A stretch of 64,000 nt of DNA. It comes from Pseudovirgaria hyperparasitica (taxonomy: Eukaryota). Both the position numbers and the translations under genes were made by a program. Under the pieces are notes generated by a model, which was not told the origin of the DNA, made no database searches, and saw nothing but the letters and a program-made list of their open reading frames with translations. The DNA lies in the NCBI GenBank assembly GCA_010093815.1, contig ML996566.1, one strand, 5' to 3'. The stretch's first letter is position 1. Every line of letters starts with the position of its first letter. Shown one piece after another: positions 1-64,000 of the stretch.

Positions 1-572
1 TACATTTCGACCATAATCCGTCCGCAGCAACAATCATGTCGCAATGGTACTCCGCACCGGATTCAGTGGTCACTCGTGGTGCATCAAAGTCGATATTCGA
101 TACTCTCGTGCCTAGCTTCACAGCTACGCCCAGTTCATTTGCGCGTCTGGCCAGTTCCCGTTGCACATCTACACGATGCAGATCCCAGAACGGCGCGCCA
201 TATCTTTCACGCATGTGCACGTTGAACTGATCGTCCTTTGCCAAGAGCTTTCCGTCGGAGTATCGATGGACTGATAGGACGGTGGGCTCTGCGGCGGACT
301 GTTTGAGGCGATCATACACTCCCCATGCCTGGAATAGCCGGGATGCATTGGGAGTTATTTGTAGGCCAGCTCCAACCTATATCGTTTGGATCAGTTTCTG
401 CGGTCGATATTGCGAGGTTCAATAGTTTTACCTCAGCGAGCTCCTTGGCGCTTTCTAATATGGTCACTTTGTGTCCATGAAGAGCGCATGATATTGCAGC
501 AGCCAGACCTGCAAGTCCAGCTCCGACGACGATGATGTCAAGTTGAGAAGATGAATGTGTCCTGGCAGCCAT
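1..572 (-). CDS. FAD-dependent monooxygenase, salicylate-hydroxylase-like (5' part; gene continues past the left edge)
   Basis: ATG at 572. Rossmann motif IIVVGAGLAGLAAA. Intron 431..377 (GTAAAA...ATAG) joins ELAE to VGAGLQITPNASR; exon 2 continues open to YGAPFWDLHRVD...IVAADGLWSKC, typical class A flavin hydroxylase motifs. Confidence 0.9.
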
Positions 573-1058
573 TGTCACATTGAACGTTCGTGGGCACTCC
601 AGACAGACTGATTATAGATACATGATGAGTTGATGAGGGTGTTTATGGTTATGAGAAGAGATGCGATCACCTAAATCACAGACATCAAAGTAGTTACGGG
701 CAAGTCGGCACCTTTCTGTGGATCATGTCACGGCGTTGACGGTGAAGCCTCGGAAAAGCCAGATGAGATATTTTGCCAGTTCGGTTAACCGTTACATCGA
801 GATGGAACGGTCGAGGCCGTGAGCCCTGCCTATTTGCCTGGAAAGGGCCAGCCTGTTGCGCCACTGGACTTGCGAGCTGTGATAGATGTGGTCCTGGTTC
901 AAGAGGTAACATGGAAGAGTTATGACGGAGCGCGGGCTTCGAAAGCGGGAGGTAAATTTCGAGATCAAGCATGCCGGAGAGGCGTTGTCCAGACGGGCAA
1001 GAACTCCCGTAGAGGTTGTTGCAACAAGGTGGAGATGTGGAGATGTGGAATGTGGCTT

Positions 1059-1069
1059 CGGAATTGCCG
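1059..1069. promoter_or_regulatory. Candidate Zn2Cys6 site CGGAATTGCCG (CGG-N5-CCG) in the monooxygenase/TF divergent promoter
   Basis: Seen in sequence; same pattern recurs at 5726, 5816, 9978 and 10020. Near match CGGAAAAGCCA at 751-761. Confidence 0.55.
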
Positions 1070-1339
1070 ACTGTTATTGTAACAGTTGTGTAGACCTTAA
1101 TAGATGATAGGAGCATATGTCGGGGTCGGTGTCGGCTTGCTGACATAATACACAGGCGGCAGTACTTCGGTGAGTATCATGAATAGGCCTGAAAATACAG
1201 GCATCAAATAGTGCCCTCGCCGATTGGTCAGACGTTGCTACAGCTGCGCTAAACTTCGTTAGGATGTGCACACTCCGTGTATGTACGAAATGAGAAGTCA
1301 CGTGCTTTGCTGTATCAGTTACCCCCGGTCGAGCGTTTC

Positions 1340-1370
1340 TCCGCCTCCGCCTCCGCCTCCGCATCCGCAT
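1340..1370. repeat. (CCGCCT)n/(CCGCAT) hexamer microsatellite
   Basis: ccgcctccgcctccgcctccgcatccgcat. Confidence 0.7.
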
Positions 1371-1772
1371 TGGGAAGATGAAGACGCACGTGGTGGATAA
1401 TGCTTCGGGCACGATCTGAGCCTCAATCAGACTGTTTGCAGTCAACTTCACCTACTATCAGACGTTCCTGGTCAGGGACAGTGAGGTGTCTGCATGCTGC
1501 AAAGCGACAGAACACGAGAAATCCGAATCAAAGTTCAAACCTCTGCCGAAGGGGGCATAGCTCGAATTTGGTAGCTTGCAGCAAGGTTCCAACAGACACC
1601 TCACCTTACCGCACCACACCCGCTCTGTCGATCTGCCTGTTGCGAAAACCTAAATCGACCTCGACCATTCCTCGTGTTTCCAAACGCCAACCTCAATTGA
1701 AACGGAGGATTTTCTACCTTCGTCCTCGATGTCTCTTCTTCTCTCAGCACATTCTTCCTCCGTGGCAGCACC

Positions 1773-4204
1773 ATGAATCCTCAACAGATGCCGGCTGCCG
1801 CAGCGAGCAGCTCCGCTGCAACAGCCCCCAAGAGAACGAGACGCCCACGCGCTATCCAGGCTTGTAACTTTTGTCGATCCAAAAAGTACAAATGTGATGG
1901 CGCATGGCCGTGTGCGCCATGCCAGAGTAAATCTCGCATGCTGAACTGACATCCACAATCACCACTGACCACCCATCTCAGAGCATCGCGAAGAATGTGT
2001 CTTCAGAGGTCAAAACCCTGCAGCAGGGGGCCCAGTTTACTCCGCAACGTAAGTTGCAATCCTCGGAAGATGCATTATGATGAAAATAGCATGCGTTGCG
2101 ATGGATGCAGGTTCCAGCAGTGACCATATGTGATTATCGTGCGCTTGTGCTGATTTGAAATCGACTCGGGCATTGGCTGAGTCTTTAAACAGTTATGTAC
2201 ATGACCTGGAAAGACGATTACGCCAGGCTGAGAGTGCTCTCTCGTCTCCTCAGGCCACTCACAATGCTTCCGGTCTGGTGAGCTCTGCAAGTCAGCTACA
2301 CACCGAAGCGACACGCAGCACGATGCTGACCCCATCCTCTGGCACTGGCAACGACAAGTCTACCATCCTCAAATCAACAGAGATTCGTCACGAGACTACG
2401 CCGGATACGAGCGATGACGGCGAGACAGAAGTTGTAGATGTCAACCCCATTACGTCATCCATTGAGTTTCATGGTAATTCTTCGTCAATGGCATTTCTTG
2501 GCCGTGTCCGCCAGGAGTATTCTGCATCGCCAGACGAACCAGTTCGAGCTGGATCAGAAAGGCCCTCGCTAGTCAGCGCTTTTCAGAATACCAATTTCGG
2601 TGCTCAAAATGACAGAATCATGAACTGGAACGATGGATTCGATGAACGACTCTTCTCTCCTCAGCTTTACGTCTTTGTGGAGACGTACTTCAGCAATCTC
2701 CACTACATCCATCCTATCATAGATCAAGCCCACTTTCTTCGACGTTGCGATGACCTCTGGCAAGGCCACCCCGAACGCCAACCACGGAGTTTTATTGCCA
2801 TGTATTTTGCAATGCTATCACTAGGCTCTTTGATACGAAATTGGACCGAGGAGAGAATCAATGATATGGGACGTTTTGATTGGAGCCGCATGCTCTTCGA
2901 GAGAGCGGAGCTCGCGCTCGGGAAACCCGGTTATCTGAACGATCTCGAAGCTATCCATACGCTTTTCTTACTGGCCAAAGTCTGCCAAAATGAATTGAAT
3001 CCAAATTTATCATACATGTACCTGGGCGTCGCCATTAGGACCGCACTCTCGATTGGCTTGAACCGGAATGCCTTGCCAGGGAGACATACAGCAGACTCGC
3101 CCGAGGCACACTATCTATCACGGACGTGGTGGGGCCTATACTCTCTCGAAATGGAACTCAGTTTCGCGCTTGGCCGGCCAGACACCCTCGGCATGGAGGA
3201 CTACCACAACAGACCGAAACCACCTGTCGATGACTCCGAGACCGGAATATTGACCAGTATGCTTGGGCTCGCTCGGATCATGCGTTCGACTTCAATTAGC
3301 ATCTACCTGAGTAAAGCTACCATTGCCGAGAAGCTCACAAGAGCTTTTGAGATTGAGGCTGATATTGATGCGTGGGTCCAGACGTTACCAGTCAGAATCA
3401 GACCGAACATGACGCCTGATCATAAGCGGAATGCTCTGACAGATCCAACATGGGCACAGCGTCAGCGAATGGTGTTGCAGATCCGTTACTATAATGTCAA
3501 AATGCTCTTGCTTCGCCCATGCGTGGTACATGCAGCCAAGCTTGCTGCTCAGAGCCGACCTCTACCGACAGGGATGGAGGAGGCGATTGCCAAGTGTACA
3601 GATGCGGCCGCCAGTACTATTGAGATTATCTACGAAACATGTCGTCTTCACGATTTCTTCCGTACATGGTGAGTTCGGATTCATTTTCTGACTTCTTAAT
3701 AGGGCTAACTACCACAGGTGGTACAACACAACATACGTGACATTCGCAGCATCCATTTTACTCTTCATTGCCGCTCAGCCACAGCTCTCGTCGTCATCAT
3801 CATCTTCATCACACCATAAGCCACCTTATTTACCCCTCATCGACCAGTCACTTGAAATCCTCGATGCTATGCATGAATCAGTGGTAGCTCGTAAAACTGC
3901 TGGCATAATGCGGCAAATGGTAGCAAGGTTCCGCGAGAGAAGCACTCCTTCCTCACAGTCCCCACACAGCCAGTCTGGTTCTCTGCCCGTTCACAGAGTG
4001 CCTAGCGCCCCGAGGTATATTGTCCAAGCTGCACCCGGCCAGCAGCAATTCGTTCCAGAACCGCGGTTTGATGCGGTTTTCCCAGAAGCTGTTGGTAATC
4101 CGAGCTTTGGTCTGGGTATGTGGGATCTGGCGGGTCCGCAAGGAGGTTACGGAACCTGGGATTATACTAACTTCTCAAACGATGTCTACTGGCAGGGGGG
4201 ATGA
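1773..4204 (+). CDS. Zn(II)2Cys6 transcription factor with fungal-specific TF middle domain
   Basis: ATG 1773; ACNFCRSKKYKCDGAWPCAPCQK|HREEC binuclear cluster across intron 1927-1981. Further introns at 2049-2192 and ~3669-3717. Middle-domain motifs YFSNLHYIHPII, AIRTALSIGLNR, RTWWGLYSLEMELSFALGRP. Stop 4202-4204. Confidence 0.92.
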
Positions 4205-4525
4205 AAATCCGGGGTGGAAGAGGTTCGACCACTTGCCGCGACACATTCGGCTTTGCAGCACTAGAAGGAGGAAGCCGAAGGCCCTTCTGGCTTTCATTCC
4301 TCGAAAGTCCCGTACTTCCGAGCTTCAAACATTTGCGAGGAAGACTGTTTTGAGCGCATTATCTCAAGGAGAGCATATCGGCAGCCAAGACTATGGCATA
4401 AGTCTCAAGCACAGAGGCCAGCGACTGCGCATATCTGGGGGTCCTTATTGTCCACGAATCCGATCGAATTGAAGAGCATCGATCGGGTGCCGGCGCATGA
4501 CAAAGGACGTGTTGATCGTCCATTC

Positions 4526-5544
4526 CTAGAAGCCTGGACCCCTTCCGACAATCTTTTCGAGAAAATCGAACCCTTTCCTCTGTTCGTCCCAGACTTTACT
4601 TCCCTTGACCATCTTTCCGGCAAAGGTATGTTTCTCGCCTTCGATCTCGATCATCTCGGCATCGACCCCATAATCCTTCATCCGAGCGTACAGAGCGCGG
4701 CTCAAATGAACCGGGACCATGTCATCGGCAAGCCCATGCACGATGCACACTGGTGGCCATGTGGCAGACACGTTCTCACAGGGGTCAATTGCCGCTAGAT
4801 TCCCGTCTGGTTGAATTGTCTGGATTACCTCACCACGTGATATTTTAGTCAGTGCGAATGCAGTTCGTGGGTCGTCCTTGGGTGAGAGCTGGCCTTGGCC
4901 TTCGAGCGACATTCCACCAACGGTCGGGACCGGGCCGTCAAAAATGCGGTTTATGAATTCTTCTGATACATCGGGTGTGGGCACGTGTGCGAGTGGTGTG
5001 GTCCAGATAGGGTCCTTGAGCGAGGCTGGGCCATAGAAGTCGAGTACAGCAGCAACTGGGCGGGAAACACCGTATGCCTAGTATATGAGCTACGATCTGC
5101 CATGTAGGGGGCCGCAATGTCAATACATACCAATCCCAGAGCCAAGTGACCTCCAGAGCTCGTACCAAAGCCCATGACACGATCTGTATCTACTCCAAAC
5201 TTTTCAAAGCCGTGCGCCCTCAAAGCTTGATAGAGTCCTCCGTCATAAACCCAAGCCAAAGCATCTCTACAGTCTCGTAACGGGCCGTCGAGAATACTGA
5301 CTTGTGGGCAGAGGCGATGATCTAGGGCAAGGACAATCCAGCCACGATCAAGACAGTTTTGGACCTGATCCTTGTTGACCATGCTTGAGGATCCCAGCAT
5401 GAAAGCCCCACCATGGATGTTAAGGATCACGGGATACTTGGTAACTGTTGATGGAGTAGACGACGGGAGGTAGACATCCGTCTCGATCTCCAGGTCGGGT
5501 AGTGTCTTGTAAGGAACGCGGAGGGTAGCATTGAGTGAGGCCAT
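4526..5544 (-). CDS. Alpha/beta hydrolase, HSL-type carboxylesterase
   Basis: HGGA oxyanion motif, LDHRLCPQ, nucleophile elbow GTSSGG, HGLADDMVP (Asp) and GEKHTF (His). Intron 5130..5078 joins the two ORFs in frame (GL|AYGVSRPVAAVLDFYGP). Confidence 0.9.
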
Positions 5545-5725
5545 GGATCACAAACGTGGGTAGAGAGGGTCTAGATGAAAGATAAAAGATACAAACAAGC
5601 AGGTATTAGAACTACGAGGCGCCACCATTTCCAACAAGCGAGCGGTCAGGTGACATAGTAGTTGTACACCGCATTGCACATAACAACTCAGGACAATCAC
5701 AGCCACTCACATTTCAGCTCATGTC

Positions 5726-5826
5726 CGGAACATCCGTCTTGGACTTTCCCCCAAGCCTGTGATTCTTCATTGCGTGGCTTCCGAACGAACGTCCATTCAC
5801 AGAGGTGGATCTAGTCGGATCTTCCG
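5726..5826. promoter_or_regulatory. Two candidate Zn2Cys6 sites in the esterase/dioxygenase divergent promoter
   Basis: CGGAACATCCG at 5726-5736 and CGGATCTTCCG at 5816-5826 (CGGAAGATCCG on the minus strand). Confidence 0.55.
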
Positions 5827-6137
5827 GATAGCATCGAATTGCTCAGCTTGTCCCCACGCTCTGATCAGGAAAAGCCGTGCCAACAGGAATCCGAGCTGGA
5901 TAATCAAGCAACAGAAGCTTTACTGCAACAGGCCCACTTGTTTTCGCGCAGACTTAAGCTTTCGCAAGGCAGCAAAACCCGGCGGCTTTTGTAGAGGGAG
6001 CGGTTGAGGGGCACGGGAGACGACGGACTCCAACAATCATACACCAACGTAGTTAACGAACTGTTAAAGAGCCTGTACGGGCACAAGTACACAGAACGTC
6101 TCTTCATAAGTCATATCAGCAGCAATACTCTATCACA

Positions 6138-7316
6138 ATGTCTACTTCAACATCTTCCAAAGCCATTCCCACCCATGATTCACCTCCCATCCCACCCGCG
6201 TCCACCAGCACATACATCATCCCGCAGCTCTCCGGCGAGCTCGTCTCAATCCCGGGCTCCAAATCCGTTTTCCGCATTCTCGCCTCCGAGAAACAAACCG
6301 GCGACGACTCCATCGGCGTCTTCAGCTCCGGTGGCGCCCTTGCCGACGCCCCTGGCTTCCACCACCATGAGCGTGCACACGACATCTTCATGGTGACAAA
6401 AGGCGAGCTGAAGCTCTGGGTTGGCGACTCATGTCGAATCCTCCAAGCCGGTGATTTTGCGAGTATACCACCGGTATGTCCCTGAAGCCCTCTTTGCTTT
6501 TGCCCAATTACGCTTTTTCTTCGATACGACCATGCCTCAGCTGACAGCAGCAACAAGAAAATAATCCACAACCCGCACCTCCTCGGTCCCATCACCGAAA
6601 CGTACGGCCTGATCCACCCGTCCTCCTGGATCGATTTCTTCCGCTACGTGTCCGAGCCCACCGACATCCCCAGCATCATCTATCCAGAGCAAGACTCGCG
6701 CTCCTTGCCCGCCCTGCTCGTCCCCAAAGTCATCGCCGCCGCAAAAGCCGGCAAGGACTACGATGTGCATTTCCACCGCGAGCATGTCGGCTGCGAGGTC
6801 GCTCCCTGGTCCGATGCAGACACCGTCCTGCCCGACGGCGAGGCGCCCTACTACCTGCGCGCAAACCGCGGCCCGCGCTGGATCCTGGGCGGCGTGGTCA
6901 GTAGGCCGTTCATCACGGGCACGCAGTCGAGCGGCAAGTTTGCGATTACGAGTCTAGAGGGCTCGAGCCACTTGGACGCGGGGCTGAATCCGCTGGCGGC
7001 GCCATTGAGGTATGCGGTGCATCATGTGCTGGTGGTCATGGAGGGCAAGGCGACGATAAACGTGGAGGGATATGCGCCTGCGACACTGACGGAGGGCGAG
7101 ACGGTGTTTGTGCAAGCGGGCGTGGCGTGGGGCGTGGTGTTTGAGAGTCGGTTTGTGAGGATTTGGAGTTTTTCGAGTGGGGATGGGGTGGAGAGGGTGA
7201 TTGAGCGGGCAGGGAGGCAGTATACAGAAGGATATGTGGTGCCTGACAAAGCTGAGTCTTGGGATGCTCAGAAGTTTGAGGAGGTGTGTAAGGAACTACA
7301 GGTTAAGGCTGCTTGA
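6138..7316 (+). CDS. Quercetin 2,3-dioxygenase-like bicupin (no signal peptide)
   Basis: Cupin motif 1 PGFHHHERAHDIFMVTKGELKLW; motif 2 GDFASIPP|KIIHNP across intron 6474-6557. Second cupin PYYLRANRGPRW...RPFITGTQSSGKFAITSLEG...LTEGETVFVQAG matches the fungal quercetinase layout. Confidence 0.8.
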
Positions 7317-7827
7317 TTGTTGGATAGACACATTACGATATACTACCTACAGCAATGCTTTGGCACTTCGGCAATACTTTGGTACGGTACATAACACAAA
7401 ACTTCACGCTATTTGCATTTCTGTGCCCATGTGTCTGACGAAAGAGGAAACCTATTCGGCGTCCGTCGTTAGATATCGTGGTGTTTTGTAAACCTTTTCA
7501 CGCATTTCCGCGTCAACATTCACACGTCACAGACGGGCTTATTTGGACCATTTAATGAATACTGTATGCGAATCCTCTTGCTTCCCGCACCAATCACACA
7601 ATTGCAAAAACAGGAAGCAATCCAGGACGTCGGAGTGTCCACATCATTGTAAATCTTTTTCTCCCGGTCAAACTATGTGTATAAAATCTCAGCTTGTCAC
7701 GCACAGGACCCCACGATATCTTATGTTATTGACATATTACGTTAAATGCTATATCAAGACTATAAGGCTTTAGGCAGACGAGACAAAGCATTCAGCCTAT
7801 CACACTGGCTCTTCGAACCATCGCAAC

Positions 7828-9651
7828 TCAGTGCTCCACCTCCCGAGGTAGCCACTTTTCCGTAACAATTCTGAGTCTTTTACCCCAAACCCAGATCGGG
7901 ATGACCATCAACGAAAACAGTCCCATTAGACCGCCAAAAACACCAAAAGGTACCGCCGGACCAGCAGACGTAACCCACTCGCCGACGAAGAATGTCCATG
8001 AGAAAGCGACGATGGCACGCATAGTTGTTACAGCGACGAAGCAGTCCCCAGAAACGGCGTTGTAGGACTCGATCAACTATCATTCAAGTCAGCGAAATCC
8101 ATCCGGAGTGTGTCAAACAGCAAAGTAGACTCACATAATTGAACCCAACGCTTGGTGCCTGCATCAAGCCAAAAGCCAACATTCCAAGTCCGACTTCCAT
8201 TCCGACCCATGCCTTGGGCAGAGAACTCCACGCGCTAAAGCCAAATGTCCACAATCCACAAGTCGCCAGGAACAAACCTGGCAACGTTACCGGGAGTCGG
8301 TCCTCTGCCTCGGATAATCCATGGCTCCCGTGCTTCGCTTTGGATGTAAGAGCATGATCTACGCTGAGATACGTAGCTGCGGCACCAAGAACCGAACCAA
8401 CGAGACCACCGACGTTGATGAGACCAGCGTTTGCGCCCCAGAGGTACGGGGGCGAGGCAACGATCGTGGGGCCGACCGTCGATATGGCGACGATACCACC
8501 AACGAGACCTGCATACCAGAACATGACCAGCCACACGCCAGGCAGGCGGAGAGTTTTATACGGAGCAAAAAAGCGGCGCAATAAGCCTGGGCGGTATGTA
8601 CCGATTTTGAGCGATCGAAGAAAAGAGTAGGAGCCCGTGATCTCATTATGATGGGTTGTAGTCTGCTCAAGGCGGATATCTGGAACCTTCTCGTGTGTGT
8701 CTAAGGATGGTTCTTGTCTGCTGTTGAGACCTAAAACCTTCTGCCGGTCAAACATAGTCTCTGGCGCGAGGAAGAAGCACAGGACAAGTGTGATCGCGGC
8801 TAAAATTACGTTAATCCAATGGATCCATGGAATCCCCATGTTACCCGCAATATAGCCTCCTGATATCCCACCGACTAAAGAGCCGGTCAAAAGGAAAATT
8901 GTGTATACGCCCTAGGGGATGCGTCAGTGAAGGAAATGACATACAAGATTCTCTTTGCTTACCATTGCTCGTCCTGTCTGGTGAGTGAAGAAGATCTCCC
9001 CAACTACGTCAGGGGATACTGGGAGGGAGACATTAGCTCGATCCTATCACACGGTAGGTTTCTTGAACTAACCAGCTTCTGAAGGAGCTTGTCCAATACC
9101 CATGAAGACGCGAGCGGCAAGGAGACTACTGAAGCTTGTTGCTAAGCCCGCCCACATAGATGAGAAAACGAGGAGCACCAGGCTGATCAGGATAACAGGC
9201 CGGCGGCCAAACGTGTTCGCCAATGGGACCCACCAAATGTTCGCAACACCTTGCATGAGAACATTGACAGCGATCAGTTGAGAAAGTCTTGAAAAAGCCA
9301 CAGGCGGATTGAAGGCTAGCGGTGTCGCAAGGAGCGGGAGCGCGCTGGCAATTGACGAAGACGCGAAGTTCCCGATGAAAGCGTCTATGGACATGCAAAG
9401 AAGGATGGCTATCTTACGCCACATGGGCCAATTCAGAGGATCTGCTGCATCGGAAGACGGTTGAGGCACCAAACGCAAATGATGGATATGGCCGGGCTCA
9501 TCGTCAAAGCGCTGGGCTATGTACAATGTCAGTGAAACGAAATAGACTCTATTGGTGGCATGGTAGTACCGATCAATCTGGAAGTCCCAGGGGGTGTTGC
9601 TTCCGCCAACTCCTGCTTCGACAACGAAAAGGCGTATTTGAAGCTCGCCAT
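7828..9651 (-). CDS. MFS transporter (DHA1/Hol1-like)
   Basis: ATG 9651 (MASFKYAF). Motifs LVPQPSSDAADPLNWPMWRK, PLANTFGRRPV, SLLAARVFMGIG, EAEDRLP, NY|IESY. About 12 hydrophobic segments over 5 exons. Confidence 0.9.
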
Positions 9652-9977
9652 GATGTGCGGATGTTCAAGATCGAGAGCACATCAGACCATCAATGGCAGA
9701 TTGAGATGTATAAATAAAACTACTGCTGAAGCGTAAACCATAGCCCAGACCATCTCGCATAATTGCTGGCCTGAGTGTCAAGTGTCCCCTGTCACAGGTT
9801 AATCGTGCGGGAGCTAATCCTTTCCGTGTATTCTACCCCATGGGGGTGGCTGGCTTTGCATCGAATGAAGACGTGGACAGTTTCGTGCAGAACGACTCCA
9901 CATGTTCCGGCAACAAGCGACGGTAGATCAGATCACAAAGATCATTCATGCTGCATAACGGGTATGCTCAGGCTATG

Positions 9978-10030
9978 CGGAAGAGCCGAAGTGGTCGATT
10001 CGGTAAGGATGAAGCATTTCGGAAATGCCG
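9978..10030. promoter_or_regulatory. Two candidate Zn2Cys6 sites upstream of the MFS gene
   Basis: CGGAAGAGCCG at 9978-9988 and CGGAAATGCCG at 10020-10030. Confidence 0.55.
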
Positions 10031-10790
10031 GCCCCACAAGGGAGAACGTACACCCATGCCCTTGCTGAAGCCTGATTCGTACTCCTCCCGTCCGCTACGG
10101 CGTCAAGCCGGAAGCGGTCGAGATCGGCAAACAAGGTTCGAGATGATATGCCTTTCTCGAGACACATCCGCTTGCAATTGTCGCGAGTGTTTGATTGCAT
10201 GCCTCTGATGCGCTATTTTATAGTAGCTAGGGTGACACCCTGGACGAGCCGAGGCTACCGACCGCTAAGATCAAGCGGTTTGATATGATAACAATCATGA
10301 CACGGCGGCGACGCTCATTTGGTATCTGATTATAGCTATCAGGGCCCACAAAACCGGTTTGTGTATTGCCATCGTTCTACTGCATAATCACGCGTGGCAG
10401 TGCTGCTGTATCGGATCAATCAAATGCTGAGTGTGGGTGTGGATGTCTATACTTACAAGCAGGCGGATGTACTGAAACTGTTGTTCAAATCTTCGGCGCA
10501 CATGATAGATGTTGGCTGATGAGATGGTAGACGGAGTTAATCCAGGTATCAATCCAAAGACACGGGGGTGACTTCCGAGGAATAGGCGACGCGACGCGTT
10601 CACATTGACGTTGAACCTTCCGCTTTGTAGGGACAACATTTCCCCAGTATTGTTGTATCACATCCCATTAAACAATGTCGTCCGCCTCGAAACACCCTCC
10701 ATGAAAAGACCACGCAAGCGGAAGACTTCAGAACCCTCATTTCACGGTCATACAATCTACTGACCCACATCACTGCGATCAAGGCTGACG

Positions 10791-11240
10791 ATGACGACCA
10801 CTGGCACGCAAAATGCGTCTAATGCACTCAAAATCCTATGGGACCGACTCTCGCTCTGGAGCTATAATTTCAAGACACAATCCCACGACACTTTTTCCCG
10901 CATGCGCTGGGAAGACTACATACGCCTCGTCGCCGTTCTTGGTGCATACATTCTCATTATCCGCCCAGTTCTCGTGAAACTTGGGGCGAGACATCAGATG
11001 CGAGAGCTCGAACGGCAAGAGGCAAGGGACAAGAATCTCGGTAGCAGCAATGTGAACGACCAAGGCTCGCAGCACTCCGCGAACAGTGGGACGACCGGTA
11101 CAGATTCGGCGGTGGATCCGGCGGTGCGTCACAGACAATTAATACGCAAGGCTTTGCTAGAACACGAGGAGAACTTGCGAGCAACAAGGGAGGAAGAAGA
11201 CGACGACGATCAAGACATCGATGAATTTCTTATAGAATAG
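10791..11240 (+). CDS. PGA2: Pga2-family trafficking membrane protein
   Basis: 149 aa single exon; DYIRLVAVLGAYILIIRPVLVKLG transmembrane motif and acidic tail DDDDQDIDEFL, recognised from memory of the family. Confidence 0.7.
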   Translation: MTTTGTQNASNALKILWDRLSLWSYNFKTQSHDTFSRMRWEDYIRLVAVLGAYILIIRPVLVKLGARHQMRELERQEARDKNLGSSNVNDQGSQHSANSGTTGTDSAVDPAVRHRQLIRKALLEHEENLRATREEEDDDDQDIDEFLIE

Positions 11241-11757
11241 ACTATGGTCTTGGCTGCTAATTGGTGTTGGTCGTACTACAGCCTTATGGTTGCATTATAC
11301 AGTTAGAGATACCGTGGATAGAGATACCTAATCATACCTTATATACAAAGTACGTACGAGACAATGGATATCAGCTTATAATCACTTTGAAAAAGCACTT
11401 GCGCACCGACTTAACCATTATTTTTGCTGTATACTTATAAGCTGTTGATATGGATTATTCAACCCAAAACTGTCTAGCGCCAAATAGCTATCGCGAAACT
11501 TCACTTTCGTGACAATGTATAATAGAAAAAGTCCATCCCAACACACAACCCTCACGACACCTTCGCGTTCGCCTCTACGCCAATTACACTGTTGACCGTC
11601 CGGAATATTCTGATCATCTACTGTTAAGGATCGGACGCACTGCACCGCGATACCCTCCCGCGAACCATTCCACGAACCCATCAACATCAATCCACCCTGT
11701 CTATCCTCAGCCGCGCAACAGCGCAACACAACCACTACCCTACACTTAAACGATACA

Positions 11758-12078
11758 ATGCCGCGCCCATCACCCAAAGCCCTCAATCCATTGCGCGCCC
11801 CACAATCATACTTCCGCATCTACCTACGGCGCTCTGCCATCGGGCTGCCCGCCAAACAGGCTGGTGTGCTGGACGCATTGGGTCTGCGCCGACGCACAGC
11901 GACTGTATACCATCCGGTCACACCGGACGTGGCAGGTCAGATCTTTCGTGTGAAGGAATTGGTCGATGTCGAGGAAGTAGATCGTCCTTTGGATAAGAAG
12001 GAGATAAAGGCGCGGAGGACGCCGGCGACAGGGTACTATGTGGAGAGTAGGGCGGGGAGTGCATGGGCTGATGAATGA
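11758..12078 (+). CDS. MRPL33: Mitochondrial ribosomal protein uL30m
   Basis: SYFRIYLRRSAIGLP...LDALGLRRR...VAGQIFRVKELVDV L30 signature. Confidence 0.9.
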   Translation: MPRPSPKALNPLRAPQSYFRIYLRRSAIGLPAKQAGVLDALGLRRRTATVYHPVTPDVAGQIFRVKELVDVEEVDRPLDKKEIKARRTPATGYYVESRAGSAWADE

Positions 12079-13073
12079 AGGGTTTGATGGAAAAAGAACG
12101 AACAGGACACCAATGAAAGACATGGGGTCTGCCGGACCGACATTGGAAGAGTGTAGATGTAATATAGTGGCTGTTTGAGAGCGTCCCAGATTTCCCGGAG
12201 ATCTTAAGAGCGTCGTTGCTATGATTTGTAGAGGAACTCGTGCGGTGCAGATCAAATTGTTTGTATGTACTATTTACAATGAATACACCTGAAAACCACG
12301 ATCTCTAATCTTCCCACGGCTTTGGGTATATTCGTAATAGCATCCGCTCGCCTGCGACTTCATTACTGGCTTCTAAAGATGGGACTTCTCAGACAGAGTA
12401 CTGAGGCTCGACAAACACCACCACCTTCGTTGAAAAGTCAGGTATCGGCCCATAGAACCTTGATTTCGTCTTACATATGAAGGAATCCCCTTGCATGTGG
12501 AAGAGTAGTTCTTACGAGGTACAATTGGCAGTGTGCAGAAATTCACCAAAAGTTCTGCATTGGTCTGTACTCGCCGGGATCAGTAGTACTCATAATGAGC
12601 GTCTGTCATGGTTGTCTGAGTTTATGGACAGGGTTTTCGAACAGCTTGACTACTGCGCCTGGAAAGTTGATAGCTAGTTCGATCGTGACCGAACACTTAC
12701 CGTCGAATAAACCTTCTCAAAGGGGTGAAAAGAGCCATATACCTGTCATGATCATTTCATCACCACTCGCAATTATGGAGAGAGACCAGAGAGCAAGGTG
12801 AGATGTAGCGAAGCTGTTCGTCCAAGGTTAGCAAACGATGTGCGTCACCAGGTAGCAGTTGATCGAATGTCTGGCACTGAAAATTCCAGTGAGTATATAT
12901 TATTTTGTTCAGTAGTTGCTTTTAGCCATGTCTTCGTGTCATGCTATCTGGTGATAAGCAAATATATACTTAAAGAATCTCAATTGTACCATCAAGACTG
13001 CTCGCGTGACCACATGTTCCTCAACGGGAATATATGGTCAGCTGCCGGCGGTAATTTACAAGCCCTGGGTGTC

Positions 13074-16000
13074 TCATAGTGGAGTTGCGCGGCTCATCTT
13101 TAGTAGGCGCTGGACACCGACCTGGGGGTATAATTAGCACGTTATTATGAATGGAGTAGCATGCATCCTACCATCCAATTACTACCTTCATCGTTCTTCA
13201 CCTTGATGATATCGGTAATTATAGCAGTTGCTTGTTCGTAATTGCGGCCTTGGAGAGCCTGCGCCAATTCTCCCATCTGCTGCACAGTGCCAGGTTTGAC
13301 AACGTCCTCATTGTTCAGGTGGTCGAAGAGTATGTTCAACCGTTTTTCTGTATCTAAAACCTGAGGCTTGAATGAGGCTGGCGCTTTGGATTTCACGCGC
13401 TGCATGTCTCCACTTAGGATCTCAAAAATGGGTTGCGCTGGCGGGGGAATATGTGACCGATCTCCGGGAGCTAGGTGTTGTTAGTTAGGATACTGGATCA
13501 TCATCAATATATCATGGGACTTACGATACTTGGCAGCAGCTGGTGGAGGGGTAGGTACGGCTTGGGGTGGTCCGGAAGGTGGCCTCTGAGGTGGTCCAGG
13601 AGGTGGTGCAGCCCGTGGGGGTCCCTGTGGTGGGCCTCGTGGCGGTCCCGATGGGGGTGGTGCCTGAGCAGAAGCCGGTCCAGGTCCTGGCTGAGGTGCA
13701 TACTGTGATGGTGCTGCCCCATAATAGTTCTGGGGTGGGGGTCCTGTAGCTCGAGGCGTTGGAAGACCACCTGGAGGGGGAGTAGGTTGTGATCCCGGGG
13801 CAGGGGCGTAACGATTGGAAGACGGAGCGGCTGTGGATGGCGGAGGGTTGTATGGTGACGGTCCACGGGGCGGCGCTTGAACCGGTGGCGCAAAGCCAGT
13901 CTGGTTCGGCGACTGTGTAGGGGGAGCATACGCATTCGCTGCGGACGATGATGGACGGGGAGGAGGTTGAAACGTCTGAGGAGCCGAAGGTGGTGGTCCT
14001 GCACCACCTAAAGGTCCTTTCGGAGGAGGTGGTGGAGTCGGTCTTGACTGCTGAAAGCCTGTTGGCGACATCATAGGGGGAGGCCCAGTAGTTTGTTGAT
14101 TCCCGAAAGGTCCTTGAACAGTAGGCGTGTTACGACGTGGCGGGGGTATCTTGGGTCCGAAATCGGGTGTGTCATTCCACTGAGCGATGTCTTTGCGCTG
14201 AGCAGCGGGTACCACTGATGGTGAAGATGTAAACCCGCGAGGGGGTGGGGGAATACTCTGTTGCTGGGGTGCTTGATAGCCACCATAACTTGGCTGGGGA
14301 ATGCCAGGCGCTGTAGCAGGAGCGTAAGCATTGGGAGTGTAGCTTCTCGCTCCTGGAGCAGGAGGATAAGGATTTGTCGCCTGCTGAGCTTGAGACGCGT
14401 ATGCTGATACCGTTTGCTGTTGTACTGGTGCATATGGCGATGGTACAGACTGGGTGGGGGCTGGAGCTGGTTGGGTTTGAGCATAGCTTGGTACTACCCG
14501 TTGTCCACGCTGAGCCTGAGTAACAGCAGGCGCTGGCTGGTTCTGGACAGTAGGAGTTGCTTTCGTTGTTGCTTGCTTCACGCGATTGCGAGCAACATCC
14601 GCCGCTGGGTACTTGGCCGGAAGCAAGTCGAGGTACTTTTCAGCAACGTGCAACTGTCCATGCGCTGCAACAACATCAGCATACTCAGTATACTTCGCAT
14701 AAAGAGCCGCCAGTTTCCAGTCCTCGGCCTGATTGAGCTGCTCGTCCCGGAAGCCAGTGACCTTCCTAAAGATGGTGACTTTTTCGATAAAATCCTGGAG
14801 AGATTTGGCGTGGACAAAGAAACTTGTCTCTTGTTCAGCTTCTTCCAATCCTGCATTCTCATTCTCCTGTAGCTCTTGTACCCAGTTCGTGACAACCTTT
14901 TCAAGCTTGGAACCTGCCAAGTAACAGAAAGATGCGTCACGACGAAGAGACTTCCTATCAGCCGCATCGGCGTATGCCTCTTCGAGTCTATCACCAAGCG
15001 CTTCGCACAGATCAGGAAACTCAGACGCATCGGCAAAAGTGCAAACAGTCGCCATCACTTCCTTCCAGTTATCGAGATTGGCGTTATGGACAGTGTCCCA
15101 CAAATTCTTGCCCACAACGGAGGCTAGGAGGCGCAGGTAATTGGGTCCCTGTGCTTTACCTTTAAAATACGCGGCTTGTGCTCTGGCTATACACTCTTGA
15201 CCACCACAAATAGCAATCATGAAGGCATCGGACATGCGGTCTTCTTGTAAGCAGACATCGAGAGCCCGATCGAAGTTTCCCAGAATCAAATATTGTGTAA
15301 TCCTCTTATCGGCTTCAGATTCTTGCCCGCTATACAGATTGAATGGATTGTTCGTCCGCGCTCCTTTAGTAGCTGCAAGATCGGAGAGGAAACTGTCAAC
15401 GTCACCACCATCAAAGAAAGCTGACCCGTCCTTGTCTTCGGCTTTGCCGTTGACCTCCACTTGTGATTCTTCAGGCGCGACAGCAGCATCAGCGAAGCCT
15501 AGATAATCTACGAGCTTTTTACGGGCGTTGCCGGTGATCAGCGTCTCGATGACAGTCCAATCAGCCTTCTCTTCGTCCGTGCGAGCAGTCGATATCTTAT
15601 CTTCGCAAATCTTGGCCAAATCACCTTCTTCCAAGGTCTTTTCAAACCTTTCCGTAGCAATTCCTACCGCTGCATCTGCTGCGAACGTGGATATAGTAAT
15701 CTTGGATTGACTTGAACCGAGCTCCGTTGTAGACAGCTTCACGAGCTTGCCACCGAAGCCGAATGAGACGCCTACAGGTCGCCGCAACCACTTTGGCGCT
15801 TGTGGCAAGGAGAATGTATCTCCCTGTGGTAGCGTCTGGGCGCTGGCAAAAAAGTCTTCTCCGCTGAGAGACTGACTAGTCGTGGTCGTAGCCTTGTCGT
15901 CTTTGCGGGTGCTCTGTATCGTCTGTACTGCGATCCTCCCATCAAATGATGCTGTAGCAATGAGACCTGGATTATGAGGGTTGAACCTGGTTTGGAAAGT

Positions 16001-17018
16001 CCAATTTGTCACAATTGGAAACTCTCCAAGAGCCTGCCCGGTGTGCGGGTTCCAGCAAATCGTCTTGTTATCCTTACCGCATGACAGAAGGAGATCACTA
16101 TCATGTCTACACCAGTCTAAGGATAAGACGCCCTGTTCATGTGCCTTCAGTATTTTCTCCGGCGCGTTCGAATTCCTTAGGTCCCACATGAGAATTAAGG
16201 GGTCCATGTCGTTCGGCACGGCAGTTATTAACCTGGTTGGAACGTTGGGATCCCATGCAACCGCGCTGACGGCTTTTCTTCCATAGTTGTTCAATGTGAG
16301 GTTCTCTTTCTTCTCTTTCACGTTCCAGACCGTGACAAAGCCACCGCTACTACCGGTAGCCAATATGTGGGGGACCTTCTTGTTCCAATCGATTGCTTCA
16401 ATATCATCTGCTCGCGCGGCGGAGGAACCTAGCCGGAAGGAGCTGGATGGATTGGTAACGTCCGTGATGTAGAGCTCGCCTTTGGCTCCGCCAGTTGCGA
16501 GGAGCTCCGGGCGGAACGGGTTGAACTGGAGGGCTTTGATGGGCCCGGTGTGCTTATCAATACGTGTGATATGCGAGTCGCTGCCTCGATTAGTCTACTC
16601 CATCGTCGTCTGTATCCTTAGACTCTCACCTTGCATTCTTAAGCAGCTTCTCGGCATCCCACAAATCGAGTGAACCATTTTCGAGTGCGCCCGCAATTAT
16701 GCCTCGAGGATGGTCGTTAGTTGGTTGGGACCAAGCAATGTCATGAAATCTACACAAGTTAGTGTCAACATCATATCTTGTGGCTTGCCGCAATTGTCAT
16801 TCTACGTACCTCGAATCTGCAGATATGCTTGCGATAGGAGTAATTTCTGCTCCCTGTGCGACGTTGTCCAGAGCCAATTCCCAGAGCTCCAGAACTGTCT
16901 CATTTGAAAAGTCCGCATCTACAGCTCCTGCTCTTGTACCCGTGGCAATCAGCGGGGCCTGCGCACCTGGGGACCACGCAAAGGTGGCCGTGCGTGGGAT
17001 CTCTCGCAAGCGCACCAT
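13074..17018 (-). CDS. SEC31: COPII coat protein Sec31
   Basis: [18 protein letters not shown]-terminus, WD40 repeats, APKWLRRP, Pro-rich region, C-terminal [15 protein letters not shown]...NWM|VGVQRLL. Several GT-AG introns. Confidence 0.97.
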
Positions 17019-17325
17019 CACGAAAGTGTGGAGGAGGGGTGGAAGTGATCAAGGTGGCCGATCCAGTGTGTGGGTAGGGGATCGTAGGGTAAGCGGACGA
17101 GGTAGAGGTAAGAGATTCAATTGTGGTGGTTGCCTACTGGTTGTGCAGCAAGCGTCTTTGAAATGTAAACTGTGTCTATTGTCAACTGCTCAGGTCGGTT
17201 GGACCCCTTCCACGTGACGTAGGGAAGACCCACGCAGATTGACTTTCTATCAAGATACATCAACACAAGTTTCATCGTAACACCGATGGTCCAAAAAAAA
17301 GTGACAACGACTACAGAATATAAAG

Positions 17326-17828
17326 ATGACTGAAAGATCAACTGAGCGAACGGTCTATGTCAGCGGCCTTGACAACAGCGTGACATCGCATACTCTACAT
17401 GCAGCTTTTGTGCCGTTCGGGGAGATAGTCGATATATCTCTGCCAAAACCAGACTTGCCGTCTTCAACGGAACCACATCGAGGATTTGGCTATGTTGAGT
17501 TTGAGCATTCGGATGACGCGAAAGAGGCCATAGACAACATGGATCAAAGCGAGCTATATGGGCGTGTCATTAAGGTCGCACAGGCCAAGCCCCAAAAAGA
17601 TGCGTCGGAGGGACTAGGTAGTAAGACGGCAGTTTGGCAGCAGGTATGTCACAAGGTGCATTTTAATCATGGATAGTGCTAATTGCCACTTAGGAGGGTT
17701 GGCTCGCAAAACACGCCGTCAGTGAAGAAGACCGGCAAGCGACTGAACAGGCGCGAGAGCGGTCACCAGCACCGGACCCAATGCAAGGTCTGGAGGAGTT
17801 GGACGTTGTGGGCCCAAAGCCCGAATGA
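17326..17828 (+). CDS. RRM protein similar to the cyclophilin E (Cyp33) N-terminal RRM, without a PPIase domain
   Basis: RNP2 VYVSGL, RNP1 RGFGYVEF, AIDNMDQSELYGRVIKV. Intron from 17644 leads to EGWLAKHAVSEED...GPKPE stop. Confidence 0.85.
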
Positions 17829-17981
17829 GAAGCCAACCGGCATTTTGTCACTCTGGATTCTTTCGCAGCAATGCTAGGAGTTGTGGCGTATGAGATATGG
17901 TTTGGCCGACTAGTAGCTTCTCCGTCCATCCAAATCTTTACAGTAGCTCTTCCAGAGCTATACAAAAAGTAAAAGTATAAA

Positions 17982-18521
17982 CTAGTGATCACCGCGAGGG
18001 CCTTGTCGGGTAAGTCGAAGGGTCTTATCGGTGACCAAATGACGACCGAGGGAGTAGGCGGCAGCGCCCAATGCAACGCTACTCTCGTGAGAATACGACC
18101 GGGAAACGCAAGCCGTGAAGCGGAGGTTTGATACTTACGCAAGAACAACACCTAGGGGATAGTTAGTTGGGCAGATGAGTGAAGGGACAAGCTTTGATTA
18201 TAGACTCACCAAGGGGGATAAGCTCTGGAGGGATCTTCTTCAAAGTACGGATGCGCTGGGAAATAGTGTGTGCTGTACGGCAGCAATGGTCAGCTCTCCT
18301 TCATTCTTTAATCCGCAGATATCTAAGGTAGTTCGTATGTGATCCAAAGCGCGTGTGACATACCGCTGTGCTCCTCTTTCTGTTTCTTCATTAGCAACCC
18401 TTCGATGATAGTATGAGCGGGACTACAAGAAGTTTACCGGGACGGGGCGCATCATCCGAGGTGAAGCCTGCATGCGCATGATACGCGTAGGCTGCATCCT
18501 GAGTATTCTAGAGGACTGCAT
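17982..18521 (-). CDS. NDUFA4/MLRQ-like small mitochondrial membrane protein, 90 aa, 5 exons
   Basis: Exons 18521-18438, 18379-18364, 18272-18210, 18151-18139, 18078-17982 total 273 nt with canonical GT-AG introns. Protein MQSSRILRMQPTRIMRMQASPRMMRPVPKEEHSAHTISQRIRTLKKIPPELIPLGVVLAVALGAAAYSLGRHLVTDKTLRLTRQGPRGDH. KKIPPELIPL plus TM resembles NDUFA4 KKHPSLIPL. Confidence 0.75.
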
Positions 18522-18749
18522 AGTGTCGATGGGAGTGGAGAGTTGTATGGAAAGCAATTGGTAGAATGAGGTTATGATCCAAGAAGCTCTCGCCGCTCCA
18601 TATCCGCGATATGGACAATCACGTGCTAAGCCGAGCTCCGAAAGAACCCCCAGAGCTCCTTTGACCTCACCACAACCACATCCTCTATACCGGTCTCCCG
18701 TAACGCCCGCCCATTGACCAATCCGCAGTTTTCCTACCATTCTGCAATC

Positions 18750-19427
18750 ATGTCGGACGACGAGGAGCGTGTGACCAAGCCATTTATGTTCGTTACTGGT
18801 AAGCAGCCCTGGTCTTGAATTGCGGACTGAGCACTAATCGTACCATAGCCGGTATGTTCACGATGCAGGCCTACTTTCTCGACAATACTCTACCACAGTC
18901 CTTATGTTCACCACTACGAACGACTTGATCGATATATCACCAGTGCGCACGCGTATACAAACTAATCCTCCCCCTCGCATAGGTTTCGACGCCCGTTTTC
19001 CGAACCAAAATCAGACCAAGCATTGCTGGCAGAACTACGTTGACTACTTCAAATGCATCAACGCTAAGGGAGAAGATTTCAAGCCTTGCCGCCAGGTACA
19101 TATACCCTTAGTCGTGTGAGACGAAGATTGGTGGACTTCCAGGAGTGTGCAACAACAAAAGTCCGGTCTGCAGTCGACCACGACAGGCGTCGCAGTCGCT
19201 ACTCCGTGATATGATACGACTCGGCGCGAGATGGATAGATGCATGACACATTGGCTAACAACAAGTACAGTTCTTCCATGCCTATCGCTCCTTATGTCCT
19301 CGCTCTTGGCATGAAAGATGGGATGAGCAGCGTGGTGCGTACATCGACTGTTATATGGACTTACCGTCACGACTATACTAATAGACACGCAGAAAATGGC
19401 ACTTTCCCAGCCCGGCTGGACGAGTAA
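18750..19427 (+). CDS. COX12: Cytochrome c oxidase subunit VIb
   Basis: Exons 18750-18798, 18849-18851, 18983-19095, 19271-19334, 19393-19427 give [42 protein letters not shown]...[16 protein letters not shown]...[11 protein letters not shown] (87 aa). Confidence 0.95.
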
Positions 19428-19638
19428 ACAAATATTTCATTTGTCCAAGTGTGGTTGTAGACACGTGGAAGGCGGACCAGTCAAATCATCCTCTGTATCA
19501 TATGCACACCACCCGAGCAGTATAGAGCTTTCCACAATTCCATGACTACTTTCAGCGGGACAACTTTGAGTGAGACCACCATATCGAACAGTCCTACAGT
19601 ACTGTACCGTACTATATCACTTCTCCAGATCGCTTGAA

Positions 19639-22600
19639 CTACTGATCAACTCTATCCCATTGCAACCTCGAATAGTTGCCCAGTAGAGTCCTAAGCAACC
19701 CGTTTTTCTCTTCGTTTTCATCCCCGGTTCTCGCCAGTGCCATTGCTTTCACGGCCCACAACTGACAAGCTTCGTCATCGCCCGCACAATATGCATCTAC
19801 GCCCCGATTGAATGCTGTGGTCGCCAGCCACTCTAGCTCAACTTTAGGATATACGTTTCCATGCGCCTTCAACCGCTCCGCCGTACGGGTGGCCTGATCG
19901 AGACACTGCAGACTAACCTTTTCGTCAATATTGACTGCAATCTGAAAGAGGCAACGAATCCAGCGTGCGAGTTTCGTTATATCCTCTGTTGAGGGGTCCG
20001 TCGTGGATGATGATGCTTTCCAGGCTGCATTGATGACCTTCTGTAGAGATTTGAGGACGTGCGATTGATGCGTTCTGCCAGCTTCAGAGTGCGAGAGTGC
20101 GAGGTCTGTTACGAGAGTAGAATGTATGAGGAGAATAAGGTCGGCTAAGGTGGCGAGGTGCGATGAGACGTCAAATGTGAAAGCAGAGTCGAGCAGTTCG
20201 TCAATGGAGGACCAGTCGGCGAGCTTTAGAAGGGCTTCAAGTTCATAAGTGAGCACCTGAGTGTGTTTCGCAACAAGGTCGTCGCGGGCTGTCGGTGCAA
20301 GCTCGGACACCGCGGACAGTTGTGTATAGACCAACTCACGGAATATCTTTCCATGTTTGCGAACAGAGAGATAGTTGTTCAGGGACTGTTCTGAATTGTC
20401 ATGACTGCGTGCCACGGTAAGGTATGCTGTGGTAGCAAGGTAATGACAGAAAATTTTGCGGAGTAGCAGCCCCCTTTCTGATTTCTCGGCGCACTTTGCT
20501 TCAAGGAACTCGACAAATTGAACGCATACTAAGAGCAGTTGACCTAGGTGTTCGGGGCTCATTCTGGCGCAATATTTCAAAGCCAGGTTGTAGCTGGACT
20601 TAGAGAACCACTCCAACTCAGTCACTGTGAAGTCGCTTGCGGAGGTCTTGTTCGGTTTTTTGCTTGCTTCCTTTGCCGCCTTCAATGCACCCTCAAATAG
20701 ACTGAGCAGAGCCTTTACCGCTTGCTTATCGAGGTCCTCTTCAGTCTCAAACTGTTTTATAAGCAAGCGAATTGCACATCTTAATAGGATAGCCAGATGT
20801 ACACCTTCTGGAACGTTATAGTTATACCGCTCGACGACTTTCTGGAGAGCCATGGTCGCTTGGCGTTTATCTCCAGCTTTTTGAGCCTCAAGTATACAAG
20901 CATAGAGAATGGTGGCGTCCTTGTTCGACGCCTTGCTAACTGCCTCTAAACATTCGATAGCTTGCTCTTCTTGATTGCTGCGTAATGCGACTTTGTACAT
21001 TAAATATTGCGTGATCCCGGCAAGCTTCCCGGTCTCTGTCATTGTAAAAAAAGTACGACGAGCATCTGCATAGTCTTGAATGGCGAGGGAGCAGAGGATC
21101 ATCTTTCGAGAAATCTTTGCTTTATTCATCTCTCCAGCATTCTCAAAAAGATTATGCAAGGACATATTGCACCAAGTCCGCGAAGACTCATATCGCTGCT
21201 GACTATACGATGTCTCTATCTTTCTCCACAGTAAAGTCTGAGCTGCGTGTGTTGCTATCGCACTGAATGGCTGCTGTAGATTGTTGCGGATGAGATCGAG
21301 AAATACCGAGAATGATGCAAAATGTTCATCGCTGTCAGGCGTTTGGGAGTCAACCCATATTCTTGTAACGCATGCCTTCTCCAGATATTTGTGTCGATCC
21401 GGTTCACAAAGCCTTTGCAGAATCAACTCGTCCAGGACGGTACAAGCGCTTTTCGTATCATCCTTACTCTTCAAGTAGTGTATGTGATGCATAAGAGTTT
21501 TGAAGTTGGTGTCAGTTATCACGAGACTTGGAACCATACGTAAGAGTGCTGCGACAATGTAAGCTGCCCAGACCGGCTATTACGCTGAAATGAACGGACT
21601 GCTGGAGTAGGTGGCAGTGTCAGGGCTTCTTTCCGTTGACATCATCTCAAGTTTCAAGAGCAAGACTACCATTTTGTCCGTGAAGTCCTAGACGTATGGT
21701 CGGTAAGATCATTTGACAGGAGCAGAGACTGAACGTACGGACTCCATCAGACGTAACAAATCCCAAGCTCTGCGACGGGAATCATTCTCATTCAATGTGT
21801 GGAGAGCCTTGACTACGCTCTAAGTTAGCATTCTTAGTCACATATTCCATAGACATCGTACCAAGACTTTGTAGGATACTTAGTCTGAGCTCTACAGAAT
21901 CGGCGCTCAGCTGGTCCACATCTTGCGCAGAGAGCACGTCGTGCGATCTTTCCAGCCACCTCACGGCTAAGTCATATTGTTTCCTACACAAACAGTCTTT
22001 CCCTATCTCCAATAGCAAGTCGGCGAAGCTCTCGGCTGCACCAGGGTCGAGACTCCCGACTGGATGCCCCCCCTTGGAAAACATACTTTCCGCAAGATCA
22101 AGACGTGACTGCTTCCACGCCTAGTCGATTGTTCAGCCTGTCTCACTTATGCCCAATATCAACTTACAAGTGCTATCCTAATAGCATAATACTCGACTCT
22201 CAATTTCGCGGGCACATTTCCTTGCTCACACATCGGGTCGTCTGCCTTCTCTGAAGCATTGACATAGTCCGCCGCTCTTTCCAAAGCTTTTAAGGAGAGC
22301 TCCAATTCCCCTGCTTCGATACAGAACTTGGATGCCTTCAGTGCCACCTTCAATACCCTGACCGCATTATTGCCCATTGAACGCGATTTCGTAGTCTGCT
22401 GCCCATAGTCAAGCAGAAGAAAGGCAAATACACGGAGGAGACACAGTGTTCGCTGTTTGTCCTTTTCTGTGCTCATGCCTTCACGGTGCATGCGAGTGGA
22501 GAGGTTCCATAGCTCAGTCCCCATGGAGTCCAGATCCTGCTGTTGCGTCGCCGAAACCACTGACACGTTCAGAGGGACTGATGTGACGTGTTTGTGCAAG

Positions 22601-22774
22601 TCATTGCGAATGGAGGTGCTGTAAATGTCGTTTTCGAGGCGTGCAGGGAGGCTCCGAGCAAATGCTATGGGAATGTCCGTCAATCGCAGTGAAAGTGAAC
22701 AAAATGGTACACTTACATAGTAGGGCTTTAATCTTTTGGTCCTTTGCGCTTTTGTTTTGAAGCATAGGCGCCAT
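19639..22774 (-). CDS. SPO22: Meiosis protein Spo22/Zip4 (TPR-like)
   Basis: Probable ATG 22774. Motifs LDSMGTELWNLS, AESFADLLLEIGK, HAAQTLLW, ELEWFSKSSYNLAL, ELEWLATTAFNRGVD. Multi-exon. Confidence 0.85.
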
Positions 22775-23953
22775 GTTGCGAATACGCAGAGATCGTGGTG
22801 CGTTAGGCTGACAAGATAAGCTCTGAAGAATAGACGTTGTCTTGGCATTCTTGATGTCTGCAACCAAAATCTTGCCTGCGACCTACAGATGGACTTTCAT
22901 GAATGTAGCTTCTAAATTCTTTTAGGGGCCAGTAGAGACAAAAGTATGCCCTCTGTTAATGATCTGTTGCAGCCCTAAGCGTAAAGCTGTAGTAAGCCAC
23001 AAATAAGAGAAGTGGAAAAGTGCAAAAGAAATGTACTCATACATGTCCTAGGGAGGAATCGAACTCAAGCCTGGTAGCAGGATCAATGATCCAGTGTTGC
23101 AAGAGCAGGTTTGAGCCCAACATGATACCACCCGACCACGGTAGATGATTAACTATAAGCGGCTGATATTTTTATTGTTTCGGTGCCTTATATGACCATA
23201 AAATGCTGCCTGCTCACAGTGAGCACCATGCAAGAAGAGGACTAGCGTGCACCGAATCGACGACTCTGGAAGCATCGACGGTAGATTGTACGCGGTAATG
23301 CGCTTCCCCTCTTTGTCTCCGTCAAGGGGTTCCACTCGGAGCAAACATTACCTAGCGACTTTACCAAGCCACGCTGAGAAGCATAATCCAAATGATAGAA
23401 TAATTGACGCCACGCATTTCATAGCAACGATCCACCTGCACACCTACTGGAGCTTTAGGCCTTTCGTGGAATACTGACCAAATACGCCATACTCCACAAA
23501 AGTGACAGTAATTATACAGACAGCAGCGAAAGTGTAGAATATCTCTTGTTAACTCTTGAGTAGCAGTCTAAAGGAGATTGTTCATTCCGTTACCTTCTAT
23601 TGGCTTTGTGTGTGTATGTAGTCGGCATAGTCGGGTATGACATGGACGAGAAAAGTTGAAACGAGCTTCGCCCAACAACGCTACGCAAACATGTGCAAGT
23701 TATTGGGGAAAGAATCACCAACATAGACAATTAGGAGATAGAAAGGATGACAGTGACTTTACCATCGGGGAAATCACAGTCGTTGCTTCTGACATCGACC
23801 TCATAGAGAAAATATGACCTACTGGGTGCTCGCTGCGCATGGCTTGAATTTGCGCGATGTGCGCAAAGGATCCGTTATAGTGCACAGTTAAAACAGACAC
23901 TATTACCACAACCAAAGGATGAAGGAATATACTCAATATGTAATATGAGTGAG

Positions 23954-25873
23954 CTATGAAGAGTCTGGAGCCGCTATAGGAAGAAAGTTACCAACGATCA
24001 GCGATGGTCTAAGAGATCATTAGTAAGGATATTACGAAGGACTCCATGACAGCTCACATTGCATGTTGATCCCGACGTATCGTAAACGAGAAACAACATC
24101 GTATTTCTGGATCATGGGAGTTTGGGTCGGGATTTTTTAAGGAGCACGATGTTAATATGGCCTTTTGGCTCTGGTCGAAGGCTATAGAGCCAAACTTTTC
24201 CCAGTAATTGGCTAGAGAGTCCTCAACGATAATTTCGTGGATTGCAAGCTTGCCCTAGGGCATCGATTAGTCACGGATGTGCTTGGTCGGAAAGCCGGCT
24301 TACATCTCTGAGGCTTTCGATAGGCACATGAATAAGGTCTGCCATCTCTTCGTTTCCTCGGAAAATCTCCCCAGTCCTTCGCCAAGAACAAGCCGGGATG
24401 GCCATACTGGCAAAGACCCTGTCATAATCCATCAGGCTCCGCTCGAACCACATCTCCACTCTTATGAGCTCCAGATCGGTAAGTATCTGCATCCGATCTC
24501 GGAACTGCGGTCGGAACTTGTCAAGCTGTCTTAAGATCCTCTGCCTGTTGTGCGGTTGTAGATGGTGTTTCATATAGTTATTCAGTCTATCGTAGCCCTT
24601 GACATAGTTGAAGGGTTTCAAGAGACCGGCATCGTATTTGGCCTGTAGCAGGTTTTGCATTCGCTTCTCGGGTGCGTCGGTTCCCGACGGGTCGGCAGCT
24701 GTCATGTAATACTTCTCGCGTGCTTTGTCTGGCGACAGCCCACCTTGCTGACGAGAAGGTGAAATGTTCGTGGGCGCCTGGGAAGATGCATATTGTTGCT
24801 GGGCATGGGTTGCATTCGGAGGCGGCATTACGGAACTTGCTGTCATCTGACCCATAGTATTCGTCAAAGACGGATCGGAGAAGATCCCATGGATATCGTC
24901 CCCCCTATAAAGCCCGCCATCGTCCATCAGACTGTTGTTGAGAAAATCACTGAGTAAGTTATACTCGTTGTGGACTTCTGAAGTGTTGAACATGTATGAT
25001 GGATGGAGGCTGTGCATGTCTTGAAAATGAGAACCCAAGTTCCAATCATTATAACCTAGGACTGCGTAACTTCTGTCAGTATCTCGAACAAGAGGCGGAA
25101 GGGTGCAACCAACGCGAGGAGTTGTTGCCGGTCAATGCTGGGCCTTGGGCGGCAGATACGGAGCCAGCCTGGCCGATGGACGATGAGCTGGCAAGAGTAT
25201 CCTGCTGTGATTGCTGTGGAGCTAGGTTCAGACCTGCATGGTGGGTATTTGCACGATGATCAAGCGCAGGGAGTTCTGAGGGGGAGTCGTCTAGCTTTCC
25301 AGCCTCTGCCTCGCCATGAGTACTCTCTTGTTTAGATTTCGGCTTCTTAGTAGGCTCCTCATCATGACATAGATGTCCAATACTTCGCTTAATACAGCGC
25401 GTACATGGTCTTTCCTGCAGTACAGCCAAGAGGGATCACAGTCAGCATATGGCGAGAAATTGGCCAGGAGCATTTCCTTAGGACTCTACGTACGGTATCG
25501 CAAGTCATATGCTAGATATAAATAAAACAATACTAGTCAGCCTGTTGTGTTCCTTGGGGGGCGTCCCGGCAGGCGCCAGGCGCACGTTGCGCTGCGAAGG
25601 GCCGAAGAGATTCAAAAGATATGGAACTCACCGAGCGACGGCAGTATAAACACGCTGTGGGACAGTATTTAGCAAGGATTCAGTGCAGCATCTGAAAGAC
25701 ATGGCGATCCGTGGCTTACCATGATTGACCTTCCTTCGCTTCTTGGGACTCTTGCCAGTGCGTTCAGCGACAGCATGCGGCGGCGACGGCTTCTCTTTTC
25801 CAGTCGCCTCAGGAGGCTGTTCGGGTGGTCTACTGGGGGAAGCCCCTTGCTCTGGTGTCGAGGTGGACGTCAT
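23954..25873 (-). CDS. RDS2: Zn2Cys6-PAS gluconeogenesis transcription factor (Rds2/AcuM type)
   Basis: KRRKVNH|ACLYCRRS|HMTCDT|ERPCTRCIKRSIGHLC built from short exons. C-terminal AGLLKPFNYVKGY, MAIPACSWRRTGEIFRGN, YWEKFG, CCFSFTIRRD, LIVGNFLP. Confidence 0.88.
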
Positions 25874-27027
25874 GGTCGGACTCGTGTAGCTTGAAGATCC
25901 TCTGTGGCGCTTTTTCGTGTCTCCTCGCTCGCTCGCATGCGATGTACGAGCCTGCAGCAGGCTTTGTACGCCTCGCAGGTAATGTCTCTGAATTCGGAAA
26001 GTTGCAGCAGCGAGCAGTATAGCCGCAGGGAGGTGTCGTTGGTGGTTGTTAGATGTCGGCGCGTGTTTTAGAGACGATTTAGCAGCGAAGCATTATAGGA
26101 CATGGACAATCCCCGCCAGCTTCTTTCGCAATCGTCGTGTGGGCGCATCGTGAATGAGGGTTTATGAAAGCACGCGAGCGGGAATCATCAGATGGAAGCG
26201 TCTTCACGCGCGCGGGCTAAAGTGGAGTTGGAGTCAGCAGTCCCAGAGTTCGTCTACGGGAGTTCTGGAGCGGCAGGACACCCTGGTATTAGCGGGAGCC
26301 GCGGCTGGCCTGTGGCTAAAATCTCCGTGGGCAGCTGTCACGGGCACAGCGGGAGAGCTCTAACATATTACTGTACGTACTCTTTTCTAAGTGATTAGTG
26401 GTGCCCTATTGTTCTGTCCGCCCTCCATACCGAGGCTTGTACACGTTGTTTACTAGCGTGATTCGTCCATGTATAAATATCTACATACATCTCATGTGAT
26501 CCCTTGTTCTCGATCTCGACAGACTCATAAAATGATGTCGAAGGGCCAGGTGCATTCAAAAGCTGTGGTAGCTTTTCCAATGTCTGCATCCCTACCCGAG
26601 CAGGGTACATGGTATTATGATGGCCTGATGTGTGATGATGATCACAGTGTGTTTGTCTGTCCAGGGCTTTTGGTACTCAATCTTTGGACAATTTCATGCT
26701 AATATGCACGAAGACAGATAGTGGAATGTCAACAGTCCATAAAAGGTCGTCTACGGACAAAAGACAAAGTGATACCCGGTACTTTGACACTCATGCGAAG
26801 ACCAGGAAAGGTTCGAGACCTCGTTATTCCACATTTGTTAACTGTCGGGTGTGGTAGAGGCCGTGTACATTTCGACCTAGGTACGGGGCATACGGGGTCA
26901 AGGTACCGCCTGGGCGGTTTGATCGACCGTAACAGCCTTGCTCGAATCACAGCCTTTCCATCGTGCGACCCTGCCTGAGGAAAGTCGTCTGTTGTAAGCC
27001 AATCAAGTATGTGATTCACGCAGAGCA

Positions 27028-28232
27028 TCATCCAGGCAGGGATACGAACTGTTCTGAGTCCATGTGCTCGGAAAGGACGCCTGTCAGTGCACAATGCGCT
27101 TGGGCTATTGTGTTGCGCAAGCCATAGATCGGTGCGACATTGGCCTGCATACTCTCCAGATGATTTCTTAGCTGATCCAGCAATGGCACAAGATCCTGAT
27201 CTGTTTCATCTATCGAAGTGGCGTTGATCCTAGTCGAAAAAGCGACTTTTATGCTCTCCGGGTGGTCGTCGTCCCCAGTGGCTGCCGAGCTACGGAGTAA
27301 GGGGTGTAACTAGATGGCATTTAATCGAATGTTGTGCACTGGCGAAGCTGTTACATACCTTGGCGCCTGTCTGTCTATGTTTTTGTTCGGCTAACTTGGC
27401 CTTTGATTCGAGCTGCTCGCTCACAGCTCGATCGTGACTGAGGGCTCGTTCCTCTTTCTCTATTTCAGCTTCAAGAAGTTTAACGCCATGTAGTGACGCA
27501 GTGAGCTGTCCATCAAGAAGACGCTGGGCGAAGTCAGCAAAAAGTGTAATATTCCTAGGTATCGACCCTCACATTGCGCTCCATCAGTTTTTCCAGATCG
27601 AAATGTAACTCTTTTGTTTTAGGTGGAAAAGGCATATTCGGCAGTCGTGTCTCGAGTCTCTGTACAAGTTGGCCGAGAATCGCTTCTGCCTCCCTTCGAT
27701 GCTTCTCATCCTTTCTCGAGGCTACCACAGGCCATTTCGCAGCTTTAAATATCTCTTTGACCTGGTCTTGTGCTGATACGCTAAGATGTGTCCATTTTGA
27801 TTTCACTACTGACTGAGGAATGTATCGTGTTCGTGGTTTCAAATGTGGGAACTCCCTTCTCAGCTTTGCCGCTGTACGGTTGCGTTGACCTGGGTGCGCT
27901 GCCTTGCGACGCTGCGCATCCACGTTCCGGCTTAAAGATGATTGAGGTAGTTTACGGTGCACGACGGGTGATGGTTGAGCTAGCTCGTCCTCGCCAGGAG
28001 CAGTATCATTCGTTTTCTTCGACATGGCACGTTTGCGTAGAGCTTCGTGGTGCGACAGTGGTGAATGTGCCTTTTTTGCGGCTTCCTTGCTGTCCTTCAC
28101 TGCAGCAGACGATTTATGTGGCACTTTCGTAGGGCGTCCAGGTTTGTTCGAGTGCGATTTTGGAGCCTAGAAGCTGTCAGATGAGGACCGCGAAGGAGCA
28201 GAAGGATCTAGCAGCATTTGGGGACTGACCAT
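27028..28232 (-). CDS. CENP-Q/Okp1-family kinetochore protein
   Basis: First coding exon is ATG alone (28232-28230) followed by a GTCAGT intron. Motifs LKPRTRYIPQSVVKSKW, RLPNMPFPP, coiled coil, C-terminal LHPLL...QLRNHLESMQAN. Confidence 0.7.
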
Positions 28233-28283
28233 AATCGTCGTCGGGAGTCATCATTAATCGTCTTCGGTGGTCATGATCTTGAC

Positions 28284-28307
28284 GTGTCGGCCGACACCGC
28301 GACGCGT
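28284..28307. promoter_or_regulatory. 14-bp palindrome plus MCB-like element upstream of the CENP-Q-like gene
   Basis: GTGTCGGCCGACAC (28284-28297) directly followed by CGCGACGCGT (28298-28307), which contains ACGCGT. Confidence 0.4.
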
Positions 28308-28526
28308 CCGTTTGGCTTCTGCAAGGCGATATCACGCTAGTCGCATCGGGCTAAGATCTACATTATGGAAGAACATAAATGCATGCGGGTATCTTCGAAC
28401 TTGGCTTTGAGGCACATTGTTTCATGCTTAGTAATATCAAAGAACCCAATATCGAGCATCCATCCGCTTCGAATCATAACGCCGACAAATGCACATGACG
28501 CTAATTCGCTCCACTGAGACCACCTA

Positions 28527-30806
28527 CTACTTGATTTTGCTCATCACAGTCTCCGGACCCCTCTCTGCGTAAACTTCAGCAGCCTTTGCCTTTACGCTGT
28601 TCAGTGTACTTCTGTCAAAGTCGTCCCGAGCTCGCATAACAGCCTCAACCCAGCTCATACTGGTATCCCAATAATCGATTTTGAATTGTTCGTAGACAGC
28701 CGGAAGCTCTGCTTTCTCTGCATTAAGCATTCGGAGGAAGCCGTCAACGACGCGCCATTTCTGCTTTATAACGTCAAAGGCTGGAAATTGCTTGAAGAAG
28801 TCAAAAGCTGTTACAAGATCGTCTCGGATCTTGTCTCCGTATGGGTCACTTCGTCGGAACTTTACGCCTTTATTGCGTACTGAGCTGAGATACCGTACGA
28901 GTAGCTCATCTGCAAGCTCTTCTACCAAGATGTCCCGGAGCGAAGGATGTAGAACCCCTTCGTAGTCCGACAGGTAATCTTGAAAGGTGAGGACGAACTG
29001 CGAGATCCGTTTCTGGCCGTACCACGCTTGTGTAAAGAATTCTCCCAGAAAAGGTTTGAAATCGACAGCGAAAATGAGTGATGCAAAGACTGATATGCAG
29101 TGCGTACCGAGATCTATGTAGCCATCACGAAGACTGTCACTTGTCGCCAGAGCCTGTTGTGCGTATTGGGGAGACACTAATGGTGTGAAGTCGCGTGAGA
29201 ATCGGGAGAGGTATGAGACCGACCCTTCTGTGTTGTCACCATCATCAATGCAGGCGATTTGATCGTTGGCAATAGCAACAATCCAGTCTTGGAGCGGCTG
29301 CAGTCCTTCTATATCTGCAGTGGGCATTGAGTATTTTTGCAGCTCATTGTCGATAAGATTCTGCCAGAGCTGTTGCCGCGCAGTCAGTGCTCGGAACATA
29401 GCTTCAACGACACCCTCTGCGACATCAGTCCGGTCACTGTTTCCTGCGACTGTCAATTGCTCTCGCAACATAAACCACAGATCTGGCAGTGTCTTGGTCC
29501 GGAAACAGCCGTTCTCATCTTGACTGAGAGATCCTTCCTGTCTTGAGAGGAACGTCTGCTTGTCATTGGAAGCCATACGGTCCATCCACTCTTCGACAGA
29601 TTTGATAATCTGCTGCCTATATTCGCGGACAAGCTCGTCACTGCGGTTGTCGATGACGTGGGGAATCAAGTCGTCTTCGGATAAACCAAGTTTCTTCATT
29701 TTCGCATAATATTTCTCGACCCACTGCGCGATGATTAAGAGGTGAGCATTAGTTCGATCCTCTGCGTCAACCCGGGATATGAGCCAATCATGCATAGTAT
29801 TGTGATATATGTTCGCATACGTTTGCATTATTCTCCATTTCTTGGGCATAAGTGTAACCATTCCAATTTTGACTGTATTGAGGTCGTTGAAGTACCACCG
29901 CAACTTCTTGTCCAGCCGGTCAGGCTCGTTCAAGAATGCTTGATTCGCCTGGTCCATCTGTTCTCGACAAACTTTTTCGATTGAATGCAAAAACCTGTCT
30001 TTATACCCTCGTACTTCTTTTGGTCCGGAAGCTATCGATTTGAAACGTGCTGCAAGCTCCTTATATTCTTTCTGTGCGTCCTGGAGGGCTCTGGCCTTCT
30101 TATCGTTCTTCTCCTCCGCATCAATGATGGTAGCAAGTCTTACGACCATACCATGATTGTTCGTCTGGACAAACTCGATGAGTGACATGCAAGCATAATC
30201 TATATGCTTGTCAAACTTCCCAATCAATTCGTCTAGGCGGTTGAAGTAATCTTGCAGAGTGTAGCCGGAGTTCAATTGAAGGTTCTCGAGAAGCTCCATT
30301 GAGGTGTTTGCCGACGATCTAATTTGGTCCATCGCAGAATCCTTGATGTTCCTAAGCTCGGTCAACCCATAATGCACCTGAAGCAGATTAGGTTGTGTGT
30401 CCAAGTCTTGTTCGTTCTCCTGTAGTAGTGCTTCGAGCTCATCCAGCTTTTCTTCGAACCTATCTATATCTCTTTTCATTGTTTCCACTTGCGCAAAGTT
30501 GCGATGCGTTTGTGCGACCAGATTGATATGAGGGAAGTCTCGAATCATCTGGGTGGAGTCTGAACATAGCTTGTCGATTTTCATCATCTCCTCTTTGATC
30601 AAATTTATGGTTCTTTGGCCATCTGTGATGCTGCCCATGCCGGATTGCGTTATTTCCAGCTGCTCCCTCAACCCTAATTTCAATTGTGTGTCTACGGCAG
30701 CCTTCTTGCGAGTGAACTCGGACTTTAGGGCGGATATCTTGTCAAGGTCCTCCGGATGGCGGAGAAGCTCCGCGAGCTTGACAGTAACGGTTTCCACATC
30801 ATTCAT
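28527..30806 (-). CDS. SEC6: Exocyst component Sec6
   Basis: 759 aa single ORF; LAELLRHPEDLDKISALK, PNLLQVHYGLTELR, IAIANDQIAC, GPETVMSKIK. Confidence 0.96.
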   Translation of the reverse strand: MNDVETVTVKLAELLRHPEDLDKISALKSEFTRKKAAVDTQLKLGLREQLEITQSGMGSITDGQRTINLIKEEMMKIDKLCSDSTQMIRDFPHINLVAQTHRNFAQVETMKRDIDRFEEKLDELEALLQENEQDLDTQPNLLQVHYGLTELRNIKDSAMDQIRSSANTSMELLENLQLNSGYTLQDYFNRLDELIGKFDKHIDYACMSLIEFVQTNNHGMVVRLATIIDAEEKNDKKARALQDAQKEYKELAARFKSIASGPKEVRGYKDRFLHSIEKVCREQMDQANQAFLNEPDRLDKKLRWYFNDLNTVKIGMVTLMPKKWRIMQTYANIYHNTMHDWLISRVDAEDRTNAHLLIIAQWVEKYYAKMKKLGLSEDDLIPHVIDNRSDELVREYRQQIIKSVEEWMDRMASNDKQTFLSRQEGSLSQDENGCFRTKTLPDLWFMLREQLTVAGNSDRTDVAEGVVEAMFRALTARQQLWQNLIDNELQKYSMPTADIEGLQPLQDWIVAIANDQIACIDDGDNTEGSVSYLSRFSRDFTPLVSPQYAQQALATSDSLRDGYIDLGTHCISVFASLIFAVDFKPFLGEFFTQAWYGQKRISQFVLTFQDYLSDYEGVLHPSLRDILVEELADELLVRYLSSVRNKGVKFRRSDPYGDKIRDDLVTAFDFFKQFPAFDVIKQKWRVVDGFLRMLNAEKAELPAVYEQFKIDYWDTSMSWVEAVMRARDDFDRSTLNSVKAKAAEVYAERGPETVMSKIK

Positions 30807-31188
30807 GTCGTCAGAACGCCTGGCTAGTCGGAAATCCCAGCCTCGTGGGCACCAGTTGATGTGTCTCCAACTGCCCGGTTTCGCGTTGGAGTGCCGCTGC
30901 GAGTTTGCCGAAGATCTGCCGCATCTACCACAGGTGGGAACTTAACGTCCGGATCTGTACCTTTCCGTAAACAGGTGGGGCGTCCTACGTTGGAGCGTTC
31001 GTGCCATCATCGACTGGAATTATGCGAAAAGTATCTTCTATTGACCGAGCATCCGTCCAGACTGCCAAATCCATCGCCACTGTTCCTGATGCTCCGGTGC
31101 GGTATGTTTCACCCTATCAAAAGGTCCAAGTGACGTCCAAATCGGGAAATTGTGTGTAAAGCAAACCTACGCATCACGAGGCGCAATA

Positions 31189-32217
31189 ATGGGTCTCTCT
31201 GATCTACAGCTTACCCTACGTGGAGTCCGCAGAGGAAGCAAGGCTAGTATATCAAGTATAGCAGCCATAGACGAGAGCTCAATCGTGCACCCGATGCTCA
31301 GATCCCGGAAGAGGACATTGTCAATACCATTGCTGCACCCGGCTAAAGTTGGACTCACGAAGCGGTCTTTACAAAGTACCCTGGATCAGGAACAATGCCT
31401 TCTATTTAAAATGCTCCCATACGAAATACGCTTGATCATTTGGGAGCTCATACTTGGTGGCAAGCATGTTCATATTTTCAATTGGAAAAAGCTTGGACAT
31501 CAAGTTTGTCAAACGCTCGAGGAGTCCTCATACGGTGTTCGCCAAGTTTGTTTATTTCGGATGCCAGTAGATGGCACCACAAAAGCAGTAATACATGGAG
31601 CACCGCAGAAGCTTCTTCCTCTTTTACGAAGTTGCCGGCGAATGTATGTCCTTTCCCCCTGCTTGACCCAGTCAATCCTCATGTTCCGTAGATATTCCGA
31701 AGCCATTGACATTCTCTATGCCAAGAACATATTCGACTTCAATAATCTTCGCTATAAGATTGATGGTCTCTCCGATCGTCTGATGCCTTGCAGATGGAAC
31801 TCGATTCGTCAAGTATCTCTCACGTGGTATTTTCCTTCTTCCAAACTTGATGCAGGACGACCGCTGGTAGAAAATGATTGGGACCGCTCTTGTAGGGCGC
31901 TAGCTTCAATGACAGGTCTACAGAAGCTTACCGTTGGATTGATCACGGAAAGAAGCACAATTGAACGAACGTACATCCGTGAGATCCTCGGTCCCGTGGA
32001 AAGTATTAGCACTACCGGCTTGTATGTTGACATATATGTATCATGGGAGGAAACCGAAGACAGCTCCAGAGCCGAAAGAACACTTTTAGGGCGTGATGTG
32101 CACATCGTGCTACATCATTTACCGACGATTGTCTCGAAGGCGTATAGTGAAAGCATACATGCACCTCGAGACATTGGTTCATTATACAGGCCTAGGCAGA
32201 CTAGCACTATAAATTAA
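31189..32217 (+). CDS. Hypothetical protein with F-box-like N-terminal motif (DUF7730-type)
   Basis: QCLLFKMLPYEIRLIIWELILGG and LLRSCRR|YSEAIDILYAKNIFDF; probable in-frame 48-nt intron 31644-31691. Confidence 0.7.
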   Translation: MGLSDLQLTLRGVRRGSKASISSIAAIDESSIVHPMLRSRKRTLSIPLLHPAKVGLTKRSLQSTLDQEQCLLFKMLPYEIRLIIWELILGGKHVHIFNWKKLGHQVCQTLEESSYGVRQVCLFRMPVDGTTKAVIHGAPQKLLPLLRSCRRMYVLSPCLTQSILMFRRYSEAIDILYAKNIFDFNNLRYKIDGLSDRLMPCRWNSIRQVSLTWYFPSSKLDAGRPLVENDWDRSCRALASMTGLQKLTVGLITERSTIERTYIREILGPVESISTTGLYVDIYVSWEETEDSSRAERTLLGRDVHIVLHHLPTIVSKAYSESIHAPRDIGSLYRPRQTSTIN

Positions 32218-32503
32218 AATCGTCTTTTCGTGTCAAGCTGCAACAAGGTTGACTTGAGACAATATAAGCACAGGGTTCGTGCATATCGGTAATGGGTATA
32301 TATGGGGTATGCATGATGCATTTTGACGCTTCGGAGCCGGGATCAACGGGGCATAGCGTCGCTTCCGTATCCGCCTCCCGACGTGTTAGCACGAATCGGC
32401 TAGTTGCATGTGACGGCATCTTGCAACTTCTATAATAAAAACGCGGCGGCGTTCATATACTGCGATGATCACCTGTACAATCCCTTACCATCCTTGAATA
32501 ACC

Positions 32504-34311
32504 ATGCCTGGCTCCTCGAGGTTACCGGTCAGCCTACGAGACACCATCAGCGGCCCAAGAGCATCGGCGCGCAAACAACTACTGGCCCTGAATCTTGACT
32601 TGTGAGCTCTCCCGAGGCGCCCCGCGCATTACAACGTGTTAACGGGGATTACTAGATTGAGGAACATCGTATTCGCTCTATTCCTCCTACGATGGTCGCG
32701 TAAAGCCTTCTATCAGCTCAAGGGCCGCGGTATCGCAGGCTCTTCTGTCGACGCGTACATATCGATCCGGCGCACCTTATATGGCATATTTCTCAGGCTG
32801 CCTGGTGTTCGATCCAAGGTTCAGGCCGGCATCGATCAGTCCATCATTGATCTCGAGAAGAAGCTTATCGCAAGCGGACCAGACACAGAGCGCTTCCTTG
32901 CGCTTCCACAGAATGGATGGACTGGAGAAAAGGTTAGACAAGAGCTGGAAAAGCTTTATGAGATGAAGCATACGAGGTGGGAGGATGGAAGGGTCAGTGG
33001 CGCAGTATATCACGGTGGAGATGATCTTATCAAGTTGCAAACGGAAGCTTTTGGAAAGTTCACTGTCAGCAATCCGATTCATCCAGATGTCTTTCCTGGT
33101 GTGAGAAAGATGGAAGCAGAGATCGTGAGCATAGTATGTGTGATTCAGGGTCAATTCAATAGCAACGTTAACCCTAAGAATAGGTTCTCGGAATCTTCAA
33201 TGCGCCACAGGGCTCTGGTGGGGTGACAACGAGCGGTGGCACTGAGTCTATTCTTATGGCTTGCCTCAGTGCCCGACAGAAAGCATATCATGAGCGCGGA
33301 GTCACTTCGCCGGAGATGATTCTTCCTGATACGGCTCACACTGCATTCCGCAAAGCAGGCGAGTATTTCAAGATCAAGATCCATTTAGTGAAATGCCCTG
33401 CCCCGCATTACAAAGTACACATCCCGTCCGTGTCCCGACTCGTCAACCCGAACACAGTCCTGCTCGTTGGGTCGGCACCCAACTTTCCACACGGGATCAT
33501 CGACGATATCTCGGCCCTGTCGAGGCTTGCAGTCCGCAAGTCAATACCTCTGCATGTCGATTGCTGCCTCGGCAGTTTCCTTGTACCTTTTTTGCAAAAG
33601 GCAGGGTACGAATCGGAACCTTTCGATTTCCGCCTGAAGGGTGTCACCAGTATCAGCTGCGATACCCACAAATACGGTTTTGCACCAAAGGGTAACTCTA
33701 CCGTACTGTACCGAACAGAGAAACTGCGAAGCTACCAATACTTCGTCTCTCCAGACTGGTCAGGGGGTGTCTACGCTTCACCCTCGATTGCGGGATCCCG
33801 CCCTGGAGCACTCATAGCTGGTTGCTGGGCGAGCTTGATGACGCAAGGCGAGAACGGGTATATCGATGCGTGTCACAAGATTGTCGGTGCCACTAAACGC
33901 ATTGAGTCTGCGATTCGCGACGACCCTGCGCTCAGCTCTGATCTCAAGGTTATCGGCCGACCCCTCGTCAGCGTCGTTGCGTTCTCGTCATCGACACTAT
34001 ACATATATGATATCGCAGATGGCATGTCAGCCAAAGGCTGGCACCTGAATGCTTTGCAGGATCCACCAGCCATCCACGTGGCTGTGACGCTACCGATCGT
34101 TGCGGCAGCCGACAAGATGTTGAAGGATCTCGCAGATGTGCTCGAGGAGGAGCGAGAGAAGGATCGGAAGCGGATCGCGGAGGGCAAGGGCCGTAAGGGT
34201 GAGGCGCGAGGGAGTGCCAGTGCTCTGTATGGTGTGGCGGGTAGTCTGCCCAACAAGGGCGTTGTCGTAGAGCTCGCAAAGGGCTTCTTGGACACACTGT
34301 ACAAGGCCTGA
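32504..34311 (+). CDS. DPL1: Sphinganine-1-phosphate lyase (PLP-dependent)
   Basis: [55 protein letters not shown] (PLP lysine). Introns ~32601-32656 and ~33135-33183. Confidence 0.97.
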
Positions 34312-34490
34312 AGGAGATGCACGGTATGTGTTACCCACAGACGAAGGAGGCGGTCGTGTACTATATTCTAGTAACCAGAAATAGCACCATCGGAAGAAGC
34401 ACAAATCTATGCATATGATCATCAGAGCCACACTGGCTACAACGCCAATCCGTTCCAACATCATCACCCTTCTACCCTCTCCACATACAA

Positions 34491-35438
34491 TCAAGCTTCC
34501 TCCCCAATCTCCACCTCCCCCTCCCCCTCCCCCTGCCTCCGCACCCCCTCCAACACCCTCCCAGGCCTCGCCATAATCCCCACCGCAACCCCAACCATAG
34601 CCCTCACCCGCTCCCTATTCAACTCCTCCTCCCCCATCACCGCCAACCTCCCCTCCCTCTCCCTCCTCCACTCCACAAACACCCCCTTCTCCACCCCATC
34701 CTCCTCCCCACGAATCGCACATCCACACTCCTCCCACACCCGCAACTGCCGCACAAACCCCTCATTCGGCGTAATCACATCTCTGCTCTCCCGTGCCAGG
34801 TCCAGCGCCGCGGCGTATGTCAGTCCGCGCGACCACATCAGATATGCTACTATGACGGCGCCGCTGCGCGATATGCCTGCGCGGCAGTGCACGAGGACGC
34901 CGTGGATGGGGTTGGGGTCGGGGTCTTTAGTTGTGCTGCTGTCATTTGATTCATCGGTGACGGAGTCGGGGCTGCTTTGATGACGTGCCAGGGCAGAGTG
35001 GATAAACGCACAGCAGTCTGCAAAGTGGCTGAGCAGGTCGGCGAAGGGGTCGTCTGCGACTGGGACGTGTTTGAATGTGCATGTAGCGCGGATGGTGGGC
35101 GAGTAGGGCGGGCGTTCGTGGGGCTCGAGGACGGCGAGGATGTGGGAGATGTGGTGGGTTTCGAGGCAGTCGGTTGTGGCGGAGGAGGAGAATGCGAAGC
35201 GGCTGTGCGGGTTAGAGGGTTTTTTATTCGGGGTTGGGTTTGTGGGGGATAATATTGGTGTACAGGGGAGTTGCTGATGGTGGTTCTTGATATGCATGTT
35301 ATGGTGTGTTTGTTAGTCTTTGAGTACTGACCGTCCGGATATGAAGAGGCCTGGGATGGCTTTGATGGGTGTGATATGGGCGGAGGCCGGACCTGGGTTA
35401 TCGACCCAGTCGGCGTTGAGTAGGATTGGGGTTGTCAT
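34491..35438 (-). CDS. Dual-specificity protein phosphatase
   Basis: VLVHCRAGISRSGAVIVAYLM (HCX5R), PNEGFVRQL. Exon 1 MTTPILL...IPGLFISG from ATG 35438, then one intron. Confidence 0.88.
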
Positions 35439-35879
35439 GGTGCTGACTATAGGTTAATACAATGTTCGACAGAATCCCAATGTTGAATCTAAAAAGTAGT
35501 ATATCAAGATGTTCAAGATCAGATGAACAGGCTACAGGATTCGAGGGTGCCTTGCGGCTGACCCATGCAGCCACGACCACGTGATATATGTACAATCCAT
35601 TGATTGATGAGTGGCATCCTCCTCATTCTAATTCCAAAAAGTGGAAGCCTTGGGGCAAGCGTCATCATTACCCGACTCTTGCCATGAAGATAGAAATGTA
35701 TGTGACTCCAAGCCAATATTCACGCAGTCCAGATACGGAGTTTCAAGGATTGCTGCAAATGAGGACAAGAGGGTATCACATGAGCTGATCTGAAGAAGAT
35801 GAAAAGAAAGGCCTCAGTCCGTAATGCCAACGTGAGATGCATTCGCTAGAATCGCTTCAATCGTTATGTCGTAAATCAT

Positions 35880-37694
35880 TCAAGTTACGGAGGCGAAAGT
35901 CCTCCTGGCGGTCCGGTCATACCATGGTGATGTATTCACCTGCATGCTTGAAGTTCGCACAGTAATGTTCCGTGCTTCCAAATCTATACCGTCTAAGCTT
36001 CTTCGTTTGGATACCTGTCTTGAATCATGCCACTCTTGTACGCGAGGCGCAACGTCACGCACTCTCCATCTCTTCTTTGGATCCTCTGCCATGAGGTCTT
36101 CGACAAACTTGAGCGCATGTCTCTCCGCTGTAGTCGAGTCTTTATTCATGCGTAGTCGATTAAAAAAGTCATTCCTGATAAGATCCATATTCGCATGGAA
36201 GCTAAGACCAGAACCATTTTTCCGGCGCCAGTTGTCAAAGGTATCTAAGGAATAGCCCCTAAGGACAGCTAACATGCAGAGAAATACACAACCGAGTGAA
36301 AATGCATCGGCAAGGCGAGTCGATTTTCTCTCTTGATTCCTGATGACTTCTGGTGCAGCGTACACAAAAGACGGGTCTGCTGCATGTGACTTTGCTGGTG
36401 AGTCTTCTAGCTCGTCTCCAACGCCAAAAACCGAAAGCACCACTCTACTTCCATAGATAAGTATCTTTTGGGGTCTGATACTGCGATGAGTGATCTTCCG
36501 AGGGGGCGAATGAATGAAAGCAACGGCTTGTATGATATCGTTGACCCAGCTCAGAAGTTGGCGAGATGTAGTGGCGTCTGGTATTCGTTGGATGGGGCGC
36601 AGAAAATCATCCAAGTTGCATTGTGCTGGCATCGTGATGAACGCTACTGTAGATCTTTCAGCGTAAGAACACAATATCTTGGCCAAATTCGGATGATCAA
36701 ATCGGTTGAAAGACAAGATCTGTTTTACGAGACTTTCTTGTTGAGTAGGTCGAAGTTCACGGTAGCTCTTGCGAACGTAGACTATACTCTCAGATTCACC
36801 CAGCCATGACACCCGATCAACGACTTGACCAGGGCTTTCCGAGTCCTTGACTATGCCCTGGCTCAAGATAGGAGTTCTCTCATTCTTCTTAAACTCAAAG
36901 TGCTGTCCATTACGCGGTAGCTTCCTGGCCATCACCCGCCATTGCGTCTCAACTATCTTCTTTGGCTTTGCTGCAATTCGTTCCAAGTCTTCTTCCTGGA
37001 AAGGAAGTTGGTCGTCTGTCAACATGTAGAATGAAGCCCTCGGAAAAGCTGCAACATCTTCGCACATCAAAAACAGCAATGCAACGAATGGGTTTCGGCA
37101 GGCCCAATTGTAAGCATTATTCTTACTCTCCTGCGATACGCCAACCCGCACAAGCAGCGACGGATAGTGATGCAAGAAAGACTGCGCCATATGCTTCGTA
37201 ATCACTGTGCGCTCCAGTGATTGCAAGTCGAGCAGGTACGCATTCTGGCGATTCTGACTAGGGGTGGACGATGTAGGATATTCGAAAACCCTCTGGATGG
37301 GCTCCGGACTCGAGACGCCATAGTTTGAATTATTGAAGCCAGCTATCGCATTGTTTGGTCGGAGCGGCTGCGGAGCCTGCACAGGAGTTGTCGAACGACT
37401 CGTGTATTGAGGGGTTCGAGATTCAGGAGTGCCGCCCGAAGGCGACCTCTTTGCAGCCGTGTAAGCAAACCACGGGTTAGACGAGTGCGAGGGCTGAGGA
37501 GATTTGACAGTAGGGGTCGACTGCGGCGTCCACGAAGACATGGGCGACTGAGCATATTGAGTAGGAGTTATGCTACGGCTGGTCGAAGACGTTGATGCAC
37601 TAGACGAGGATTGGGGACGTGGACTTTCTTCCCACCCACCAGAAAGGTCTAGCAGCGACGGCGCTGAATGCAGGTTTGGATACCGGTTAGCCAT
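35880..37694 (-). CDS. Protein-kinase-fold protein, probable pseudokinase
   Basis: Probable ATG 37694; Ser/Pro-rich N-terminus. Kinase subdomains HPNLAKI, ITHRSIRPQKILI, VFG, YAAPE, ADAFSLGCVF, DPKKR. Confidence 0.8.
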   Translation of the reverse strand: MANRYPNLHSAPSLLDLSGGWEESPRPQSSSSASTSSTSRSITPTQYAQSPMSSWTPQSTPTVKSPQPSHSSNPWFAYTAAKRSPSGGTPESRTPQYTSRSTTPVQAPQPLRPNNAIAGFNNSNYGVSSPEPIQRVFEYPTSSTPSQNRQNAYLLDLQSLERTVITKHMAQSFLHHYPSLLVRVGVSQESKNNAYNWACRNPFVALLFLMCEDVAAFPRASFYMLTDDQLPFQEEDLERIAAKPKKIVETQWRVMARKLPRNGQHFEFKKNERTPILSQGIVKDSESPGQVVDRVSWLGESESIVYVRKSYRELRPTQQESLVKQILSFNRFDHPNLAKILCSYAERSTVAFITMPAQCNLDDFLRPIQRIPDATTSRQLLSWVNDIIQAVAFIHSPPRKITHRSIRPQKILIYGSRVVLSVFGVGDELEDSPAKSHAADPSFVYAAPEVIRNQERKSTRLADAFSLGCVFLCMLAVLRGYSLDTFDNWRRKNGSGLSFHANMDLIRNDFFNRLRMNKDSTTAERHALKFVEDLMAEDPKKRWRVRDVAPRVQEWHDSRQVSKRRSLDGIDLEARNITVRTSSMQVNTSPWYDRTARRTFASVT

Positions 37695-38097
37695 CTGATC
37701 TAAGCGTGACTGGATTTCCAAGCCCAACAGCAGTTCCAAGCAACAGTGGATGCTTGTGAGAAGAATCGACGCCTGTTCTGCATCTGTTGGACAGGGGTAG
37801 AGCAAGTGTCGATATCAAGTCATGGTATGTTAGATCCAGAAGTTGGCGATCACGTGGACAGATATGCCCTATACTCCAGAGAGTCTGGCACAGATAGCAC
37901 AGAGAAGAGACGATCGAGGAAATAAGAATGGTGGAGGAGACAAGACGATCGTTTGTGCGGCGATCGAGGGGGGTATGGTGGAGGAAGAGATGGCTGCGGG
38001 ATGCAGGTCCGGCGACGATGAACACGACGGAGGAATGAACGGCATCTTCAGTGTTCAGTCGAGGAGAGAGATCAAGCGTCTGATGTGTTGGCACCTA

Positions 38098-38130
38098 AGA
38101 GCATGAGCATGAGCGTGAGCATGAGCATGC
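38098..38130. repeat. (GCATGA)n hexamer microsatellite
   Basis: gagcatgagcatgagcgtgagcatgagcatg. Confidence 0.7.
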
Positions 38131-39384
38131 AGGCGTTGGTGCATGAAGGTGGTCTTTGTCGTCATTAGGGACGGCGAGGGTGAGCGAGTATGGAGGCAGC
38201 ACGAAGCTCGACCCTGGTGAGTTAGCGGCCGAATTGTACACATGGCAGCTCCAGACTCGCGCTCGCCCTCATCGCATTCTGCTCTCGTTCCCCCATCTGT
38301 CCTGCACCACCGCATCACCATCCTCTATTTTGCTTGTGTTCGGTCCGAATGGGAAACGCGTTCCTGAGCGATGCATCCGCCTTCGATTATTACGGCCCAA
38401 AGGCGACCGACACTATCGCCTCTTACGATGACAGATAGCTAGCGCGGGCATGATAGACCGAGTCGGCTGCCTGGCCCATCTCAGATCCACCAGAGGCCGG
38501 TAGACACATAAGAAAAGAGGAGGACGTTGATATTGGCCTCATACCACGTTCCGAGTCGCTCGTTTCCGCCATCAGCAAACAATATTAGCTGTCAAATCTG
38601 ATCTCTAATATCCGAGAAGTTGGCCTTCTGCAGGCGGATCTGTGGGCCTCGTTGTCGGCCAGCAAGCGCCGGCGGCCAACAGAACCACTGGGGGGCTTCC
38701 TGCGAGTCATGCGATGGGCAATGATAATGATTAAGCCACTCAGTAGGCGTCATGTCTGTGATAACAGCAGCAGCCGTGCTGTAGATACGGTAGGTAGGCG
38801 GTGAGGACGTTCAAAGTATCAGGTTGCGCTGCTTGAGGGACGAATGGTAGGAGAATTGGTAGGAGAATGAAGAGTGAGACAAAAGGTGTCGCCAGGGCTG
38901 TTGGGGCTCATCGCCTGGACGCGTCTGATTGGCTGCAACTGGCCGCCCTATACCATTGTCCAAACCTCCTCCACTTGTTGACTACTCTTAGGCGCTTCAA
39001 CTGTCTCACTCTATTCACATCTTTCTGTAGCGCTGAGGTCTTGATGAGCCTCTTTTCTTTTCTTCAAGCAAAGTGGCGCATGTGGATTCTCCACCGTCAG
39101 CAGCGGGAGCCGCCTTCTATCCTGTTCTGGGATAATCACTCGATCATGCATCACGCTCACAGATCCTTCGTCGCAGTCCCCTGTCATCGCCATTTATGCT
39201 TTCACGACTCTGCGCCAGAGATATTGCCTTCTCTGTGTTTGTAAACTCGTCTGGAACTGTTTCTTGTCTCGGTCGCCTGTCAAGTACCCTCTCTTCATCA
39301 TACTGCTCATCGCTAGGCTGGCACTGGCTGATGTGCTTTGTTGCGTCTCGTCTTTCATGCGGGCCGATTCCCTCTATCTCCTCA

Positions 39385-39410
39385 CATTCTCATTCTCATT
39401 CTCATTCTCA
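39385..39410. repeat. (CATTCT)n hexamer microsatellite
   Basis: cattctcattctcattctcattctc. Confidence 0.7.
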
Positions 39411-39587
39411 GCTTTTCATTTTACATTCTAATCACTCGGCATTTTTGCTGAGCGCCGTTCTTTTCGTGCATCACTGCGCTGCTGTGCAGCTTTGCAGTCG
39501 ATTTCGTTAGCTTCGCCTCTAATTTTTTAACTACACTATTAATTGGTCCAACTCCACAAGCACGGCGCGTACCACCAACAAATCACG

Positions 39588-40697
39588 ATGCGGCTCTGGT
39601 CATCTATTCTCCGTGGCTTGCTGCTTACCTCGCAGGCTGCGCAAGTGTCTACCAGCAGTATACATGAGGCAGGATTCCTCTCTTCCAATTTCCTTCGAAC
39701 TAGAGGCGAGGACATCGAAGCACATCTCCGCCAACATGCAAACGATAGAATCAGGAGCATGCAACGAAGACAGACACCTTCAGCAATCGCAGGAGCTCCA
39801 GGACCTTCACTTAGCCCGGCTTCTGGAGATGCATCCAACTTTGACCTGAACGCGTGGCAAGCGCAGACACAAGCCGCTTGCATGAATTCAATAGCCGCAC
39901 TTAACGGGCAGGCCTCAAACCCAAGTGGCATGGCCGTATGCTACAATCTTCCTTTCCTCGACAACAGTACCGGTGTCTTCCAGGCAGAGTTGCGACTGTA
40001 CAACGTGTCTGCTCCGGTCGATACGTGGAAAGGTGTGACGGAGAACGATATCAGCTTGGAGTTGGCATACACTGGAGCTACAGTTCAAGCTACGAATGAT
40101 ACGTTCGCCAAACGTGACACTACATTGTCATGGCCTCCGGTCCGTGCGAGACTCGTATTGAAGCACGTGGCAACGACGAAGCTCGAGGCCAGACAGGACG
40201 CTTCTAGCACAAAGGAGCTGCAGGTGTTGAACTATGTCGGTCGAGTGAATGCTAACTTGTTGGGCAGTGCCATGTCCAAGTAGGTTTTTACAGCCACTCA
40301 TTCAATCGCGCTGTGTCTGACAATCTATAGTCCTCGACTACAACAGTTCCTCGTACCGACGATCCGTCTGACAGCGACCTCACCAAGTACAAACGAACAG
40401 GTCAACACAGTTCTCTCTTCAAGCGAAGCATCCTTTGTCAACGGAGTCTTCTCCCAAGCAGCCGTGAGTAGCCCAGACTCGGCCGCCCAAGCATCCGCAT
40501 CCGCGGCTGCAGCCATACCCTTCGTGTTACCAGGCGTTACCTTTGGAATCTTCCCTGTCGGCTTCATCATCACCATGTCCTGGACAGTCCTTTTCGTCGC
40601 AGTCGTCGGCTATGGAACCTGGGGCAGATATCAGTTTCGAGAGCATTACCGGAGAAGGGTCAAGAGGGATCAGGCCATCGCGCTCAACAACATATGA
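39588..40697 (+). CDS. Secretory-pathway membrane protein of unknown function (signal peptide, C-terminal TM)
   Basis: MRLWSSILRGLLLTSQAA signal-like start; ASNPSGMAVCYNLPFLDNSTGVFQAELRLY; intron ~40280-40330; FVLPGVTFGIFPVGFIITMSWTVLFVAVVGYGT TM followed by basic RYQFREHYRRR. Confidence 0.8.
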
Positions 40698-41176
40698 TCG
40701 ATTTCCCAGACGATCATCATTTTCAGTATTATCATATATCATATCTGTAGCATTTAGCGATCATAAATCAGTCTTTTTTTTCCCCTTTGAAATCCGCTTC
40801 AAAGTCGTCTTACATGCTGCTACGCTTGAGACCCTGATCCTCTCTCATGACACTGTGCCGATACTTTTCTGAAATCTACGGTCAACTCCTGGTCTCATAC
40901 CACTTCGCACAGATACAGCTTTGTTAAGTATGAGCTGCAAAGTGCAGCAGCTCCGTATGGCTCTGCTCTGTCTTGCTCTAGTACTATCTCCAGAGGAGCA
41001 GCATATCATAACAACCCACACACTTCACCTACAACCACAGCCGTGCTCCATGTCGAAACATACTCTCCTAACTAGTAGATATACACCTTTCTATCTAGTG
41101 TGACAGATCGATGTCCGTGACCCTAGACACCTACACATAATGCTATAGTTGTTACCCATTATACTAAAAAAATGCC

Positions 41177-41405
41177 AATTCACTTTTCCCAACTATAAAG
41201 CTCACGAAGTTCCACGATCGTCATTATCTATTGGAATTACCTATTCCATTAGATAAGAATACAAAGTAATTGGCTCGTAGGGTTATCATTCATCTAATTC
41301 ACTTTTTCCATAACTATAAAGCGCACGAAGTTCTACCATAGTCATTATCTATTAGAACTACCTATTTCATATAATAAGAGCATAAGGTGATTAGCTAGTA
41401 GGGTT
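41177..41405. repeat. Diverged AT-rich tandem duplication, period ~119 bp
   Basis: Copy 1 at 41177-41284 and copy 2 at 41296-41405 share aattcactttt, aactataaagc, cacgaagttc, gtcattatctatt, acctatt, ataaga, gtagggtt. Confidence 0.8.
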
Positions 41406-41862
41406 CTTGTTATTTCCTGTTACCTTTCACTTATAGGATTCTACTTTGTTCAAGTAGTATAATAGACACAAAGTATTGTTATTATCATTGTTATCACGTC
41501 ATGTTATGTCATGTCATGTCATATCATGACCAGAAGTAATCTAGTTCACTTCTTTTTTAAACACAGAGCCCCACTTTTTCCCCCGCGAGAATTCGACCAC
41601 GAAGTACCACGACCAAGTCAATCTAAGAATTACCTCTTCTGTTAAGAGGGGGCCCGTGAGGCCAATGGTTGTTGTCAGAGTCGTCGTTCACCACCACTAC
41701 CAACCACCACCACTTTGGCACGGCGGGTCGTCTGAAGATTTATTGGCATAGTGTTTACAAGCACGACGTCAACGTCAACGACTATAGTACAGGGAGTATA
41801 CTGCTAGACTACAAAGCAGCTGCGATGAAGCAAAGCACGAGGACCGCTCAAAAAAAAAGGTT

Positions 41863-43084
41863 CTATAACATCTTCAAAAGCATCTTGATCAGCTTCACCT
41901 TGTCGTCATCATCATCGTCGTCATCATCGTCGTGATCATGGTGTTTGACCGCTGGACTTTTATGTCTGCAAATAACACGTATCAGCGGAGAGAAAGAAAC
42001 TAGGAGAGCAAAAGTAGCGGTTGCCAAAAACTTACGCGAAGAACAGGATCTTGATGGCAATGGCAAGACCGGCATGCAGGGCAATCACGACGATCAGCAG
42101 TATCTTCGATGTCCGCATGTCCGTTGCGCTGAGCATCGGGTAGAGGTTGCGGAAGAGGAAGAGTGCGGAGACGGCAAAGCCGACGCCGACGAAGACGAAG
42201 TTGAGGACTAGGGAGTGGGGGCAACGCATTAGTATCTGATCTTCCATTGAATAATAACGTGGTTTGGGAGTGAGTTCCAATCTTACTGTCGATGTGCGAC
42301 CACGAGATGAACGCGACGGGTATCCAGATGATGTTCGCATATCCATAGAGAGCCCAACACTCCATCAAGTTCGCCGACTCGCTACCAAACCACTTCAGCG
42401 TCCCGAACAGCGCAACAGGTATCACACTCGTGTATCCGTATATCAGCCCGGCAGCACCTATGTTCTAAGTATCAGTACCAAAACTCGTGTTTCCAAGACT
42501 GTCCTTATTGATTGCCCAAATCACATACCACTCAGCAGTTTGAAATCATAATTGAAATGCACCTTGTCATCGTGCGCCATGTACTTGTTGATCGTGCCGG
42601 AGAGGAACAAGATGACCACCACCGTCGTCGCGATCCAGAACGGACCATACAGATCCGGATTCCCCTCGAGCACATCGAGGAAGTTTGCGCGCGGGAATAC
42701 CGCCGTATAGCAGCGCTTCAGGACTTCATTTGTGTCGACGTCGAAGAACTGTTGGTAGAAGGAGATGCTCCACAGGAAGCGCTTGCCGGTGTTGCGTGAC
42801 GATGGGCCTCCAGGCAGGAAGCTGGAGTTGCCGTCCGGCGCGATCTTGTGACGGTTGGAGGAGGTATCGTCGAAGTCTAGAGGGAACGCTGGTAAGCATG
42901 GAGCGGTACAGAATGAGTACGCTCATCATACTGGAGGAGTGGAACTCAAGAGGGTCCTCTTGCAGGTCGGTATGGCCTAGGTCGCCCTGTATGTCTGTTA
43001 ACGGTTTCGCTTATCTGTCATATGAAAGAGCTTTAATACCTCTGCATCAACGTCAACGACCACATCGTATCCTCGATTCGCCAT
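41863..43084 (-). CDS. Yip1-domain protein (YIPF1/2-like)
   Basis: MANRGYDVVVDVDAE|GDLGHTDLQED, LWSISFYQQFFDVDT, NPDLYGPFWIATTVV, LMECWALYGYAN, LHAGLAIAIKILFF; Asp-rich tail; several introns. Confidence 0.88.
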
Positions 43085-43438
43085 CGTGGGACTGTGCGTA
43101 GGAAACTTGGTGCTGGAGAGCTTGACTTGATGCTTGAAGACAGATTGGAGCTAACACAGTTCGGACACCCTGGCTGTAATAACGCACGGACCATTCCACT
43201 CCCATGAGCATGGTTTCACGTCTGGCATCATCACATTGCGTATTCTTGGCTAAATCAACGCAGATAAGACTGATGACACTTGTGATCCTTGCTAAAGAAT
43301 CCACATTTATTTCTAAGCTATCAGGTAACGATCTCCAGCTGTCATCTTCATTTAGGACTATCAGAGTCAATCCAATCGTCGTGCCCTCTACCGCCTTCAG
43401 CAGATCTATGTTATCTCCTGATACATCTATTTCGTTCC

Positions 43439-46400
43439 TCAAGCACCATTCTCCTTTGGTACGAGAGGCTCAACATTCCAAATCATCTCCGCATATTCAT
43501 CAATGCATCTATCAGAAGAGAAGAAACCCATTCGTGCAACGCTGGTGATGCACTTCGTAAGCCATTCTTCCTGGTTCTTGTACGCCTCATCGATAAGATC
43601 GTGGGTCTGGCAGTAAGAAGCAAAGTCATCAGAGACGAGATAGTAGTCGCCGTGGTCAACGATACCGTTGACGAGAGCCGAGAAGGCGTTGGCGTCTCCA
43701 AACATGCCGCCACGGATGGCTTCAAAGACCTTGTTAAGGCCAGAATCAAGGGTATACTCGCCATAAAGATGAGCGTGACGCAGCTCGTCAACATCTTCAG
43801 CGAGGTTTCCGAATAGGAAGATATTGTTCTCTCCAATCTCACGGGTGATTTCGATCTGACAATGGGTTAGTCTCAAGTCTCGAATAGTGAAATGATGGGA
43901 ACTCACGTTAGCACCGTCACAAGTACCGATGATGAGGCCACCGTTCAGTACAAACTTCATGTTACTCGTACCAGAAGCTTCTGTACCAGCGGTTGAAATG
44001 TGTTCACTAATGTCAGAGGCTGGGCAGATGATCTCAGCCTTGCTGACGTTGTAGTCCTCAAGGAAGATGACCTTGAGAAGATCACCAACATCCTTGTCAT
44101 TATTGACAACCTTACCAACTTGATTAATGAGGTGGATGACTGTCTTAGCCATCCAGTATCCTGGAGCGGCTTTGCCACCGAAGATTGAAACGCGAGGCGC
44201 TAACTTCTTCCGTTCCTCTGGGGACATCTCCTTGATGGCAAGGTAGCGGTGAATGACACCAAAGATGTTCAGCTGTTGTCGCTTATACTCATGTATACGC
44301 TTGACCTGGATATCGAAGAGCGCTGCGGGGTTCACAGTAACACCATTGGCATCCTTGATCAGTTTCGCCAGACGAACTTTGTTGGCGTACTTGATCTCTG
44401 ACCACTCTTTTCGGAAGTCTTTGTCATCAACGAACGACTCGAGCTTGTGAAGACCTGTGAGATCTTTCAGGAAACCGTGGCCTCCAAGTTTCGAGGCGAT
44501 GAGCTCAGAGAGTTTGGGGTTGGCCTGGTGAAGCCATCTGCGAGGAGTAATTCCATTCGTGACGTTGGTGAATTTGTCAGGACCGTAGATCTTTACAAAG
44601 TCCTTGAAAATGGTGGTCTTGATCAGATCGGAATGAAGCTCAGCAACACCGTTGACCTTGTGGGAACCCACAATGGCGATATGCGCCATGCGAACCATCT
44701 TGGGTTGCGACTCCTCGATAATTGAAACACGTCCCAGCATTTCGCGGTCCTTGGGGAAGTTGCGCTCGACATACTGGAGGAAGAAAAGGTTGATCTCGTA
44801 GATGATCTGGAGGTGGCGAGGTAGAAGGTGTTGCATCAGTGGAACTGACCATTTCTCTAGTGCTTCGGGAAGAACAGTGTGGTTAGTGTAGCCGAAGGTG
44901 TTTTGAACGACTATTTGAGTCAGCTTATTCTCACGCATATCAATTATCGACTATACTGACTGTTCCATGCTTCGTCCCACTCGAGACCTTCCTGGTCAAC
45001 AAGGATGCGCTGAAGCTCAACGATAGCGAGAGTTGGGTGAGTATCGTTGAGCTGGATGGCGACCTGGCTGGAGAAATCGGCCCAAGCGCGCTTGGTCTTC
45101 TTGAATCGTCGGACGATGTCGTAGAGCGAGGCCGCGCACCAGAAGTACTGCTGCTTCAGGCGTAATTCCTTTCCGCGGTCGAGGCTGAAAATGTCAGTTT
45201 CCAGCACGTATAATACTCCAGAGAATAGTCGCTCACTTGTCGTTAGGATACAGCACAGCCGAGATGGTCTCGGCACGTTGCTGATCAGCTACAGAGCTCT
45301 CATATTCGCCAGAGTTGAACTTTTGGAAGTCAAACTCGCCACTCGCGGCCTTGCTACCCCACAGTCTCAAGTTGTTACAAGTCGGGGTATCGTATCCGGG
45401 CACTATGGCGTTCAGCAATTGTTGACGCAGAAAGTTCAACACGTACCTGGAACATCGTACGCTACAGCCTGCACGATCTCACCGCCTTCCCATTGAGTAA
45501 TGGTCTTGCCAGTATCGTCCCTGCATAGCAGTAAGTACAGTGATGTCTTAGAATGGTTGGTGTACCTACTGGAACCTGTTTACGTGGCCGTAGAATTGGA
45601 TATCCACGGTGATGTCGTGGCGGGGAAATTCCCATGGGTTGAAGTCAAGCCAGTAGTCTGGAACTTCGACCTGGTAGCCATCCACGATCTCTTGCTTGAA
45701 GATACCATATCTGTATCTTAGTCCGTATCCCCAGGCTGGGTAGTTGAGAGAGGCCATGCTGTCCAAGAAACAGGCCGCAAGACGACCAAGACCACCGTTG
45801 CCAAGAGCTGCATCGTGCTCTTGTTGAATGACATCTTCTATACGGAAGCCGATATCTGCGAGACCCTCTGATACCATTGTCAGTATTGGACCACTACGGG
45901 CGAGGGCTCTCTATCTTACGTCTTGCCGTCTCCTTTTGTCCAACGTTCAACATAGCATTGTCAAGGGCTCGTCCCATCAGAAACTCGAGCGACAGGTCTA
46001 TATGCATGGTCAGAGTTTGTGCTTCTTCGGGAATCCTCAACATACAGTAGACACGCTTCTGGTCCGCGAAGGTCTGGTTCTGCTGAGTCTTGTTCCAGTC
46101 TAGGACTAGACGGTCTCTGAAGGCGAGGGCTGTGCCCGAGTATGCTGCACTGATTCTTTATGAGTGGTTATCCGTAACAGGTAGGGAAGTGAGAGGTACG
46201 TTTCATCGCAGTTGAAGAGGGAGCGAGCGAGGGTAGTCTCGATATGACGAACAGCCTCTTTCTGCGAGCAATCAGTTTTGGTTCATGACAGATTACAAGG
46301 AAGATGTCTCTACTTACACTAAACTCGTCCGGGCTCGTAAACGGCTTGGGTGTCTGTTATGTTGCTCAGCATCGTAGCTCGTTGTCATCATGTCTCTCAA

Positions 46401-46663
46401 ATGCTCACGAATTTCTTCCATCTGTGATTTAGAATAAGCAATTGCATGCGGTATGATATATTCACGACTTACGCTTCACGCTGGGGTTCTGGAATTGAAG
46501 CTTCAACGCTTTTGATATCACTGGGACCAAAGCCAGTGACCGTTCTCTTGTGCTTGGGTCTGGTAAAGCCTGGGCCGACGGGACCAGTGATATTTGAAAT
46601 TGGAGCACTCATGGAGGGCTTCCTCTCGCGAATTGGGCGTGATGTAGTATCGATATCAGCCAT
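43439..46663 (-). CDS. GPH1: Glycogen phosphorylase
   Basis: HKRTVTGF phosphosite region, [49 protein letters not shown] (PLP lysine). Many introns, including a 13-nt exon at 46421-46409. Confidence 0.98.
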
Positions 46664-47780
46664 GTTGACGGTTGACAGCTGTTCAGAGTAAATGCGATTT
46701 ACAGCTGGCAGGGGAAGCCGACTCAGAGGATTCACACAAAGGTATTGATTGCCAAGCAGAGAGGCGCGCGGCGCAGGCAGTCACACAACGCTGAGAATGG
46801 GAATGTGAAGAAGACAGAAGGTTTAACGGGGTCAAAGCAGGATTATAAGCAAAGAGCTCGAATGTAAGATCGTAGATATTGGAGTGAATCGGGCGTGTCT
46901 ATGGAGTCTTGAAGCTTAGGTGGGGTGAGAGCGAGGCGTTGAGAAGCTATTGGAGCAATTGCTGGAGCTAAACAACCAGCGCAGGGATCTCTGACGCTGT
47001 GCTAATCTGGGGCTTGGGGCACGGAGTGGAGAAGGCCAAGTATCGTTTTGTCTTGCTCCCGGTCGCTCTGGGCCTGTCCTAGTCCGTCGTGAAGGTAATT
47101 CTCCTCTCAACACAATATTGTCTCCATCTGGCTTTTATTGCATGTACTGTGCTGGACATATCGAAATGGCTGTAAATAGCAACATGGAAGGAGAAAGGAG
47201 GAATGTAGACTCATATCGTGACACGAAATCCGACCGTGATTGTGCACGAGAACTGTACTGGCCAGCCGTTTTATGCACGACGCACTGCTTTTCGGCGTTT
47301 AGCAGGTGGGGTACATTGGTGTCTCCTTACCCCTCCATATTAGTGGCCCGTGCACGCAAATCGCGGGGCATCAGACATGAAAATGTTGGAAACCTGTACT
47401 ATAGATATATGGGGTTTTCGAACCTTGACCGTCTTTTCTGTAAAATAGGTTGCAGGCGTGCCACCAGTCAACACATTACTTGTCACCATATATACAGATG
47501 AGCACACAATAGTAGCTTCTCTAGCTTCGTTAATTGCTTCGACTGTCTCCTATGGAGGCCAGAAGTTGGCGGTTCCCCAGTTCGCACTCTGACGTGCATG
47601 CACATCCACGCCAATGAAAACTGCTCGACCGGGTATCATATGCTCCAGGAGAACAAATACGCTATGCAGCGAGAGTACGAGCACGACTCTGACCACAGAT
47701 TAGGGGGACAACTCCAAAGCGCCTTGCTTGATGTAAACAACATCCAAAACATGTAATATCCAAAAATTTTCCATGCAGAC

Positions 47781-48802
47781 TCACGACGATGGTGTAAGTC
47801 CTGGCGTCAGGAGGCCAAACTCCTCCACGGCTCTCTGTGGCGGCGTCGACGGAGTGAACGAGGCCGCCTTCGGTATGGGCAAGTATGTCGAGCCCAGACA
47901 CGTATTGCAGGTTCCTGCCCTGAGCATATCCTCCTTCGTCTCCTCCACCATGTCCGGCGTGAAGCCATGCAGGCCGTAGCCGATGTGCAGCAACAGACAG
48001 CGCGACGTGAGATTGAGTTGCTGTGCTGTGACACTGCTCTGCGCCACCACGCCGGTCCAGTACGATGCCAGGAGGTGGTCGTCGGCAAGGTAAGAGGTGG
48101 CCAGGGCGAGGGACGCCAGGACGAGGATCTCTGGGCTTGACGGCATGGCGATGTGCGCGGCCGCGAAGGCTTCCCGGATCTTGCGACTGAACTTGAGGCT
48201 GAGTGAGTCCAACACACAGCCGGCGAGAGCGATGGTCTCGAGTGGCAGCATGCACCGTTGGAGATAGGATTGGATGGCTGATGGCGAGGGGCGGTGAAGG
48301 CAGACGCCTGACGGAATAAGGTTGGCGAGGTGGAGGGATGGGCCTAAAAAATGAATGTTAGCGAAGAAAGAAGAAGATAATGAACAAAACGAGTGACGTA
48401 TAGACCGCGATACGGGTATGGTATACGCAGTATGCTCCATGCTTCATGGAACAGACATCACTTAGCACACATGGCCTTTACTACGCGATGTATTTGTCAC
48501 GATCGATCACAGCACCAAGAGACTATGAAGTTTGAATAGTCCGATATCCTCCGCTCTAGGAACAAATGGCCGAATCGATGAAAAAAAAGAGCATGTTTCT
48601 TACCATAGTATGAGTCTCTCAGCCTCTCAGAACCATAGCCTTGCCTCGTGTTCCTACAGCCTTCTTCTCCGTCCGACCCAACTGGTTCAGGAGGAGTCGG
48701 TAAACTGGAAAGCGGTACATAATTCGCAAAGTAGTCGTCCAGTCCTTCCATCGAATCCATCGAGGCTCGCCGGCTGGCAGTCGAAGAGGGCGGACTGTCC
48801 AT
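47781..48802 (-). CDS. Cyclin-box-like hypothetical protein
   Basis: Exon 1 48802-48604 (YVPLSSLPTPP), intron 48603-48344, exon 2 LPLETIALAGCVLDSL...EILVLASLALATSYLADD...LLHIGYGLH. Resembles a Pcl/Clg1-type cyclin fold. Confidence 0.6.
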
Positions 48803-51554
48803 TTTATCGGTCGAATATTTCCAGAAATTGTGTGTGCGTGTATAAAATTCGGTGAATCCAAAGGCCTCGTGAGGACATGTAGAATCGGTACTGGCTCCGA
48901 AAGTCGTACAAAAGCAAACGCCCCAGAGATCCCACGGCCACAAAAAACCAGCGATAGACAGGCGAAACCAGATGAATCGTATTAACGCTGCAACAGACGA
49001 GCAGACACAGGTCATTACATATATAGTACTTCCGCCCAGCCCAGGGCCCTCTGCTGCATCATCCATCCATTCTCAATGTCGGTAGCGACCGAACACACAC
49101 GCGCCCCCCTGAGGTTATGGCCTAATCAAAACGCAGCACTCCTCACCGCACCCCCCCGCCAGCATACACGCCAGGGGCCTAAACTTAGCCTAAAGCAGCC
49201 TACGCTCCACCCCCCCGAGGCCCCAAAACTCGCGCTGCTGCGTCTATGTGCGGCTCACACGCACGACCAGCCGCAACGGACCAGTCTCAGTCCACTCCGT
49301 TCAGCGCGGATACCGCAGCGGCGCACCTGAACTGAATAATGAATTATATAGATACGCAGCGAGGTAAGTGGTTCATGTTCACGGGTTCCACATAACACGA
49401 TGTTCCGTGGAGAGTCGCAATACGGCAATACAAGAGCACAAAGAGCACGCTTGACGTGTCTTGCCACACACACACATACACGTCCTGCCGGGCCAGGCAA
49501 GCCGGATGCGAAGCGAAGCCAAAGTGCCACAGCATAATAATGTATGGATGTCCCCATCGAAAGTGCGTATGGCGTCTTCTTTGCATCGCATCCTCTCGTT
49601 TCGCCAGAAAGCCAGACGCCAGACGCAGCAGCATACGACGTCCAAAAGACCGGTTCGGGTTCTGACATATGTGGTGGGACATAGACTTTTTTTCTATGTC
49701 TGTTCTCCATTAATTACCACTGTTGAAAGTTTGTGCGACGAATTTCGCGTGTGTATGTATGTATGTGCGTGTGCGTGTCTTGGACTCTTGGTGGTGGTAG
49801 CGGTGGAGCCAAAAGGGGTCTTCGCTTTCGATAGTGACTTCGCTGCAGAGCCAGCCCCAGCAGCACACCGTACGGTACGGTATAATAACAGCGAGGAGGA
49901 GACGAGACTTTTCAGTGGGAGAATCCATACAATAGTTATCCCACTTCCGTAACGGGTATAGAGGCAGCAAGCTGACATGCATCTCAAGGGTTCGCAACTC
50001 CGTTCGTACAACGTCCAAACGAGGGATCATCTCAGCTTGTACAGTGATGCGTTCGTATCGATGACCTTTCTCCCATACAGCCCAAGGAATCGTCGTCTCT
50101 AAATTGAATAAAATTATTGATTGCATAGCACCAAACGAATATGTTTAGTGCCCTCCTAATTAATAATTGTGACGAGAACTCCCTCCCTGTTTTCACCGCT
50201 GGCTGGTCCGAGACTTTTCCTTCAGGAGAACAGACAGCCGACCAAGCGGAACACATCATCCCTGCCGAGATCCCGCATCACGCCATGATTTAGCTAGGAA
50301 ACACACACAGACACTGACAAGACACACACACCCCGCAGTCTCCATAATAGTACGTACCTACATTATACATATCCAGACTTACCAACAAGTAAGTACATAA
50401 TTCCTGGGCCCGAAACGCTCAAATCGCCAGTTTTCTTTGGGGGGGTCTTTTTTTTCCCCTTTTCATTATCCCGACAATCGGAACGACCGGCCGGCTGGAA
50501 CAGCTAATAATAACAAGAAAGAAAGAAAAAGACTTTCCATAATTACCTTGATTCTTCCAGCCCAGCATCCATCAGTAATTACCTAGGCTATTAGGCTCAC
50601 TGATCTGAATCCCGCGTAAACATAAGCATGCTGTATGTACACATGTAGCATTGTAGATCCCGCGGGGGTTTCGTCAGTTCGCCGCCGCCGCCGGAGAAAA
50701 TTCCTGCGCTGCGTGCAGTGTAATGCAGTGCGTGCAATGCATGGCATATGCAGCATGGAGATTACATTTTATATCCTCACATACAGTGTATATATGCACG
50801 ATACAGTGCAGTGCACACACACACACACTGCAGACTAACACCCCTCGGCCATGGATATGCACTAATTAATTAGAGTCCTCCATCCAGCGTCCCGGATGAT
50901 TATTCCAAAGCAAAGACCCCTCCTCCATGTGCGAACCTCAGCTAGCTGCACGCACGCCCCCTCAAATGAATATATATATATGTATATCCGTGTTTGTTAG
51001 GTTTCAGTCCAGAACATTCCATACTATATGCCGTGAAACATCGAGGAAAAAAAAACAAAACCATGTCAATATGACGCGCGGATGTGGTTTGTTTGGGAGT
51101 GGTTGAGGGCGGGGTGTGGTAGCACAGTACGCCTTGTAAGAAAACAAAAACAAAACACAATAAAGAAAAAAAACATTTCAAGATACACGCAGGCATGATG
51201 GATCTGTAGATTGCGTTCTAATATAAAATCCTTCCGAAGTCGGCAATTGCCCTGCCGAAGCTAGCTGTACTCGTACATATTACTTTGACTCCCGGGTGCA
51301 TGATACATGATTCCTTCCTTTCCAGTTCTTTTATTGTATTTCCAAAAAAACAAAGAGTCCGTAACTCCTGTGCTTACGCTTGCTGCATTGTGGCAGGCAG
51401 GCAAAGCAGTTTCATCGACATCAGCTGGCTTCGTGCTAGATTAGAACTATAGCATATGTGTAAAGAGGTAAAAAAAAAAGTCTGACGCAACGATTGGGTA
51501 TCGAGAGGCGGCAGACAGAGAACGATAAACAAAAAAGGTTACAATGTGATACAA

Positions 51555-54356
51555 TCAAACAGCCATCTGTGGAGGTGGTGGCGGTAGAGGCATAGTTGGC
51601 GGTGGTAAAGGTAGTGGCATCGTTGAAGGTGGTTGAGGCAGAGGCATGTTTGGTGGAGGACGAGGTGGTAGAGGCATGTTCGGCGGTTGTGCACGTGGAG
51701 GAAGCCTAGCCATCGATCGAGTCATCAACTGGGGCGCCGAATGTTGCCGCAAAGGCTCCGTGAGGACGTTATCCCGGAAGTAGCCCGACTTAGACTTGGT
51801 AATAGGTCCCGAGAGCAAGTTGCTTATATTTGTCGTAGGTGGGGGACCTGCAACTGACGAAGCTGACGTCGAACGATGCACAGAACGCAGATTAGAAGCG
51901 AATGGCGCGTGATTGGTGTTGATCTGCATGCTGTTCGGTCGGCGTAGTTGGTGGTAGCTTGGGGTTTGGGGTGGTGGCTGCTGGACAGACATTGGTCGAT
52001 TTGGCTTGATTGGAAAAGGCAATGGTCGTCCAGCTGTCTGTCTTCGTCGCGGGATTATGATGGCCTGCAGATCTTTAGATTCACGCTGAGCAGGTGGGAC
52101 ATTAGAAACTGTCGACTGCCGGAAGGGTAGAGGCTGAACAAGCTCTAGAGTAGTGACACAGGTTGTCTGGTTCATTGTAGGTTGGGAACTTTGAGCTTGG
52201 CTGGGCGGAGATCTACTTATGGATTGGTGGGTCGGGAGCGAGAAGTTGAAAGACGGCGAGGGAGTCGTTCGTTCGCGCAAATGCGGTGCTGATTGCTGTC
52301 TAGAAAAGCTCTCGTCTTGAGGAGATGGTAGAGACGAAGCGCTGGATTGTCCGGATCCACGTCGTCCCAAAGACTCCGTATGACGGGTGACACAAGACAT
52401 ATCTGGCATAGCGGACCTACGACGACTAAAGTTGACTGTCTTCGATACTGGAAAGTCCTCGCTGGCTGAAGGAGCCGCTTTTCCTTCGCTGAGCGTATAC
52501 GACGAGATTGGGGAGAATGACTTGCCTCGCGGGGGTGGGCTCAGAGGGGGTGGACTTATACTCCTGGGCGGTAGAGATTCCGAAAGTGGCAGAGGTGGAA
52601 GTGGTATTCTTGGAGCCGGGGCACTTGTGCTCCTCCTGAAAGCAGGTGGCTGTTTTTTCTCTATGGGTATACCAGGTCGGTATCGAGGTGGACGATTGAA
52701 ACCTGCAGATATCGAATCTTGTGATCTGGTGTGCTCTGAAGAATCAGTGGTGTCTTCGTCCGTGGTGGGTAATTTGAATGTCTGAACAGAGCGCCTCCGG
52801 TTGCTGCCCAGGGTTGGGTTCATGGCGAATGATTTCAAGGATGTAGGGTCCCTTGACGGTTCGACCAACTCAGACCTGAAGAAGGTTTCAGCCATTGGCG
52901 ATGCTTCTGGCGTGGATATGCCAGAGGTGGCTTCAGTCAGGGTATCTGAGACCGATGTCGCAACTGACATGATTGACAGCCGTGAACCCTCCCGTAGCTG
53001 ATTGAGCTGAACGCTTCCTGGAGATATTGTCGTCATTGTTTCCGACGAATGTCGAGCTGAAGAAGGCTTTGATGATTTGACAGAGCCTGATTCAGATCCG
53101 TTCAAAGATAGACGACGATTAACGTCATCCCACTCAGAGGCCACGATAGTAGGCGATCCTGACGTTGTCGTTGAAGCATTTGACGGCTGTACCGGGCTAC
53201 CATTTATATTGTACTGGTGGGGATCTCTTTGCACGGAATATCTATGACTCGGGTTTCGCTCCAGATGATGGGCAGAAAAGTCATCATTGGGAGATGGTGC
53301 CTCAGTCCTGTGCTCCTTTCCACCAAGGACATCAATCTCTTTGCGGACCGCATTCAACCAGGAGTCCATATCTTCTGCGCTTTCGAGCACAAGAAGAAAA
53401 TTCGAAGCTTGTCGTCTAGTGTTGGCGTTCTGAAGGCGTAGTCGAGCCATCAATCCCCTTTGATTCGAGGCAACTGTACCATCTTCTTGGGCTGTTTGAG
53501 AGATTTGCAAGACCCAGTGCTTGCCAGAAATGATATCTGAAGCAAATGCAGCAGAATCAGGGCCGAGCTGCAGAACCTTCTCCGGAAGTCTGTCGAAGGC
53601 GCCAGAGCCTGCATACTGAAGGACGTAGCCCGAAGTCACCAGAATGTAGATTTTCGTGGTGAAGTCGGATACATAAAATGGTACTGCGGCTGAGAGCCTT
53701 TTTGACGTCAATTTACTCCTCTCAGGTTTCCCGTCCTCCTGCTGCGATAGATCTTGTCGTCCTTTGGCTATGTTTTCTTTAAGGATACTCTGCTGTCTTC
53801 GATGCTCTTGCTGTGATCTGAGCATTGACTCCGCAGAAGATGTGGAGGAGGTTAATGTCGCGTATTTAATGGCTTGAGGGTAGGCTTGGAACAGCGGTGG
53901 AGGAGTCCAATGTGCGTTATGTCTTGAGCGTCTCGGGACCGAACTCGCAGATTTCGACGATTTGAGCTTCGTGACGTCTTCTCCTGGCTGTCGCGCCAGC
54001 AGTACGTTTGGCGCCGTCGATCCTGGAGAAGCAGCTGGCCGCAATGCAGATTTGGGCGGTATAGGAGGAGCAGCGACAGCCGGAGTGGGTGGCGTCTTTG
54101 GTCGCTCGGGCAATTGTAGCCCTACTTCGTGATGTCCCCGTGCTCGCTGGACGTTTGGCTTGCTGAAAAGATTGAAAAGCGACATTCTTGATCCCTTCGC
54201 TTGTATTTTGGGCGCCTTGGAGTCGATGACCATCGGAGTTGGCTCGTCTTGTTTGGGAGGTGATGGTTGAGCCATGAGTGATTGCCGCCATCGGCTAGGT
54301 GGTCTTCCATTCTTGTTTCCCTTCATGGGTCCCAATATATCCTCGTCGCGCGACAT
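51555..54356 (-). CDS. PH-domain protein with Ser/Pro-rich disordered C-terminus
   Basis: 933 aa ORF; WTPPPLFQAYPQA, KIYILVTSGYVLQY...FLLVLESAEDMDSWLNAVRKEI PH helix; terminal PP(N/T)MPLP repeats. Confidence 0.85.
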   Translation of the reverse strand: MSRDEDILGPMKGNKNGRPPSRWRQSLMAQPSPPKQDEPTPMVIDSKAPKIQAKGSRMSLFNLFSKPNVQRARGHHEVGLQLPERPKTPPTPAVAAPPIPPKSALRPAASPGSTAPNVLLARQPGEDVTKLKSSKSASSVPRRSRHNAHWTPPPLFQAYPQAIKYATLTSSTSSAESMLRSQQEHRRQQSILKENIAKGRQDLSQQEDGKPERSKLTSKRLSAAVPFYVSDFTTKIYILVTSGYVLQYAGSGAFDRLPEKVLQLGPDSAAFASDIISGKHWVLQISQTAQEDGTVASNQRGLMARLRLQNANTRRQASNFLLVLESAEDMDSWLNAVRKEIDVLGGKEHRTEAPSPNDDFSAHHLERNPSHRYSVQRDPHQYNINGSPVQPSNASTTTSGSPTIVASEWDDVNRRLSLNGSESGSVKSSKPSSARHSSETMTTISPGSVQLNQLREGSRLSIMSVATSVSDTLTEATSGISTPEASPMAETFFRSELVEPSRDPTSLKSFAMNPTLGSNRRRSVQTFKLPTTDEDTTDSSEHTRSQDSISAGFNRPPRYRPGIPIEKKQPPAFRRSTSAPAPRIPLPPLPLSESLPPRSISPPPLSPPPRGKSFSPISSYTLSEGKAAPSASEDFPVSKTVNFSRRRSAMPDMSCVTRHTESLGRRGSGQSSASSLPSPQDESFSRQQSAPHLRERTTPSPSFNFSLPTHQSISRSPPSQAQSSQPTMNQTTCVTTLELVQPLPFRQSTVSNVPPAQRESKDLQAIIIPRRRQTAGRPLPFPIKPNRPMSVQQPPPQTPSYHQLRRPNSMQINTNHAPFASNLRSVHRSTSASSVAGPPPTTNISNLLSGPITKSKSGYFRDNVLTEPLRQHSAPQLMTRSMARLPPRAQPPNMPLPPRPPPNMPLPQPPSTMPLPLPPPTMPLPPPPPQMAV

Positions 54357-55873
54357 GGCGATTTTTAAGCAATTATGACCCGGCTATAATAAGGCTACCA
54401 GTGTGTAGTACTCAATAGAGACGTTGACGACAAGACGACAGGAATCGTGATGCGCACAATGGACAATTCAAAGCCAAGAAAGACTGTCGGTGGAGCACAA
54501 GGAACGTCTGGGTGCGCAGGAGTAAATGAAGAAAATGCTATCGTCGAAAGCAGTCCGTCGTGGCGTTAAGTCGTCCGGCTCAGGAAGCATGAGGAGGGAT
54601 ATGGCTTCGAGGATAGGCGACAGAATCCCAGGAGAAATGCGGCGTGGTCAACCCAGTGTATATAGGGAGGTGAGGAAATGGACAGAGTTGTTGTCAGAGA
54701 ACGGCTTTGAGAAGAGATCACATCGGCATGATAGATCAAAGGAGAGGACAGGGCCAGCGGCCCCAACTGAAAGAAATGAAAGCTGTAGAGGAGGAAATGC
54801 AGGAGGTGGGCAGGCAGAAGAGAGAGACGAAGAAGGTTTAGTTGTAGATGTTTCACGTAGGAGAAGACGGGGAATGCTCGAGTCGCGGATGTTGAAGGTT
54901 AGCCGGGTTGGGCATAGCAGTGCGCCGCGAGTCTGGGCCCGGGGTGAGAAGAAGCTCAACGGTCAAAAGTCAGGGGCTCCCGTAACTAGCGCGTATCTAT
55001 CACAGCTTGGCCTTTCTGGTCACACATATCACTATTATTGCTGCGAGCAAAAGCAAAACGTAGGAATGTTGGCCTCGCTGGAATTTGGGCATGGGTCAGG
55101 CTTCCGGAGCTGTTGCGAAACCAGGACTGCGGACATTCGACGTTGCGAGAGGCGCCGGACTTGGACGCGATAGGAAGAGACACATGGCGAAAAAGATGAG
55201 AGACGAGATGAGACGGGAATGGCATACCAGGACAGGGGAGGGCGGGATGCCATGGCCCCCCTCGACGCTTGTCCTGGTTCGCAGTGTCAAGCTAGACATG
55301 TTTATAGTAGCAGGTAACTAATATCGATTGTCAATGTTCATCCACTCCGACTTAGGCAGACGATTGGCATGAGAGTAGGGGAGATTGGGTTTGCAGGCAT
55401 GCTGTTCTCTCACTCGTCTTGTTTCGAGTCGAGTGGAATGTGTTTGAAGACGACGGCAAGAGACAGAAAGGCGATAAAGCGTCCTATTTCGAGGTGGAGG
55501 GGTGCGGGATGATCCTCGTAGCAAATCCGATAATCGGTTCGCATTTCCAGCCATCGCTCATCGACAAAAGAAGCCTCCTTATTATAGTATACATGATCAT
55601 CGATATTAATGACCAAGCGCAGTCAAAAGAGGCACGGCTGACAGCAGCATGGATGCTGCAGGTGGGCGTGGGCGTGGGCTGCAGTAATTAGTTTTGAAGG
55701 CCTAAAGTCATGGATAGGTAGGTATAGGTATTAGGCTGGGAAACCTATTGAAAGCCACCCTCTCTCCCTCTCCTGGGCACATCTCTTGTCATGAAAGATG
55801 TTTACTGGGGGGCAGCGGGCAGGCGGTGCGGCGCGAGAGGGCGGCGAGGGGGGCGCAATGGAGCGTTTGGAGA

Positions 55874-55907
55874 GGGGGACGAGGGACGAGGGACGAGGGA
55901 CGAGGGG
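55874..55907 (+). repeat. (GGGACGA)n heptamer repeat with G-quadruplex potential
   Basis: GGGGGACGAGGGACGAGGGACGAGGGACGAGGGG. Confidence 0.7.
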
Positions 55908-56431
55908 TGAACCTTGGCGCCTTTTTTTACTACGTACAGTCCGCCTTTTGCGGCTTCTCACCCCTCTCCCCGCGCCTTCAAGCCACCAACCACCAAAGAG
56001 CCACGTACTCAAATATACTCCGCAATGCACCACACCTGCGCACCATCTGGGCGCCACCCATTGTCCACCTGTACTGTTGCTTGTTGTCGTAATTCCTGTA
56101 CTGTAGCTTTCACGCCTCGTCCCACCTGCACGTGTAGGCGGGGAAGCTGCGAGAGCGATCCATCCATACTGTAATTAATCAATCCATTGAATCACATTCC
56201 TACCTAACCACCACCTCAGGCCATTCTGGCGTGTTCACCACTCCACCCGTACCTTCATTCTCTACCTGTTGACCTAGATACAGCAGTAACATCTATCAGC
56301 TACTATCTCACACCTCTCAATCTCTCCATCCGCTCTTCTCTGCCAGCTGCTCAACCAGCTCTTCTTTTCTCCCGCAAACCGAGCAATCCATTCTCTGTCA
56401 TCACCTATTTGCCCTTTCTACAAAACCTGAC

Positions 56432-57571
56432 ATGGCACCCGACCTCAATACTCTGCCTCCATCTCGACCTGTCTCCGGCTCCAATAGTCCTCTACCTCCG
56501 AGAATGGCTCAGCCTGCAGAAGCCCTCACTCAATCTCCTTCGTCGCCTCCGATACCTGTGCCTCACTCTCCGAGCCACTCTCTCGCCGCAACTGCCGCCC
56601 TGAACGCCGGCATACACAACGAAGAGTCTCGCCGCACTTCTGGTGGCTCAATACGTCGCGACGCTGACCGTGCTCGTCGTCGTTCAAGTATTCGCATGAG
56701 CCTGAATCTCAACGATCCAACTGTCCCCGCACCTGGTGAGCTCCAGATAAGCCCTTCGTTGCGTACACGCAATGCGAACTTTCCGAGCCCTCGTCATGAG
56801 CGCACCCCCAGCCTTGGCGAGCTTCATCAGGAACTAGAAAATGAACAGGAGGCCCAAGTGGTATGTTCCAAGTGACTCTATTCCATAGGACTTTCCAGTC
56901 GTGTTTTCAGATGCATGCAACTGACCATCCTTGATAGAATCGCCTTCTCAGCATGATCCGACAACAGCAGGCTCAAATCATAAGCCTGTCCAATACCCAG
57001 ACTACACCTGCTCAAGGAGCTGCGGTTGACGACTCCACACCGACCTCAGAGCGCTCCTTATCTCTACCCCAGTCTGCCACCGTACCAAACGCTGCTGTCA
57101 ACCCGCTACCCCTGTCTCCGCGACCTCGACAACATGGAGATCTCTCCAGACAATCGTCTTACCGTGAGCAGTCTCGTGGAAACAGTCGCTCTCCAGCCCT
57201 ACGACCTGTGCCTCTTAGCTCAGGCTCGCGGAGCGAAAGTAATGAGTGGCTGTCTGGTGGATTGAGCAATAGTCGAGATGAGAGCGCATTCTACCAAGCT
57301 GAGACCCAGATGCTCACGCGAGAGAACCAGATGCTGAAGATGAGGATAAGGGAGCTTGGTAAGACCAGATATCTACTGGAAATAATCAGATTGACTGACA
57401 CGGTTTGAAGAGCGCCAGATTGCAGATTGCAACCCGATTCCCAGTCCGCATGCACCTGCCCTGCCTTCGAATCTCGCGACATCCCCTCCACTTGAGGCTC
57501 AACAGACAGGAGTACCTGAGAACACGCCTTTACCACCTTCTGCAACTGCATCCAGTACTACTGCTTCATGA
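56432..57571 (+). CDS. Conserved-looking fungal coiled-coil protein of unknown function
   Basis: MAPDLN start; HERTPSLGELHQELENEQEAQV|NRLLSMIRQQQ; RDESAFYQAETQMLTRENQMLKMRIREL|ERQI. Introns ~56861-56937 and ~57359-57410. Confidence 0.8.
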
Positions 57572-58558
57572 TCCGGACAGCTATCTACACTACCAGTTTT
57601 AGTATAGCATCGACAGCAGTTGCATCACAGTATCAGAGCAGCATATAATTACACATTGAGGTTCTCGTTCGGGACACGCCATACATATGTTCGCCGCCAC
57701 TCGATCTGCAGCAATCTTGGGTGTGTGTCCGCTCGGACCGAAGTGTACCAAAGACTCCCCGGATAGTTTTAAGAAGACAACGCTGACGTTCCACTGCCGA
57801 ACACATCTAATTGGCCGTAGAACTCCCGATCGACAAGCTCTTTACTAATGTGTCCTAAAAGATCTGAAAGGTCGAAAATCCCAAAAGCTTGTGTACAATT
57901 CCACTTGGAATGGGTGGCCTGTGTGGTGGATGATAACTATTCTTGGAAAGCGTCACGCCGGGAATTAGTGCGTGCATGCGGTGGCTGTCAGTATGTTCCC
58001 ATCCAAGGCACATATCGCGGATAAAGGAACACTGGGCAATGTCAATTGCGTGGCATGTCTTTCGGCGAAGCTTATACAGGTTGGGCCTGGGCCCGATTAG
58101 ATTGAACTAGCACATCCTGATTGCGGATTGTGCAAAGCAAGAAGCAAAGAGCAGATGTGGAAACATTAGAATACTGCAGTCATTCGCACACGTGAGTGAC
58201 TAACAAGGTAACGGTAGAGCAGCAGCATAATCTCTCTCTCTCTCTCTTTCTCTTTCCTAAACACTCCCCCCTGAAAAACATCTTCCAGACCCTTATGAAC
58301 TTTTCCTGCTCCCCACGATCCCAACAATTCCCTCTGGCACACTCTCAAACTCAACTTCCTCCCACGCACACCTCACTCCACTCCCCAACGGCACACTCCG
58401 ACTCCACCGCCTCCCCTCCTGCACACTCTCCTGCACACCCACACCGAAGTGACCGCCTCCACCAGTTCCCCTAACCACCACCTTCTTCTCATCACCGTAA
58501 TCGAAATCTGCATCAGAAAGACATGCCCGCGGTCGCCGCGCCGCAGCAAGCGTCTCAC

Positions 58559-60220
58559 TCAGCGTCCGCGAAGCCCCTCGACGGAGAAAACTCGGTCTTG
58601 CCCGACCACCACTGCCACCACTTCCACCACCACTACTACCCGTCGTCGACAAAGGTGTGAAGCGGACAGGCGGGGACGGTGTTTGAAGGGCGATGATGCG
58701 CGCGCGGATGTGTTCCGGGGTGCTGGTTTGGAGGGACGAGAGGAGGGTGGTGAGTTTTGTGCGGTGGGGTTGTTTGGTTGGGGGGAGGAGGGGTTTGTTT
58801 CTGGCTGTGGTGATTGTGGTGGTGTGGAGAGATGTTTCTCGGCTGAGATGCGCCGTGAGAGATGTCTTGGTGATGATGATGGTGTGAGAGGCGGAGTCTT
58901 GATTGTTGCTATTGCGGATGAATGGTGCGATGGGTATAGATGTGCGCGCAGGAGGACAGAGCGGGAAAGATGTTTGCGGTATGCGGAGAGGGGATCCAGC
59001 GGTGCGAGGTCGAGGAGTAGGGCCAGACATGCCATCGAGGCTATGAGGAGGGTCGTGGACGCGTGTAGGTGGGCGGTCGAGTGTTTGGAGGGCGAAAACC
59101 CCGTGGAGTCGGCGATGTGTTGCTCCTCTGTGGCGATGTGTTTCAGCGTGAATGACAGGTGGTCGTCGAGTGTTGACTTGATTGAGGATGCGAGCGAGGG
59201 GTCGTTGAGGAGGACACGGAGGGCGGGGGCGTTGGCGGAGAGGAGAGCTAGGCTGACGGGTGTTTGGCCGTGGAAGTTTCGTGCTGAGGGCAGAGCGCCG
59301 TGGGTAAGGAGGAGTGCTGCGGCGGCGGCGGCGGCAGGGGCTTCGCAGGGAGAGCAAGCGTGGTGTAAAGGGGTGTCACCACGGGCATCTCTGGCGTTGA
59401 CGTCGGCGCCCCAGGAGAGTAAGCTGGCCATCAGGGCAGTGTGTTGAAGATAGGAAGCCTCATGTAAGGGGGTTTCTCCAAGCACGTTTCGGGCCGCGAT
59501 GCTGGCGCCTCTGTGTCGGAGGAAGTCGACGACTTCGAGTTGGCCTTTGGAACAGGCGTATGAGAGTGGGGTTCGTGAGAAGCCGTCGATGGATTCCGAT
59601 TCGATGCCCATGTTCAGGAGCTCGGAGACGGCTTCGAGTTGCGATGTCTCGATTGCTTTCCTCAGTGAGAATGGAAACCACTTTGATGGGATGTCTAGAT
59701 CGACGGCATCTAGCATGGTCTCGGTCAAGCCTGCTATATCGCCAGCCTCGACGTGGTCGGTGAGCGTGCGGTCCAGTTTCAGGAGCAGTCTCTGCGACCT
59801 GGAGTCACTCCAGAAAACATCTGTATTCATTTGCTGTTGCGGGAGTACATCGTCGACTGGTCTCGGGTCTGGGGAAATCTTTTGGACTGCGAGGCTAGAT
59901 GAAAGTTGCTCTTCCGGTCCCGAGACTTTCACGGCCTTGTCTTTCTTCATGAGCGTTCGCATGGTGCGTCGACATGCCTTGGAGTCAAGGACATCTTCGT
60001 CGAAGGAGAAGATCGGGCTAAAGCTGGAGACGTTCGTTTCGTTGCTGCTAATAGTGTGATCGGTGAGACGAGATTCCGTCTCTTTAAGTAGATGCACCAA
60101 TGAGGTATCATCATGGATTTGAAGCCAGACAGGTTCTTTGGTACTTTCCAACATTGCGAATGGTCCTGTTGAGAGGTCCTGCGTTTGGAGTCCAAGAAGT
60201 TGAGAGGGCATAAAAGGCAA
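58559..60220 (-). CDS. Ankyrin-repeat protein (5' and 3' ends uncertain)
   Basis: RTPLSYACSKG, GETPLHEA, GADVNARDARGDTPLHHAC, GQTPVSLA. Confidence 0.8.
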   Translation of the reverse strand: MPFMPSQLLGLQTQDLSTGPFAMLESTKEPVWLQIHDDTSLVHLLKETESRLTDHTISSNETNVSSFSPIFSFDEDVLDSKACRRTMRTLMKKDKAVKVSGPEEQLSSSLAVQKISPDPRPVDDVLPQQQMNTDVFWSDSRSQRLLLKLDRTLTDHVEAGDIAGLTETMLDAVDLDIPSKWFPFSLRKAIETSQLEAVSELLNMGIESESIDGFSRTPLSYACSKGQLEVVDFLRHRGASIAARNVLGETPLHEASYLQHTALMASLLSWGADVNARDARGDTPLHHACSPCEAPAAAAAAALLLTHGALPSARNFHGQTPVSLALLSANAPALRVLLNDPSLASSIKSTLDDHLSFTLKHIATEEQHIADSTGFSPSKHSTAHLHASTTLLIASMACLALLLDLAPLDPLSAYRKHLSRSVLLRAHLYPSHHSSAIATIKTPPLTPSSSPRHLSRRISAEKHLSTPPQSPQPETNPSSPQPNNPTAQNSPPSSRPSKPAPRNTSARASSPFKHRPRLSASHLCRRRVVVVVEVVAVVVGQDRVFSVEGLRGR

Positions 60221-61304
60221 CGCATGCTACACTATATCAATAGGCTGCAATTGTTGATAGAGCTAGAGGACTCGGGTTGGTAACCTACAGGGAAAGCCTC
60301 CGCCACTTCACGGTAGTTGGTACACCGAATGCCTTCTAGAAGTTCATGCCGTACGTAGAGAATTGCCTATACATGGGGATCAAAGCTGCCCGCTAGCATT
60401 GTTGGAAGTCAGGAGGAGTGTCTCGTCTCAGCCGTGGTCCGCAGGGACGCCTCGTTCCGGAAACGAAAATGCGGGCATCCAACATCGATTGTTCAGCGCT
60501 ATCATCATCCATTCTATAGTTATGCAAGCATTCGTGGTCTTAACGAGCCCGACCACCGCTACTCGGGGTCCGACGATCTTAAAATAGGGCGTCTCATTCC
60601 TAGCCAGGAATGGAGAGTGAACAACCATGCTACCTGGATTCTTGTTTGACGTGGTCGGTAATTAGTAGATACTTCTCCATCGCTTTCGGAGGTGTCAAAC
60701 CGGGTCGTCCCGGACAAAGCGCGCATATCATGAAACCACTACTGTGCCGCCTATCTGCTGCTTGAAAAGACATTCCTGATAGTTTGTTGACCGCAGCGAT
60801 CACCCTGTATGATCCGTACGAGCAATGTTGTTTTTTTGATGCAGACGGCTCAATAGGTTCCGAATAACAACGAACAGCTCAATATCAAAAGCAACATGAC
60901 TTGCTGCAGATGCGGAGGGACGACGAGCTGGAAGAAGAGTTTGTCATATTCGGGGCGAATGCCACCATTCATCCTCGTCCTGCCAGTCTAGGCTAGAGTG
61001 TCGGAACGCCAACTACTACATGGACCCAGGTGGTTTCTCGGTTATATTCACTTTCTGGCCTCTTGTGCTTATATTTGCTCTAGCTCGAGAAATCTCCCAA
61101 GGCAATGGCACTAGGCCGCTAAATTCGTTCAAAGCCATAACATTACATAGCGTGGGAATCCTGGTCCAAAAAGACTTTCATTGTTGATGCAATCGTCAGA
61201 ACGAGCCACCATGTATGGTATCTTCACCTTATGCCAATAACGCCAATGAACTGCTCGAGAATTCGGCTCGACAACGAAATAGCCTGTCCAACGATGGCCT
61301 GGAT

Positions 61305-64000
61305 TCATGGGTCCACACCTTCAACTTTCCGCAAAAATTCCTTCACTCTGCTAACATCAATACCATCAGAAGTCTCGCTCTCCACAGCCGCGACCAAGCC
61401 GGATAATGATTCCTCAATACGTGTCTCGTCTGTATTCGTACATATGGAAATAATTTTCCGGTACTGCGCCTCGAGTTCGCCGTTCCTTTCTTTGAGAGAT
61501 TTGCATCGCTCTTGAAGATTGGAATTGTTACTGATATAGGCCGATAGACGAGCCTTCAGCACATGAACCGGAGGTAGCGAATAAAGGAATGCCTGGTGTG
61601 GCCCAGACAATGTGTCAATATCCAGGTTTCCATTAATCGATGAAGTGAATTCAGGGGCGGTCGATGACGGAAGGATCGTCGTGAGAGATAAAACACTGTC
61701 TGGTAAATGGTCTGCCCTTACGGCGACTCCGGTATCCAAATCTGCGTCCCCAATAGAGCAGGCCTTGAGTCTCGTCAATGCTGCGGGCTCTTTGTTGGCA
61801 AGTGCGCGCCTTTGCGACTCGGCCCATCGACGGAGGTTCTGTATACGTTGCAGACGATCAGACCTTACCTGATTACGCTGGCGGAGGACATCAAGTTTTT
61901 GCGATTCAAGTTTCTGGTGTGTAGAAAGCTCCTTAATCATACTGTTTGTTTTATCGATCTGATCCTGCTTTATTCTTGTTTCTGCGCTATATTGCGTTTC
62001 CGCTTGAGAGAGGAACGAATTAAACACTGCTCGATCATTAGCGTCTCAAAGTCTTGTTATCTGCAACTGGTTAAGCACTCACGGGGCATGATCTCTCGGC
62101 TTGTTTCTTCACTTCGGCTCAACGGCGCTTTGCCCTTGGGTGGTGATCCAGCTTGGCTTTGTGAGTATCCAGACTTGTCCACGTCGACACCGACTCCAAA
62201 TTCAATAGGCCGCATCCCTTTGTAATTAGGAATAGTGACATCAGCCTGTACTTCGAGAAGTTGACGAATTATACTGCGATTACCAATCCTTGCAGCCAGA
62301 TTCAAAGCAGTATTTCCGCTCTTGTCTCGGGCATTTACCATTTCACCCATGAAACGCATGAGGCCTATTGGCTTATTACTAGAGCCAACGTCGAAGGAAG
62401 CTTGTTGCCCATTTGCTGAATTGCTGCGTACTAGAAATTCCAATAGGGCTTCCAAGTAGTATTTACTCGAAGAGGCCCTTCCTTTAATTGCACACGTAAC
62501 TGCTATGTGATGCAGAATGGTGCGGCCCTGGTGGTCCCTGAACTCGATTAGAGGAGATAAGATCTCCAGCGTTTCAGGAAAGCAACTATGATCCAAGCTG
62601 TTATTGACCGACACAGCGCTCATTAATGGAGTCTGTCCCGCAGCATTGCCACGGAACATATTGGCACCTTTCGAAACAAGCAGACGCATCAGTGAGACTC
62701 GAGCCAGAGTAGCAGCCCAGTGCATTGCGGTGTTCGCGGCATTATCGATTGGCAAATCGAGTTCAGCACCGGACAGGTGACGAAGCGCTGGATGGTCGGC
62801 AAAGTCGGTCCTAGATGTGTCTGCAAAGAGATCTGTTAAGTATGCCTGCTTCTCGTCTGTCATCTTATTTTTGGGAGGAGGTAGTGGTGGCAAAGCAGTG
62901 GGTGCTTCGCCCTCCACAGGCGGTACTTGTGGCAAAGACATCTGCCCTGTGAACGATTCATTCGGTTCTGTTGGCGAACCATCCCGCATTGCAACATCAC
63001 GTCCACCGTTAGACTGGGCGAATGAATCGCCATGGTCCGATCGCATTCGTTTTCGTGGTGGCTCCTGTGTTTCCATTCCGTCTGCTCCGTAAAGTGCGCT
63101 GGATGTGCCATAAGTAGAATCACCTTGGCCTGTGGCACCGAAGCTTTTTTCGGAGTGTATACTCTGCATACTCTGTTGACTACTGCGAAACGATTCCTGA
63201 CTGGCCATCGGAGGCTGCGACGGTCGTCCCCCTATTGTGCCTGGCCGACGCTGTGAGCTGCCTGGCCGAGGCGTAGGTGAGTTCATTCGTGCGACCTTGT
63301 TCATTGCAGCTAGAGCATTCGATGCCGTGGACGATATGTTTGAGAAGAATGTCCCATCAGAATTTTGGGCTGGCGCGCGTGCTTCCATCGAGGTAGTGTA
63401 GAAACGTTTACGATTCGCCGCCATGGCCTGTTCTTTGGTAGGCGTGTCCATACCTTGGCCGGGAGCGCCGCTCCCGTCTGCACTCACATCATACTCCAGT
63501 AATGGGCGTAATAGCTCTTCGACACCATACTGACGGCAGAATTCTCTCCCCCGCTTGTAATCAATCCACGTCCCTTGGTATTTTCCATAACCGCCCTGGA
63601 CCTTTTCATGGTTTCCGGTCAATATCTCTTTCTCCAAAACTTTGGTTCGCTTTCCCTTGTCTACACCAGCGACTTTGAGGATTTGCGTTGCATTCAGCCA
63701 AGAGTCCGATCGCCTCCTCATAACAGCAATACCGTTGACTTCGAGCTCGTATACTGATACGCCCGAGTAAACAGCCTATTTGCGTCGAAAGTTAGCAAAG
63801 GCTCTAGAATGCGACATCTGCATCGTGTTATGGCGTACTGTGTATATTTGAGCGGGACCACCGTGCTGCGCAGGATTGAAGCCATTCGCTTCCGAGAAGG
63901 AGCGAAATGATCCTGATGGCGCCATCATACCATTGCTCGTGTTCGGATTATTGAACATCAGGTGCTGGGGTGTCTGCTGGCCATTGGAAGTAAAGGACGA
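61305..64000 (-). CDS. SWI6: APSES/ankyrin cell-cycle transcription factor, Swi6/Cdc10 type (frame open to the window edge)
   Basis: IYT|AVYSGVSVYELEVNGIAVMRRRSDSWLNATQILKVAG...VQGGYGKYQGTW APSES domain; ankyrin repeats NTAMHWAA, GQTPL, GNTALNLAAR; C-terminal coiled coil. Orthology within the Swi4/Swi6/Res family is uncertain. Confidence 0.85.

Follow-up and report, generated by a model that had tools for sequence, protein, structure and literature searches.

A transcribed fungal gene cluster with a quercetinase-like bicupin as a candidate intracellular module for flavonol ring opening

The quercetinase of Aspergillus is a secreted copper glycoprotein, and the enzymes of the Aspergillus flavus rutin pathway act outside the cell. 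The available part of one report describes a cupin without a signal peptide in Verticillium dahliae, VdQase (VDAG_02532), which has 23% identity to A. japonicus quercetinase; its 1047-residue model also carries a fungal transcription factor (TF) domain, and knock-outs left quercetin unused (PMC4462102). DUF3500 has been proposed as the ring-cleavage enzyme of the 1,2,3,5-tetrahydroxybenzene pathway, in which it acts together with a decarboxylating flavoprotein monooxygenase and through which gallate and 2,4,6-trihydroxybenzoate are consumed; the protocatechuate hydroxylase NRRL3_4659 of A. niger converts protocatechuate to hydroxyquinol (both from the accessible portion of PMC10832562). The words cupin and quercetin each occur 0 times in PMC10832562.

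We analysed a stretch of 64,000 nucleotides from Pseudovirgaria hyperparasitica (contig ML996566.1), hereafter the window; a protein match at 100% agrees with this source. Five genes, for a FAD monooxygenase, a Zn2Cys6 regulator, a family-IV carboxylesterase, a bicupin and an MFS transporter, lie within positions 1–10030. The 5' part of the monooxygenase gene (1..572, minus strand; exon 1 430–572, intron 375–429, exon 2 from 374 to 1 and beyond the window edge) and the gene for the 727-aa regulator (1773..4204, plus strand; exons 1773–1926, 1982–2048, 2193–3667 and 3717–4204) diverge from a promoter region at 573..1772. The second divergent pair consists of the gene for a 321-aa carboxylesterase of the alpha/beta-hydrolase fold-3 (hormone-sensitive-lipase) type (4526..5544, minus strand; exons 5130–5544 and 4526–5076) and that for the 364-aa bicupin (6138..7316, plus strand; exons 6138–6473 and 6558–7316), which have a promoter in common (5545..6137). 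The gene for the 535-aa MFS_1 transporter (7828..9651, minus strand; introns 8077–8134, 8911–8961, 9019–9072 and 9517–9569) is convergent with the cupin gene, and its upstream region (9652..10763) contains the right border of the cluster. All the inferred introns of the five genes were found as GT..AG or CT..AC joints in spliced transcript contigs (three in the TF gene, four in the MFS gene and one each in the esterase, cupin and monooxygenase genes), assembled from two runs of one sample in one study. These contigs span all five genes, which are therefore real and transcribed. The contiguous arrangement of two divergent pairs plus a transporter described in the sequence-only reading was thus recovered in its entirety, with the small correction that the cupin ATG is at 6138. 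Housekeeping genes had been placed from about 10.7 kb onwards, and the first of them, PGA2, does occupy 10764–11240, followed by ribosomal L30, WD40, RRM, SPO22, Sec6 and other genes; none of the 57 ORFs scanned in the right flank, up to 64 kb, belongs to an aromatic-catabolism family. On the other side, the cluster overruns the left edge by at least 285 monooxygenase residues, in keeping with the earlier suggestion that it may extend leftwards.

The reading that we favour, with moderate confidence, is that these genes constitute a TF-controlled intracellular module that opens the rings of 3-hydroxyflavone-type compounds (flavonols) and disposes of the pieces. Gene content, splicing, transcription, fold, conserved linkage and motif enrichment are directly supported; we infer the catalytic steps and the substrate. 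The bicupin, holding a metal by three histidines and a carboxylate, would use O2 to cleave the heterocyclic ring, yielding a depside and CO. The cytosolic family-IV esterase would then split the depside into 2,4,6-trihydroxybenzoate and a B-ring hydroxybenzoate, which would be protocatechuate from quercetin, 4-hydroxybenzoate from kaempferol and gallate from myricetin. Judging from its family, the FAD monooxygenase may convert these acids into hydroquinone-type polyphenols, namely hydroxyquinol and 1,2,3,5-tetrahydroxybenzene, which ring-cleavage enzymes encoded elsewhere, DUF3500 being a candidate, could take over. The Zn2Cys6 factor would control three promoters through CGG-N5-CCG sites, and the MFS carrier may move the substrate or the products. 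The absence of a DUF3500 or other ring-cleavage gene from the 64-kb window counts against the module.

The bicupin of the window is identical to the protein P0001, the metal ligands of which are predicted to be H75, H77, D82 and H116 in the N-terminal cupin; an alignment of motif and ligand columns revealed no His motif in the C-terminal cupin. Six of the 10 PDB sequence matches of P0001 at E<=0.01 are quercetinases (2h0v, 4.8e-18; 8hfb; 1y3t; 1gqg, 1.3e-15; and QueD 5fli/5flh, 7.5e-4 and 8.1e-4), and the remaining four entries represent chains of a single small Cupin_2 protein. A Foldseek search with the structure model (pLDDT 89.2) returned only quercetinases at ranks 1–10 (E 2e-30 to 1e-26, TM 0.74–0.88; 0.82/0.88 for 2h0v and 0.75/0.80 for 1juh), and the next fold class, among the matches listed from rank 20, was that of the oxalate decarboxylases (E 1.6e-15, TM about 0.47). 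The three histidines align with H66, H68 and H112 of the A. japonicus enzyme. Thus, apart from the small Cupin_2 protein, the solved relatives by sequence and fold are quercetinases, as the original annotation of the cupin implied. We nevertheless refer to this protein as quercetinase-like, and not as a proven quercetinase, because the canonical metal-binding glutamate is replaced by an invariant aspartate.

This replacement, found in 22 of 22 close homologues when all characterised quercetinases have Glu, counts against the module, as does an identity to the solved quercetinases of only about 20%. Both features would also fit the same chemistry directed at another substrate, in which an Asp-type bicupin would cleave a different aromatic of the enol or hydroxy-pyranone type, such as a chromone, an aurone, a 3-hydroxy-4-pyranone or a metabolite of fungi or lichens, and the esterase would split the resulting ester, with flavonols not being the physiological substrate. 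P. hyperparasitica is a hyperparasite of rust fungi, which also fits such a substrate, and relatives of the cupin occur in varied contexts (one among P450 and terpene-synthase genes, another beside an anthrone-oxygenase-like gene) and include paralogues with degenerate ligand sets (P0338 and P0367). In engineered QueD of Streptomyces, E76D retained marginal activity (1.32 U/mg), below that of E76H, which had about 2% of wild-type activity (from the part of PMC4416304 available). However, natural exchanges between Asp and Glu occur within the series of homologues, Asp forms extending from 50% to about 30% identity and Glu forms being mostly more distant (25–32%); the solved relatives are flavonol dioxygenases, and the linked monooxygenase and DUF3500 suit both known flavonol fragments. 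We regard a different substrate as unlikely.

The esterase of the window is identical to P0214, with the motifs HGG at 44, GTSSG at 127, DDMV at 256 and KHTF at 287; it matches the Pfam families BD-FAE (2e-17) and Abhydrolase_3 (1e-11), and in the PDB it is closest to heroin esterase (2.3e-10). Neither the esterase nor the cupin has an N-terminal hydrophobic segment or signal, consistent with the intracellular version of the route that had been proposed. Relatives of the cupin were retrieved in 36 metagenome locus groups, which include 19 independent lineages with enough upstream sequence (2 kb or more) to be assessable. An esterase orthologue (42–61% identity) lies 0.5–1.0 kb upstream of the cupin in 11 of the 19, divergently in 10 cases, and the 5' part of an esterase is visible in one further group, the twelfth, where the flank is shorter; the esterase does not adjoin the cupin in the remaining 8 of 19 assessable lineages, which counts against the module. 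Among named cupin records, 9 of 33, including that of the window, are matched by an esterase whose contig has the same length; in Sporothrix bragantina the two locus tags are adjacent, and among the other cases are contigs 23.5 and 25.4 kb long. Esterase-linked cupins were distributed over all three main subclades of a quick cupin tree. The core enzyme pair and the regulator occur together in many other fungi, and as this core recurs in many unrelated contigs, the grouping goes beyond chance. Linkage outside the window is recurrent for the esterase–cupin–TF core, with the esterase as a conserved divergent neighbour; it was seen for the monooxygenase in two lineages and for an orthologous MFS transporter in only one, and the latter figure also counts against the module.

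The monooxygenase fragment corresponds to residues 1–172 of the 457-aa protein P0094 and is identical to its start, with a Rossmann N-terminus and a Pfam FAD_binding_3 match. By its full-length matches to 8gsm (residues 2–423, E 7.6e-121) and to 8x38, "decarboxylative vanillate 1-hydroxylase" (3.5e-85), P0094 belongs to the decarboxylating hydroxybenzoate 1-hydroxylases, which fits the expected products of depside hydrolysis and agrees with the hydroxylation step postulated earlier. Its orthologue was found near the cupin at only two of 56 loci, L036 (57% identity over 268 aa) and L033; these are mutually related (DUF3500 78–85% identical), so that the monooxygenase linkage comes from these two lineages only, which counts against the module. 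At both loci, the slot upstream of the cupin is occupied by DUF3500 (E about 1e-123), and this adjacency in two other lineages makes DUF3500 a candidate for downstream ring cleavage.

The same genes could be ordered differently, in a hydroxybenzoate pathway in which the monooxygenase produces a benzenediol or benzenetriol, the bicupin cleaves its ring and the esterase opens the lactone in the manner of a dienelactone hydrolase (DLH). Several bicupins are indeed ring-cleaving dioxygenases of the gentisate type, the monooxygenase family feeds such pathways, and weak DLH Pfam matches were obtained in the esterase exons (E 0.009 in the window and 1.8e-7 in locus L012). However, the Abhydrolase_3/BD-FAE scores of the esterase are much stronger, and gentisate, homogentisate and other ring-cleaving cupins were absent among the PDB matches at E<=0.01 and the Foldseek matches listed at ranks 1–10 and 20–50. 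Furthermore, most loci with the esterase–cupin pair have no monooxygenase in the available sequence, and a second ring-cleaving enzyme would be redundant in L033 and L036, where the cupin stands beside DUF3500. This order of reactions thus seems improbable. A still less credible explanation, to which we assign very little weight, is that these are tailoring genes of a secondary-metabolite cluster with a core synthase to the left of the window. Tailoring sets commonly combine a monooxygenase, an esterase, a cupin, an MFS transporter and a Zn2Cys6 TF, the left flank lies beyond the window, automatic annotation has given some esterase homologues names like "Non-reducing polyketide synthase ausA", and the cupin found among P450 and terpene-synthase genes is a more distant one. 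Against this, ketosynthase, condensation and adenylation domains were detected in 0 of 349 ORFs from 25 loci around cupin relatives (E<=1e-5), the similarity of the monooxygenase to solved decarboxylating 4-hydroxybenzoate/vanillate 1-hydroxylases is near orthologue level, and the cupin is linked to DUF3500, a catabolic protein, in two lineages.

Returning to the proposed flavonol module, its putative regulator has an open spliced frame with a complete six-Cys motif and the domains Zn_clus (5.2e-6) and Fungal_trans (8.2e-17). Orthologue-like matches over all its exons adjoin the cupin in nine locus groups, it shares 38% identity with the C-terminal part of P0335, a merged cupin–TF model (E 6e-112), and a 1162-aa gene model fuses cupin and TF. 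Across 15 regions upstream of cupin genes, 11.3 kb in total, the CGG-N5-CCG element was counted 20 times, and 11 of the 15 contain it (all-loci rate 0.40 per kb); spacing 5 alone stands out, and 20 occurrences were reached in 0 of 1000 shuffles. A refined motif, CGGNNNTTCCG, derived after inspection of the sites, has 0.93 sites per kb in promoters outside the window and 0.085 per kb elsewhere. Five of its six sites in the window fall inside the three cluster promoters (1059–1069 between monooxygenase and TF; 5726–5736 and 5816–5826 between esterase and cupin; 9978–9988 and 10020–10030 upstream of MFS), with 1.48 sites expected across the whole window, and the orthologous promoters of L033 and L036 carry the site CGGATCTTCCG of the esterase/cupin promoter unchanged. 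The unrefined element is not enriched over the whole window (17 versus 11.8 expected), which counts against this interpretation. The Zn2Cys6 factor probably acts on each of the three promoters by way of these sites, and the cluster would thus have its own regulator, as had been suggested. The transporter, with an open spliced frame and MFS_1 matches of 3.9e-11 and 9.7e-11, weakly resembles the EmrD and Bcr/CflA efflux carriers in its N-domain, far below their cut-offs; this domain is closer to efflux carriers than to aromatic-acid importers, which counts against a role in uptake. An N-terminal MFS orthologue (60–61% identity) lies beside the esterase in a single locus group (L001/L019/L020). 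Genes for MFS transporters, Zn2Cys6 factors and FAD monooxygenases abound in ascomycete genomes, which would favour a chance grouping. That the genes are chance neighbours without a common function is nevertheless scarcely conceivable, and for the esterase–cupin–TF core already contradicted, since the esterase orthologue stands beside the cupin in 11 of 19 assessable lineages, the TF orthologue does so in nine groups, and one motif is common to three promoters.

In comparison with known systems, the best match of P0001 is Bacillus subtilis YxaG/QdoI (1y3t, 2h0v), likewise a cytoplasmic bicupin with a His-x-His-x3-His-carboxylate motif of equal spacing. YxaG has Glu in place of Asp, its C-terminal cupin aligns with an H-x-H...E motif that P0001 lacks, and it is encoded in a bacterial operon, not a fungal cluster. 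The A. japonicus quercetin 2,3-dioxygenase (1juh, 1h1i, 1gqg; TM 0.74–0.82, E about 1e-26) is also a bicupin with the metal motif in the N-terminal cupin only, but it has Glu73 where P0001 has Asp82; P0001 lacks the N-terminal hydrophobic signal, and its gene is clustered with those for an esterase, a regulator and a monooxygenase. VdQase, likened here by the description in the paper only, resembles P0001 in lacking a signal peptide and P0335 in combining cupin and TF; unlike in the window, an esterase or monooxygenase neighbour is not reported in the available part of that paper (PMC4462102). The 1,2,3,5-tetrahydroxybenzene clusters, for which three types of monooxygenase are distinguished, share with the window genes for a decarboxylating flavoprotein monooxygenase, an MFS transporter and a TF (accessible portion of PMC10832562), and the L033/L036 cupin adjoins DUF3500 near a monooxygenase of this type; the window itself has neither DUF3500 nor a FAH-like gene. 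The match of P0094 to the decarboxylating hydroxybenzoate 1-hydroxylases is full length, and its substrate is predicted from this family. Finally, the classical A. flavus rutin pathway (rutinase, quercetinase and depside esterase) has the same order of quercetinase then esterase and the same expected products, according to the part of PMC4462102 available, whereas the cupin and esterase of the window lack signal peptides and are encoded as a divergent pair with the regulator gene adjoining.

The five genes that the sequence-only reading had assigned to a cluster at 1–10030 are present. Stop-to-stop ORFs and Pfam searches identified a group-A FAD monooxygenase (FMO), which runs off the left edge of the window on the minus strand, and, within 1–10030, a Zn2Cys6/Fungal_trans regulator (plus strand), an alpha/beta-hydrolase fold-3 (BD-FAE/Abhydrolase_3) esterase (minus strand), a two-domain cupin (plus strand) and an MFS_1 transporter (minus strand). 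The cupin and esterase products were identical to the database proteins P0001 (364 aa) and P0214 (321 aa), both of which carry Pseudovirgaria hyperparasitica as the organism name, and the in-window monooxygenase product was identical to residues 1–172 of the 457-aa P0094. All ten introns inferred for the five genes were matched by GT..AG or CT..AC joints in spliced contigs from two public RNA-derived runs, which represent one sample of one study. These contigs cover all five genes, which are thus real, have the modelled splicing and are transcribed under one condition or more. After splicing, the transporter has 535 aa, and the spliced regulator (727 aa) has the Zn_clus and Fungal_trans domains and a complete six-cysteine motif. 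A 5388-nt assembled transcript contig (X2 record 6) traverses the regulator, esterase and cupin genes (window 2193–7409); neighbouring transcripts therefore overlap or abut, which does not imply a single transcript.

The proposed right border, with housekeeping genes beyond it, was also borne out. PGA2 (10764–11240) is followed by genes for a ribosomal L30 protein, WD40 and RRM proteins, SPO22 and Sec6, and farther right by a kinase, glycogen phosphorylase and ankyrin proteins, and no aromatic-catabolism family was found among the 57 ORFs scanned to the right of the cluster. Two large ankyrin-repeat ORFs lie at 58562–60226(−) and 62060–63775(−), the second of which adds a KilA-N domain.

A comparison of P0001 with all PDB sequences returned ten entries at E<=0.01, six of them quercetinases and the other four chains of one small Cupin_2 protein. 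The quercetinases included B. subtilis YxaG (4.8e-18), the A. japonicus enzyme (1.3e-15) and Streptomyces QueD (7.5e-4 and 8.1e-4), together with an evolved variant of YxaG and 1y3t. A gentisate-type dioxygenase identity for P0001 was rejected, as neither a gentisate-type nor any other ring-cleaving cupin accompanied the quercetinases at this threshold. The AlphaFold model of P0001, built from 22 homologues (mean pLDDT 89.2), confirmed a bicupin fold: Foldseek ranks 1–10 were all quercetinases (TM 0.74–0.88, E 2e-30 to 1e-26), and the rows shown from rank 20 were oxalate decarboxylases and seed storage proteins (TM about 0.45–0.47).

The N-terminal cupin of P0001 carries the motif H75-x-H77-x3-H81-D82, plus H116, and the metal-ligand motif is absent from its C-terminal cupin. 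Residues H75, H77, D82 and H116 correspond in the alignment to H66, H68, E73 and H112 of the enzyme from A. japonicus (1gqg) and to the ligands of YxaG. The three histidine ligands of quercetinases are conserved, H75 and H116 being invariant and H77 at least 90% conserved in the 22 homologues, but the site departs from the 3His/1Glu arrangement, with Asp82 in the glutamate column, invariant in 22/22 close homologues. Among 34 wider cupin representatives, the Asp forms spanned 50% to about 30% identity, and the Glu forms were mostly more distant (25–32%). The engineered E76D variant of Streptomyces QueD retains only marginal activity according to Table 2 of PMC4416304, and with Asp82 in place of the glutamate, P0001 is therefore referred to here as quercetinase-like, not as a proven quercetinase. 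The paralogues P0338 and P0367 (30–38% identity) have lost the metal ligands (W/R, N and Y substituted), and they are probably non-catalytic or of different chemistry. The family is small: among 1.84 billion cluster representatives, there were 377 matches at E<=1e-3 and just 32 at the stricter E<=1e-30. NCBIfam yielded no equivalog that was informative for either the cupin or the esterase.

The quercetinase QDO of S. sclerotiorum is a secreted enzyme, according to a review. A secreted quercetinase was rejected for the window, since the N-terminus of P0001 is not signal-like. The 12-residue Kyte-Doolittle maximum mean was 1.22 for P0001 and 0.72 for P0214, revealing no N-terminal hydrophobic segment, and this hydropathy fits an intracellular location for both proteins.

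P0214 has the motifs of family IV (hormone-sensitive-lipase type) esterases, with HGG at 44, GTSSG at 127, DDMV at 256 and KHTF at 287, the Asp and His being assigned from motif position alone. It matched Abhydrolase_3 and BD-FAE in Pfam, and its top PDB matches were heroin esterase and other HSL-type esterases; the solved structures closest to it belong to enzymes that hydrolyse aryl esters, heroin esterase being one. Protein Atlas look-ups for the esterase and the MFS transporter returned generic family names alone. The stand-alone esterase homologues P0216, P0233, P0243 and P0302 (319–331 aa) were automatically named 'Non-reducing polyketide synthase ausA' or 'Polyketide synthase', presumably through their likeness to the release domain of these synthases, and such names hint at a possible activity on hydroxybenzoyl esters. 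P0214 is a candidate esterase for the depside 2-protocatechuoylphloroglucinol carboxylate, and is proposed as such solely from its conserved pairing with the cupin.

P0094 displayed full-length similarity to decarboxylating hydroxybenzoate 1-hydroxylases: its residues 2–423 matched 8gsm, entitled '4-hydroxybenzoate decarboxylase', with an E-value of 7.6e-121, and the match to 8x38 ('decarboxylative vanillate 1-hydroxylase') had an E-value of 3.5e-85, salicylate hydroxylases and 6-hydroxynicotinate monooxygenase being far behind among its PDB matches. The substrates of these solved relatives have a hydroxyl group para to the carboxylate. The same holds for protocatechuate, 4-hydroxybenzoate, gallate and 2,4,6-trihydroxybenzoate, which are the acids that hydrolysis of flavonol-derived depsides should yield. 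The transporter clearly belongs to MFS_1 in Pfam. The role in uptake that the sequence-only reading had given it is unsupported, because the best NCBIfam resemblances of its N-domain were to the efflux carriers EmrD (6.7e-10) and Bcr/CflA, all far below the cut-offs.

Metagenome contigs were scanned with the cupin alignment, yielding 56 loci that formed 36 groups (cupin nucleotide identity >=90%), and neighbours were sought by tblastn with the window exon translations. Linkage of the kind expected of a fungal catabolic cluster was conserved across lineages. An esterase orthologue (42–61% identity) lay 0.5–1.0 kb upstream of the cupin in 11 of the 19 groups in which it could be assessed (upstream flank of 2 kb or more). 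Ten of these show the divergent orientation, and in L009 both genes share a strand. The 5' part of the esterase was seen in a twelfth group, L056, with a 1.1 kb flank. Nine groups had regulator matches over all exons, including the domain-free C-terminal exon, beside either the esterase-cupin pair or the cupin, with up to 58% identity (L023). A P0094 orthologue was found near the cupin in two groups, L036 (57% identity over 268 aa) and the end of L033, and an N-terminal MFS orthologue (60–61% identity) flanked the esterase in one (L001/L019/L020). In the database protein P0335 (1162 aa), cupin (51% identity) and regulator (38% identity, E 6e-112) are joined in one model. P0343 (1141 aa) unites a cupin relative (34% identity) with an AMP-binding/acetyl-CoA-synthetase-like enzyme, and both of these long models may be either real fusions or merged annotations.

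Among named genomes, 9 of 33 cupin records, including that of the window, had an esterase relative on an equally long contig (best 120 of 274 esterase matches), equal contig size being a proxy for co-location and not proof of it. The cupin and esterase locus tags are adjacent in Sporothrix bragantina, the corresponding contigs of Stagonosporopsis vannaccii and Bipolaris oryzae are just 23.5 and 25.4 kb long, and the nine genomes include Myxozyma melibiosi, a yeast of the family Lipomycetaceae. When 49 cupins were placed in a quick maximum-likelihood tree, all three main subclades contained esterase-linked members. Esterase, cupin and regulator form a real core unit that is widely conserved. 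Of 349 ORFs from 25 loci, none matched a ketosynthase, condensation or adenylation domain (E<=1e-5).

The esterase was absent from beside the cupin in 8 of the 19 assessable groups. Three of these had intron-less cupins adjoining RRP12, one had its cupin amid P450 and terpene-synthase genes, L034 and L051 had no informative neighbours, and the last two, L033 and L036, had a DUF3500 gene in the divergent slot. The intron-less clade (L006, L045 and L015; cupin at about 5148–6170 or 10001–11029) was always located downstream of the housekeeping gene RRP12, with no esterase, regulator or upstream CGG-N5-CCG site. At L021:2923–15396 and 17279–17917, a more distant cupin (39% identity) is accompanied by three cytochrome P450 genes, a SnoaL-like gene and a terpene-synthase-like ORF, a possible secondary-metabolite context. 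Other neighbours were observed in a few groups. A D-isomer-specific 2-hydroxyacid dehydrogenase lies directly past the regulator in two locus groups (L003:154–1617(−), L039:821–1897(−) and L046:2–457(−)), the L003 and L039 proteins being 77% identical, and in the L038/L039/L040 group, L040:4813–5844(+) weakly matches LigB-type extradiol dioxygenases (E 2.6e-7), some 3 kb downstream of a cupin.

A scan of CGG/CCG triplet spacings over 15 cupin-upstream regions (11.3 kb in total) identified CGG-N5-CCG as a candidate element, with 20 occurrences distributed over 11 of the 15 regions. Its density was 1.77 per kb, versus 0.40 per kb over all loci and at most 0.88 per kb for the other spacings from 0 to 12, and none of 1000 shuffles reached 20 sites (mean 3.4, maximum 10). 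The sites have a TTCCG half in common. The refined form of this element, CGGNNNTTCCG, which was defined after the sites had been seen, occurred six times in the window (1.48 expected), and five of the six sites were upstream of the MFS gene or between the genes of the FMO/TF and esterase/cupin pairs. The sole site outside the cluster promoters is at 50479–50489. Outside the window, CGGNNNTTCCG had a density of 0.93 per kb in promoters versus 0.085 per kb elsewhere, and it also precedes the regulator gene and sits in the FMO/MFS promoter of L036. The unrefined CGG-N5-CCG was not enriched over the window as a whole (17 versus 11.8 expected). The spacing scan was the informative motif test, rather than an unbiased search for k-mers between the genes of 12 esterase-cupin pairs, in which counts were at or near the shuffle maxima and pointed merely to GGAATTCC-like words. 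Given their enrichment in the promoters of the cluster and of its orthologues, the CGG-N5-CCG sites are candidate sites for the regulator. With this shared motif and with linkage in a few lineages, the monooxygenase and the transporter are plausibly also members of the cluster here.

In L033 and L036, the divergent slot upstream of the cupin, the place of the esterase in other lineages, is filled by a DUF3500 gene (Pfam E about 1e-123; L033:1970–3202(−) and L036:7615–8844(−)), and the gene order is DUF3500, cupin, regulator and P0094-like monooxygenase. The two loci are mutually related, their DUF3500 proteins being 78–85% identical. According to the available text of PMC10832562, a 1,2,3,5-tetrahydroxybenzene pathway handles gallate and 2,4,6-trihydroxybenzoate, its parts being a decarboxylating flavoprotein monooxygenase, DUF3500 (the proposed ring-cleavage enzyme), an FAH-like protein and a short protein; the genes often cluster with MFS and TF genes, and the A. 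niger orthologue of the monooxygenase converts protocatechuate to hydroxyquinol. The same text mentions neither a cupin nor quercetin. The order in L033 and L036 links a quercetinase-like cupin with the route consuming the flavonoid A-ring acid. The window itself does not contain such a cluster, as tblastn identified no DUF3500 in its 64 kb and there was no FAH or DUF3500 Pfam domain among the 57 ORFs to the right.

Cleavage of flavonols is the best supported reading of the cluster, and we lean towards it with modest confidence, although we infer every catalytic step; our reservations concern the Asp ligand and the eight lineages without the esterase. More tentatively, and short of what we would call probable, many Ascomycota may have an unrecognised intracellular flavonol regulon. 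In this joint reading, a 3His-1Asp quercetinase subfamily would act together with its divergent partner, which would be the product of the long-sought depside esterase gene; a dedicated Zn2Cys6 regulator would work via CGGNNNTTCCG sites; a decarboxylating hydroxylase would take the hydroxybenzoate fragments; and both flavonol fragments would enter the hydroxyquinol and 1,2,3,5-tetrahydroxybenzene central pathways. If this is true, the recently described tetrahydroxybenzene/DUF3500 route would gain a major natural source, the flavonoid A-ring, and the link to decarboxylating hydroxylases and DUF3500 suggests a fate for this ring, released as 2,4,6-trihydroxybenzoate. A natural 3His-1Asp site would also be of interest for cupin metalloenzymology, because the engineered E76D substitution nearly kills the bacterial quercetinase. 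Flavonols count among the most abundant phenolics in plant defence and litter, and the module is a candidate determinant of host-flavonoid tolerance in plant-associated fungi. The conserved esterase-cupin-regulator unit provides a directly testable candidate gene set.

The biochemistry of fungal flavonol breakdown has been known since the 1960s, and the chemistry is not itself new. The literature searched on fungal quercetinases and depside breakdown contained no description of this cluster, of a depside esterase gene, or of an intracellular flavonol route and its regulation, and quercetin goes unmentioned in a 2025 review of aromatic pathways in A. niger; as far as this literature shows, there is no earlier description of the intracellular form, of the cluster or its Asp-type site, or of the candidates for esterase gene and operator. 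The nearest experimental case to the window cupin, by description, is VdQase of V. dahliae. In the available text of PMC4462102, this cupin lacks a signal peptide and shares 23% identity with the enzyme of A. japonicus, and its knock-outs leave quercetin unused and have reduced pathogenicity. The 1047-residue VdQase model, again compared by description (PMC4462102), holds a fungal TF domain, as P0335 does.

Follow-up and report, generated by a model that had tools for sequence, protein, structure and literature searches.

The window, i.e., the whole 64-kb stretch of DNA that was analysed, contains a five-gene cluster encoding an FAD monooxygenase, a Zn2Cys6 regulator, an esterase, a quercetinase-like bicupin, and an MFS transporter (Table 1). 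The nine introns and the gene models were backed by spliced RNA-derived contigs, and all five genes are transcribed and spliced. By these models the three intergenic regions of the cluster are true promoters, and each of them holds the motif CGGAA-N3-CCG, as the original prediction had claimed. The bicupin was similar to YxaG/QdoI of B. subtilis (E = 8e-12 and 4e-11) and to the quercetinase of A. japonicus (E = 2e-6), and its putative metal-site residues H75, H77, H81, D82, and H116 were invariant across 22 relatives. The cluster probably serves flavonol breakdown, a substrate assignment that rests on the similarity of the bicupin to bacterial quercetinases (E about 1e-11). Among 29 non-redundant locus groups encoding bicupin relatives, the esterase gene is divergent from the bicupin gene in nine and co-oriented with it in a tenth (L012). 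Genes for GH3 proteins and sugar transporters were also observed near the bicupin in some orthologous loci.

The regulator matched PF00172 on its first exon (E = 5.2e-6) and PF04082 (Fungal_trans, E = 8e-17), and between its Zn cluster and its Fungal_trans domain come a linker of about 15 residues and a heptad-like stretch. The six-cysteine pattern is kept in 19 relatives. Most relatives of the regulator likewise have a linker of about 15 residues followed by the heptad-like stretch, the latter being absent from three Fusarium proteins. Taken together, the conserved zinc cluster, the linker length, and the heptad-like stretch fit a fixed site geometry, as in Gal4-class factors. The best 120 of 203 relatives included no characterised orthologue of the regulator.

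Table 1. Genes, promoter regions, and sequence elements of the cluster (positions in the window)
Feature	Position	Strand	Remarks
FAD-dependent monooxygenase, salicylate-hydroxylase-like fold class	1..572	-	5' part only; window edge cuts gene
Cluster promoter region	571-1772		between monooxygenase and regulator
Near match CGGAAAAGCCA	751..761	+	one mismatch; 179 bp to monooxygenase ATG
Site CGGAATTGCCG	1059..1069	+	divergent monooxygenase/regulator promoter; 487 bp to monooxygenase ATG, 704 bp to regulator ATG
Zn2Cys6 regulator	1773..4204	+	exons 1773-1926, 1982-2048, 2193-3667, 3717-4204; about 727 aa
Alpha/beta-hydrolase esterase (BD-FAE / Abhydrolase_3)	4526..5545	-	intron 5077-5129
Cluster promoter region	5546-6137		between esterase and bicupin; 592 bp
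Site CGGAACATCCG	5726..5736	+	divergent esterase/bicupin promoter
Site CGGAAGATCCG	5816..5826	-	divergent esterase/bicupin promoter
CCCCAC, reverse of GTGGGG	5852..5857	+	esterase/bicupin promoter
Near match AGGAAAAGCCG	5867..5877	+	one mismatch; esterase/bicupin promoter; orthologue-site matrix score 12.2
Bicupin related to quercetin 2,3-dioxygenases	6138..7316	+	intron 6473-6556
MFS transporter	7828..9652	-	four introns
Cluster promoter region	9651-10789		upstream of MFS gene
Site CGGAAGAGCCG	9978..9988	+	326 bp upstream of MFS ATG
Site CGGAAATGCCG	10020..10030	+	MFS promoter; 42 bp from 9978 site
CCCCACA	10032..10038	+	starts one base (G at 10031) after 10020 site

Motif copies within the window and their chance expectation

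The motif CGGAANNNCCG (CGGAA-N3-CCG) occurs six times in the whole window, and five of these copies fall inside the cluster promoter regions, which total 2,933 bp. All five sites quoted in the original prediction were confirmed in the sequence, at 1059, 5726, 9978, and 10020 on the plus strand and at 5816 on the minus strand, as was the near match at 751-761. The copy that it placed elsewhere, at 50479, is also present; together with a near match at 42172 it was treated as background, no domain-bearing aromatic-catabolism gene having been found near either. The best near matches outside the cluster fall in housekeeping genes, and the one at 30829, inside the coding frame of Sec6, was likewise set aside as background.

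The CGG...CCG arrangement is common to the five window sites and to all 13 distinct orthologue sites. The fuller consensus is Y-CGGAA-[A/G/T]-[A/T]-[C/T/G]-CCG-R, i.e., two CGG triplets in inverted orientation separated by 5 bp, with CGGAA-N-TTCCG as the perfect form. Individual sites recur upstream of bicupin genes in metagenome loci: the 11-mer of the 5816 site with its trailing A has identical copies in L023, L035, and L050, the 11-mer of the 10020 site is found in L039, and CGGAAAAGCCG, the exact form of the near match at 751, is found in L040 and L056. The 10020 site is also the top-scoring position of the window by the orthologue matrix (17.5), in a scan whose only use here is to rank near matches, since choosing the sites with a fixed core makes it partly circular.

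For a motif chosen beforehand the earlier estimate of about 0.1 expected matches is correct, as dinucleotide shuffles gave 1.61 matches per 64 kb, or about 0.07 per 2.9 kb. To correct for a motif picked post hoc, every gapped 8-mer (arms of 3-5, gap of 0-12) was counted in the three promoters and compared with 100 shuffles. CGGAA-N3-CCG was the top non-repeat gapped 8-mer of the three promoters. Some pattern reached a count of at least five in 16 of the 100 shuffles, one occurring in all three regions did so in 10, and one with CGG/CCG in both arms did so in none. After this correction the window-only enrichment is moderate to weak and thus suggestive; it is the test of orthologous promoters that raises the finding above chance.

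Conservation in orthologous bicupin promoters

Eighty metagenome loci encoding bicupin relatives yielded 29 non-redundant upstream regions (21,755 bp), which were searched with the motif fixed beforehand. Exact CGGAA-N3-CCG was present in 11 of the 29 regions, and the strict motif was absent from the other 18, including L001, L016, and L036 of the window's own clade. The 14 matches compare with 1.86 expected from the rest of the same loci (0.086 per kb over 233,435 bp; Poisson P = 1.2e-8). Spacing was specific, since CGGAA-Nx-CCG gave 0-3 matches at each x from 0 to 10 other than x = 3, and four scrambled motifs used as controls gave 0-2 matches each. In an unbiased count the motif tied for first among all gapped 8-mers of these promoters. 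The strict motif was enriched 7.5-fold and plain CGG-N5-CCG 2.9-fold, and therefore AA is required directly after one CGG.

In the bicupin tree, the motif was found in 9 of 14 locus groups of the window's own clade (9 of 12 when at least 287 bp of upstream sequence was available), a clade that includes named Aspergillus, Sordariomycete, and Dothideomycete proteins. It was found in none of the ten groups of the sister clade and a more distant fungal branch. Conservation of the motif in orthologous promoters was thus borne out, with the same spacing kept in several distant lineages. Additional copies were located a short way upstream of genes for a GH3 glycosidase (L027, where two sites are spaced 41 bp apart), a sugar transporter (L044), and an FMN reductase (L039). 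In L035, the monooxygenase and MFS relatives (18.3-20.4 kb) had no strict site upstream of them. Judged by its conservation, CGGAA-N3-CCG is a real, anciently conserved Gal4-type site; this kind of site is already known, and finding one is of an ordinary sort.

A second word, TCCCCACA, is as enriched in the orthologue promoters as CGGAA-N3-CCG, which suggests that more than one factor acts at them. In the form TCCCCACA-N2-CCGA it occurs mostly in promoters without the CGG site. We take GTGGGG (Table 1) to be a CreA-type word.

Association with the regulator gene and RNA coverage of the sites

All six locus groups with a linked regulator orthologue carry the motif, as against none of the seven groups that lack a regulator despite at least 5 kb of sequence to either side (Fisher 1/1716, by hand). 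Relatedness confounds this contrast: six of the negative groups fall in the sister clade or among distant paralogues, which leaves L016 as the only informative negative within the clade. In L039 the motif is present although neither the 1.3 kb upstream nor the 8.5 kb downstream contains a regulator, and L028 also carries it without a visible linked regulator. The original prediction took the motif for the binding site of the cluster transcription factor, and both the conservation among orthologues and the co-occurrence with the regulator support this; we infer binding, most likely by the cluster's own regulator.

The further proposal of autoregulation via the 1059 site found partial support. 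In its favor, a strict site lies upstream of the regulator in three of seven regulator-bearing locus groups (L023, L035, and L044; just upstream). Against it, none was found upstream of the regulator orthologue in the remaining four (L003/L048, L041, L045, and L043). The 1059 site itself coincides with the end of the RNA contig of the monooxygenase; the regulator's RNA contig starts about 500 bp further on.

Four of the five sites (5726, 5816, 9978, and 10020) are covered by RNA-derived contigs, and a contig end at 1051-1079 lies beside the 1059 site. Because these contigs cover them, the sites may lie within transcribed leaders under the sampled condition, which would be unusual for an upstream activating element; the contigs show neither transcript starts nor strand. 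The depth of the X3/X4 contigs was near zero at bins 1162-1492 and 7451-7781, two stretches that were given no weight.

Proposed mechanism and alternative explanations

We propose with reasonable confidence that CGGAA-N3-CCG is an upstream activating element of a small catabolic cluster, probably for flavonols, and is most likely bound by a homodimer of the cluster regulator. Each CGG would be contacted by one zinc cluster and, with one or two sites per bidirectional promoter, one factor would activate the four structural genes and perhaps itself. The bicupin would open the quercetin ring, the esterase would split the resulting depside, the monooxygenase would act on a product, and the MFS protein would import or export. 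Binding by this regulator as a dimer is our inference, as are the inducer, the substrate, and the direction in which the genes are regulated.

Conservation demonstrates function and not the identity of the binder, and a real conserved cis-element could be read by an unlinked Zn2Cys6 protein or by a factor of another class that recognizes the GGAA/TTCC core, in which case the clustered regulator would use another site or act on other genes. The presence of the motif in L039 and L028 without a visible linked regulator would agree with such a binder, as would the four of seven regulator promoters that lack the strict site and the equally enriched TCCCCACA. We nonetheless consider another binder unlikely, given the distribution of the motif (6/6 regulator-linked against 0/7 regulator-free groups) and the fact that an inverted CGG at a fixed spacer is typical of Zn2Cys6 dimers, the regulator being the only gene of this type in the cluster.

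An RNA-level element within long 5' leaders, acting as a short hairpin or a protein site, is very unlikely. It would fit the coverage of four of the five sites by RNA-derived contigs and the self-complementarity of the perfect form CGGAA-N-TTCCG, but sites are found in either orientation with respect to the nearest gene, conservation falls on the CGG/CCG triplets and on spacer length while the inner would-be pairing bases vary, and the contigs themselves reveal neither transcript starts nor strand. Still harder to credit is chance as the source of the window copies, the motif having been defined after inspection of the sequence. Some gapped 8-mer with at least five matches did arise in 16 of 100 promoter shuffles, yet the pre-specified motif was recovered in 11 of 29 independent promoters against 1.86 matches expected and was enriched at spacing N3 only. 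Identical 11-mers recur, such as that of the 5816 site in L023, L035, and L050, and both the locus clustering and the bicupin tree argue against near-duplicates of one lineage.

Fungi encounter flavonols such as quercetin and rutin both as defence compounds of plants and as a source of carbon, and the biochemistry of the rutin pathway has been known for a long time. If the cluster regulator and its site form a conserved pair, the regulon could be predicted by scanning any genome, and the pair would supply a bidirectional promoter that can be induced, as well as a defined gene to knock out in plant-associated fungi. This helps the annotation of fungal catabolic clusters and leaves the understanding of such clusters unchanged. 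More speculatively, and in our view less likely than not, the regulator and CGGAA-N3-CCG might be an ancient pair defining a conserved flavonol-catabolism regulon in Dothideomycetes, Eurotiomycetes, Sordariomycetes, and possibly Lipomycetaceae, with lineages that lost the regulator having rewired the bicupin to TCCCCACA-N2-CCGA. In Lipomycetaceae yeasts, a bicupin and a regulator relative appear to lie on one contig. Were this scenario true, the published pathogenicity phenotypes of a Verticillium quercetinase gene model, which includes a transcription factor domain (PMC4462102), might partly reflect loss of the regulator.

Comparison with known systems

No described regulator or binding site for fungal quercetinase or flavonol clusters was found in the literature searched, and literal forms of the motif were, among the matches listed, seemingly cloning primers or unrelated work. 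The 'cluster 32' of Aspergillus flavus combines a Zn2Cys6 factor, a salicylate-hydroxylase-type enzyme, and a quercetin dioxygenase in one locus (PMC7663156). The window locus combines the same three gene types, a likeness that makes orthology a lead; in the accessible portion of that paper the term 'binding site' is absent and 'motif' appears once, for a protein heptapeptide (PMC7663156). Likewise, VdQase of Verticillium dahliae is an intracellular cupin quercetinase whose gene model of 1,047 residues also carries a fungal-specific transcription factor domain, and the word 'promoter' is absent from the available sections of its text (PMC4462102). The consulted passages of the two papers yielded no DNA-binding site. 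A similar order, in which the regulator follows the bicupin, is found in L023, L035, and L045; orthology of VdQase to the window genes is likewise a lead.

The spelling CGG-N5-CCG was met in the literature for AtrR promoters and for CLR-1. The motif of Neurospora crassa CLR-1 is quoted as CGG-N5-CCG-N-CGG (bioRxiv 10.1101/2021.06.08.446897). The window sites share with it the inverted CGG pair and the 5-bp spacer but differ in that the third triplet (CCG-N-CGG) is present in none of the five, whose flanks read CCG-a-ctg, CCG-t-ctt, CCG-a-cta, CCG-a-agt, and CCG-g-ccc. CLR-1 controls cellulases, whereas the window cluster is predicted to serve aromatic or flavonol catabolism.

Zn2Cys6 dimers characteristically recognize CGG triplets that are inverted and set at a fixed distance, as in the Gal4-class sites of Gal4 (CGG-N11-CCG), Put3 (CGG-N10-CCG), and Ppr1/UaY (CGG-N6-CCG). 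Unlike these examples, the window motif has a spacer of 5 bp and needs AA directly after one CGG. Like them, it consists of an inverted CGG pair with a specific, conserved spacer and a flanking T/A preference (TCGG...CCGA), the bidirectional promoters that hold its sites belong to a pathway cluster with a regulator gene of its own, and this regulator combines a zinc cluster with a linker and a heptad-like stretch.

Gene content and transcription of the cluster

Domain searches and gene models placed a five-gene cluster in the first 11 kb of the window, beyond which lie the housekeeping genes PGA2, mitochondrial L30 and Sec31. Quercetin 2,3-dioxygenases were the closest solved relatives of the bicupin (B. 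subtilis YxaG/QdoI, E ~1e-11); the A. japonicus enzyme matched it at E 2e-6, and the database entry identical to it carries the name putative dioxygenase, from Pseudovirgaria hyperparasitica. Contigs from two RNA-derived runs (X3 and X4) cover all five genes, which are thus all transcribed. Nine stretches bounded by GT..AG or CT..AC are skipped in these contigs and retained in a DNA run (X1), which fixes the introns of four cluster genes. With contig-supported introns the regulator has ~727 aa and a zinc cluster at its start, and spliced contigs back its exons 1773-1926 and 1982-2048 (window 1773-2192). The public model of 610 aa has PF04082 (Fungal_trans) only and seems to miss the zinc-cluster exons. 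A functional name was found for none of the best 120 of 203 regulator relatives.

Features of the cluster and positions of the two conserved words
Feature	Location	Strand
FAD-dependent monooxygenase	ATG 570-572, truncated at window edge	-
Zn2Cys6 / Fungal_trans regulator	1773-4204	+
Alpha/beta-hydrolase esterase, BD-FAE / Abhydrolase_3 type	4526-5545	-
Bicupin	6138-7316	+
MFS transporter	7828-9652	-
Monooxygenase/regulator promoter	571-1772	
Esterase/bicupin promoter	5546-6137	
Region upstream of MFS transporter	9651-10789	
CGGAA-N3-CCG	1059, 5726, 9978, 10020	+
CGGAA-N3-CCG	5816	-
CGGAA-N3-CCG, sixth copy	50479-50489	
TCCCCACA upstream of bicupin	L001, L008, L012, L015, L029, L031, L036, L051, L052; also L035, L037	
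Shorter forms of TCCCCACA	window 5852-5857, 10032-10038	

Occurrence of the motif in the window

The motif CGGAA-N3-CCG (CGGAANNNCCG) occurs six times in the 64 kb window, with every copy exactly where the original prediction had placed it; the shuffle mean was 1.61, and six copies were reached in 1 of 100 shuffles. Five of the six lie inside the three cluster promoter regions (2,933 bp in total). Since the motif had been picked post hoc, all gapped 8-mers (arms 3-5, gap 0-12, both strands) were counted in the three promoters, and it ranked at the top, a CCGCCT microsatellite aside. In 100 dinucleotide shuffles of these promoters, five matches were reached by some pattern in 16, by a pattern found in all three promoters in 10, and by a pattern with CGG/CCG in both arms in none. 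Judged on the window alone, the enrichment is suggestive and not proven.

The CCGCCT/CCGCAT microsatellite, source of the only other five-match gapped 8-mer, occupies 1337-1372 in the monooxygenase/regulator intergenic region. The sixth motif copy sits in ~2.5 kb (49-51.5 kb) devoid of long open frames or Pfam matches. Every site of the second and third promoters is spanned by RNA-derived contigs, and a contig end lies beside the 1059 site. Transcribed leaders may thus include the sites, although contigs reveal neither transcript starts nor strand.

Conservation in orthologous promoters

We aligned 22 bicupin relatives and retrieved 80 metagenome loci encoding relatives (flanks of up to 10 kb), onto which the window's five proteins were mapped by tblastn. 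The esterase is divergent from and adjacent to the bicupin in many of these loci, and a linked regulator orthologue was found in L003/L048, L041, L023, L035, L044, L045, and L043. Upstream regions, taken as the esterase-bicupin interval or 1 kb 5' of the bicupin, were clustered at 80% identity over at least 100 bp and one was kept from each cluster, yielding 29 regions (21,755 bp) among loci L001-L056.

Conservation in orthologous promoters was borne out: the pre-specified motif occurs in 11 of the 29 non-redundant regions (the strict form is absent from 18), with 14 matches against 1.86 expected from the 0.086 per kb in the remainder of the same loci (233,435 bp; P=1.2e-8). These matches represent 13 distinct sites, one perfect palindrome being counted on both strands. 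At the other spacings of CGGAA-Nx-CCG (x from 0 to 10) we counted 0-3 matches each, and four scrambled controls gave 0-2. When all gapped 8-mers in the 29 regions were counted without bias, the motif shared first rank with TCCCCACA. The 11-mers of two window sites were found again, that of 5816 in L023, L035, and L050 and that of 10020 in L039. The sites share the consensus Y-CGGAA-[A/G/T]-[A/T]-[C/T/G]-CCG-R, whose ideal form CGGAA-N-TTCCG is present in L003, L041, and L023. This is a genuine element, and its conservation is ancient.

Other promoters of these loci hold further copies: besides those directly 5' of the regulator orthologue in L023, L035, and L044, L027 has two sites 41 bp apart before a GH3 glycosidase, L044 carries the motif 5' of a sugar transporter, and L039 carries it 5' of an FMN reductase. 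These copies explain why the x=3 "background" is itself two to ten times above that of other spacings. The glycosidase and the transporter are consistent with the use of flavonol glycosides. In an Aspergillus-like lineage (L023 1970-3055, L035 7615-8844), a DUF3500 gene rather than the esterase is divergent 5' of the bicupin, and the promoter common to the two genes carries the site.

The second word, often found as TCCCCACA-N2-CCGA, has 12 matches in 21.7 kb of upstream sequence versus 7 in 233 kb elsewhere (0.65 expected), mostly in promoters without the CGG motif. It includes GTGGGG, a match to the CreA/Mig1 consensus SYGGRG, and may be a sign of carbon catabolite repression or of a different regulator.

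Association with the linked regulator

The bicupin tree splits the metagenome loci into two clades; that of the window includes named Dothideomycete, Aspergillus, and Sordariomycete proteins and one Lipomycetaceae yeast protein. The motif is present in 9 of 14 locus groups of this clade (9 of 12 among those with 287 bp or more of upstream sequence) and in 0 of 10 groups of the sister clade and a more distant fungal branch combined. It lies upstream of the bicupin in all six groups where a regulator orthologue was seen, and is absent from all seven with flanks of 5 kb or more on each side and no regulator. This is the pattern expected if the regulator reads the site, but relatedness weakens it, since six of the seven negatives fall outside the window's clade and just one (L016-18) belongs to it. 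Conservation among orthologues, specificity for N3 and this co-occurrence support, at the level of sequence, the assignment of the motif as a putative site of the cluster's Zn2Cys6 factor.

The proposed autoregulation through the 1059 site stood only in part. A strict site lies directly 5' of the regulator orthologue in three of seven regulator-bearing groups (L023, L035, and L044) and none precedes it in L003/L048, L041, L045, or L043. The single site in the window's monooxygenase/regulator promoter is common to both genes. Autoregulation is possible, and is not a conserved feature. In three lineages (L023 4054-7846, L035 10001-13896 and L045 6909-9325), the regulator comes directly 3' of the bicupin in the same orientation, with 300-400 bp between the two.

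Proposed mode of regulation

In Gal4-class factors, how far apart the two CGG triplets lie is determined by the architecture of zinc cluster, linker and heptads. Because the zinc cluster, a constant linker length and a heptad-like stretch are kept across Dothideomycete, Eurotiomycete, and Lipomycetaceae relatives of the regulator, the element is most likely the predicted site of a regulator homodimer. Such sites would be placed once or twice per bidirectional promoter, and the regulator would activate the genes for the bicupin, esterase, monooxygenase, and transporter jointly. Site pairs with centres 41-42 bp apart occur in the window (9978/10020), L003 (7108/7150), L037 (3359/3401), and L027 (1722/1763); this distance of about four helical turns is a hint that two dimers may bind cooperatively. 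The classical rutin pathway proceeds from flavonol ring opening through depside hydrolysis to further oxidation, and by analogy and sequence similarity the cluster may encode the same succession.

Comparison with known systems

The element belongs to the well-known Gal4 type of sites, here with a spacer of 5 bp. For CGG-N5-CCG, the literature searches found two printed cases only, the N. crassa CLR-1 motif and promoters listed as AtrR-dependent. Among the matches listed, printed literal forms of CGGAA-N3-CCG looked like primers or unrelated work. As quoted in bioRxiv 10.1101/2021.06.08.446897, the CLR-1 motif has a third CGG triplet, which the window sites lack. Similar loci have been described in A. 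flavus (cluster 32, PMC7663156) and V. dahliae (VdQase, PMC4462102), the latter as a 1,047-residue quercetinase model in which a domain of fungal transcription factors is also present; term searches in passages of these two papers found no DNA site. The Verticillium model may be an adjacent bicupin and regulator pair merged into one.
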